A DNA stretch of 64,000 nucleotides, taken from Macrostomum hystrix. Its lineage: Eukaryota > Animalia > Platyhelminthes. The notes below the pieces were generated by a model, which saw nothing but the letters and a program-made list of their open reading frames with translations, was not told the DNA's origin and searched no databases. The stretch is taken from assembly GCA_950097015.1 (NCBI GenBank), contig CATNEN010000037.1:3286001-3350000 (forward strand). Direction: 5' to 3'. Both the position numbers and the translations under genes were made by a program. Each line of letters begins with the position of its first letter. Within the stretch, counting starts at the first letter, position 1. Shown here piece by piece: positions 1-64,000 of this stretch.

Positions 1-36
1 CAGTCAGATGGGAGTCATTCAGCAGTCAGATGGGAG
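1..36. repeat. Edge of a probable 22-bp tandem repeat (CAGTCAGATGGGAGTCATTCAG), cut by the window start
   Basis: CAGTCAGATGGGAG occurs at 1-14 and 23-36. Only about 1.6 copies are visible. Confidence 0.5.
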
Positions 37-2060
37 CCTTTTGGTTTCCCGGACTCTGGTGCAGGGAGTGCAGCTCGCTGATCTCAGAGCAAACCAGACC
101 CAAACTGCTCAGCAGGCTCGATTGACCAGCGCTGGAGACACCGTCAACTTCGCGACGATCGCTGACGCTGCTGCGCTCCAGACTGAGCAGCTGAGCCTCC
201 TCCAGGTTGTGGTTGCGCACCAGAATGCGGGCCACCAGCTCCAACTGGAAGTTCGCCTGACTGGCCACGTCCGAAGCGGCGTCTGGACCCGACCGGCACC
301 TGGAAAGGCTCGAGAGCGTCGCCGTCTCTTGGTGGCAGCCGTTTTCAGCTGTCGGCGGAGGGGCGGCCACAACGCGCACACTCGCCAGGGCTCCGGGCTC
401 CGGAATCGGGGTCTGCGCCGAGCTGGTAACTCGCTGCGGTGGCTTCTCAGCAGCTCGAACTCCAGCATCAGCAGAGGCGAAGTCCTTGAAAGTGCCGCAT
501 TCGCTGATCGTTGGAGGCTGCGTCTGCGTTGCCAAGGCTACCGTAGGCTGCACCTCTTTGAACTGGCCGAGTGTTTGCGCGGATATCGTAGACTTTGGAA
601 TCGGCTTCTCAGCAGCTCGAATTCCAGCATCAACGGTGACGAAGTCCTTGTAGCTTCCGTTCTCGCTGATCTTCGCTGGTGTGGTCTGCGTTGCCAAGGC
701 AGCCGTTTGTTGAATCTCTTTGAACTCGCCGAAAGTTTGAATCGACGAAGTTGACTTCGGAATCGGTTTCTCAGCAGCTCGAATTCCAGCATCAACGGTG
801 ACGAAGTCCTTGTAGCTTCCGTTCTCGCTGATCTTCGCTGGTGTGGTCTGCGTTGCCAAGGCAGCCGTTTGTTGAATCTCTTTGAACTCGCCGAAAGTTT
901 GAATCGACGAAGTTGACTTCGGAATCGGTTTCTCAGCAGCTCGAATTCCAGCATCAACGGAGACGAAGTCCTTGTAGCTTCCGTTCTCGCTGATCTTCGC
1001 TGGTGTGGTCTGCGTTGCCAAGGCAGCCGTTTGTTGAATCTCTTTGAACTCGCCGAAAGTTTGAATCGACGAAGTTGACTTCGGAATCGGCTTCTCAGCA
1101 GCCCGAATTCCAGCGTCAGAGGTGGCAAAATCTTTGAAGGTTCCGTTCTCGCTAATCTTCGGAGGCTGCGTCTGTGTTGCCATGACGACCGTTGGTTTGA
1201 CCTCTTTGAACTCGCCGATAGTTTGAGCCGATGTTTCTCCGCTCGAAGGCGCAGCTCGAATTCCAGAATGATTTACAGAAACGTCTTTGAATGCTCCGCA
1301 TTCACCAATAGACGGCGGCGTCGTCTGCGTCGCCAAGGCAACCGTTGGATGAACTTCTTTGAAGTCGCCGACAGTTTGCGCAGACGAATCGGACCTGCGC
1401 GGTGGCTCTTCAACCTTGCGCACCCCAGCTTCAACGTAGGCAAAGTCAACAAAGGCGCCGCACTCGCTGGCGAGTCTCTGCTGCGTCTGCGTTGCCAAAG
1501 CGACTGTCGGTCGGACCTCCTTGAAGTCGCCGACGGTCTGGGCTCCCCGGCTTTCTAGCTCGACGTCGAGCGAAGCGCCTGCGTCCACCACTGGCCGCCT
1601 GGGCGGATAGTTGCACTCCAGCCGCGTCACCGCATTGACGCCCTCGCAGCCGTCGCCGATCTCCAGTCGCTTGGCCGACACAAAGTTCCGATGTGGCAGG
1701 TCCACTGCCAGCTGGCGGCGCACCGTCAGCTCGGCCCGGTGAATCTCGCGCTCCACCCGGGTGGGCTGGTTCACCATCCAGTACATGCGGGTCACGTGCT
1801 GCTGCGGCTCCGCCGCTGGCAACGGTTCACCAGCCACGCTGCTGCTGCGCACGACGCTCCTAACACCGTCGGTGGTTGAGAGGCCGCTGCCGCCAGAGCC
1901 AGCGTGCAGCACCCGGTGAACCTCTTCGTTTATCACCGTGCTTGTCACGGTCCTAGAAGAGGCGACGGATAGGTTTCGTACGCGGCGCTGCGGCTGCAGC
2001 TGGGGCTGCTGCTGTTGCTTCTCCGCATCCATCTGGTTGGAGAACACATACACGCTGTTG
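26..2060 (-). CDS. Large, probably terminal coding exon: Gln-rich/low-complexity region, seven 54-aa repeats with TQT motifs, and a short C-terminal helix
   Basis: Lies in the 704-aa ORF 26-2140. Acceptor tttcacaatcgcattttAG|C (2062-2061) is phase 2 and completes GG+C = Gly; an alternative in-phase aacAG lies 6 nt further on. Stop TGA at 28-26. The first 26 aa of the ORF-track protein are intronic. Confidence 0.85.
410..1543 (-). repeat. Coding tandem repeat: 7 units of 162 bp (54 aa; one unit is 153 bp/51 aa) plus the start of an eighth
   Basis: The anchor a(t/c)tccagc recurs at 459, 621, 783, 945 and 1107 (162-bp steps), then at 1260. Consensus is about AQT(V/F)G(E/D)FKE(V/I)xxT(V/A)ALATQTxP.xISExGx(F/Y)KDF...DAG(I/V)RAAEKP.....S. 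1125 nt = 6x54 + 51 aa. Confidence 0.95.
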
Positions 2061-2141
2061 CTAAAATGCGATTGTGAAATTTTGGTGAGCAAAAGTGAAG
2101 CAAAAAAATGGCTATTCACCTCACTGTACCACCTCAACAAA

Positions 2142-2210
2142 CCTCACTCCAGCCACCCATCTCACTCCAGCCACCCACCTCACTCCAGCCATCCACCCCA
2201 CTCCAGCCAC
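2142..2210. repeat. Intronic 18-bp minisatellite (CTCACTCCAGCCACCCAY), about 4 copies
   Basis: Units start at 2143, 2161, 2179 and 2197, inside the 154-nt intron 2061-2214. Confidence 0.9.
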
Positions 2211-2214
2211 TTAC

Positions 2215-2366
2215 CCCTGTTGCAGCGATCCATCAGATTCGACTCGAATCTCCGGCACTGAGAAGCCCGGCGACAGCAAAGCAGCTTCGTCAAAGACTGG
2301 CTCAACCTCTGAGTTCGCCGAGTCCATCATGCGGTTGCGCAGTCTCTCCAGCGCGTCCACATGCTC
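2215..2366 (-). CDS. Internal exon (EHVDALERLRNRMMDSANSEVEPVFDEAALLSPGFSVPEIRVESDGSLQQ-G)
   Basis: Acceptor cttctgcctctacacatctgcAG|GAG (2368-2367) and consensus donor GG|GTaagt (2214). 152 nt, stop-free, phase 0 in and phase 2 out. Not in the ORF track. Confidence 0.8.
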
Positions 2367-2459
2367 CTGCAGATGTGTAGAGGCAGAAGTGCAGATCAGA
2401 TTTTACTTGCAAGCGTTAACCTAATTTTTCACGCACAATTCGAACTTTGAACAACTCAC

Positions 2460-2865
2460 ATTGAGCACTTTCAGCAAAGCTCTCGGCTGAATAACCTCCG
2501 ACTCTTTCAAAGACCTGGTACGTCGGCTGCTGCTCCGGTGACTATCGCTACGACCCAGGCCGCCTCCGCCGCCTCCGCCTCCTCCGTCAGTTGACGTCAC
2601 CGACGAGAGCGACACATTCGAGAGGCGGCGCTCCCGACTGGCCCGCACTGCCTGGTCGGACGGCGGCGACCTCTTAGCTCGGATTTGGCCAAGCAGGCGG
2701 GACAGGCCGGCCGCCTCCGGCTCGCTCAGGTAGCACAGGTAGCTAGACTCCAGCTCAGACATAAAGGCGAACAGAGAGGCTTCGGCTGCGTCCGAGTCTG
2801 TTGTGTACTGCGCGGTTTTAAAGTGCAACTGGTGCAAAAGGCCATTCTGTCCATTTCGCTGGCTC
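2460..2865 (-). CDS. Internal exon: helical segment (LHQLHFKTAQY...SLFAFMSELESSYL...LSRLLGQIR), then a Ser/Arg-rich linker with Gly9, ending ...RALLKVLN. The 5' boundary is uncertain.
   Basis: Body lies in ORF 2421-2873. Strong donor AAT|GTgagt (2459) is in phase with the next exon. The best acceptor (gtgctcAG|, 2867-2866) is one base out of frame with the body unless the T4 run at 2836-2839 is really T5. An alternative phase-compatible acceptor gives a start at 2797. Confidence 0.65.
2559..2585 (-). repeat. Coding GGA/GGC trinucleotide run encoding Gly9
   Basis: GGA GGA GGC GGA GGC GGC GGA GGC GGC read directly in the exon frame. Confidence 0.9.
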
Positions 2866-2936
2866 CTGAGCACGCACGCAAACAGGTGTGTACATCTGCC
2901 CTGACTTTTTGATCGTCAGGCAGTGTACACACTCAC

Positions 2937-3036
2937 CGTGCCTTGGAGGTTGGCCCTCTTGGGCGTAAAAGCCTCCAAGGCTTCTCTCCTCGGCCTCTCT
3001 CTCAAAAGCAACACCTCTCAGAACTTGAGTTGCTTT
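2937..3036 (-). CDS. Probable internal exon (KATQVLRGVAFEREAEERSLGGFYAQEGQPPRH-G)
   Basis: Acceptor tttttttgttttaAG|AAA (3038-3037), with an alternative in-frame cacAG giving a start at 3051. Strong donor CACG|GTgagt (2936). Phase 0 in matches the previous exon. No homology recognised. Confidence 0.6.
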
Positions 3037-3099
3037 CTTAAAACAAAAAAACTGTGAAGCTAAAAAAGCCGGAAAATGTAATAATATGATTTGCCTCAC

Positions 3100-3205
3100 C
3101 TTCTCCATGTGAATAAACTCAAGGAAGCTGCGAAATAGGTCCCCAACGTGCTGCTTGTAGCTGGTTAGAATCTGCACCCACACTGCTATGATAGTGTCGC
3201 GAAGC
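3100..3205 (-). CDS. Plakin-family gene exon after the giant intron (R-LRDTIIAVWVQILTSYKQHVGDLFRSFLEFIHMEK)
   Basis: Acceptor ttcttctcactgttacattgttacgaacccAG|G (3207-3206) and donor AAG|GTgagg (3099). The phase-2 join AG+G gives Arg, producing EALETMARLRDTIIAVWVQI. This parallels the post-SH3 helix of plakins (EA....R(I/L)E..Y..(V/L)..LW). Confidence 0.85.
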
Positions 3206-6200
3206 CTGGGTTCGTAACAATGTAACAGTGAGAAGAAATGATGGGTTGGCATTCATGAACGTTTCATCAATGACAACTAAAAAGCCAATCTTCAATGACC
3301 AGTTGAAAGCCAATCTTCAATGACCAATAGAAAGCCAATCTTCAATGACCACTAGAAAGCCAATCTTCAATGACCAGTTGAAAACCAATCTTCAATGACC
3401 AGTTGAAAACCAATCTTCAATGACCAATAGAAAGCCAATCTTCAATGACCAATAGAAAGCCAATCTTCAATGACCAGTTGAAAACCAATCTTCAATGACC
3501 AATAGAAAGCCAATCTTCAATGACCACTAGAAAGCCAATCTTCAATGACCACTAGAAAGCCAATCTTCAATGACCAGTTGAAAACCAATCTTCAATGACC
3601 AATAGAAAGCCAATCTTCAATGACCACTAGAAAGCCAATCTTCAATGACCAATAAAAAGCCAATCTTCAATGACCAGTTGAAAACCAATCTTCAATGACC
3701 AGTTGAAAACCAATCTTCAATGACCAGTTGAAAACCAATCTTCAATGACCAGTTGAAAACCAATCTTCAATGACCAGTTGAAAACCAATCTTCAATGACC
3801 ACTAGAAAGCCAATCTTCAATGACCAATAGAAAGCCAATCTTCAATGACCACTAGAAAGCCAATCTTCAATGACCAATAGAAAGCCAATCTTCAATGACC
3901 AGTTGAAAACCAATCTTCAATGACCAATAGAAAGCCAATCTTCAATGACCAATAGAAAGCCAATCTTCAATGACCAATAGAAAGCCAATCTTCAATGACC
4001 ACTAGAAAGCCAATCTTCAATGACCAATAGAAAGCCAATCTTCAATGACCACTAGAAAGCCAATCTTCAATGACCAGTTGAAAACCAATCTTCAATGACC
4101 AGTTGAAACCAATCTTCAATGACCACTAGAAAGCCAATCTTCAATGACCAATAGAAAGCCAATCTTCAATGACCACTAGAAAGCCAATCTTCAATGACCA
4201 CTAGAAAACCAATCTTCAATGACCAGTTGAAAACCAATCTTCAATGACCACTAGAAAGCCAATCTTCAATGACCAATAGAAAGCCAATCTTCAATGACCA
4301 CTAGAAAGCCAATCTTCAATGACCAATAGAAAGCCAATCTTCAATGACCAATAGAAAGCCAATCTTCAATGACCAATAGAAAGCCAATCTTCAATGACCA
4401 GTTGAAAACCAATCTTCAATGACCAATAGAAAGCCAATCTTCAATGACCACTAGAAAGCCAATCTTCAATGACCACTAGAAAGCCAATCTTCAATGACCA
4501 ATAGACAGCCAATCTTAAATGACCAGTTGAAAACCAATCTTCAATGACCACTAGAAAACCAATCTTCAATGACCAGTTGAAAACCAATCTTCAATGACCA
4601 CTAGAAAGCCAATCTTCAATGACCAATAGAAAGCCAATCTTCAATGACCACTAGAAAGCCAATCTTCAATGACCAATAGAAAGCCAATCTTCAATGACCA
4701 ATAGAAAGCCAATCTTCAATGACCACTAGAAAACCAATCTTCAATGACCAGTTGAAAACCAATCTTCAATGACCAATAGAAAGCCAATCTTCAATGACCA
4801 CTAGAAAGCCAATCTTCAATGACCACTAGAAAGCCAATCTTCAATGACCAATAGACAGCCAATCTTAAATGACCAGTTGAAAACCAATCTTCAATGACCA
4901 ATAGAAAGCCAATCTTCAATGACCACTAGAAAGCCAATCTTCAATGACCAATAGAAAGCCAATCTTCAATGACCACTAGAAAGCCAATCTTCAATGACCA
5001 ATAGAAAGCCAATCTTCAATGACCAGTTGAAAACCAATCTTCAATGACCAGTTGAAAACCAATCTTCAATGACCACTAGAAAGCCAATCTTCAATGACCA
5101 ATAGAAAGCCAATCTTCAATGACCAATAGAAAGCCAATCTTCAATGACCAGTTGAAAACCAATCTTCAATGACCAATAGAAAGCCAATCTTCAATGACCA
5201 GTTGAAAACCAATCTTCAATGACCAGTTGAAAACCAATCTTCAATGACCAATAGAAAGCCAATCTTCAATGACCAATAGAAAGCCAATCTTCAATGACCA
5301 GTTGAAAACCAATCTTCAATGACCACTAGAAAGCCAATCTTCAATGACCAATAGAAAGCCAATCTTCAATGACCAGTTGAAAACCAATCTTCAATGACCA
5401 GTTGAAAACCAATCTTCAATGACCACTAGAAAGCCAATCTTCAATGACCACTAGAAAGCCAATCTTCAATGACCAATAGAAAGCCAATCTTCAATGACCA
5501 CTAGAAAGCCAATCTTCAATGACCAGTTGAAAACCAATCTTCAATGACCACTAGAAAGCCAATCTTCAATGACCAATAGAAAGCCAATCTTCAATGACCA
5601 CTAGAAAGCCAATCTTCAATGACCAATAGAAAGCCAATCTTCAATGACCAGTTGAAAACCAATCTTCAATGACCACTAGAAAGCCAATCTTCAATGACCA
5701 ATAGAAAGCCAATCTTCAATGACCAGTTGAAAAACAATCTTCAATGACCAGTTGAAAACCAATCTTCAATGACCACTAGAAAGCCAATCTTCAATGACCA
5801 AAAGAAAGCCAATCTTCAATGACCACTAGAAAGCCAATCTTCAATGACCAATAGAAAGCCAATCTTCAATGACCAGTTGAAAACCAATCTTCAATGACCA
5901 ATAGAAAGCCAATCTTCAATGACCAATAGAAAGCCAATCTTCAATGACCAGTTGAAAACCAATCTTCAATGACCAATAGAAAGCCAATATTCAATGACCA
6001 ATAGAAAGCCAATCTTCAATGACCAGTTGAAAACGAATCTTCAATGACCAGTTGAAAACCAATCTTCAATGACCACTAGAAAGCCAATCTTCAATGACCA
6101 GTTGAAAACCAATCTTCAATGACCACTAGAAAGCCAATCTTCAATGACCAATAGAAAGCCAATCTTCAATGACCAATAGAAAGCCAATCTTCAATGACCA

Positions 6201-9200
6201 GTTGAAAACCAATCTTCAATGACCACTAGAAAGCCAATCTTTAATGACCAATAGAAAGCCAATCTTCAATGACCACTAGAAAGCCAATCTTCAATGACCA
6301 CTAGAAAACCAATCTTCAATGACCAGTTGAAAACCAATCTTCAATGACCACTAGAAAGCCAATCTTCAATGACCAATAGAAAGCCAATCTTCAATGACCA
6401 CTAGAAAGCCAATCTTCAATGACCAATAGAAAGCCAATCTTCAATGACCAGTTGAAAACCAATCTTCAATGACCACTAGAAAGCCAATCTTCAATGACCA
6501 ATAGAAAGCCAATCTTCAATGACCAGTTGAAAACCAATCTTCAATGACCAATAGAAAGCCAATCTTCAATGACCACTAGAAAGCCAATCTTCAATGACCA
6601 CTAGAAAGCCAATCTTCAATGACCAATAGAAAGCCAATCTTCAATGACCAGTTGAAAACCAATCTTCAATGACCAATAGAAAGCCAATCTTCAATGACCA
6701 CTAGAAAGCCAATCTTCAATGACCAATAGAAAGCCAATCTTCAATGACCACTAGAAAGCCAATCTTCAATGACCAATAGAAAGCCAATCTTCAATGACCA
6801 GTTGAAAACCAATCTTCAATGACCAGTTGAAAACCAATCTTCAATGACCACTAGAAAGCCAATCTTCAATGACCAATAGAAAGCCAATCTTCAATGACCA
6901 CTAGAAAGCCAATCTTCAATGACCAATAGAAAGCCAATCTTCAATGACCAATAGAAAGCCAATCTTCAATGACCAGTTGAAAACCAATCTTCAATGACCA
7001 ATAGAAAGCCAATCTTCAATGACCACTAGAAAGCCAATCTTCAATGACCACTAGAAAGCCAATCTTCAATGACCAATAGAAAGCCAATCTTCAATGACCA
7101 GTTGAAAACCAATCTTCAATGACCAATAGAAAGCCAATCTTCAATGACCACTAGAAAGCCAATCTTCAATGACCAATAGAAAGCCAATCTTCAATGACCA
7201 ATAGAAAGCCAATCTTCAATGACCAGTTGAAAACCAATCTTCAATGACCAATAGAAAGCCAATCTTCAATGACCAGTTGAAAACCAATCTTCAATGACCA
7301 GTTGAAAACCAATCTTCAATGACCAATAGAAAGCCAATCTTCAATGACCAATAGAAAGCCAATCTTCAATGACCAGTTGAAAACCAATCTTCAATGACCA
7401 CTAGAAAGCCAATCTTCAATGACCAATAGAAAGCCAATCTTCAATGACCAGTTGAAAACCAATCTTCAATGACCAGTTGAAAACCAATCTTCAATGACCA
7501 CTAGAAAGCCAATCTTCAATGACCAGTTGAAAACCAATCTTCAATGACCACTAGAAAGCCAATCTTCAATGACCAATAGAAAGCCAATCTTCAATGACCA
7601 ATAGAAAGCCAATCTTCAATGACCAGTTGAAAACCAATCTTCAATGACCACTAGAAAGCCAATCTTCAATGACCAATAGAAAGCCAATCTTCAATGACCA
7701 CTAGAAAGCCAATCTTCAATGACCACTAGAAAACCAATCTTCAATGACCAGTTGAAAACCAATCTTCAATGACCACTAGAAAGCCAATCTTCAATGACCA
7801 AAGAAAGCCAATCTTCAATGACCACTAGAAAGCCAATCTTCAATGACCAATCGAAAGCCAATCTTCAATGACCAGTTGAAAACCAATCTTCAATGACCAC
7901 TAGAAAGCCAATCTTCAATGACCAATAGAAAGCCAATCTTCAATGACCAGTTGAAAAACAATCTTCAATGACCAGTTGAAAACCAATCTTCAATGACCAC
8001 TAGAAAGCCAATCTTCAATGACCAAAAGAAAGCCAATCTTCAATGACCACTAGAAAGCCAATCTTCAATGACCACTAGAAAGCCAATCTTCAATGACCAG
8101 TTGAAAACCAATCTTCAATGACCAATAGAAAGCCAATCTTCAATGACCAATAGAAAGCCAATCTTCAATGACCAGTTGAAAACCAATCTTCAATGACCAA
8201 TAGAAAGCCAATCTTCAATGACCAATAGAAAGCCAATCTTCAATGACCAGTTGAAAACCAATCTTCAATGACCAGTTGAAAACCAATCTTCAATGACCAC
8301 TAGAAAGCCAATCTTCAATGACCAGTTGAAAACCAATCTTCAATGACCACTAGAAAGCCAATCTTCAATGACCAATAGAAAGCCAATCTTCAATGACCAA
8401 TAGAAAGCCAATCTTCAATGACCAGTTGAAAACCAATCTTCAATGACCACTAGAAAGCCAATCTTCAATGACCAATAGAAAGCCAATCTTCAATGACCAC
8501 TAGAAAGCCAATCTTCAATGACCACTAGAAAACCAATCTTCAATGACCAGTTGAAAACCAATCTTCAATGACCACTAGAAAGCCAATCTTCAATGACCAA
8601 TAGAAAGCCAATCTTCAATGACCACTAGAAAGCCAATCTTCAATGACCAATAGAAAGCCAATCTTCAATGACTAGTTGAAAACCAATCTTCAATGACCAC
8701 TAGAAAGCCAATCTTCAATGACCAATAGAAAGCCAATCTTCAATGACCAGTTGAAAACCAATCTTCAATGACCAATAGAAAGCCAATCTTCAATGACCAA
8801 TAGAAAGCCAATCTTCAATGACCAAAAGAAAGCCAATCTTCAATGACCACTAGAAAGCCAATCTTCAATGACCACTAGAAAGCCAATCTTCAATGACCAG
8901 TTGAAAAACAATCTTCAATGACCAGTTGAAAACCAATCTTCAATGACCACTAGAAAGCCAATCTTCAATGACCAAAAGAAAGCCAATCTTCAATGACCAC
9001 TAGAAAGCCAATCTTCAATGACCACTAGAAAGCCAATCTTCAATGACCAGTTGAAAACCAATCTTCAATGACCAATAGAAAGCCAATCTTCAATGACCAA
9101 TAGAAAGCCAATCTTCAATGACCAGTTGAAAACCAATCTTCAATGACCAATAGAAAGCCAATCTTCAATGACCAATAGAAAGCCAATCTTCAATGACCAG

Positions 9201-12200
9201 TTGAAAACCAATCTTCAATGACCAGTTGAAAACCAATCTTCAATGACCACTAGAAAGCCAATCTTCAATGACCAGTTGAAAACCAATCTTCAATGACCAC
9301 TAGAAAGCCAATCTTCAATGACCAATAGAAAGCCAATCTTCAATGACCAATAGAAAGCCAATCTTCAATGACCAGTTGAAAACCAATCTTCAATGACCAC
9401 TAGAAAGCCAATCTTCAATGACCAATAGAAAGCCAATCTTCAATGACCACTAGAAAGCCAATCTTCAATGACCACTAGAAAACCAATCTTCAATGACCAG
9501 TTGAAAACCAATCTTCAATGACCACTAGAAAGCCAATCTTCAATGACCAATAGAAAGCCAATCTTCAATGACCACTAGAAAGCCAATCTTCAATGACCAA
9601 TAGAAAGCCAATCTTCAATGACCAGTTGAAAACCAATCTTCAATGACCACTAGAAAGCCAATCTTCAATGACCAATAGAAAGCCAATCTTCAATGACCAG
9701 TTGAAAACCAATCTTTAATGACCAATAGAAAGCCAATCTTCAATGACCACTAGAAAGCCAATCTTCAATGACCACTAGAAAGCCAATCTTCAATGACCAA
9801 TAGAAAGCCAATCTTCAATGACCAGTTGAAAACCAATCTTCAATGACCAATAGAAAGCCAATCTTCAATGACCACTAGAAAGCCAATCTTCAATGACCAA
9901 TAGAAAGCCAATCTTCAATGACCACTAGAAAGCCAATCTTCAATGACCAATAGAAAGCCAATCTTCAATGACCAGTTGAAAACCAATCTTCAATGACCAG
10001 TTGAAAACCAATCTTCAATGACCACTAGAAAGCCAATCTTCAATGACCAATAGAAAGCCAATCTTCAATGACCACTAGAAAGCCAATCTTCAATGACCAA
10101 TAGAAAGCCAATCTTCAATGACCAGTTGAAAACCAATCTTCAATGACCACTAGAAAGCCAATCTTCAATGACCAATTGAAAGCCAATCTTCAATGACCAG
10201 TTGAAAACCAATCTTCAATGACCAGTTGAAAACCAATCTTCAATGACCACTAGAAAGCCAATCTTCAATGACCAATAGAAAGCCAATCTTCAATGACCAC
10301 TAGAAAGCCAATCTTCAATGACCAATAGAAAGCCAATCTTCAATGACCAGTTGAAAACCAATCTTCAATGACCAATAGAAAGCCAATCTTCAATGACCAA
10401 TAGAAAGCCAATCTTCAATGACCAGTTGAAAACCAATCTTCAATGACCAGTTGAAAACCAATCTTCAATGACCAGTTGAAAACCAATCTTCAATGACCAA
10501 TAGAAAGCCAATCTTCAATGACCACTAGAAAGCCAATCTTCAATGACCACTAGAAAGCCAATCTTCAATGACCAATAGAAAGCCAATCTTCAATGACCAG
10601 TTGAAAACCAATCTTCAATGACCAATAGAAAGCCAATCTTCAATGACCACTAGAAAGCCAATCTTCAATGACCAATAGAAAGCCAATCTTCAATGACCAG
10701 TTGAAAACCAATCTTCAATGACCAGTTGAAAACCAATCTTCAATGACCACTAGAAAGCCAATCTTCAATGACCAATAGAAAGCCAATCTTCAATGACCAC
10801 TAGAAAGCCAATCTTCAATGACCAATAGAAAGTCAATCTTCAATGACCAATAGAAAGCCAATCTTCAATGACCAGTTGAAAACCAATCTTCAATGACCAA
10901 TAGAAAGCCAATCTTCAATGACCACTAGAAAGCCAATCTTCAATGACCACTAGAAAGCCAATCTTCAATGACCAATAGAAAGCCAATCTTCAATGACCAG
11001 TTGAAAACCAATCTTCAATGACCAATAGAAAGCCAATCTTCAATGACCACTAGAAAGCCAATCTTCAATGACCAATAGAAAGCCAATCTTCAATGACCAA
11101 TAGAAAGCCAATCTTCAATGACCAGTTGAAAACCAATCTTCAATGACCAATAGAAAGCCAATCTTCAATGACCAGTTGAAAACCAATCTTCAATGACCAG
11201 TTGAAAACCAATCTTCAATGACCAATAGAAAGCCAATCTTCAATGACCAATAGAAAGCCAATCTTCAATGACCAGTTGAAAACCAATCTTCAATGACCAC
11301 TAGAAAGCCAATCTTCAATGACCAATAGAAAGCCAATCTTCAATGACCAGTTGAAAACCAATCTTCAATGACCAGTTGAAAACCAATCTTCAATGACCAC
11401 TAGAAAGCCAATCTTCAATGACCACTAGAAAGCCAATCTTCAATGACCACTAGAAAGCCAATCTTCAATGACCACTAGAAAACCAATCTTCAATGACCAG
11501 TTGAAAACCAATCTTCAATGACCACTAGAAAGCCAATCTTCAATGACCAATAGAAAGCCAATCTTCAATGACCACTAGAAAGCCAATCTTCAATGACCAA
11601 TAGAAAGCCAATCTTCAATGACCAGTTGAAAACCAATCTTCAATGACCACTAGAAAGCCAATCTTCAATGACCAATAGAAAGCCAATCTTCAATGACCAG
11701 TTGAAAACCAATCTTCAATGACCAATAGAAAGCCAATCTTCAATGACCACTAGAAAGCCAATCATCAATGACCACTAGAAAGCCAATCTTCAATGACCAA
11801 TAGAAAGCCAATCTTCAATGACCAGTTGAAAACCAATCTTCAATGACCAATAGAAAGCCAATCTTCAATGACCACTAGAAAGCCAATCTTCAATGACCAA
11901 TAGAAAGCCAATCTTCAATGACCACTAGAAAGCCAATCTTCAATGACCAATAGAAAGCCAATCTTCAATGACCAGTTGAAAACCAATCTTCAATGACCAG
12001 TTGAAAACCAATCTTCAATGACCACTAGAAAGCCAATCTTCAATGACCAATAGAAAGCCAATCTTCAATGACCACTAGAAAGCCAATCTTCAATGACCAA
12101 TAGAAAGCCAATCTTCAATGACCAGTTGAAAACCAATCTTCAATGACCACTAGAAAGCCAATCTTCAATGACCACTAGAAAGCCAATCTTCAATGACCAA

Positions 12201-15200
12201 TAGAAAGCCAATCTTCAATGACCAGTTGAAAACCAATCTTCAATGACCAATAGAAAGCCAATCTTCAATGACCACTAGAAAGCCAATCTTCAATGACCAA
12301 TAGAAAGCCAATCTTCAATGACCAGTTGAAAACCAATCTTCAATGACCAGTTGAAAACCAATCTTCAATGACCACTAGAAAGCCAATCTTCAATGACCAA
12401 TAGAAAGCCAATCTTCAATGACCACTAGAAAGCCAATCTTCAATGACCAATAGAAAGCCAATCTTCAATGACCAATAGAAAGCCAATCTTCAATGACCAG
12501 TTGAAAACCAATCTTCAATGACCAATAGAAAGCCAATCTTCAATGACCACTAGAAAGCCAATCTTCAATGACCACTAGAAAGCCAATCTTCAATGACCAA
12601 TAGAAAGCCAATCTTCAATGACCAGTTGAAAACCAATCTTCAATGACCAATAGAAAGCCAATCTTCAATGACCACTAGAAAGCCAATCTTCAATGACCAA
12701 TAGAAAGCCAATCTTCAATGACCAATAGAAAGCCAATCTTCAATGACCAGTTGAAAACCAATCTTCAATGACCAATAGAAAGCCAATCTTCAATGACCAG
12801 TTGAAAACCAATCTTCAATGACCAGTTGAAAACCAATCTTCAATGACCAATAGAAAGCCAATCTTCAATGACCAATAGAAAGCCAATCTTCAATGACCAG
12901 TTGAAAACCAATCTTCAATGACCACTAGAAAGCCAATCTTCAATGACCAATAGAAAGCCAATCTTCAATGACCAGTTGAAAACCAATCTTCAATGACCAG
13001 TTGAAAACCAATCTTCAATGACCACTAGAAAGCCAATCTTCAATGACCAGTTGAAAACCAATCTTCAATGACCACTAGAAAGCCAATCTTCAATGACCAA
13101 TAGAAAGCCAATCTTCAATGACCAATAGAAAGCCAATCTTCAATGACCAGTTGAAAACCAATCTTCAATGACCACTAGAAAGCCAATCTTCAATGACCAA
13201 TAGAAAGCCAATCTTCAATGACCACTAGAAAGCCAATCTTCAATGACCACTAGAAAACCAATCTTCAATGACCAGTTGAAAACCAATCTTCAATGACCAC
13301 TAGAAAGCCAATCTTCAATGACCAATAGAAAGCCAATCTTCAATGACCACTAGAAAGCCAATCTTCAATGACCAATAGAAAGCCAATCTTCAATGACCAG
13401 TTGAAAACCAATCTTCAATGACCACTAGAAAGCCAATCTTCAATGACCAATAGAAAGCCAATCTTCAATGACCAGTTGAAAAACAATCTTCAATGACCAG
13501 TTGAAAACCAATCTTCAATGACCACTAGAAAGCCAATCTTCAATGACCAAAAGAAAGCCAATCTTCAATGACCACTAGAAAGCCAATCTTCAATGACCAC
13601 TAGAAAGCCAATCTTCAATGACCAGTTGAAAACCAATCTTCAATGACCAATAGAAAGCCAATCTTCAATGACCAATAGAAAGCCAATCTTCAATGACCAG
13701 TTGAAAACCAATCTTCAATGACCAATAGAAAGCCAATCTTCAATGACCAATAGAAAGCCAATCTTCAATGACCAGTTGAAAACCAATCTTCAATGACCAG
13801 TTGAAAACCAATCTTCAATGACCACTAGAAAGCCAATCTTCAATGACCAGTTGAAAACCAATCTTCAATGACCACTAGAAAGCCAATCTTCAATGACCAA
13901 TAGAAAGCCAATCTTCAATGACCACTAGAAAACCAATCTTCAATGACCAGTTGAAAACCAATCTTCAATGACCACTAGAAAGCCAATCTTCAATGACCAA
14001 TAGAAAGCCAATCTTCAATGACCACTAGAAAGCCAATCTTCAATGACCACTAGAAAACCAATCTTCAATGACCAGTTGAAAACCAATCTTCAATGACCAC
14101 TAGAAAGCCAATCTTCAATGACCAATAGAAAGCCAATCTTCAATGACCACTAGAAAGCCAATCTTCAATGACCAATAGAAAGCCAATCTTCAATGACCAG
14201 TTGAAAACCAATCTTCAATGACCACTAGAAAGCCAATCTTCAATGACCAATAGAAAGCCAATCTTCAATGACCAGTTGAAAACCAATCTTCAATGACCAG
14301 TTGAAAACCAATCTTCAATGACCACTAGAAAGCCAATCTTCAATGACCACTAGAAAGCCAATCTTCAATGACCAATAGAAAGCCAATCTTCAATGACCAG
14401 TTGAAAACCAATCTTCAATGACCAATAGAAAGCCAATCTTCAATGACCACTAGAAAGCCAATCTTCAATGACCAATAGAAAGCCAATCTTCAATGACCAC
14501 TAGAAAGCCAATCTTCAATGACCACTAGAAAGCCAATCTTCAATGACCAGTTGAAAAACCAATCTTCAATGACCAGTTGAAAACCAATCTTCAATGACCA
14601 CTAGAAAGCCAATCTTCAATGACCAATAGAAAGCCAATCTTCAATGACCACTAGAAAGCCAATCTTCAATGACCAATAGAAAGCCAATCTTCAATGACCA
14701 GTTGAAAACCAATCTTCAATGACCACTAGAAAGCCAATCTTCAATGACCAATAGAAAGCCAATCTTCAATGACCAGTTGAAAACCAATCTTCAATGACCA
14801 GTTGAAAACCAATCTTCAATGACCACTAGAAAGCCAATCTTCAATGACCAATAGAAAGCCAATCTTCAATGACCACTAGAAAGCCAATCTTCAATGACCA
14901 ATAGAAAGCCAATCTTCAATGACCAGTTGAAAACCAATCTTCAATGACCAATAGAAAGCCAATCTTCAATGACCAATAGAAAGCCAATCTTCAATGACCA
15001 GTTGAAAACCAATCTTCAATGACCAGTTGAAAACCAATCTTCAATGACCAGTTGAAAACCAATCTTCAATGACCAATAGAAAGCCAATCTTCAATGACCA
15101 CTAGAAAGCCAATCTTCAATGACCACTAGAAAGCCAATCTTCAATGACCAATAGAAAGCCAATCTTCAATGACCAGTTGAAAACCAATCTTCAATGACCA

Positions 15201-18200
15201 ATAGAAAGCCAATCTTCAATGACCACTAGAAAGCCAGACTTCAATGACCAATAGAAAGCCAATCTTCAATGACCACTAGAAAGCCAATCTTCAATGACCA
15301 ATAGAAAGCCAATCTTCAATGACCAGTTGAAAACCAATCTTCAATGACCAGTTGAAAACCAATCTTCAATGACCACTAGAAAGCCAATCTTCAATGACCA
15401 ATAGAAAGCCAATCTTCAATGACCACTAGAAAGCCAATCTTCAATGACCAATAGAAAGCCAATCTTCAATGACCAGTTGAAAACCAATCTTCAATGACCA
15501 CTAGAAAGCCAATCTTCAATGACCAATAGAAAGCCAATCTTCAATGACCAGTTGAAAACCAATCTTCAATGACCAGTTGAAAACCAATCTTCAATGACCA
15601 CTAGAAAGCCAATCTTCAATGACCAATAGAAAGCCAATCTTCAATGACCACTAGAAAGCCAATCTTCAATGACCAATAGAAAGCCAATCTTCAATGACCA
15701 GTTGAAAACCAATCTTCAATGACCACTAGAAAGCCAATCTTCAATGACCAATAGAAAGCCAATCTTCAATGACCAGTTCAAAGCCAATCTTCAATGACCA
15801 GTTGAAAACCAATCTTCAATGACCACTAGAAAGCCAATCTTCAATGACCAATAGAAAGCCAATCTTCAATGACCACTAGAAAGCCAATCTTCAATGACCA
15901 ATAGAAAGCCAATCTTCAATGACCAGTTGAAAACCAATCTTCAATGACCAATAGAAAGCCAATCTTCAATGACCAATAGAAAGCCAATCTTCAATGACCA
16001 GTTGAAAACCAATCTTCAATGACCAATAGAAAGCCAATCTTCAATGACCAGTTGAAAACCAATCTTCAATGACCAATAGAAAGCCAATCTTCAATGACCA
16101 CTAGAAAGCCAATCTTCAATGACCACTAGAAAGCCAATCTTCAATGACCAATAGAAAGCCAATCTTCAATGACCAGTTGAAAACCAATCTTCAATGACCA
16201 ATAGAAAGCCAATCTTCAATGACCACTAGAAAGCCAATCTTCAATGACCAATAGAAAGCCAATCTTCAATGACCACTAGAAAGCCAATCTTCAATGACCA
16301 ATAGAAAGCCAATCTTCAATGACCAGTTGAAAACCAATCTTCAATGACCAGTTGAAAACCAATCTTCAATGACCACTAGAAAGCCAATCTTCAATGACCA
16401 ATAGAAAGCCAATCTTCAATGACCACTAGAAAGCCAATCTTCAATGACCAATAGAAAGCCAATCTTCAATGACCAGTTGAAAACCAATCTTCAATGACCA
16501 CTAGAAAGCCAATCTTCAATGACCAATAGAAAGCCAATCTTCAATGACCAGTTGAAAACCAATCTTCAATGACCAGTTGAAAACCAATCTTCAATGACCA
16601 CTAGAAAGCCAATCTTCAATGACCAATAGAAAGCCAATCTTCAATGACCACTAGAAAGCCAATCTTCAATGACCAATAGAAAGCCAATCTTCAATGACCA
16701 GTTGAAAACCAATCTTCAATGACCAATAGAAAGCCAATCTTCAATGACCAATAAAAAGCCAATCTTCAATGACCAGTTGAAAACCAATCTTCAATGACCA
16801 GTTGAAAACCAATCTTCAATGACCAGTTGAAAACCAATCTTCAATGACCAGTTGAAAACCAATCTTCAATGACCAGTTGAAAACCAATCTTCAATGACCA
16901 CTAGAAAGCCAATCTTCAATGACCAATAGAAAGCCAATCTTCAATGACCACTAGAAAGCCAATCTTCAATGACCAATAGAAAGCCAATCTTCAATGACCA
17001 GTTGAAAACCAATCTTCAATGACCAATAGAAAGCCAATCTTCAATGACCAATAGAAAGCCAATCTTCAATGACCAGTTGAAAACCAATCTTCAATGACCA
17101 GTTGAAAACCAATCTTCAATGACCAGTTGAAAACCAATCTTCAATGACCAGTTGAAAACCAATCTTCAATGACCACTAGAAAGCCAATCTTCAATGACCA
17201 ATAGAAAGCCAATCTTCAATGACCAATAGAAAGCCAATCTTCAATGACCAGTTGAAAACCAATCTTCAATGACCACTAGAAAGCCAATCTTCAATGACCA
17301 ATAGAAAGCCAATCTTCAATGACCACTAGAAAGCCAATCTTCAATGACCACTAGAAAACCAATCTTCAATGACCAGTTGAAAACCAATCTTCAATGACCA
17401 CTAGAAAGCCAATCTTCAATGACCAATAGAAAGCCAATCTTCAATGACCACTAGAAAGCCAATCTTCAATGACCAATAGAAAGCCAATCTTCAATGACCA
17501 GTTGAAAACCAATCTTCAATGACCAATAGAAAGCCAATCTTCAATGACCAATAGAAAGCCAATCTTCAATGACCAGTTAAAAACCAATCTTCAATGACCA
17601 ATAGAAAGCCAATCTTCAATGACCACTAGAAAGCCAATCTTCAATGACCACTAGAAAGCCAATCTTCAATGACCAATAGAAAGCCAATCTTCAATGACCA
17701 GTTGAAAACCAATCTTCAATGACCAATAGAAAGCCAATCTTCAATGACCACTAGAAAGCCAATCTTCAATGACCACTAGAAAGCCAATCTTCAATGACCA
17801 ATAGAAAGCCAATCTTCAATGACCAGTTGAAAACCAATCTTCAATGACCAATAGAAAGCCAATCTTCAATGACCACTAGAAAGCCAATCTTCAATGACCA
17901 ATAGAAAGCCAATCTTCAATGACCACTAGAAAGCCAATCTTCAATGACCAATAGAAAGCCAATCTTCAATGACCAGTTGAAAACCAATCTTCAATGACCA
18001 GTTGAAAACCAATCTTCAATGACCACTAGAAAGCCAATCTTCAATGACCAATAGAAAGCCAATCTTCAATGACCACTAGAAAGCCAATCTTCAATGACCA
18101 ATAGAAAGCCAATCTTCAATGACCAGTTGAAAACCAATCTTCAATGACCACTAGAAAGCCAATCTTCAATGACCAATAGAAAGCCAATCTTCAATGACCA

Positions 18201-21200
18201 GTTGAAAACCAATCTTCAATGACCAGTTGAAAACCAATCTTCAATGACCACTAGAAAGCCAATCTTCAATGACCAATAGAAAGCCAATCTTCAATGACCA
18301 CTAGAAAGCCAATCTTCAATGACCAATAGAAAGCCAATCTTCAATGACCAGTTGAAAACCAATCTTCAATGACCAATAGAAAGCCAATCTTCAATGACCA
18401 ATAAAAAGCCAATCTTCAATGACCAGTTGAAAACCAATCTTCAATGACCAGTTGAAAACCAATCTTCAATGACCAGTTGAAAACCAATCTTCAATGACCA
18501 GTTGAAAACCAATCTTCAATGACCAGTTGAAAACCAATCTTCAATGACCACTAGAAAGCCAATCTTCAATGACCAATAGAAAGCCAATCTTCAATGACCA
18601 CTAGAAAGCCAATCTTCAATGACCAATAGAAAGCCAATCTTCAATGACCAGTTGAAAACCAATCTTCAATGACCAATAGAAAGCCAATCTTCAATGACCA
18701 ATAGAAAGCCAATCTTCAATGACCAGTTGAAAACCAATCTTCAATGACCAGTTGAAAACCAATCTTCAATGACCAGTTGAAAACCAATCTTCAATGACCA
18801 GTTGAAAACCAATCTTCAATGACCACTAGAAAGCCAATCTTCAATGACCAATAGAAAGCCAATCTTCAATGACCAATAGAAAGCCAATCTTCAATGACCA
18901 GTTGAAAACCAATCTTCAATGACCACTAGAAAGCCAATCTTCAATGACCAATAGAAAGCCAATCTTCAATGACCACTAGAAAGCCAATCTTCAATGACCA
19001 CTAGAAAAACCAATCTCAATGACCAGTTGAAAACCAATCTTCAATGACCACTAGAAAGCCAATCTTCAATGACCAATAGAAAGCCAATCTTCAATGACCA
19101 CTAGAAAGCCAATCTTCAATGACCAATAGAAAGCCAATCTTCAATGACCAGTTGAAAACCAATCTTCAATGACCAATAGAAAGCCAATCTTCAATGACCA
19201 CTAGAAAGCCAATCTTCAATGACCAGTTAAAAACCAATCTTCAATGACCAATAGAAAGCCAATCTTCAATGACCACTAGAAAGCCAATCTTCAATGACCA
19301 CTAGAAAGCCAATCTTCAATGACCAATAGAAAGCCAATCTTCAATGACCAGTTGAAAACCAATCTTCAATGACCAATAGAAAGCCAATCTTCAATGACCA
19401 CTAGAAAGCCAATCTTCAATGACCAATAGAAAGCCAATCTTCAATGACCACTAGAAAGCCAATCTTCAATGACCAATAGAAAGCCAATCTTCAATGACCA
19501 GTTGAAAACCAATCTTCAATGACCAGTTGAAAACCAATCTTCAATGACCACTAGAAAGCCAATCTTCAATGACCAAAAGAAAGCCAATCTTCAATGACCA
19601 CTAGAAAGCCAATCTTCAATGACCAATAGAAAGCCAATCTTCAATGACCAATAGAAAGCCAATCTTCAATGACCAGTTGAAAACCAATCTTCAATGACCA
19701 ATAGAAAGCCAATCCTCAATGACCACTAGAAAGCCAATCTTCAATGACCACTAGAAAGCCAATCTTCAATGACCAATAGAAAGCCAATCTTCAATGACCA
19801 GTTGAAAACCAATCTTCAATGACCAATAGAAAGCCAATCTTCAATGACCACTAGAAAGCCAATCTTCAATGACCAATAGAAAGCCAATCTTCAATGACCA
19901 ATAGAAAGCCAATCTTCAATGACCAGTTGAAAACCAATCTTCAATGACCAATAGAAAGCCAATCTTCAATGACCAGTTGAAAACCAATCTTCAATGACCA
20001 GTTGAAAACCAATCTTCAATGACCAATAGAAAGCCAATCTTCAATGACCAATAGAAAGCCAATCTTCAATGACCAGTTGAAAACCAATCTTCAATGACCA
20101 CTAGAAAGCCAATCTTCAATGACCAATAGAAAGCCAATCTTCAATGACCAGTTGAAAACCAATCTTCAATGACCAGTTGAAAACCAATCTTCAATGACCA
20201 CTAGAAAGCCAATCTTCAATGACCAGTTGAAAACCAATCTTCAATGACCACTAGAAAGCCAATCTTCAATGACCAATAGAAAGCCAATCTTCAATGACCA
20301 ATAGAAAGCCAATCTTCAATGACCAGTTGAAAACCAATCTTCAATGACCACTAGAAAGCCAATCTTCAATGACCAATAGAAAGCCAATCTTCAATGACCA
20401 CTAGAAAGCCAATCTTCAATGACCACTAGAAAACCAATCTTCAATGACCAGTTGAAAACCAATCTTCAATGACCACTAGAAAGCCAATCTTCAATGACCA
20501 ATAGAAAGCCAATCTTCAATGACCACTAGAAAGCCAATCTTCAATGACCAATAGAAAGCCAATCTTCAATGACCAGTTGAAAACCAATCTTCAATGACCA
20601 CTAGAAAGCCAATCTTCAATGACCAATAGAAAGCCAATCTTCAATGACCAGTTGAAAAACAATCTTCAATGACCAGTTGAAAACCAATCTTCAATGACCA
20701 CTAGAAAGCCAATCTTCAATGACCAAAAGAAAGCCAATCTTCAATGACCACTAGAAAGCCAATCTTCAATGACCACTAGAAAGCCAATCTTCAATGACCA
20801 GTTGAAAACCAATCTTCAATGACCAATAGAAAGCCAATCTTCAATGACCAATAGAAAGCCAATCTTCAATGACCAGTTGAAAACCAATCTTCAATGACCA
20901 ATAGAAAGCCAATCTTCAATGACCAATAGAAAGCCAATCTTCAATGACCAGTTGAAAACCAATCTTCAATGACCAGTGTAAAACCAATCTTCAATGACCA
21001 CTAGAAAGCCAATCTTCAATGACCAGTTGAAAACCAATCTTCAATGACCACTAGAAAGCCAATCTTCAATGACCAATAGAAAGCCAATCTTCAATGACCA
21101 GTTGAAAACCAATCTTCAATGACCACTAGAAAGCCAATCTTCAATGACCAATAGAAAGCCAATCTTCAATGACCACTAGAAAGCCAATCTTCAATGACCA

Positions 21201-24200
21201 CTAGAAAACCAATCTTCAATGACCAGTTGAAAACCAATCTTCAATGACCACTAGAAAGCCAATCTTCAATGACCAATAGAAAGCCAATCTTCAATGACCA
21301 CTAGAAAGCCAATCTTCAATGACCAATAGAAAGCCAATCTTCAATGACCAGTTGAAAACCAATCTTCAATGACCACTAGAAAGCCAATCTTCAATGACCA
21401 ATAGAAAGCCAATCTTCAATGACCAGTTGAAAACCAATCTTCAATGACCAATAGAAAGCCAATCTTCAATGACCAATAGAAAGCCAATCTTCAATGACCA
21501 AAAGAAAGCCAATCTTCAATGACCACTAGAAAGCCAATCTTCAATGACCACTAGAAAGCCAATCTTCAATGACCAGTTGAAAAACAATCTTCAATGACCA
21601 GTTGAAAACCAATCTTCAATGACCACTAGAAAGCCAATCTTCAATGACCAAAAGAAAGCCAATCTTCAATGACCACTAGAAAGCCAATCTTCAATGACCA
21701 CTAGAAAGCCAATCTTCAATGACCAGTTGAAAACCAATCTTCAATGACCAATAGAAAGCCAATCTTCAATGACCAATAGAAAGCCAATCTTCAATGACCA
21801 GTTGAAAACCAATCTTCAATGACCAGTTGAAAACCAATCTTCAATGACCACTAGAAAGCCAATCTTCAATGACCAGTTGAAAACCAATCTTCAATGACCA
21901 CTAGAAAGCCAATCTTCAATGACCAATAGAAAGCCAATCTTCAATGACCAATAGAAAGCCAATCTTCAATGACCAGTTGAAAACCAATCTTCAATGACCA
22001 CTAGAAAGCCAATCTTCAATGACCAATAGAAAGCCAATCTTCAATGACCACTAGAAAGCCAATCTTCAATGACCACTAGAAAACCAATCTTCAATGACCA
22101 GTTGAAAACCAATCTTCAATGACCACTAGAAAGCCAATCTTCAATGACCAATAGAAAGCCAATCTTCAATGACCACTAGAAAGCCAATCTTCAATGACCA
22201 ATAGAAAGCCAATCTTCAATGACCAGTTGAAAACCAATCTTCAATGACCACTAGAAAGCCAATCTTCAATGACCAAAAGAAAGCCAATCTTCAATGACCA
22301 GTTGAAAACCAATCTTTAATGACCAATAGAAAGCCAATCTTCAATGACCACTAGAAAGCCAATCTTCAATGACCACTAGAAAGCCAATCTTCAATGACCA
22401 ATAGAAAGCCAATCTTCAATGACCAGTTGAAAACCAATCTTCAATGACCAATAGAAAGCCAATCTTCAATGACCACTAGAAAGCCAATCTTCAATGACCA
22501 ATAGAAAGCCAATCTTCAATGACCACTAGAAAGCCAATCTTCAATGACCAATAGAAAGCCAATCTTCAATGACCAGTTGAAAACCAATCTTCAATGACCA
22601 GTTGAAAACCAATCTTCAATGACCACTAGAAAGCCAATCTTCAATGACCAATAGAAAGCCAATCTTCAATGACCACTAGAAAGCCAATCTTCAATGACCA
22701 ATAGAAAGCCAATCTTCAATGACCAGTTGAAAACCAATCTTCAATGACCACTAGAAAGCCAATCTTCAATGACCAATAGAAAGCCAATCTTCAATGACCA
22801 GTTGAAAACCAATCTTCAATGACCAGTTGAAAACCAATCTTCAATGACCACTAGAAAGCCAATCTTCAATGACCAATAGAAAGCCAATCTTCAATGACCA
22901 CTAGAAAGCCAATCTTCAATGACCAATAGAAAGCCAATCTTCAATGACCAGTTGAAAACCAATCTTCAATGACCAATAGAAAGCCAATCTTCAATGACCA
23001 ATAGAAAGCCAATCTTCAATGACCAGTTGAAAACCAATCTTCAATGACCAGTTGAAAACCAATCTTCAATGACCAGTTGAAAACCAATCTTCAATGACCA
23101 ATAGAAAGCCAATCTTCAATGACCACTAGAAAGCCAATCTTCAATGACCAATAGAAAGCCAATCTTCAATGACCAATAGAAAGCCAATCTTCAATGACCA
23201 GTTGAAAACCAATCTTCAATGACCAATAGAAAGCCAATCTTCAATGACCACTAGAAAGCCAATCTTCAATGACCAATAGAAAGCCAATCTTCAATGACCA
23301 GTTGAAAACCAATCTTCAATGACCAGTTGAAAACCAATCTTCAATGACCACTAGAAAGCCAATCTTCAATGACCAATAGAAAGCCAATCTTCAATGACCA
23401 CTAGAAAGCCAATCTTCAATGACCAATAGAAAGTCAATCTTCAATGACCAATAGAAAGCCAATCTTCAATGACCAGTTGAAAACCAATCTTCAATGACCA
23501 ATAGAAAGCCAATCTTCAATAACCACTAGAAAGCCAATCTTCAATGACCACTAGAAAGCCAATCTTCAATGACCAATAGAAAGCCAATCTTCAATGACCA
23601 GTTGAAAACCAATCTTCAATGACCAATAGAAAGCCAATCTTCAATGACCACTAGAAAGCCAATCTTCAATGACCAATAGAAAGCCAATCTTCAATGACCA
23701 ATAGAAAGCCAATCTTCAATGACCAGTTGAAAACCAATCTTCAATGACCAATAGAAAGCCAATCTTCAATGACCAGTTGAAAACCAATCTTCAATGACCA
23801 GTTGAAAACCAATCTTCAATGACCACTAGAAAGCCAATCTTCAATGACCACTAGAAAGCCAATCTTCAATGACCACTAGAAAGCCAATCTTCAATGACCA
23901 CTAGAAAAACCAATCTTCAATGACCAGTTGAAAACCAATCTTCAATGACCACTAGAAAGCCAATCTTCAATGACCAATAGAAAGCCAATCTTCAATGACC
24001 ACTAGAAAGCCAATCTTCAATGACCAATAGAAAGCCAATCTTCAATGACCAGTTGAAAACCAATCTTCAATGACCACTAGAAAGCCAATCTTCAATGACC
24101 AGTTGAAAACCAATCTTCAATGACCAGTTGAAAACCAATCTTCAATGACCAATAGAAAGCCAATCTTCAATGACCACTAGAAAGCCAATCATCAATGACC

Positions 24201-27200
24201 ACTAGAAAGCCAATCTTCAATGACCAATAGAAAGCCAATCTTCAATGACCAGTTGAAAACCAATCTTCAATGACCAATAGAAAGCCAATCTTCAATGACC
24301 ACTAGAAAGCCAATCTTCAATGACCAATAGAAAGCCAATCTTCAATGACCACTAGAAAGCCAATCTTCAATGACCAATAGAAAGCCAATCTTCAATGACC
24401 AGTTGAAAACCAATCTTCAATGACCAGTTGAAAACCAATCTTCAATGACCACTAGAAAGCCAATCTTCAATGACCAATAGAAAGCCAATCTTCAATGACC
24501 ACTAGAAAGCCAATCTTCAATGACCAATAGAAAGCCAATCTTCAATGACCAGTTGAAAACCAATCTTCAATGACCACTAGAAAGCCAATCTTCAATGACC
24601 ACTAGAAAGCCAATCTTCAATGACCAATAGTAAGCCAATCTTCAATGACCAATTGAAAACCAATCTTCAATGACCAGTTGAAAACCAATCTTCAATGACC
24701 ACTAGAAAGCCAATCTTCAATGACCAATAGAAAGCCAATCTTCAATGACCAGTTGAAAACCAATCTTCAATGACCAGTTGAAAACCAATCTTCAATGACC
24801 ACTAGAAAGCCAATCTTCAATGACCAATAGAAAGCCAATCTTCAATGACCACTAGAAAGCCAATCTTCAATGACCAATAGAAAGCCAATCTTCAATGACC
24901 AATAGAAAGCCAATCTTCAATGACCAGTTGAAAACCAATCTTCAATGACCAATAGAAAGCCAATCTTCAATGACCACTAGAAAGCCAATCTTCAATGACC
25001 ACTAGAAAGCCAATCTTCAATGACCAATAGAAAGCCAATCTTCAATGACCAGTTGAAAACCAATCTTCAATGACCAATAGAAAGCCAATATTCAATGACC
25101 ACTAGAAAGCCAATCTTCAATGACCAATAGAAAGCCAATCTTCAATGACCAATAGAAAGCCAATCTTCAATGACCAGTTGAAAACCAATCTTCAATGACC
25201 AATAGAAAGCCAATCTTCAATGACCAGTTGAAAACCAATCTTCAATGACCAGTTGAAAACCAATCTTCAATGACCAATAGAAAGCCAATCTTCAATGACC
25301 AATAGAAAGCCAATCTTCAATGACCAGTTGAAAACCAATCTTCAATGACCACTAGAAAGCCAATCTTCAATGACCAATAGAAAGCCAATCTTCAATGACC
25401 AGTTGAAAACCAATCTTCAATGACCAGTTGAAAACCAATCTTCAATGACCACTAGAAAAGCCATCTTCAATGACCAGTTGAAAACCAATCTTCAATGACC
25501 ACTAGAAAGCCAATCTTCAATGACCAATAGAAAGCCAATCTTCAATGACCAATAGAAAGCCAATCTTCAATGACCAGTTGAAAACCAATCTTCAATGACC
25601 ACTAGAAAGCCAATCTTCAATGACCAATAGAAAGCCAATCTTCAATGACCACTAGAAAGCCAATCTTCAATGACCACTAGAAAACCAATCTTCAATGACC
25701 AGTTGAAAACCAATCTTCAATGACCACTAGAAAGCCAATCTTCAATGACCAATAGAAAGCCAATCTTCAATGACCACTAGAAAGCCAATCTTCAATGACC
25801 AATAGAAAGCCAATCTTCAATGACCAGTTGAAAACCAATCTTCAATGACCACTAGAAAGCCAATCTTCAATGACCAATAGAAAGCCAATCTTCAATGACC
25901 AGTTGAAAAACAATCTTCAATGACCAGTTGAAAACCAATCTTCAATGACCACTAGAAAGCCAATCTTCAATGACCAAAAGAAAGCCAATCTTCAATGACC
26001 ACTAGAAAGCCAATCTTCAATGACCACTAGAAAGCCAATCTTCAATGACCAGTTGAAAACCAATCTTCAATGACCAATAGAAAGCCAATCTTCAATGACC
26101 AATAGAAAACCAATCTTCAATGACCAGTTGAAAACCAATCTTCAATGACCAATAGAAAGCCAATCTTCAATGACCAATAGAAAGCCAATCTTCAATGACC
26201 AGTTGAAAACCAATCTTCAATGACCAGTTGAAAACCAATCTTCAATGACCACTAGAAAGCCAATCTTCAATGACCAAAAGAAAGCCAATCTTCAATGACC
26301 ACTAGAAAGCCAATCTTCAATGACCAATAGAAAGCCAATCTTCAATGACCAATAGAAAGCCAATCTTCAATGACCAGTTGAAAACCAATCTTCAATGACC
26401 AATAGAAAGCCAATCTTCAATGACCACTAGAAAGCCAATCTTCAATGACCACTAGAAAGCCAATCTTCAATGACCAATAGAAAGCCAATCTTCAATGACC
26501 AGTTGAAAACCAATCTTCAATGACCAATAGAAAGCCAATCTTCAATGACCACTAGAAAGCCAATCTTCAATGACCAATAGAAAGCCAATCTTCAATGACC
26601 AATAGAAAGCCAATCTTCAATGACCAGTTGAAAACCAATCTTCAATGACCAATAGAAAGCCAATCTTCAATGACCAGTTGAAAACCAATCTTCAATGACC
26701 AGTTGAAAACCAATCTTCAATGACCAATAGAAAGCCAATCTTCAATGACCAATAGAAAGCCAATCTTCAATGACCAGTTGAAAACCAATCTTCAATGACC
26801 ACTAGAAAGCCAATCTTCAATGACCAATAGAAAGCCAATCTTCAATGACCAGTTGAAAAACCAATCTTCAATGACCAGTTGAAAACCAATCTTCAATGAC
26901 CACTAGAAAGCCAATCTTCAATGACCAGTTGAAAACCAATCTTCAATGACCACTAGAAAGCCAATCTTCAATGACCAATAGAAAGCCAATCTTCAATGAC
27001 CAATAGAAAGCCAATCTTCAATGACCAGTTGAAAACCAATCTTCAATGACCACTAGAAAGCCAATCTTCAATGACCAATAGAAAAGCCAATCTTCAATGA
27101 CCACTAGAAAGCCAATCTTCAATGACCACTAGAAAACCAATCTTCAATGACCAGTTGAAAACCAATCTTCAATGACCACTAGAAAGCCAATCTTCAATGA

Positions 27201-30200
27201 CCAATAGAAAAGCCAATCTTCAATGACCACTAGAAAGCCAATCTTCAATGACCAATAGAAAGCCAATCTTCAATGACCAGTTGAAAACCAATCTTCAATG
27301 ACCACTAGAAAGCCAATCTTCAATGACCAATAGAAAGCCAATCTTCAATGACCAGTTGAAAAACAATCTTCAATGACCAGTTGAAAACCAATCTTCAATG
27401 ACCACTAGAAAGCCAATCTTCAATGACCAAAAGAAAGCCAATCTTCAATGACCACTAGAAAGCCAATCTTCAATGACCACTAGAAAGCCAATCTTCAATG
27501 ACCAGTTGAAAACCAATCTTCAATGACCAATAGAAAGCCAATCTTCAATGACCAATAGAAAGCCAATCTTCAATGACCAGTTGAAAACCAATCTTCAATG
27601 ACCAATAGAAAGCCAATCTTCAATGACCAATAGAAAGCCAATCTTCAATGACCAGTTGAAAACCAATCTTCAATGACCAGTTGAAAACCAATCTTCAATG
27701 ACCACTAGAAAGCCAATCTTCAATGACCAGTTGAAAACCAATCTTCAATGACCACTAGAAAGCCAATCTTCAATGACCAATAGAAAGCCAATCTTCAATG
27801 ACCAATAGAAAGCCAATCTTCAATGACCAGTTGAAAACCAATCTTCAATGACCACTAGAAAGCCAATCTTCAATGACCAATAGAAAGCCAATCTTCAATG
27901 ACCACTAGAAAGCCAATCTTCAATGACCACTAGAAAACCAATCTTCAATGACCAGTTGAAAACCAATCTTCAATGACCACTAGAAAGCCAATCTTCAATG
28001 ACCAATAGAAAGCCAATCTTCAATGACCACTAGAAAGCCAATCTTCAATGACCAATAGAAAGCCAATCTTCAATGACCAGTTGAAAAACCAATCTTCAAT
28101 GACCACTAGAAAGCCAATCTTCAATGACCAATAGAAAGCCAATCTTCAATGACCAGTTGAAAACCAATCTTCAATGACCAATAGAAAGCCAATCTTCAAT
28201 GACCAATAGAAAGCCAATCTTCAATGACCAAAGAAAGCCAATCTTCAATGACCACTAGAAAGCCAATCTTCAATGACCACTAGAAAGCCAATCTTCAATG
28301 ACCAGTTGAAAAACAATCTTCAATGACCAGTTGAAAACCAATCTTCAATGACCACTAGAAAGCCAATCTTCAATGACCAAAAGAAAGCCAATCTTCAATG
28401 ACCACTAGAAAGCCAATCTTCAATGACCACTAGAAAGCCAATCTTCAATGACCAGTTGAAAACCAATCTTCAATGACCAATAGAAAGCCAATCTTCAATG
28501 ACCAATAGAAAGCCAATCTTCAATGACCAGTTGAAAACCAATCTTCAATGACCAATAGAAAGCCAATCTTCAATGACCAATAGAAAGCCAATCTTCAATG
28601 ACCAGTTGAAAACCAATCTTCAATGACCAGTTGAAAAACCAATCTTCAATGACCACTAGAAAGCCAATCTTCAATGACCAGTTGAAAACCAATCTTCAAT
28701 GACCACTAGAAAGCCAATCTTCAATGACCAATAGAAAGCCAATCTTCAATGACCAATAGAAAGCCAATCTTCAATGACCAGTTGAAAACCAATCTTCAAT
28801 GACCACTAGAAAGCCAATCTTCAATGACCAATAGAAAGCCAATCTTCAATGACCACTAGAAAGCCAATCTTCAATGACCACTAGAAAACCAATCTTCAAT
28901 GACCAGTTGAAAACCAATCTTCAATGACCACTAGAAAGCCAATCTTCAATGACCACTAGAAAGCCAATCTTCAATGACCACTAGAAAGCCAATCTTCAAT
29001 GACCAATAGAAAGCCAATCTTCAATGACCAGTTGAAAACCAATCTTCAATGACCAGTTGAAAACCAATCTTCAATGACCACTAGAAAGCCAATCTTCAAT
29101 GACCAATAGAAAGCCAATCTTCAATGACCACTAGAAAGCCAATCTTCAATGACCAATAGAAAGCCAATCTTCAATGACCAGTTGAAACCAATCTTCAATG
29201 ACCACTAGAAAGCCAATCTTCAATGACCAATAGAAAGCCAATCTTCAATGACCAGTTGAAAACCAATCTTCAATGACCAGTTGAAAACCAATCTTCAATG
29301 ACCACTAGAAAGCCAATCTTCAATGACCAATAGAAAGCCAATCTTCAATGACCAATAGAAAGCCAATCTTCAATGACCAATAGAAAGCCAATCTTCAATG
29401 ACCAGTTGAAAACCAATCTTCAATGACCACTAGAAAGCCAATCTTCAATGACCAATAGAAAGCCAATCTTCAATGACCAGTTCAAAGCCAATCTTCAATG
29501 ACCAGTTGAAAACCAATCTTCAATGACCACTAGAAAGCCAATCTTCAATGACCAATAGAAAGCCAATCTTCAATGACCACTAGAAAGCCAATCTTCAATG
29601 ACCAATAGAAAGCCAATCTTCAATGACCAGTTGAAAACCAATCTTCAATGACCAATAGAAAGCCAATCTTCAATGACCAATAGAAAGCCAATCTTCAATG
29701 ACCAGTTGAAAACCAATCTTCAATGACCAATAGAAAGCCAATCTTCAATGACCAGTTGAAAACCAATCTTCAATGACCAATAGAAAGCCAATCTTCAATG
29801 ACCACTAGAAAGCCAATCTTCAATGACCACTAGAAAGCCAATCTTCAATGACCAATAGAAAGCCAATCTTCAATGACCAGTTGAAAACCAATCTTCAATG
29901 ACCAATAGAAAGCCAATCTTCAATGACCACTAGAAAGCCAATCTTCAATGACCAATAGAAAGCCAATCTTCAATGACCACTAGAAAGCCAATCTTCAATG
30001 ACCAATAGAAAGCCAATCTTCAATGACCAGTTGAAAACCAATCTTCAATGACCAGTTGAAAACCAATCTTCAATGACCACTAGAAAGCCAATCTTCAATG
30101 ACCAATAGAAAGCCAATCTTCAATGACCACTAGAAAGCCAATCTTCAATGACCAATAGAAAGCCAATCTTCAATGACCAGTTGAAAACCAATCTTCAATG

Positions 30201-33200
30201 ACCACTAGAAAGCCAATCTTCAATGACCAATAGAAAGCCAATCTTCAATGACCAGTTGAAAACCAATCTTCAATGACCAGTTGAAAACCAATCTTCAATG
30301 ACCACTAGAAAGCCAATCTTCAATGACCAATAGAAAGCCAATCTTCAATGACCACTAGAAAGCCAATCTTCAATGACCAATAGAAAGCCAATCTTCAATG
30401 ACCAGTTGAAAACCAATCTTCAATGACCAATAGAAAGCCAATCTTCAATGACCAATAAAAAGCCAATCTTCAATGACCAGTTGAAAACCAATCTTCAATG
30501 ACCAGTTGAAAACCAATCTTCAATGACCAGTTGAAAAACCAATCTTCAATGACCAGTTGAAAACCAATCTTCAATGACCAGTTGAAAACCAATCTTCAAT
30601 GACCACTAGAAAGCCAATCTTCAATGACCAATAGAAAGCCAATCTTCAATGACCACTAGAAAGCCAATCTTCAATGACCAATAGAAAGCCAATCTTCAAT
30701 GACCAGTTGAAAACCAATCTTCAATGACCAATAGAAAGCCAATCTTCAATGACCAATAGAAAGCCAATCTTCAATGACCAGTTGAAAACCAATCTTCAAT
30801 GACCAGTTGAAAACCAATCTTCAATGACCAGTTGAAAACCAATCTTCAATGACCAGTTGAAAACCAATCTTCAATGACCACTAGAAAGCCAATCTTCAAT
30901 GACCAATAGAAAGCCAATCTTCAATGACCAATAGAAAGCCAATCTTCAATGACCAGTTGAAAACCAATCTTCAATGACCACTAGAAAGCCAATCTTCAAT
31001 GACCAATAGAAAGCCAATCTTCAATGACCACTAGAAAGCCAATCTTCAATGACCACTAGAAAACCAATCTTCAATGACCAGTTGAAAACCAATCTTCAAT
31101 GACCACTAGAAAGCCAATCTTCAATGACCAATAGAAAGCCAATCTTCAATGACCACTAGAAAGCCAATCTTCAATGACCAATAGAAAGCCAATCTTCAAT
31201 GACCAGTTGAAAACCAATCTTCAATGACCAATAGAAAGCCAATCTTCAATGACCAATAGAAAGCCAATCTTCAATGACCAGTTGAAAACCAATCTTCAAT
31301 GACCAATAGAAAGCCAATCTTCAATGACCACTAGAAAGCCAATCTTCAATGACCACTAGAAAGCCAATCTTCAATGACCAATAGAAAGCCAATCTTCAAT
31401 GACCAGTTGAAAACCAATCTTCAATGACCAATAGAAAGCCAATCTTCAATGACCACTAGAAAGCCAATCTTCAATGACCAATAGAAAGCCAATCTTCAAT
31501 GACCAATAGAAAGCCAATCTTCAATGACCAGTTGAAAACCAATCTTCAATGACCAATAGAAAGCCAATCTTCAATGACCAGTTGAAAACCAATCTTCAAT
31601 GACCAGTTGAAAACCAATCTTCAATGACCAATAGAAAGCCAATCTTCAATGACCAATAGAAAGCCAATCTTCAATGACCAGTTGAAAACCAATCTTCAAT
31701 GACCACTAGAAAGCCAATCTTCAATGACCAATAGAAAGCCAATCTTCAATGACCAGTTGAAAACCAATCTTCAATGACCAGTTGAAAACCAATCTTCAAT
31801 GACCACTAGAAAGTCAATCTTCAATGAGCAATAGAAAGCCAATCTTCAATGACCAATAGAAAGCCAATCTTCAATGACCAATAGAAAGCCAATCTTCAAT
31901 GACCAATAGAAAGCCAATCTTCAATGAGCAATAGAAAGCCAATCTTCAATGACCAATAGAAAGCCAATCTTCAATGACCAGTTGAAAACCAATCTTCAAT
32001 GACCAGTTGAAAACCAATCTTCAATGACCAGTTGAAAACCAATCTTCAATGACCAGTTGAAAACCAATCTTCAATGACCAGTTGAAAACCAATCTTCAAT
32101 GACCACTAGAAAGCCAATCTTCAATGACCAATAGAAAGCCAATCTTCAATGACCACTAGAAAGTCAATCTTCAATGACCACTAGAAAGCCAATCTTCAAT
32201 GACCAATAGAAAGCCAATCTTCAATGACCACTAGAAAGCCAATCTTCAATGACCACTAGAAAGCCAATCTTCAATGACCAGTTGAAAACCAATCTTCAAT
32301 GACCACTAGAAAGCCAATCTTCAATGACCAATAGAAAGCCAATCTTCAATGACCACTAGAAAGCCAATCTTCAATGACCAGTAGAAAGCCAATCTTCAAT
32401 GACCAGTTGAAAACCAATCTTCAATGACCAATAGAAAGCCAATCTTCAATGACCAATAGAAAGCCAATCTTCAATGACCAGTTGAAAACCAATCTTCAAT
32501 GACCAATAGAAAGCCAATCTTCAATGACCACTAGAAAGCCAATCTTCAATGACCACTAGAAAGCCAATCTTCAATGACCAATAGAAAGCCAATCTTCAAT
32601 GACCAGTTGAAAACCAATCTTCAATGACCAATAGAAAGCCAATCTTCAATGACCACTAGAAAGCCAATCTTCAATGACCAATAGAAAGCCAATCTTCAAT
32701 GACCAATAGAAAGCCAATCTTCAATGACCAGTTGAAAACCAATCTTCAATGACCAATAGAAAGCCAATCTTCAATGACCAGTTGAAAACCAATCTTCAAT
32801 GACCAGTTGAAAACCAATCTTCAATGACCAATAGAAAGCCAATCTTCAATGACCAATAGAAAGCCAATCTTCAATGACCAGTTGAAAACCAATCTTCAAT
32901 GACCACTAGAAAGCCAATCTTCAATGACCAATAGAAAGCCAATCTTCAATGACCAGTTGAAAAACAATCTTCAATGACCAGTTGAAAACCAATCTTCAAT
33001 GACCACTAGAAAGCCAATCTTCAATGAGCAATAGAAAGCCAATCTTCAATGACCAATAGAAAGCCAATCTTCAATGACCAATAGAAAGCCAATCTTCAAT
33101 GACCAATAGAAAGCCAATCTTCAATGACCAATAGAAAGCCAATCTTCAATGACCAGTTGAAAACCAATCTTCAATGACCAATAGAAAGCCAATCTTCAAT

Positions 33201-36200
33201 GACCACTAGAAAGCCAATCTTCAATGACCAATAGAAAGCCAATCTTCAATGACCACTAGAAAGCCAATCTTCAATGACCAATAGAAAGCCAATCTTCAAT
33301 GACCAGTTGAAAACCAATCTTCAATGACCAGTTGAAAACCAATCTTCAATGACCACTAGAAAGCCAATCTTCAATGACCAATAGAAAGCCAATCTTCAAT
33401 GACCACTAGAAAGCCAATCTTCAATGACCAATAGAAAGCCAATCTTCAATGACCAGTTGAAAACCAATCTTCAATGACCACTAGAAAGCCAATCTTCAAT
33501 GACCAATTGAAAGCCAATCTTCAATGACCAGTTGAAAACCAATCTTCAATGACCAGTTGAAAACCAATCTTCAATGACCACTAGAAAGCCAATCTTCAAT
33601 GACCAATAGAAAGCCAATCTTCAATGACCACTAGAAAGCCAATCTTCAATGACCAATAGAAAGCCAATCTTCAATGACCAGTTGAAAACCAATCTTCAAT
33701 GACCAATAGAAAGCCAATCTTCAATGACCAATAGAAAGCCAATCTTCAATGACCAGTTGAAAACCAATCTTCAATGACCAGTTGAAAACCAATCTTCAAT
33801 GACCAGTTGAAAACCAATCTTCAATGACCAATAGAAAGCCAATCTTCAATGACCACTAGAAAGCCAATCTTCAATGACCACTAGAAAGCCAATCTTCAAT
33901 GACCAATAGAAAGCCAATCTTCAATGACCAGTTGAAAACCAATCTTCAATGACCAATAGAAAGCCAATCTTCAATGACCACTAGAAAGCCAATCTTCAAT
34001 GACCAATAGAAAGCCAATCTTCAATGACCAGTTGAAAACCAATCTTCAATGACCAGTTGAAAACCAATCTTCAATGACCACTAGAAAGCCAATCTTCAAT
34101 GACCAATAGAAAGCCAATCTTCAATGACCACTAGAAAGCCAATCTTCAATGACCAATAGAAAGTCAATCTTCAATGACCAATAGAAAGCCAATCTTCAAT
34201 GACCAGTTGAAAACCAATCTTCAATGACCAATAGAAAGCCAATCTTCAATGACCACTAGAAAGCCAATCTTCAATGACCACTAGAAAGCCAATCTTCAAT
34301 GACCAATAGAAAGCCAATCTTCAATGACCAGTTGAAAACCAATCTTCAATGACCAATAGAAAGCCAATCTTCAATGACCACTAGAAAGCCAATCTTCAAT
34401 GACCAATAGAAAGCCAATCTTCAATGACCAATAGAAAGCCAATCTTCAATGACCAGTTGAAAACCAATCTTCAATGACCAGTTGAAAACCAATCTTCAAT
34501 GACCAATAGAAAGCCAATCTTCAATGACCAATAGAAAGCCAATCTTCAATGACCAGTTGAAAACCATTCTTCAATGACCACTAGAAAGCCAATCTTCAAT
34601 GACCAATAGAAAGCCAATCTTCAATGACCAGTTGAAAACCAATCTTCAATGACCAGTTGAAAACCAATCTTCAATGACCACTAGAAAGCCAATCTTCAAT
34701 GACCACTAGAAAGCCAATCTTCAATGACCACTAGAAAGCCAATCTTCAATGACCACTAGAAAACCAATCTTCAATGACCAGTTGAAAACCAATCTTCAAT
34801 GACCACTAGAAAGCCAATCTTCAATGACCAATAGAAAGCCAATCTTCAATGACCACTAGAAAGCCATCTTCAATGACCAATAGAAAGCCAATCTTCAATG
34901 ACCAGTTGAAAACCAATCTTCAATGACCACTAGAAAGCCAATCTTCAATGACCAATAGAAAGCCAATCTTCAATGACCAGTTGAAAACCAATCTTCAATG
35001 ACCAATAGAAAGCCAATCTTCAATGACCACTAGAAAGCCAATCATCAATGACCACTAGAAAGCCAATCTTCAATGACCAATAGAAAGCCAATCTTCAATG
35101 ACCAGTTGAAAACCAATCTTCAATGACCAATAGAAAGCCAATCTTCAATGACCACTAGAAAGCCAATCTTCAATGACCAATAGAAAGCCAATCTTCAATG
35201 ACCACTAGAAAGCCAATCTTCAATGACCAATAGAAAGCCAATCTTCAATGACCAGTTGAAAAACCAATCTTCAATGACCAGTTGAAAACCAATCTTCAAT
35301 GACCACTAGAAAGCCAATCTTCAATGACCAATAGAAAGCCAATCTTCAATGACCACTAGAAAGCCAATCTTCAATGACCAATAGAAAGCCAATCTTCAAT
35401 GACCAGTTGAAAACCAATCTTCAATGACCACTAGAAAGCCAATCTTCAATGACCACTAGAAAGCCAATCTTCAATGACCAATAGAAAGCCAATCTTCAAT
35501 GACCAGTTGAAAACCAATCTTCAATGACCAATAGAAAGCCAATCTTCAATGACCACTAGAAAGCCAATCTTCAATGACCAATAGAAAGCCAATCTTCAAT
35601 GACCAGTTGAAAACCAATCTTCAATGACCAGTTGAAAACCAATCTTCAATGACCACTAGAAAGCCAATCTTCAATGACCAATAGAAAGCCAATCTTCAAT
35701 GACCACTAGAAAGCCAATCTTCAATGACCAATAGAAAGCCAATCTTCAATGACCAATAGAAAGCCAATCTTCAATGACCAGTTGAAAACCAATCTTCAAT
35801 GACCAATAGAAAGCCAATCTTCAATGACCACTAGAAAGCCAATCTTCAATGACCACTAGAAAGCCAATCTTCAATGACCAATAGAAAGCCAATCTTCAAT
35901 GACCAGTTGAAAACCAATCTTCAATGACCAATAGAAAGCCAATCTTCAATGACCACTAGAAAGCCAATCTTCAATGACCAATAGAAAGCCAATCTTCAAT
36001 GACCAATAGAAAGCCAATCTTCAATGACCAGTTGAAAACCAATCTTCAATGACCAATAGAAAGCCAATCTTCAATGACCAGTTGAAAACCAATCTTCAAT
36101 GACCAGTTGAAAACCAATCTTCAATGACCAATAGAAAGCCAATCTTCAATGACCAATAGAAAGCCAATCTTCAATGACCAGTTGAAAACCAATCTTCAAT

Positions 36201-39200
36201 GACCACTAGAAAGCCAATCTTCAATGACCAATAGAAAGCCAATCTTCAATGACCAGTTGAAAACCAATCTTCAATGACCAGTTGAAAACCAATCTTCAAT
36301 GACCACTAGAAAGCCAATCTTCAATGACCAGTTGAAAACCAATCTTCAATGACCACTAGAAAGCCAATCTTCAATGACCAATAGAAAGCCAATCTTCAAT
36401 GACCAATAGAAAGCCAATCTTCAATGACCAGTTTGAAAACCAATCTTCAATGACCACTAGAAAGCCAATCTTCAATGACCAATAGAAAGCCAATCTTCAA
36501 TGACCACTAGAAAGCCAATCTTCAATGACCACTAGAAAACCAATCTTCAATGACCAGTTGAAAACCAATCTTCAATGACCACTAGAAAGCCAATCTTCAA
36601 TGACCAATAGAAAGCCAATCTTCAATGACCACTAGAAAGCCAATCTTCAATGGACCAATAGAAAGCCAATCTTCAATGACCAGTTGAAAACCAATCTTCA
36701 ATGACCACTAGAAAGCCAATCTTCAATGACCAATAGAAAGCCAATCTTCAATGACCAGTTGAAAAACAATCTTCAATGACCAGTTGAAAACCAATCTTCA
36801 ATGACCACTAGAAAGCCAATCTTCAATGACCAAAAGAAAGCCAATCTTCAATGACCACTAGAAAGCCAATCTTCAATGACCACTAGAAAGCCAATCTTCA
36901 ATGACCAGTTGAAAAACCAATCTTCAATGACCAATAGAAAGCCAATCTTCAATGACCAATAGAAAGCCAATCTTCAATGACCAGTTGAAAACCAATCTTC
37001 AATGACCAATAGAAAGCCAATCTTCAATGACCAATAGAAAGCCAATCTTCAATGACCAGTTGAAAACCAATCTTCAATGACCAGTTGAAAACCAATCTTC
37101 AATGACCACTAGAAAGCCAATCTTCAATGACCAGTTGAAAACCAATCTTCAATGACCACTAGAAAGCCAATCTTCAATGACCAATAGAAAGCCAATCTTC
37201 AATGACCACTAGAAAGCCAATCTTCAATGACCAATAGAAAGTCAATCTTCAATGACCAATAGAAAGCCAATCTTCAATGACCAGTTGAAAACCAATCTTC
37301 AATGACCAATAGAAAGCCAATCTTCAATGACCACTAGAAAGCCAATCTTCAATGACCACTAGAAAGCCAATCTTCAATGACCAATAGAAAGCCAATCTTC
37401 AATGACCAGTTGAAAACCAATCTTCAATGACCAATAGAAAGCCAATCTTCAATGACCACTAGAAAGCCAATCTTCAATGACCAATAGAAAGCCAATCTTC
37501 AATGACCAATAGAAAGCCAATCTTCAATGACCAGTTGAAAACCAATCTTCAATGACCAGTTGAAAACCAATCTTCAATGACCAATAGAAAGCCAATCTTC
37601 AATGACCAATAGAAAGCCAATCTTCAATGACCAGTTGAAAACCATTCTTCAATGACCACTAGAAAGCCAATCTTCAATGACCAATAGAAAGCCAATCTTC
37701 AATGACCAGTTGAAAACCAATCTTCAATGACCAGTTGAAAACCAATCTTCAATGACCACTAGAAAGCCAATCTTCAATGACCACTAGAAAGCCAATCTTC
37801 AATGACCACTAGAAAGCCAATCTTCAATGACCACTAGAAAACCAATCTTCAATGACCAGTTGAAAACCAATTCTTCAATGACCACTAGAAAGCCAATCTT
37901 CAATGACCAATAGAAAGCCAATCTTCAATGACCACTAGAAAGCCAATCTTCAATGACCAATAGAAAGCCAATCTTCAATGACCAGTTGAAAACCAATCTT
38001 CAATGACCACTAGAAAGCCAATCTTCAATGACCAATAGAAAGCCAATCTTCAATGACCAGTTGAAAACCAATCTTCAATGACCAATAGAAAGCCAATCTT
38101 CAATGACCACTAGAAAGCCAATCATCAATGACCACTAGAAAGCCAATCTTCAATGACCAATAGAAAGCCAATCTTCAATGACCAGTTGAAAACCAATCTT
38201 CAATGACCAATAGAAAGCCAATCTTCAATGACCACTAGAAAGCCAATCTTCAATGACCAATAGAAAGCCAATCTTCAATGACCACTAGAAAGCCAATCTT
38301 CAATGACCAATAGAAAGCCAATCTTCAATGACCAGTTGAAAACCAATCTTCAATGACCAGTTGAAAACCAATCTTCAATGACCACTAGAAAGCCAATCTT
38401 CAATGACCAATAGAAAGCCAATCTTCAATGACCACTAGAAAGCCAATCTTCAATGACCAATAGAAAGCCAATCTTCAATGACCAGTTGAAAACCAATCTT
38501 CAATGACCACTAGAAAGCCAATCTTCAATGACCACTAGAAAGCCAATCTTCAATGACCAATAGAAAGCCAATCTTCAATGACCAGTTGAAAACCAATCTT
38601 CAATGACCAATAGAAAGCCAATCTTCAATGACCACTAGAAAGCCAATCTTCAATGACCAATAGAAAGCCAATCTTCAATGACCAGTTGAAAACCAATCTT
38701 CAATGACCAGTTGAAAACCAATCTTCAATGACCACTAGAAAGCCAATCTTCAATGACCAATAGAAAGCCAATCTTCAATGACCACTAGAAAGCCAATCTT
38801 CAATGACCAATAGAAAGCCAATCTTCAATGACCAATAGAAAGCCAATCTTCAATGACCAGTTGAAAACCAATCTTCAATGACCAATAGAAAGCCAATCTT
38901 CAATGACCACTAGAAAGCCAATCTTCAATGACCACTAGAAAGCCAATCTTCAATGACCAATAGAAAGCCAATCTTCAATGACCAGTTGAAAACCAATCTT
39001 CAATGACCAATAGAAAGCCAATCTTCAATGACCACTAGAAAGCCAATCTTCAATGACCAATAGAAAGCCAATCTTCAATGACCAATAGAAAGCCAATCTT
39101 CAATGACCAGTTGAAAACCAATCTTCAATGACCAATAGAAAGCCAATCTTCAATGACCAGTTTGAAAACCAATCTTCAATGACCAGTTGAAAACCAATCT

Positions 39201-42200
39201 TCAATGACCAATAGAAAGCCAATCTTCAATGACCAATAGAAAGCCAATCTTCAATGACCAGTTGAAAACCAATCTTCAATGACCACTAGAAAGCCAATCT
39301 TCAATGACCAATAGAAAGCCAATCTTCAATGACCAGTTGAAAACCAATCTTCAATGACCAGTTGAAAACCAATCTTCAATGACCACTAGAAAGCCAATCT
39401 TCAATGACCAGTTGAAAACCAATCTTCAATGACCACTAGAAAGCCAATCTTCAATGACCAATAGAAAGCCAATCTTCAATGACCAATAGAAAGCCAATCT
39501 TCAATGACCAGTTGAAAAACCAATCTTCAATGACCACTAGAAGCCAATCTTCAATGACCAATAGAAAGCCAATCTTCAATGACCACTAGAAAGCCAATCT
39601 TCAATGACCACTAGAAAACCAATCTTCAATGACCAGTTGAAAACCAATCTTCAATGACCACTAGAAAGCCAATCTTCAATGACCAATAGAAAGCCAATCT
39701 TCAATGACCACTAGAAAGCCAATCTTCAATGACCAATAGAAAGCCAATCTTCAATGACCAGTTGAAAACCAATCTTCAATGACCACTAGAAAGCCAATCT
39801 TCAATGACCAATAGAAAGCCAATCTTCAATGACCAGTTGAAAAACAATCTTCAATGACCAGTTGAAAACCAATCTTCAATGACCACTAGAAAGCCAATCT
39901 TCAATGACCAAAAGAAAGCCAATCTTCAATGACCACTAGAAAGCCAATCTTCAATGACCACTAGAAAGCCAATCTTCAATGACCAGTTGAAAACCAATCT
40001 TCAATGACCAATAGAAAGCCAATCTTCAATGACCAATAGAAAGCCAATCTTCAATGACCAGTTGAAAACCAATCTTCAATGACCAATAGAAAGCCAATCT
40101 TCAATGACCAATAGAAAGCCAATCTTCAATGACCAGTTGAAAACCAATCTTCAATGACCAGTTGAAAACCAATCTTCAATGACCACTAGAAAGCCAATCT
40201 TCAATGACCAGTTGAAAACCAATCTTCAATGACCACTAGAAAGCCAATCTTCAATGACCAATAGAAAGCCAATCTTCAATGACCACTAGAAAACCAATCT
40301 TCAATGACCAGTTGAAAACCAATCTTCAATGACCACTAGAAAGCCAATCTTCAATGACCAATAGAAAGCCAATCTTCAATGACCACTAGAAAGCCAATCT
40401 TCAATGACCACTAGAAAACCAATCTTCAATGACCAGTTGAAAACCAATCTTCAATGACCACTAGAAAGCCAATCTTCAATGACCAATAGAAAGCCAATCT
40501 TCAATGACCACTAGAAAGCCAATCTTCAATGACCAATAGAAAGCCAATCTTCAATGACCAGTTGAAAACCAATCTTCAATGACCACTAGAAAGCCAATCT
40601 TCAATGACCAATAGAAAGCCAATCTTCAATGACCAGTTGAAAACCAATCTTCAATGACCAGTTGAAAACCAATCTTCAATGACCACTAGAAAGCCAATCT
40701 TCAATGACCACTAGAAAGCCAATCTTCAATGACCAATAGAAAGCCAATCTTCAATGACCAATAGAAAGCCAATCTTCAATGACCAGTTGAAAACCAATCT
40801 TCAATGACCAATAGAAAGCCAATCTTCAATGACCACTAGAAAGCCAATCTTCAATGACCACTAGAAAGCCAATCTTCAATGACCAATAGAAAGCCAATCT
40901 TCAATGACCAGTTGAAAACCAATCTTCAATGACCAATAGAAAGCCAATCTTCAATGACCACTAGAAAGCCAATCTTCAATGACCAATAGAAAGCCAATCT
41001 TCAATGACCAATAGAAAGCCAATCTTCAATGACCAGTTGAAAACCAATCTTCAATGACCAATAGAAAGCCAATCTTCAATGACCAGTTGAAAACCAATCT
41101 TCAATGACCAGTTGAAAAACCAATCTTCAATGACCAATAGAAAGCCAATCTTCAATGACCAATAGAAAGCCAATCTTCAATGACCAGTTTGAAAACCAAT
41201 CTTCAATGACCACTAGAAAGCCAATCTTCAATGACCAATAGAAAGCCAATCTTCAATGACCAGTTGAAAACCAATCTTCAATGACCAGTTGAAAACCAAT
41301 CTTCAATGACCACTAGAAAGCCAATCTTCAATGACCAGTTGAAAACCAATCTTCAATGACCACTAGAAAGCCAATCTTCAATGACCAATAGAAAGCCAAT
41401 CTTCAATGACCAATAGAAAGCCAATCTTCAATGACCAGTTGAAAACCAATCTTCAATGACCACTAGAAAGCCAATCTTCAATGACCAATAGAAAGCCAAT
41501 CTTCAATGACCACTAGAAAGCCAATCTTCAATGACCACTAGAAAACCAATCTTCAATGACCAGTTGAAAACCAATCTTCAATGACCACTAGAAAGCCAAT
41601 CTTCAATGACCAATAGAAAGCCAATCTTCAATGACCACTAGAAAGCCAATCTTCAATGACCAATAGAAAGCCAATCTTCAATGACCAGTTGAAAACCAAT
41701 CTTCAATGACCACTAGAAAGCCAATCTTCAATGACCAATAGAAAGCCAATCTTCAATGACCAGTTGAAAAACAATCTTCAATGACCAGTTGAAAACCAAT
41801 CTTCAATGACCACTAGAAAGCCAATCTTCAATGACCAAAAGAAAGCCAATCTTCAATGACCACTAGAAAGCCAATCTTCAATGACCACTAGAAAGCCAAT
41901 CTTCAATGACCAGTTGAAAACCAATCTTCAATGACCAATAGAAAGCCAATCTTCAATGACCAATAGAAAGCCAATCTTCAATGACCAGTTGAAAACCAAT
42001 CTTCAATGACCAATAGAAAGCCAATCTTCAATGACCAATAGAAAGCCAATCTTCAATGACCAGTTGAAAACCAATCTTCAATGACCAGTTGAAAACCAAT
42101 CTTCAATGACCACTAGAAAGCCAATCTTCAATGACCAGTTGAAAACCAATCTTCAATGACCACTAGAAAGCCAATCTTCAATGACCAATAGAAAGCCAAT

Positions 42201-45200
42201 CTTCAATGACCACTAGAAAACCAATCTTCAATGACCAGTTGAAAACCAATCTTCAATGACCACTAGAAAGCCAATCTTCAATGACCAATAGAAAGCCAAT
42301 CTTCAATGACCACTAGAAAGCCAATCTTCAATGACCACTAGAAAAACCAATCTTCAATGACCAGTTGAAAACCAATCTTCAATGACCACTAGAAAGCCAA
42401 TCTTCAATGACCAATAGAAAGCCAATCTTCAATGACCACTAGAAAGCCAATCTTCAATGACCAATAGAAAGCCAATCTTCAATGACCAGTTGAAAACCAA
42501 TCTTCAATGACCACTAGAAAGCCAATCTTCAATGACCAATAGAAAGCCAATCTTCAATGACCAGTTGAAAACCAATCTTCAATGACCAGTTGAAAACCAA
42601 TCTTCAATGACCACTAGAAAGCCAATCTTCAATGACCACTAGAAAGCCAATCTTCAATGACCAATAGAAAGCCAATCTTCAATGACCAGTTGAAAACCAA
42701 TCTTCAATGACCAATAGAAAGCCAATCTTCAATGACCACTAGAAAGCCAATCTTCAATGACCAATAGAAAGCCAATCTTCAATGACCACTAGAAAGCCAA
42801 TCTTCAATGACCACTAGAAAGCCAATCTTCAATGACCAGTTGAAAACCAATCTTCAATGACCAGTTGAAAACCAATCTTCAATGACCACTAGAAAGCCAA
42901 TCTTCAATGACCAATAGAAAGCCAATCTTCAATGACCACTAGAAAGCCAATCTTCAATGACCAATAGAAAGCCAATCTTCAATGACCAGTTGAAAACCAA
43001 TCTTCAATGACCACTAGAAAGCCAATCTTCAATGACCAATAGAAAGCCAATCTTCAATGACCAGTTGAAAACCAATCTTCAATGACAGTTGAAAACCAAT
43101 CTTCAATGACCACTAGAAAGCCAATCTTCAATGACCAATAGAAAGCCAATCTTCAATGACCACTAGAAAGCCAATCTTCAATGACCAATAGAAAGCCAAT
43201 CTTCAATGACCAGTTGAAAACCAATCTTCAATGACCAATAGAAGGCCAATCTTCAATGACCAATAGAAAGCCAATCTTCAATGACCAGTTGAAAACCAAT
43301 CTTCAATGACCAGTTGAAAACCAATCTTCAATGACCAGTTGAAAACCAATCTTCAATGACCAATAGAAAGCCAATCTTCAATGACCACTAGAAAGCCAAT
43401 CTTCAATGACCACTAGAAAGCCAATCTTCAATGACCAATAGAAAGCCAATCTTCAATGACCAGTTGAAAACCAATCTTCAATGACCAATAGAAAGCCAAT
43501 CTTCAATGACCACTAGAAAGCCAGACTTCAATGACCAATAGAAAGCCAATCTTCAATGACCACTAGAAAGCCAATCTTCAATGACCAATAGAAAGCCAAT
43601 CTTCAATGACCAGTTGAAAACCAATCTTCAATGACCAGTTGAAAACCAATCTTCAATGACCACTAGAAAGCCAATCTTCAATGACCAATAGAAAGCCAAT
43701 CTTCAATGACCACTAGAAAGCCAATCTTCAATGACCAATAGAAAGCCAATCTTCAATGACCAGTTGAAAACCAATCTTCAATGACCACTAGAAAGCCAAT
43801 CTTCAATGACCAATAGAAAGCCAATCTTCAATGACCAGTTGAAAACCAATCTTCAATGACCAGTTGAAAACCAATCTTCAATGACCACTAGAAAGCCAAT
43901 CTTCAATGACCAATAGAAAGCCAATCTTCAATGACCACTAGAAAGCCAATCTTCAATGACCAATAGAAAGCCAATCTTCAATGACCAGTTGAAAACCAAT
44001 CTTCAATGACCACTAGAAAGCCAATCTTCAATGACCAATAGAAAGCCAATCTTCAATGACCAGTTCAAAGCCAATCTTCAATGACCAGTTGAAAACCAAT
44101 CTTCAATGACCACTAGAAAGCCAATCTTCAATGACCAATAGAAAGCCAATCTTCAATGACCACTAGAAAGCCAATCTTCAATGACCAATAGAAAGCCAAT
44201 CTTCAATGACCAGTTGAAAACCAATCTTCAATGACCAATAGAAAGCCAATCTTCAATGACCAATAGAAAGCCAATCTTCAATGACCAGTTGAAAACCAAT
44301 CTTCAATGACCAATAGAAAGCCAATCTTCAATGACCAGTTGAAAACCAATCTTCAATGACCAATAGAAAGCCAATCTTCAATGACCACTAGAAAGCCAAT
44401 CTTCAATGACCACTAGAAAGCCAATCTTCAATGACCAATAGAAAGCCAATCTTCAATGACCAGTTGAAAACCAATCTTCAATGACCAATAGAAAGCCAAT
44501 CTTCAATGACCACTAGAAAGCCAATCTTCAATGACCAATAGAAAGCCAATCTTCAATGACCACTAGAAAGCCAATCTTCAATGACCAATAGAAAGCCAAT
44601 CTTCAATGACCAGTTGAAAACCAATCTTCAATGACCAGTTGAAAACCAATCTTCAATGACCACTAGAAAGCCAATCTTCAATGACCAATAGAAAGCCAAT
44701 CTTCAATGACCACTAGAAAGCCAATCTTCAATGACCAATAGAAAGCCAATCTTCAATGACCAGTTGAAAACCAATCTTCAATGACCACTAGAAAGCCAAT
44801 CTTCAATGACCAATAGAAAGCCAATCTTCAATGACCAGTTGAAAACCAATCTTCAATGACCAGTTGAAAACCAATCTTCAATGACCACTAGAAAGCCAAT
44901 CTTCAATGACCAATAGAAAGCCAATCTTCAATGACCACTAGAAAGCCAATCTTCAATGACCAATAGAAAGCCAATCTTCAATGACCAGTTGAAAACCAAT
45001 CTTCAATGACCAATAGAAAGCCAATCTTCAATGACCAATAAAAAGCCAATCTTCAATGACCAGTTGAAAACCAATCTTCAATGACCAGTTGAAAACCAAT
45101 CTTCAATGACCAGTTGAAAACCAATCTTCAATGACCAGTTGAAAACCAATCTTCAATGACCAGTTGAAAACCAATCTTCAATGACCACTAGAAAGCCAAT

Positions 45201-48200
45201 CTTCAATGACCATAGAAAGCCAATCTTCAATGACCACTAGAAAGCCAATCTTCAATGACCAATAGAAAGCCAATCTTCAATGACCAGTTGAAAACCAATC
45301 TTCAATGACCAATAGAAAGCCAATCTTCAATGACCAATAGAAAGCCAATCTTCAATGACCAGTTGAAAACCAATCTTCAATGACCAGTTGAAAACCAATC
45401 TTCAATGACCAGTTGAAAACCAATCTTCAATGACCAGTTGAAAACCAATCTTCAATGACCACTAGAAAGCCAATCTTCAATGACCAATAGAAAGCCAATC
45501 TTCAATGACCAATAGAAAGCCAATCTTCAATGACCAGTTGAAAACCAATCTTCAATGACCACTAGAAAGCCAATCTTCAATGACCAATAGAAAGCCAATC
45601 TTCAATGACCACTAGAAAGCCAATCTTCAATGACCACTAGAAAACCAATCTTCAATGACCAGTTGAAAACCAATCTTCAATGACCACTAGAAAGCCAATC
45701 TTCAATGACCAATAGAAAGCCAATCTTCAATGACCACTAGAAAGCCAATCTTCAATGACCAATAGAAAGCCAATCTTCAATGACCAGTTGAAAACCAATC
45801 TTCAATGACCAATAGAAAGCCAATCTTCAATGACCAATAGAAAGCCAATCTTCAATGACCAGTTAAAAACCAATCTTCAATGACCAATAGAAAGCCAATC
45901 TTCAATGACCACTAGAAAGCCAATCTTCAATGACCACTAGAAAGCCAATCTTCAATGACCAATAGAAAGCCAATCTTCAATGACCAGTTGAAAACCAATC
46001 TTCAATGACCAATAGAAAGCCAATCTTCAATGACCACTAGAAAGCCAATCTTCAATGACCAATAGAAAGCCAATCTTCAATGACCACTAGAAAGCCAATC
46101 TTCAATGACCAATAGAAAGCCAATCTTCAATGACCAGTTGAAAACCAATCTTCAATGACCAGTTGAAAACCAATCTTCAATGACCACTAGAAAGCCAATC
46201 TTCAATGACCAAAAGAAAGCCAATCTTCAATGACCACTAGAAAGCCAATCTTCAATGACCAATAGAAAGCCAATCTTCAATGACCAATAGAAAGCCAATC
46301 TTCAATGACCAGTTGAAAACCAATCTTCAATGACCAATAGAAAGCCAATCCTCAATGACCACTAGAAAGCCAATCTTCAATGACCACTAGAAAGCCAATC
46401 TTCAATGACCAATAGAAAGCCAATCTTCAATGACCAGTTGAAAACCAATCTTCAATGACCAATAGAAAGCCAATCTTCAATGACCACTAGAAAGCCAATC
46501 TTCAATGACCAATAGAAAGCCAATCTTCAATGACCAATAGAAAGCCAATCTTCAATGACCAGTTGAAAACCAATCTTCAATGACCAATAGAAAGCCAATC
46601 TTCAATGACCAGTTGAAAACCAATCTTCAATGACCAGTTGAAAACCAATCTTCAATGACCAATAGAAAGCCAATCTTCAATGACCAATAGAAAGCCAATC
46701 TTCAATGACCAGTTGAAAACCAATCTTCAATGACCACTAGAAAGCCAATCTTCAATGACCAATAGAAAGCCAATCTTCAATGACCAGTTGAAAACCAATC
46801 TTCAATGACCAGTTGAAAACCAATCTTCAATGACCACTAGAAAGCCAATCTTCAATGACCAGTTGAAAACCAATCTTCAATGACCACTAGAAAGCCAATC
46901 TTCAATGACCAATAGAAAGCCAATCTTCAATGACCAATAGAAAGCCAATCTTCAATGACCAGTTGAAAACCAATCTTCAATGACCACTAGAAAGCCAATC
47001 TTCAATGACCAATAGAAAGCCAATCTTCAATGACCACTAGAAAGCCAATCTTCAATGACCACTAGAAAACCAATCTTCAATGACCAGTTGAAAACCAATC
47101 TTCAATGACCACTAGAAAGCCAATCTTCAATGACCAATAGAAAGCCAATCTTCAATGACCACTAGAAAGCCAATCTTCAATGACCAATAGAAAGCCAATC
47201 TTCAATGACCAGTTGAAAACCAATCTTCAATGACCACTAGAAAGCCAATCTTCAATGACCAATAGAAAGCCAATCTTCAATGACCAGTTGAAAAACAATC
47301 TTCAATGACCAGTTGAAAACCAATCTTCAATGACCACTAGAAAGCCAATCTTCAATGACCAAAAGAAAGCCAATCTTCAATGACCACTAGAAAGCCAATC
47401 TTCAATGACCACTAGAAAGCCAATCTTCAATGACCAGTTGAAAAACCAATCTTCAATGACCAATAGAAAGCCAATCTTCAATGACCAATAGAAAGCCAAT
47501 CTTCAATGACCAGTTGAAAACCAATCTTCAATGACCAATAGAAAGCCAATCTTCAATGACCAATAGAAAGCCAATCTTCAATGACCAGTTTGAAAACCAA
47601 TCTTCAATGACCAGTTGAAAACCAATCTTCAATGACCACTAGAAAGCCAATCTTCAATGACCAGTTGAAAACCAATCTTCAATGACCACTAGAAAGCCAA
47701 TCTTCAATGACCAATAGAAAGCCAATCTTCAATGACCAGTTGAAAACCAATCTTCAATGACCACTAGAAAGCCAATCTTCAATGACCAATAGAAAGCCAA
47801 TCTTCAATGACCACTAGAAAGCCAATCTTCAATGACCACTAGAAAACCAATCTTCAATGACCAGTTGAAAACCAATCTTCAATGACCACTAGAAAGCCAA
47901 TCTTCAATGACCAATAGAAAGCCAATCTTCAATGACCACTAGAAAGCCAATCTTCAATGACCAATAGAAAGCCAATCTTCAATGACCAGTTGAAAACCAA
48001 TCTTCAATGACCACTAGAAAGCCAATCTTCAATGACCAATAGAAAGCCAATCTTCAATGACCAGTTGAAAACCAATCTTCAATGACCAATAGAAAGCCAA
48101 TCTTCAATGACCAATAGAAAGCCAATCTTCAATGACCAAAAGAAAGCCAATCTTCAATGACCACTAGAAAGCCAATCTTCAATGACCACTAGAAAGCCAA

Positions 48201-51200
48201 TCTTCAATGACCAGTTGAAAAACAATCTTCAATGACCAGTTGAAAACCAATCTTCAATGACCACTAGAAAGCCAATCTTCAATGACCAAAAGAAAGCCAA
48301 TCTTCAATGACCACTAGAAAGCCAATCTTCAATGACCACTAGAAAGCCAATCTTCAATGACCAGTTGAAAACCAATCTTCAATGACCAATAGAAAGCCAA
48401 TCTTCAAAGACCAATAGAAAGCCAATCTTCAATGACCAGTTGAAAACCAATCTTCAATGACCAATAGAAAGCCAATCTTCAATGACCAATAGAAAGCCAA
48501 TCTTCAATGACCAGTTGAAAACCAATCTTCAATGACCAGTTGAAAACCAATCTTCAATGACCACTAGAAAGCCAATCTTCAATGACCAGTTGAAAACCAA
48601 TCTTCAATGACCACTAGAAAGCCAATCTTCAATGACCAATAGAAAGCCAATCTTCAATGACCAATAGAAAGCCAATCTTCAATGACCAGTTGAAAACCAA
48701 TCTTCAATGACCACTAGAAGCCAATCTTCAATGACCAATAGAAAGCCAATCTTCAATGACCACTAGAAAGCCAATCTTCAATGACCACTAGAAAACCAAT
48801 CTTCAATGACCAGTTGAAAACCAATCTTCAATGACCACTAGAAAGCCAATCTTCAATGACCAATAGAAAGCCAATCTTCAATGACCACTAGAAAGCCAAT
48901 CTTCAATGACCAATAGAAAGCCAATCTTCAATGACCAGTTGAAAACCAATCTTCAATGACCACTAGAAAGCCAATCTTCAATGACCAAAGAAAGCCAATC
49001 TTCAATGACCAGTTGAAAACCAATCTTTAATGACCAATAGAAAGCCAATCTTCAATGACCACTAGAAAGCCAATCTTCAATGACCACTAGAAAGCCAATC
49101 TTCAATGACCAATAGAAAGCCAATCTTCAATGACCAGTTGAAAACCAATCTTCAATGACCAATAGAAAGCCAATCTTCAATGACCACTAGAAAGCCAATC
49201 TTCAATGACCAATAGAAAGCCAATCTTCAATGACCACTAGAAAGCCAATCTTCAATGACCAATAGAAAGCCAATCTTCAATGACCAGTTGAAAACCAATC
49301 TTCAATGACCAGTTGAAAACCAATCTTCAATGACCACTAGAAAGCCAATCTTCAATGACCAATAGAAAGCCAATCTTCAATGACCACTAGAAAGCCAATC
49401 TTCAATGACCAATAGAAAGCCAATCTTCAATGACCAGTTGAAAACCAATCTTCAATGACCACTAGAAAGCCAATCTTCAATGACCAATAGAAAGCCAATC
49501 TTCAATGACCAGTTGAAAACCAATCTTCAATGACCAGTTGAAAACCAATCTTCAATGACCACTAGAAAGCCAATCTTCAATGACCAATAGAAAGCCAATC
49601 TTCAATGACCACTAGAAAGCCAATCTTCAATGACCAATAGAAAGCCAATCTTCAATGACCAGTTGAAAACCAATCTTCAATGACCAATAGAAAGCCAATC
49701 TTCAATGACCAATAGAAAGCCAATCTTCAATGACCAGTTGAAAACCAATCTTCAATGACCAGTTGAAAACCAATCTTCAATGACCAGTTGAAAACCAATC
49801 TTCAATGACCAATAGAAAGCCAATCTTCAATGACCACTAGAAAGCCAATCTTCAATGACCAATAGAAAGCCAATCTTCAATGACCAATAGAAAGCCAATC
49901 TTCAATGACCAGTTGAAAACCAATCTTCAATGACCAATAGAAAGCCAATCTTCAATGACCACTAGAAAGCCAATCTTCAATGACCAATAGAAAGCCAATC
50001 TTCAATGACCAGTTGAAAACCAATCTTCAATGACCAGTTGAAAACCAATCTTCAATGACCACTAGAAAGCCAATCTTCAATGACCAATAGAAAGCCAATC
50101 TTCAATGACCACTAGAAAGCCAATCTTCAATGACCAATAGAAAGTCAATCTTCAATGACCAATAGAAAGCCAATCTTCAATGACCAGTTGAAAACCAATC
50201 TTCAATGACCAATAGAAAGCCAATCTTCAATGACCACTAGAAAGCCAATCTTCAATGACCACTAGAAAGCCAATCTTCAATGACCAATAGAAAGCCAATC
50301 TTCAATGACCAGTTGAAAACCAATCTTCAATGACCAATAGAAAGCCAATCTTCAATGACCACTAGAAAGCCAATCTTCAATGACCAATAGAAAGCCAATC
50401 TTCAATGACCAATAGAAAGCCAATCTTCAATGACCAGTTGAAAACCAATCTTCAATGACCAATAGAAAGCCAATCTTCAATGACCAGTTGAAAACCAATC
50501 TTCAATGACCAGTTGAAAACCAATCTTCAATGACCACTAGAAAGCCAATCTTCAATGACCACTAGAAAGCCAATCTTCAATGACCACTAGAAAGCCAATC
50601 TTCAATGACCACTAGAAAACCAATCTTCAATGACCAGTTGAAAACCAATCTTCAATGACCACTAGAAAGCCAATCTTCAATGACCAATAGAAAGCCAATC
50701 TTCAATGACCACTAGAAAGCCAATCTTCAATGACCAATAGAAAGCCAATCTTCAATGACCAGTTGAAAACCAATCTTCAATGACCACTAGAAAGCCAATC
50801 TTCAATGACCAGTTGAAAACCAATCTTCAATGACCAGTTGAAAACCAATCTTCAATGACCAATAGAAAGCCAATCTTCAATGACCACTAGAAAGCCAATC
50901 ATCAATTGACCACTAGAAAGCCAATCTTCAATGACCAATAGAAAGCCAATCTTCAATGACCAGTTGAAAACCAATCTTCAATGACCAATAGAAAGCCAAT
51001 CTTCAATGACCACTAGAAAGCCAATCTTCAATGACCAATAGAAAGCCAATCTTCAATGACCACTAGAAAGCCAATCTTCAATGACCAATAGAAAGCCAAT
51101 CTTCAATGACCAGTTGAAAACCAATCTTCAATGACCAGTTGAAAAACCAATCTTCAATGACCACTAGAAAGCCAATCTTCAATGACCAATAGAAAGCCAA

Positions 51201-54200
51201 TCTTCAATGACCACTAGAAAGCCAATCTTCAATGACCAATAGAAAGCCAATCTTCAATGACCAGTTGAAAACCAATCTTCAATGACCACTAGAAAGCCAA
51301 TCTTCAATGACCACTAGAAAGCCAATCTTCAATGACCAATAGTAAGCCAATCTTCAATGACCAATTGAAAACCAATCTTCAATGACCAATAGAAAGCCAA
51401 TCTTCAATGACCACTAGAAAGCCAATCTTCAATGACCAATAGAAAGCCAATCTTCAATGACCAGTTGAAAACCAATCTTCAATGACCAGTTGAAAACCAA
51501 TCTTCAATGACCACTAGAAAGCCAATCTTCAATGACCAATAGAAAGCCAATCTTCAATGACCACTAGAAAGCCAATCTTCAATGACCAATAGAAAGCCAA
51601 TCTTCAATGACCAATAGAAAGCCAATCTTCAATGACCAGTTGAAAACCAATCTTCAATGACCAATAGAAAGCCAATCTTCAATGACCACTAGAAAGCCAA
51701 TCTTCAATGACCACTAGAAAGCCAATCTTCAATGACCAATAGAAAGCCAATCTTCAATGACCAGTTGAAAACCAATCTTCAATGACCAATAGAAAGCCAA
51801 TATTCAATGACCACTAGAAAGCCAATCTTCAATGACCAATAGAAAGCCAATCTTCAATGACCAATAGAAAGCCAATCTTCAATGACCAGTTGAAAACCAA
51901 TCTTCAATGACCAATAGAAAGCCAATCTTCAATGACCAGTTGAAAACCAATCTTCAATGACCAGTTGAAAAACCAATCTTCAATGACCAATAGAAAGCCA
52001 ATCTTCAATGACCAATAGAAAGCCAATCTTCAATGACCAGTTGAAAACCAATCTTCAATGACCACTAGAAAGCCAATCTTCAATGACCAATAGAAAGCCA
52101 ATCTTCAATGACCAGTTGAAAACCAATCTTCAATGACCAGTTGAAAACCAATCTTCAATGACCACTAGAAAGCCAATCTTCAATGACCAGTTGAAAACCA
52201 ATCTTCAATGACCACTAGAAAGCCAATCTTCAATGACCAATAGAAAGCCAATCTTCAATGACCAATAGAAAGCCAATCTTCAATGACCAGTTGAAAACCA
52301 ATCTTCAATGACCACTAGAAAGCCAATCTTCAATGACCAATAGAAAGCCAATCTTCAATGACCACTAGAAAGCCAATCTTCAATGACCACTAGAAAACCA
52401 ATCTTCAATGACCAGTTGAAAACCAATCTTCAATGACCACTAGAAAGCCAATCTTCAATGACCAATAGAAAGCCAATCTTCAATGACCACTAGAAAGCCA
52501 ATCTTCAATGACCAATAGAAAGCCAATCTTCAATGACCAGTTGAAAACCAATCTTCAATGACCACTAGAAAGCCAATCTTCAATGACCAATAGAAAGCCA
52601 ATCTTCAATGACCAGTTGAAAAACAATCTTCAATGACCAGTTGAAAACCAATCTTCAATGACCACTAGAAAGCCAATCTTCAATGACCAAAAGAAAGCCA
52701 ATCTTCAATGACCACTAGAAAGCCAATCTTCAATGACCACTAGAAAGCCAATCTTCAATGACCAGTTGAAAACCAATCTTCAATGACCAATAGAAAGCCA
52801 ATCTTCAATGACCAATAGAAAACCAATCTTCAATGACCAGTTGAAAACCAATCTTCAATGACCAATAGAAAGCCAATCTTCAATGACCAATAGAAAGCCA
52901 ATCTTCAATGACCAGTTGAAAAACCAATCTTCAATGACCAGTTGAAAACCAATCTTCAATGACCACTAGAAAGCCAATCTTCAATGACCAAAAGAAAGCC
53001 AATCTTCAATGACCACTAGAAAGCCAATCTTCAATGACCAATAGAAAGCCAATCTTCAATGACCAATAGAAAGCCAATCTTCAATGACCAGTTGAAAACC
53101 AATCTTCAATGACCAATAGAAAGCCAATCTTCAATGACCACTAGAAAGCCAATCTTCAATGACCACTAGAAAGCCAATCTTCAATGACCAATAGAAAGCC
53201 AATCTTCAATGACCAGTTGAAAACCAATCTTCAATGACCAATAGAAAGCCAATCTTCAATGACCACTAGAAAGCCAATCTTCAATGACCAATAGAAAGCC
53301 AATCTTCAATGACCAATAGAAAGCCAATCTTCAATGACCAGTTGAAAACCAATCTTCAATGACCAATAGAAAGCCAATCTTCAATGACCACTAGAAAGCC
53401 AATCTTCAATGACCAATAGAAAGCCAATCTTCAATGACCACTAGAAAGCCAATCTTCAATGACCAATAGAAAGCCAATCTTCAATGACCAGTTGAAAACC
53501 AATCTTCAATGACCAGTTGAAAACCAATCTTCAATGACCACTAGAAAGCCAATCTTCAATGACCAATAGAAAGCCAATCTTCAATGACCACTAGAAAGCC
53601 AATCTTCAATGACCAATAGAAAGCCAATCTTCAATGACCAGTTGAAAACCAATCTTCAATGACCACTAGAAAGCCAATCTTCAATGACCACTAGAAAGCC
53701 AATCTTCAATGACCAATAGTAAGCCAATCTTCAATGACCAATTGAAAACCAATCTTCAATGACCAATAGAAAGCCAATCTTCAATGACCACTAGAAAGCC
53801 AATCTTCAATGACCAATAGAAAGCCAATCTTCAATGACCAGTTGAAAACCAATCTTCAATGACCAGTTGAAAACCAATCTTCAATGACCACTAGAAAGCC
53901 AATCTTCAATGACCAATAGAAAGCCAATCTTCAATGACCACTAGAAAGCCAATCTTCAATGACCAATAGAAAGCCAATCTTCAATGACCAATAGAAAGCC
54001 AATCTTCAATGACCAGTTGAAAACCAATCTTCAATGACCAATAGAAAGCCAATCTTCAATGACCACTAGAAAGCCAATCTTCAATGACCACTAGAAAGCC
54101 AATCTTCAATGACCAATAGAAAGCCAATCTTCAATGACCAGTTGAAAACCAATCTTCAATGACCAATAGAAAGCCAATATTCAATGACCACTAGAAAGCC

Positions 54201-57200
54201 AATCTTCAATGACCAATAGAAAGCCAATCTTCAATGACCAATAGAAAGCCAATCTTCAATGACCAGTTGAAAACCAATCTTCAATGACCAATAGAAAGCC
54301 AATCTTCAATGACCAGTTGAAAACCAATCTTCAATGACCAGTTGAAAACCAATCTTCAATGACCAATAGAAAGCCAATCTTCAATGACCAATAGAAAGCC
54401 AATCTTCAATGACCAGTTGAAAACCAATCTTCAATGACCACTAGAAAGCCAATCTTCAATGACCAATAGAAAGCCAATCTTCAATGACCAGTTTGAAAAC
54501 CAATCTTCAATGACCAGTTGAAAACCAATCTTCAATGACCACTAGAAAGCCAATCTTCAATGACCAGTTGAAAACCAATCTTCAATGACCACTAGAAAGC
54601 CAATCTTCAATGACCAATAGAAAGCCAATCTTCAATGACCAATAGAAAGCCAATCTTCAATGACCAGTTGAAAACCAATCTTCAATGACCACTAGAAAGC
54701 CAATCTTCAATGACCAATAGAAAGCCAATCTTCAATGACCACTAGAAAGCCAATCTTCAATGACCACTAGAAAAACCAATCTTCAATGACCAGTTGAAAA
54801 CCAATCTTCAATGACCACTAGAAAGCCAATCTTCAATGACCAATAGAAAGCCAATCTTCAATGACCACTAGAAAGCCAATCTTCAATGACCATAGAAAGC
54901 CAATCTTCAATGACCAGTTGAAAACCAATCTTCAATGACCACTAGAAAGCCAATCTTCAATGACCAATAGAAAGCCAATCTTCAATGACCAGTTGAAAAA
55001 CAATCTTCAATGACCAGTTGAAAACCAATCTTCAATGACCACTAGAAAGCCAATCTTCAATGACCAAAAGAAAGCCAATCTTCAATGACCACTAGAAAGC
55101 CAATCTTCAATGACCACTAGAAAGCCAATCTTCAATGACCAGTTGAAAACCAATCTTCAATGACCAATAGAAAGCCAATCTTCAATGACCAATAGAAAAC
55201 CAATCTTCAATGACCAGTTGAAAACCAATCTTCAATGACCAATAGAAAGCCAATCTTCAATGACCAATAGAAAGCCAATCTTCAATGACCAGTTGAAAAC
55301 CAATCTTCAATGACCAGTTGAAAACCAATCTTCAATGACCACTAGAAAGCCAATCTTCAATGACCAAAAGAAAGCCAATCTTCAATGACCACTAGAAAGC
55401 CAATCTTCAATGACCAATAGAAAGCCAATCTTCAATGACCAATAGAAAGCCAATCTTCAATGACCAGTTGAAAACCAATCTTCAATGACCAATAGAAAGC
55501 CAATCTTCAATGACCACTAGAAAGCCAATCTTCAATGACCACTAGAAAGCCAATCTTCAATGACCAATAGAAAGCCAATCTTCAATGACCAGTTGAAAAC
55601 CAATCTTCAATGACCAATAGAAAGCCAATCTTCAATGACCACTAGAAAGCCAATCTTCAATGACCAATAGAAAGCCAATCTTCAATGACCAATAGAAAGC
55701 CAATCTTCAATGACCCAGTTGAAAACCAAATCTTCAATTGACCAATAGAAAGCCAATCTTCAATGACCAGTTGAAAACCAATCTTCAATGACCAGTTGAA
55801 AACCAATCTTCAATGACCAATAGAAAGCCAATCTTCAATGACCAATAGAAAGCCAATCTTCAATGACCAGTTGAAAAACCAATCTTCAATGACCACTAGA
55901 AAGCCAATCTTCAATGACCAATAGAAAGCCAATCTTCAATGACCAGTTGAAAACCAATCTTCAATGACCAGTTGAAAACCAATCTTCAATGACCACTAGA
56001 AAGCCAATCTTCAATGACCAGTTGAAAACCAATCTTCAATGACCACTAGAAAGCCAATCTTCAATGACCAATAGAAAAGCCAATCTTCAATGACCAATAG
56101 AAAGCCAATCTTCAATGACCAGTTGAAAACCAATCTTCAATGACCACTAGAAAGCCAATCTTCAATGACCAATAGAAAGCCAATCTTCAATGACCACTAG
56201 AAAGCCAATCTTCAATGACCACTAGAAAACCAATCTTCAATGACCAGTTGAAAACCAATCTTCAATGACCACTAGAAAGCCAATCTTCAATGACCAATAG
56301 AAAGCCAATCTTCAATGACCACTAGAAAGCCAATCTTCAATGACCAATAGAAAGCCAATTCTTCAATGACCAGTTGAAAACCAATCTTCAATGACCACTA
56401 GAAAGCCAATCTTCAATGACCAATAGAAAAGCCAATCTTCAATGACCAGTTGAAAAACAATCTTCAATGACCAGTTGAAAACCAATCTTCAATGACCACT
56501 AGAAAGCCAATCTTCAATGACCAAAAGAAAGCCAATCTTCAATGACCACTAGAAAGCCAATCTTCAATGACCACTAGAAAGCCAATCTTCAATGACCAGT
56601 TGAAAACCAATCTTCAATGACCAATAGAAAGCCAATCTTCAATGACCAATAGAAAGCCAATCTTCAATGACCAGTTGAAAACCAATCTTCAATGACCAAT
56701 AGAAAGCCAATCTTCAATGACCAATAGAAAGCCAATCTTCAATGACCAGTTGAAAACCAATCTTCAATGACCAGTTGAAAAACCAATCTTCAATGACCAC
56801 TAGAAAGCCAATCTTCAATGACCAGTTGAAAACCAATCTTCAATGACCACTAGAAAGCCAATCTTCAATGACCAATAGAAAGCCAATCTTCAATGACCAA
56901 TAGAAAGCCAATCTTCAATGACCAGTTGAAAAACCAATCTTCAATGACCACTAGAAAGCCAATCTTCAATGACCAATAGAAAGCCAATCTTCAATGACCA
57001 CTAGAAAGCCAATCTTCAATGACCACTAGAAAACCAATCTTCAATGACCAGTTGAAAACCAATCTTCAATGACCACTAGAAAGCCAATCTTCAATGACCA
57101 ATAGAAAGCCAATCTTCAATGACCACTAGAAAGCCAATCTTCAATGACCAATAGAAAGCCAATCTTCAATGACCAGTTGAAAACCAATCTTCAATGACCA

Positions 57201-60200
57201 CTAGAAAGCCAATCTTCAATGACCAATAGAAAGCCAATCTTCAATGACCAGTTGAAAACCAATCTTCAATGACCAATAGAAAGCCAATCTTCAATGACCA
57301 ATAGAAAGCCAATCTTCAATGACCAAAAGAAAGCCAATCTTCAATGACCACTAGAAAGCCAATCTTCAATGACCACTAGAAAGCCAATCTTCAATGACCA
57401 GTTGAAAAACAATCTTCAATGACCAGTTGAAAACCAATCTTCAATGACCACTAGAAAGCCAATCTTCAATGACCAAAAGAAAGCCAATCTTCAATGACCA
57501 CTAGAAAGCCAATCTTCAATGACCACTAGAAAGCCAATCTTCAATGACCAGTTGAAAACCAATCTTCAATGACCAATAGAAAGCCAATCTTCAATGACCA
57601 ATAGAAAGCCAATCTTCAATGACCAGTTGAAAACCAATCTTCAATGACCAATAGAAAGCCAATCTTCAATGACCAATAGAAAGCCAATCTTCAATGACCA
57701 GTTGAAAACCAATCTTCAATGACCAGTTGAAAAACCAATCTTCAATGACCACTAGAAAGCCAATCTTCAATGACCAGTTGAAAACCAATCTTCAATGACC
57801 ACTAGAAAGCCAATCTTCAATGACCAATAGAAAGCCAATCTTCAATGACCAATAGAAAGCCAATCTTCAATGACCAGTTGAAAACCAATCTTCAATGACC
57901 ACTAGAAAGCCAATCTTCAATGACCAATAGAAAGCCAATCTTCAATGACCACTAGAAAGCCAATCTTCAATGACCACTAGAAAACCAATCTTCAATGACC
58001 AGTTGAAACCAATCTTCAATGACCACTAGAAAGCCAATCTTCAATGACCACTAGAAAGCCAATCTTCAATGACCACTAGAAAGCCAATCTTCAATGACCA
58101 ATAGAAAGCCAATCTTCAATGACCAGTTGAAAACCAATCTTCAATGACCAGTTGAAAACCAATCTTCAATGACCACTAGAAAGCCAATCTTCAATGACCA
58201 ATAGAAAGCCAATCTTCAATGACCACTAGAAAGCCAATCTTCAATGACCAATAGAAAGCCAATCTTCAATGACCAGTTGAAAACCAATCTTCAATGACCA
58301 CTAGAAAGCCAATCTTCAATGACCAATAGAAAGCCAATCTTCAATGACCAGTTGAAAACCAATCTTCAATGACCAGTTGAAAAACCAATCTTCAATGACC
58401 ACTAGAAAGCCAATCTTCAATGACCAATAGAAAGCCAATCTTCAATGACCAATAGAAAGCCAATCTTCAATGACCAATAGAAAGCCAATCTTCAATGACC
58501 AGTTGAAAACCAATCTTCAATGACCACTAGAAAGCCAATCTTCAATGACCAATAGAAAGCCAATCTTCAATGACCAGTTCAAAGCCAATCTTCAATGACC
58601 AGTTGAAAACCAATCTTCAATGACCACTAGAAAGCCAATCTTCAATGACCAATAGAAAGCCAATCTTCAATGACCACTAGAAAGCCAATCTTCAATGACC
58701 AATAGAAAGCCAATCTTCAATGACCAGTTGAAAACCAATCTTCAATGACCAATAGAAAGCCAATCTTCAATGACCAATAGAAAGCCAATCTTCAATGACC
58801 AGTTGAAAACCAATCTTCAATGACCAATAGAAAGCCAATCTTCAATGACCAGTTGAAAACCAATCTTCAATGACCAATAGAAAGCCAATCTTCAATGACC
58901 ACTAGAAAGCCAATCTTCAATGACCACTAGAAAGCCAATCTTCAATGACCAATAGAAAGCCAATCTTCAATGACCAGTTGAAAACCAATCTTCAATGACC
59001 AATAGAAAGCCAATCTTCAATGACCACTAGAAAGCCAATCTTCAATGACCAATAGAAAGCCAATCTTCAATGACCACTAGAAAGCCAATCTTCAATGACC
59101 AATAGAAAGCCAATCTTCAATGACCAGTTGAAAACCAATCTTCAATGACCAGTTGAAAACCAATCTTCAATGACCACTAGAAAGCCAATCTTCAATGACC
59201 AATAGAAAGCCAATCTTCAATGACCACTAGAAAGCCAATCTTCAATGACCAATAGAAAGCCAATCTTCAATGACCAGTTGAAAACCAATCTTCAATGACC
59301 ACTAGAAAGCCAATCTTCAATGACCAATAGAAAGCCAATCTTCAATGACCAGTTGAAAACCAATCTTCAATGACCAGTTGAAAACCAATCTTCAATGACC
59401 ACTAGAAAGCCAATCTTCAATGACCAATAGAAAGCCAATCTTCAATGACCACTAGAAAGCCAATCTTCAATGACCAATAGAAAGCCAATCTTCAATGACC
59501 AGTTGAAAACCAATCTTCAATGACCAATAGAAAGCCAATCTTCAATGACCAATAAAAAGCCAATCTTCAATGACCAGTTGAAAACCAATCTTCAATGACC
59601 AGTTGAAACCAATCTTCAATGACCAGTTGAAAACCAATCTTCAATGACCAGTTGAAAACCAATCTTCAATGACCAGTTGAAAACCAATCTTCAATGACCA
59701 CTAGAAAGCCAATCTTCAATGACCAATAGAAAGCCAATCTTCAATGACCACTAGAAAGCCAATCTTCAATGACCAATAGAAAGCCAATCTTCAATGACCA
59801 GTTGAAAACCAATCTTCAATGACCAATAGAAAAGCCAATCTTCAATGACCAATAGAAAGCCAATCTTCAATGACCAGTTGAAAACCAATCTTCAATGACC
59901 AGTTGAAACCAATCTTCAATGACCAGTTGAAAACCAATCTTCAATGACCAGTTGAAAACCAATCTTCAATGACCACTAGAAAGCCAATCTTCAATGACCA
60001 ATAGAAAGCCCAATCTTCAATGACCAATAGAAAGCCAATCTTCAATGACCAGTTGAAAACCAATCTTCAATGACCACTAGAAAGCCAATCTTCAATGACC
60101 AATAGAAAGCCAATCTTCAATGACCACTAGAAAGCCAATCTTCAATGACCACTAGAAAACCAATCTTCAATGACCAGTTGAAAACCAATCTTCAATGACC

Positions 60201-62730
60201 ACTAGAAAGCCAATCTTCAATGACCAATAGAAAGCCAATCTTCAATGACCACTAGAAAGCCAATCTTCAATGACCAATAGAAAGCCAATCTTCAATGACC
60301 AGTTGAAAACCAATCTCAATGACCAATAGAAAGCCAATCTTCAATGACCAATAGAAAGCCAATCTTCAATGACCAGTTGAAAACCAATCTTCAATGACCA
60401 ATAGAAAGCCAATCTTCAATGACCACTAGAAAGCCAATCTTCAATGACCACTAGAAAGCCAATCTTCAATGACCAATAGAAAGCCAATCTTCAATGACCA
60501 GTTGAAAACCAATCTTCAATGACCAATAGAAAGCCAATCTTCAATGACCACTAGAAAGCCAATCTTCAATGACCAATAGAAAGCCAATCTTCAATGACCA
60601 ATAGAAAGCCAATCTTCAATGACCAGTTTGAAAACCAATCTTCAATGACCAATAGAAAGCCAATCTTCAATGACCAGTTGAAAACCAATCTTCAATGACC
60701 AGTTGAAAACCAATCTTCAATGACCAATAGAAAGCCAATCTTCAATGACCAATAGAAAGCCAATCTTCAATGACCAGTTGAAAACCAATCTTCAATGACC
60801 ACTAGAAAGCCAATCTTCAATGACCAATAGAAAGCCAATCTTCAATGACCAGTTGAAAAACAATCTTCAATGACCAGTTGAAAACCAATCTTCAATGACC
60901 ACTAGAAAGTCAATCTTCAATGAGCAATAGAAAGCCAATCTTCAATGACCAATAGAAAGCCAAATCTTCAATGACCAATAGAAAGCCAATCTTCAATGAC
61001 CAATAGAAAGCCAATCTTCAATGAGCAATAGAAAGCCAATCTTCAATGACCAATAGAAAGCCAATCTTCAATGACCAGTTGAAAACCAATCTTCAATGAC
61101 CAGTTGAAAACCAATCTTCAATGACCAGTTGAAAAACCAATCTTCAATGACCAGTTGAAAACCAATCTTCAATGACCAGTTGAAAACCAATCTTCAATGA
61201 CCACTAGAAAGCCAATCTTCAATGACCAATAGAAAGCCAATCTTCAATGACCACTAGAAAGTCAATCTTCAATGACCACTAGAAAGCCAATCTTCAATGA
61301 CCAATAGAAAGCCAATCTCTCAATGACCACTAGAAAGCCAATCTTCAATGACCACTAGAAAGCCAATCTTCAATGACCAGTTGAAAACCAATCTTCAATG
61401 ACCACTAGAAAGCCAATCTTCAATGACCAATAGAAAGCCAATCTTCAATGACCACTAGAAAGCCAATCTTCAATGACCAGTAGAAAGCCAATCTTCAATG
61501 ACCAGTTTGAAAACCAATCTTCAATGACCAATAGAAAGCCAATCTTCAATGACCAATAGAAAGCCAATCTTCAATGACCAGTTGAAAACCAATCTTCAAT
61601 GACCAATAGAAAGCCAATCTTCAATGACCACTAGAAAGCCAATCTTCAATGACCACTAGAAAGCCAATCTTCAATGACCAATAGAAAGCCAATCTTCAAT
61701 GACCAGTTGAAAACCAATCTTCAATGACCAATAGAAAAGCCAATCTTCAATGACCACTAGAAAGCCAATCTTCAATGACCAATAGAAAGCCAATCTTCAA
61801 TGACCAATAGAAAGCCAATCTTCAATGACCAGTTGAAAACCAATCTTCAATGACCAATAGAAAGCCAATCTTCAATGACCAGTTGAAAACCAATCTTCAA
61901 TGACCAGTTGAAAACCAATCTTCAATGACCAATAGAAAGCCAATCTTCAATGACCAATAGAAAGCCAATCTTCAATGACCAGTTGAAAAACCAATCTTCA
62001 ATGACCACTAGAAAGCCAATCTTCAATGACCAATAGAAAGCCAATCTTCAATGACCAGTTGAAAAACAATCTTCAATGACCAGTTGAAAACCAATCTTCA
62101 ATGACCACTAGAAAGCCAATCTTCAATGAGCAATAGAAAGCCAATCTTCAATGACCAATAGAAAGCCAATCTTCAATGACCAATAGAAAGCCAATCTTCA
62201 ATGACCAATAGAAAGCCAATCTTCAATGACCAATAGAAAGCCAATCTTCAATGACCAGTTGAAAACCAATCTTCAATGACCAATAGAAAGCCAATCTTCA
62301 ATGACCAATAGAAAGCCAATCTTCAATGACCAATAGAAAGCCAATCTTCAATGACCACTAGAAAGCCAATCTTTAATGACCAATAGAAAGCCAATCTTCA
62401 ATGACCAGTTGAAAACCAATCTTCAATGACCAATAGAAAGCCAATCTTCAATGACCAGTTAAAAACCAATCTTCAATGACCAATAGAAAGCCAATCTTCA
62501 CTGACCAATAGAAAGTCAATCTTCAATGACCAGTTAAAAACCAATCTTCAATGACCAATAGAAAGCCAATCTTCAATGACCAATAGAAAGCCAATCTTCA
62601 ATGACCAGTTGAAAACCAATCTTCAATGACCACTAGAAAGCCAATCTTCAATGACCAATAGAAAGTCAATCTTCAATGACCAGAACATCATCCCATGTGT
62701 ACAGTAATCTCAATTAGATGGCACACTGAC
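3206..62730 (-). other. Giant GT-AG intron, 59,525 nt, about 99.8% satellite
   Basis: Donor GTCAGT at 62730-62725 and acceptor AG at 3207-3206 with a pyrimidine-rich tract and a CTCAC branch-point candidate. The flanking exons join in frame into a continuous plakin-like sequence. Confidence 0.85.
3264..62683. repeat. 25-bp satellite array, about 59.4 kb and about 2,375 monomers. Invariant core CCAATCTTCAATGACCA with three major variants: ATAGAAAG (A), CTAGAAAG (C), GTTGAAAA (G).
   Basis: A 25-bp period is read directly (for example caatc at 3311, 3336 and 3361). The array is uninterrupted and head-to-tail in one orientation. TGA occurs on both strands of every unit and 25 is not a multiple of 3, so no long ORF is possible. 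Confidence 0.99.
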
Positions 62731-62984
62731 CTGGCCATGGTTTCAAGGGCCTCCGTGTCGGGTCCAAGGAGCGCCAGGCAGACGGACGGCAGGTCTAATT
62801 CACCGCCGCCGCAGGTAGCAGATCGCTCCACTCGCCACACGTGCCGATCGGTCATATCAACAACCGTCAGCTCCTCGTCCATCAGGACATGACGACCCTC
62901 CGGCGAGGTGTAGCTGCACAGAGCCACAGCGCGAGGCCTTTTTAACGGGGCGTCGTCCTTTCGACCCGGAATTCGATGATGCAC
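62731..62984 (-). CDS. Plakin-family gene exon encoding the plakin SH3 domain (VHHRIPG...RAVALCSY...WRV...LPSVCLALLGPDTEALETMA)
   Basis: Acceptor tctgtacatctccgccAG|GTG (62986-62985) and donor GCCAG|GTcagt (62730). 254 nt, phase 0 in and phase 2 out, in frame with the preceding exon. Matches the plakin SH3 signature ALCDY...W(K/R)V...PSVC...P..EA. Confidence 0.9.
62766..62933 (-). other. SH3 domain of plakin type (inserted in a spectrin repeat)
   Basis: ALCSY corresponds to the ALYDY-like motif. VWRV carries the conserved Trp. LPSVCL is the plakin-specific version of the PxNYV motif. Recognised from family knowledge, not from an HMM run. Confidence 0.85.
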
Positions 62985-63012
62985 CTGGCGGAGATGTACA
63001 GAAGGTTTTACG

Positions 63013-63441
63013 GATTCCTAAAACTGTCAAATTCCTAAAACTGTCGAATTCCTAAAACTGTCGAATTCCTAAAACTGTCGAATTCCTAAAACTGTCGAAT
63101 TCCTAAAACTGTCGAATTCCTAAAACTGTCGAATTCCTAAAACTGTCGAATTCCTAAAACTGTCGAATTCCTAAAACTGTCGAATTCCTAAAACTGTCGA
63201 ATTTCTAAAACTGTCGAATTCCTAAAACTGTCGAATTCCTAAAACTGTCGAATTCCTAAAACTGTCGAATTCCTAAAACTGTCGAATTCCTAAAACTGTC
63301 GAATTCCTAAAACTGTCGAATTCCTAAAACTGTCGAATTCCTAAAACTGTCGAATTCCTAAAACTGTCGAATTCCTAAAACTGTCGAATTCCTAAAACTG
63401 TCGAATTCCTAAAGCTGTCGAATTCCTAAAACTGTCGAATT
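63013..63441. repeat. Intronic 17-bp minisatellite (GAATTCCTAAAACTGTC), about 25 copies
   Basis: 17-bp period (ctgtc at 63041 and 63058). Fills most of the 494-nt intron 62985-63478. Nearly all copies are identical. Confidence 0.97.
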
Positions 63442-63478
63442 CACAAAGTCCTGGAATCTTAGAGTTCTAGAGCTTTAC

Positions 63479-63691
63479 CGGCTGCACGCTGCCACTGCGG
63501 CCCGCCAGCTCCTGCGCCCGCTGACCCAGCAGCATCAGGCGCGACAGGTGCGACCGCATGCAGCCGGCCAGCCGGCGGCACTCGAACGGCAGGCTGCCCA
63601 GCGAGCGTCGATCGTTGGACGACAGATCGGCGAACACGCGCGCCTTCTCCTGCTCCAGATGGGCGTCGATTTCCCGGGCCTCGAAGAAGAA
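63479..63691 (-). CDS. Plakin-family gene, first exon in window: spectrin-repeat helices preceding the SH3 insertion (FFFEAREIDAHLEQEKARVF...QRAQELAGRSGSVQP)
   Basis: Acceptor tttctatttccaaAG|TTC at 63693-63692 and donor CCG|GTaaag at 63478. 213 nt = 71 stop-free codons. The translation parallels the plakin pattern FFxEAxE...L...LxxRAxxIVQLKPR of plectin/dystonin/MACF1/Shot. This frame is absent from the ORF track, which shows only wrong-frame ORFs here. The gene continues upstream beyond the window. Confidence 0.88.
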
Positions 63692-63745
63692 CTTTGGAAA
63701 TAGAAACGGATGGATAAAGCAGTAACGGACGCAAGTTTACTTGAG

Positions 63746-64000
63746 TGTACCAGAATGTACCAGAATGTACCAGAATGTACCAGAATGTAACAGAATGTGC
63801 CAAAATGTACCAGAATGTACCAGAATGTAACAGAATGTACCTGAATGTACCAGAATGTACCAGAATGTACAAAAATATACCAGAATGTACAAAAATATAC
63901 CAGAATGTACAAAAATGTACCAGAATGTTTCAGAATGTACCAGAATGTACAAAATTGTACCAGAATGTACCAGAATGTACCAGAATGTACTAAAATATAC
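63746..64000. repeat. Intronic 10-bp minisatellite (CCAGAATGTA, with CAAAAATATA-type variants), at least 25 copies, running off the window
   Basis: A 10-bp period is visible column by column. It lies upstream of the acceptor at 63692 and generates the spurious MYQNVPECTR and MYILVHSGTFW ORFs. Confidence 0.95.

Follow-up and report, generated by a model that had tools for sequence, protein, structure and literature searches.

The last coding exon of a gene in Macrostomum hystrix encodes seven tandem units of 54 amino acids, each carrying one TQT motif that is a plausible yet off-consensus candidate docking site for the dynein light chain LC8 (DYNLL). The exon is transcribed and spliced, and the gene also encodes a plakin-type head. 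Tentatively, we read the array as the tail of a plakin-like protein, small, cytoplasmic, without a rod and specific to Macrostomum, in which TQT strands could dock LC8 into a ladder.

A spliced repeat exon in a plakin-type gene

Within the window, by which we mean the whole 64,000-nucleotide stretch of DNA that was analyzed, the gene lies on the minus strand and extends past the window end, beyond its exon at 63479..63691. The following parts were mapped.

63479..63691, minus strand: coding exon, spectrin-repeat-like helix preceding the SH3 domain (tblastn with residues 117-233 of the M. lignano protein P0001; AG/GT boundaries)
62731..62984, minus strand: coding exon with a plakin-type SH3 domain (Pfam SH3_10; tblastn; AG/GT boundaries)
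3206..62730, minus strand: intron of 59.5 kb (TRF, composition, exon mapping)
3100..3205, minus strand: coding exon, end of the plakin-like helical region (spliced contigs; AG/GT and frame; tblastn with P0001)
2460..2807, minus strand: coding exon (spliced contigs in runs X2 and X4; AG/GT boundaries)
2215..2366, minus strand: coding exon (spliced contigs in X2 and X4; AG/GT boundaries)
26..2060, minus strand: last coding exon (ORF of 677 codons and a split base, with the stop at 26-28), in which the repeat array is accompanied by a linker, a conserved middle domain and a C-terminal tail
1553..1810, minus strand: orphan conserved domain directly upstream of the array (conservation against M. 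lignano)
428..1552, minus strand: seven tandem units of 54 amino acids, 51 in unit 2 (translation, TRF)
1391-1552, 1238-1390, 1076-1237, 914-1075, 752-913, 590-751 and 428-589, minus strand: units 1 to 7 in order, head-to-tail
29..427, minus strand: C-terminal tail beyond the array, conserved in M. lignano

The repeat exon is real, transcribed and spliced on the minus strand, as follows from GT-AG minus-strand spliced contigs in two runs and from the existence of a 1120-amino-acid counterpart in M. lignano. Its AG acceptor is at 2061-2062, and spliced contigs from X2 and X4 join position 2060 to 2215. These splice signals fix the coding strand and frame, and two further ORFs, one on the plus strand (8-754) and one in another minus-strand frame (538-1128), were set aside as by-products of the repeat. 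The exon protein is 57% identical to residues 505-1120 of P0001. Its most constrained stretch is the domain upstream of the array (dN/dS 0.15 against M. lignano), for which AF2 predicts low-confidence helices; this domain has no Pfam match and no look-alike in the ESM Atlas, where feature-search scores of at most 0.79 are at noise level. The tail beyond the array (dN/dS 0.26) also has a low-confidence helical prediction by AF2, and a Pfam search of it gave no match. Within the 59.5-kb intron, a 25-bp satellite, repeated about 2,375 times in one array, occupies positions 3267-62682 (TRF), and a transcript contig from X4 continues for 976 nt on the upstream side of the 3100-3205 exon but contains none of 3210-3400.

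The earlier note had placed the repeat on a plakin, and the head is indeed plakin-like. Pfam SH3_10 matches the exon at 62733-62984 with 36.9 bits (cut-off 22.8), and residues 101-314 of P0001 match plectin 3pe0 at 2.5e-9 and desmoplakin 3r6n at 1.8e-8. Hence the flatworm head shares with the plakin family (desmoplakin, plectin, envoplakin/periplakin and the spectraplakins) the module by which plakin domains are recognized, namely spectrin repeats with an embedded SH3 domain. Nevertheless, the protein is otherwise unlike these relatives. The M. lignano copy has only about 1,100 amino acids, and Pfam searches of all window exons and of P0001, with E-values up to 1, detected no coiled-coil rod, plakin-repeat domains, CH, EF-hand or GAR; that is, neither the rod and plakin repeats nor the CH/EF-GAR module of spectraplakins was found. 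Instead, the tail is an orphan repeat, detected only in Macrostomum. The protein has no signal peptide and its head is cytoskeletal, which we count in favor of LC8 docking.

Constraint on the 54-residue unit

A coding repeat of 54 amino acids had originally been noted at 410-1543, with ATQT in every unit, a second motif of the SAQT or SIQT type (GAQT in unit 1) and an extra SSAQT past unit 7. Translation of the minus strand confirms the repeat as seven units at 428-1552, finds both motifs in all seven, and recovers the extra copy as VTSSAQTP at 407-430. At the DNA level, TRF reports a period of 162 over 441-1226 with 88% matches. Units 4-6 (590-1075), with 98-99% DNA identity, stem from a recent triplication. 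In three runs, a collapsed contig of 161 nt is covered 2.4-3.9 times as deeply as the contigs beside it, consistent with about three copies. Within the unit, a half-period of 27 residues is significant (z 3.4; E9/D36, F10/F37, V13/V40, V17/I44, A20/A47 and P25/P52), while an 18-residue sub-period suggested by E12/E30/E48 has no support (z 1.0).

QT occurs 18 times in the exon protein against 4.0 expected, and TQT seven times against 0.33; none of 20,000 shuffles reached seven TQT. All 18 QT lie inside or just after the units, and none is found among the 293 exon residues outside the array. An IQQT in units 4-6 had not entered the earlier count. Since copying of a single unit accounts for the number of QT, the signal that counts is conservation. 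SQ/TQ cluster domains, which are ATM/ATR substrates, contain at least three SQ or TQ within 100 residues; the array, in which every 54 residues contain a single TQ and no SQ (about 1.9 per 100), is not such a domain.

Across 12 distinct units from the two species, whose synonymous divergence is about 1-1.5, Q5, T6, T21, Q22 and T23 never vary, and TQT is present in all seven window units and in all six units of M. lignano. Alternatively, the QT motifs might have no function of their own and be conserved just through recent duplication or homogenization by gene conversion. The near identity of units 4-6 is consistent with such a history, as are the differences in copy number (seven here, six in M. 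lignano) and in unit history between the species, with window unit 1 looking like a cross between M. lignano units 1 and 2. However, units 1, 2, 3 and 7 keep all five residues at a DNA identity of only 54-72%, with synonymous codon variants at Q5, T6, T21 and T23 (Q22 is CAG in all seven window units). The M. lignano units are just 73-76% identical to one another in DNA, and the dN/dS of the array between the species is 0.20, with dS 0.6-1.5. The codon variants and dN/dS largely refute this explanation, which we consider very improbable.

Purifying selection is not confined to the motifs. Unit length is 54 in 12 of 13 units from the two species while amino-acid identity drops to 46%, conservation reaches at least 75% in 32 of the 54 unit columns, and the most conserved block is the nine-residue spacer between the two QTs of a unit. 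Thus, of the expectation that the QT motifs would be kept while the spacers drift, only the part concerning the motifs is borne out.

Two QT motifs compared with the LC8 rules

The motifs considered as LC8 sites are these.

518..1504, minus strand: seven TQT 8-mers (positions -5 to +2), candidate LC8 sites
1481-1504, 1319-1342, 1166-1189, 1004-1027, 842-865, 680-703 and 518-541, minus strand: TQT 8-mers of units 1 to 7, reading VALATQTQ, VALATQTT, VVMATQTQ, AALATQTT (three times) and VALATQTQ
407..1555, minus strand: eight AQT/IQT 8-mers, poor LC8 candidates
1532-1555, 1370-1393, 1217-1240, 1055-1078, 893-916, 731-754, 569-592 and 407-430, minus strand: AQT/IQT 8-mers, reading ESRGAQTV, SDSSAQTV, GETSAQTI, STSSIQTF (three times) and STISAQTL upstream of TQT in units 1 to 7, then the extra copy

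Both were compared with the rules and peptides of Jespersen et al. 2019 (PMC6607443), whose Table S4 contains 79 binders and 32 ITC non-binders that we tallied by hand. The LC8 groove buries positions -1 and +1 and accommodates -3 in a pocket for large side chains, and five categories exclude a peptide: a poor anchor, a hydrophobic residue at +2, a bulky one at -2, a small one at -3, or a hydrophobic one larger than Ala at -4 (PMC6607443). The TQT site, with a candidate docking peptide that is PTVALATQTQPP-type, falls into none of these categories in six of the seven window units. Its anchor (Gln at 0, with a mid-sized hydrogen-bonding or hydrophobic residue such as Thr, Ile or Val at -1 and +1) is T-Q-T throughout both species. 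Position -3, where Val or larger is called for, is Leu (Met in unit 3), and -2, where bulky aromatics are avoided, is Ala; among the 79 binders, -3 is aliphatic or aromatic in 23 and -2 is Ala in 7 (PMC6607443). The resulting V/L/T/T at -5/-3/-1/+1 places hydrophobic or mid-sized residues at alternating positions, and the nearest binders in Table S4 are VSAATQTI, VAQGTQTP and SAKATQTD (PMC6607443). Moreover, conservation around the site spans -7 to +1, including P15, T16, A18, L19 and A20 on the N-terminal side of the anchor as in an LC8 8-mer, and drops at +2, which is the shape of an LC8 motif. Both the alternation and this profile count for LC8 docking.

The fit is poorer at the edges of the site. 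The rule for -4 asks for a polar residue, or a hydrophobic one no larger than Ala, and six of the seven window units have Ala, a residue found there in 3/79 binders and 3/32 non-binders, compared with a polar residue in 74/79 binders (PMC6607443). Unit 3 breaks the rule with Val (0/79 binders), and one M. lignano copy (P0007) has Pro at -4 of unit 6. At +2, where Pro, Asp or Glu is preferred, we find Gln or Thr in the window and Leu in three M. lignano units, with Pro at +3; Gln, Thr or Leu occurs at +2 in 6/79 binders and Asp, Glu or Pro in 49/79 (PMC6607443). The ELM pattern LIG_Dynein_DLC8_1 (non-Pro, x, K, x, T-Q-T) requires Lys at -3, where this site has Leu or Met, and is a weak test since it matches just 13 of 67 known motifs (PMC5746249). 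A perfect TQT is also present in 18 of the 32 ITC non-binders (PMC6607443). Because Ala is strictly kept at -4 as well as at -2, the opposite face of the strand appears to be constrained too.

The AQT/IQT motifs depart from the rules at three positions. At -1, where Thr, Ile, Val or Ser is expected, five of the eight copies have Ala and units 4-6 have Ile; no binder has Ala there, Table S4 has a single AQT peptide, IRS1 VDTAAQTN, which does not bind, and IQT is found in four binders and three non-binders (PMC6607443). Position -3 is the small residue Ser in seven of eight copies (Ile in unit 7), and +2 is the hydrophobic Val, Ile, Phe or Leu, also in seven of eight. Conservation here extends to the C-terminal side of QT (G8, F10, K11, E12), outside the 8-mer and on the wrong side for LC8, and the motifs are part of an invariant block, AQT-x-G-[DE]-F-K-E. 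Hence the 14-15 LC8 motifs of the earlier note reduce to about seven candidate sites. What survives of its LC8 interpretation is the invariant TQT, in conflict with no exclusion rule in six of seven units; the motif count and the drifting spacers do not, and the TQT site itself is off-consensus at -4 and +2.

LC8 docking, its alternatives and the search for relatives

If the TQT sites are used, each unit would expose one proline-flanked strand, P-T-V-A-L-A-T-Q-T followed by P-P, that could dock by beta-augmentation into the groove of an LC8 dimer. With seven candidate sites at a strict spacing of 54 residues, LC8 dimers might bridge two parallel chains into a ladder and so supply the dimerization and stiffening that a coiled-coil rod provides in other plakins. 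The remaining conserved blocks (AQT-x-G-E-F-K-E, S-E-C-G-A-F-K-D-F and G-V-R-A-A-E-K-P) would not be LC8 sites and may serve something else, for example packing between rungs or a second partner. Most AF2 models speak for docking: three units, run with a 10-row alignment, gave a pLDDT of 36.7 and no secondary structure, and nine of ten models overall were unstructured, including four of the five for the whole exon. We propose that each unit alone is probably mostly non-globular. Against the ladder, conservation is just as high in the unit outside the motif, and about 46 residues separate successive TQT 8-mers, whereas known LC8 rods have linkers of 3-5 residues (10.1101/2025.07.16.665182) and long linkers reduce LC8 cooperativity in ASCIZ (PMC10046861).

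Multivalent LC8 clients include ASCIZ/ATMIN with 7-11 sites, Nup159 with 5-6 and KANK1 linker L2 with at least 15, as well as RSP3 and Chica. The flatworm tail has in common with them several TQT-type anchors per chain in a region mostly without a predicted fold, and by analogy LC8 dimers might be expected to join two such chains as a ladder or rod. In contrast to these clients, its candidate sites come from tandem duplication of a larger conserved module, their spacing is exactly regular and long (3-30 residues in the clients), purifying selection acts on the "linkers" just as it does on the motif, and the site itself has Ala at -4 and no Asp, Glu or Pro at +2. Weak, non-canonical sites can nonetheless suffice, as in the multivalent LC8 rod of KANK1 (10.1101/2025.07.16.665182). 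It is conceivable, though rather improbable, that a plakin which lost its rod or never had one uses a genetically expandable TQT array instead, with LC8 dimers zipping two chains together and copy number setting length.

A quite different use of the same residues would be structural. The array could fold on its own into a beta-solenoid-like rod, a shaft of about 14 rungs with two 27-residue rungs per unit, in which the QT and TQT residues form stacked Thr/Gln ladders and are not docking sites. This somewhat unlikely alternative draws on the best whole-exon AF2 model, which has strands in every unit (positions 4-7, 16-24 and 33-46; pLDDT 50-68, pTM 0.44). Residues 141-527 of this model superpose on right-handed parallel beta-helices of the SufD/SufB type (Z 15.4-15.6, rmsd 2.7-3.0 Å, 213-222 residues), and all its other structural matches are beta-solenoids. 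The 27-residue half-period, the exact unit length, Gly and Pro conserved at predicted strand ends, Ala strictly kept on both strand faces and a position marginally on the folded side of the charge-hydropathy line are in keeping with such a rod. Yet the fold appeared in just one of ten models, never above pLDDT 70, and a run with a deeper alignment gave nothing; solenoids are a known AF2 outcome when tandem repeats are modelled from shallow alignments. Within positions 4-13 and 28-40 the hydrophobic pattern recurs every three residues, where a beta strand would have period 2, the sequence has about 10% proline and few large hydrophobic residues, and profile searches of representatives and PDB sequences found no homologue with a known fold. 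The geometry of the model is that of SufD/SufB, autotransporter passengers and curli CsgA (Z 15.6, rmsd 2.8 Å, 219 residues), but the matches have 7-10% identity and no sequence relationship, and the matched proteins are bacterial or secreted, not cytoskeletal.

Another periodic partner, such as a cytoskeletal filament or a junction protein, might be bound in place of LC8, the unit being a composite of short linear motifs or a PEVK-type elastic spacer with the QT residues as part of the interface. Each unit has four separate conserved blocks, of which one alone is LC8-like, most AF2 models are unstructured, a unit templated on a periodic partner would have a fixed length, as this one does, and cytolinker tails normally bind filaments, as is established for plakins. 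We consider this unlikely because nothing indicates a specific partner, the units have a net charge near zero, unlike microtubule- or intermediate-filament-binding tails, and the motif classes compared (SxIP, LIR, FxDxF, FFAT, PxIxIT, RVxF and WH2) fit no conserved block. A TPIP after unit 7, considered as SxIP, is TPVP in M. lignano.

LC8 binding, if it occurs, would make this the first known plakin-type cytolinker organized by the LC8 hub, and the tail would offer a natural ladder, evenly spaced and variable in copy number, whose long conserved linkers test the relation between spacing and cooperativity. Because M. lignano is a tractable model (RNAi, transgenesis), the idea is directly testable. 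If LC8 does not bind, the minimal plakin still carries an orphan, strongly constrained repeat of 54 (2 x 27) residues, which would interest flatworm cell biologists above all.

The only detectable relative is Mlig023320 of M. lignano, with its six units; it has paralogues there, and parts of the gene are also present in the Macrostomum transcriptome runs X9-X13. No homologue outside Macrostomum was found with the whole exon, with the head and middle of P0001, or with a profile of 11 units searched against 1.84 billion representatives. For the array, a unit-alignment profile had no match among PDB sequences, Foldseek returned nothing significant from the PDB, and ESM Atlas feature-search scores (at most 0.79) were at noise level. 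A Pfam match of the exon ORF to LRR_adjacent (35.8 bits, 13 residues matched, no single passing stretch) was rejected as an artefact of summing over the repeat. P0002-P0005 match by chance, being repetitive proteins without relation to this one; the HYR-like character of P0003 was our own reading, and Pfam gave no HYR match on the exon ORF. P0003 is a bacterial repeat protein with an ATQT...GECGA.VDF stretch that resembles 20 residues of the unit.

The gene and its plakin-like head

One minus-strand gene takes in the 3.2 kb at the left edge of the window and two exons at the right, with AG/GT boundaries at all six exons and a reading frame that is unbroken across them:

63479-63691, minus strand, exon (AG/GT boundaries, frame)
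62731-62984, minus strand, exon (AG/GT boundaries, frame)
3100-3205, minus strand, exon (AG/GT boundaries, frame, spliced contigs)
2460-2807, minus strand, exon (AG/GT boundaries, frame, spliced contigs)
2215-2366, minus strand, exon (AG/GT boundaries, frame, spliced contigs)
26-2060, minus strand, exon (AG/GT boundaries, frame, spliced contigs)

The gene is transcribed and spliced as modelled, because contigs from two public sequencing runs (X2 and X4) cross the junctions 2060->2215, 2366->2460 and 2807->3100 in exact agreement with the predicted splice sites. The DNA run X1 is colinear with the genome.

Among 5.8 billion clustered proteins the sole relative is P0001 (M. lignano BOX15_Mlig023320g1, 1120 aa, E 6e-270), which is 57% identical to the window gene over the last exon and served as a full-length proxy for the architecture of the whole protein. 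Its cluster holds four near-identical members, all from M. lignano, one being a model fused with the RING gene that comes after the M. lignano locus. The window belongs to a Macrostomum species distinct from M. lignano, with dS between the two at ~0.6-1.5. Neither the head plus middle region as a query nor a repeat profile run against 1.84 billion representatives returned a relative outside Macrostomum. Short parts of the last exon occur in X9-X13, which are runs that bear the names of other organisms plus a metatranscriptome from sediment. Some of these parts (X9) show no differences, and the runs may be a source of further Macrostomum orthologues.

By sequence comparison the head is plakin-like. 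Pfam SH3_10 matches the window exon at 62733-62984 with 36.9 bits (cut-off 22.8), and residues 101-314 of P0001 resemble plectin 3pe0 (2.5e-9) and desmoplakin 3r6n (1.8e-8). No rod, plakin-repeat, CH or GAR family was detected by Pfam in the window exons and P0001, and we found no paper in the open-access literature that connects plakins with LC8 or with TQT motifs.

The array of 54-residue units

The earlier note described seven tandem units with a TQT and a second QT, which was borne out in every detail: the units span 428-1552, and six have 54 aa while the seventh has 51. Each carries TQT plus an AQT or IQT upstream, and one more AQT comes after unit 7. The array region accounts for every one of the exon's 18 QT dipeptides (4.0 expected), and TQT is seen 7 times against 0.33 expected, a count reached in 0 of 20,000 shuffles. 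Motif number is a product of duplication, and therefore it is conservation that counts. Across the 12 distinct units of two species that make up the comparative data, Q5, T6, G8, F10, K11, E12, T21, Q22, T23, D36, G43 and E48 are invariant, the E48 column being missing from the 51-aa unit 2.

Relative to M. lignano, dN/dS is 0.20 in the array, 0.31 in the linker, 0.26 in the tail and 0.15 in the middle domain. This middle domain, an orphan of ~86 aa directly upstream of the array (1553-1810, minus strand), is under stronger constraint than any other part of the exon; it has ~90% identity with M. lignano and no Pfam, PDB or Atlas relative.

Units 4-6 share 98-99% DNA identity and are read as a recent triplication. 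Their copy number is based on the assembly and on depth ratios, as short-read contigs collapse the three units and the 161-nt collapsed contig stands at 2.4-3.9x the flanking depth. When unit 1 (1391-1552) is compared with P0001 669-776, the resemblance is to M. lignano unit 1 in the first half and to unit 2 in the second, so that unit 1 of the window looks like a hybrid of the kind that in-register unequal crossover would give. Together, the hybrid and the triplication show that copy number in the array changes by entire units.

Candidate LC8 sites and a possible fold of the tail

We judged each 8-mer (-5 to +2, with the Gln of QT at 0) against the rules published by Jespersen et al. 2019 (PMC6607443) and that paper's 79 binding and 32 non-binding 8-mers, which we tallied ourselves from Table S4. 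The TQT-site 8-mers (VALATQT-Q/T, AALATQTT, VVMATQTQ) have a perfect anchor, which alone proves little because 18/32 non-binders share it. Val or Ala occupies position -5. Leu or Met stands at -3, where 23/79 binders have an aliphatic or aromatic residue, and Ala at -2, as in 7/79 binders. In six of the seven units none of five exclusion categories (PMC6607443) is triggered; unit 3 has Val at -4, found in 0/79 binders. Ala at -4 occurs in 3/79 binders vs 3/32 non-binders, with a polar residue there in 74/79 binders, and Q/T at +2 (L in M. lignano) in 6/79 vs 49/79 for D/E/P. On these tallies the TQT site lacks the residues that LC8 favours at -4 and +2. It also fails the strict ELM pattern, which matches only 13/67 known motifs (PMC5746249). 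Its conservation, fixed from -7 to +1 and variable at +2 with prolines on either side, has a shape that fits an LC8 motif.

The AQT/IQT site is a poor LC8 candidate. Ala at -1 is found in 0/79 binders, and the single tested AQT peptide (IRS1) is a non-binder; Ser at -3 and a hydrophobic residue at +2 each occur in 7/8 copies, and the conserved partners G8, F10, K11 and E12 lie on the C-terminal side, beyond the 8-mer. Of the 14-15 LC8 sites proposed earlier, therefore, ~7 TQT candidates are defensible, while the AQT/IQT copies do not fit the rules. Long arrays of weak LC8 sites are not unprecedented, since 15 or more LC8 dimers bind to KANK1 (10.1101/2025.07.16.665182). However, KANK1-type rods have linkers of 3-5 residues, whereas ~46 residues separate successive TQT 8-mers here. 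In ASCIZ, long linkers lower cooperativity (PMC10046861). Dynein light chains in parasitic flatworms are duplicated and tegument-associated (PMC7936022).

The spacers had been expected to drift, but conservation is at least 75% in 32 of the 54 unit columns. Length is exactly 54 in 12/13 units, a half-period of 27 residues is significant (z 3.4; E9/D36, F10/F37, V13/V40, V17/I44, A20/A47, P25/P52), and by charge-hydropathy the units fall just inside the folded region, all of which argues that the unit is more than motif plus spacer. Mere recency of duplication is a highly improbable source of the motif conservation: DNA identity among window units 1, 2, 3 and 7 is only 54-72%, with synonymous variants at most invariant codons. 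The most specific mechanism, which we put forward tentatively and at less than an even chance, is a ladder on a rodless mini-plakin, in which LC8 would bridge seven candidate rungs of the tail and the remainder of each unit would carry a second structural or binding role.

Alternatively, the tail could be a self-folding beta-solenoid rod, which we rate only a little less probable than the ladder. Three units in a 10-row unit-shifted alignment gave a predicted pLDDT of 36.7 and zero secondary structure in all models, and for the whole exon (3-row alignment) four models were unstructured (pLDDT 25-32). The fifth (mean pLDDT 41, pTM 0.44) has periodic strands in every unit at pLDDT 50-68 and forms a regular parallel beta-helix. 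This model resembles SufD/SufB-type helices (Z 15.4-15.6, rmsd 2.7-3.0 A, 213-222 residues), and its remaining structural matches are all solenoids; Foldseek against the PDB gave no significant match. Two features speak against a beta-helix: a hydrophobic periodicity of 3 instead of 2 in the two half-units, and a proline content of ~10%. The repeat may thus fold as a domain of its own that buries the QT residues, an outcome which the earlier note named as speaking against LC8 docking. That the array binds another partner, or is an elastic spacer, seems to us unlikely.

Satellites in the introns

Within intron 3206-62730, a 25-bp satellite repeated ~2,375 times forms one 59.4-kb array at 3267-62682. 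Its unit has two CCAAT-containing halves and occurs as three alternating variants, and its k-mer depth in X1 is ~4,000x single-copy. The orthologous M. lignano intron is at most ~60 nt in the assembly. Almost every intron of the gene, in both species, has its own micro- or minisatellite, with a unit that differs between introns and between species: 18-bp, 17-bp and 10-bp units in the window (2141-2218, 63014-63442, 63746-63990), and AGAC, CTA, 15-bp, 24-bp and 17-bp units in the M. lignano genomic stretch L001 (10059-17731). Intron 2808-3099 contains, at ~2850-2970, ~100 bp of a very abundant dispersed repeat with a summed contig depth of ~1,000,000 in X1 vs ~80 for its flanks; each of the four runs shows numerous diverged copies and loose ends.
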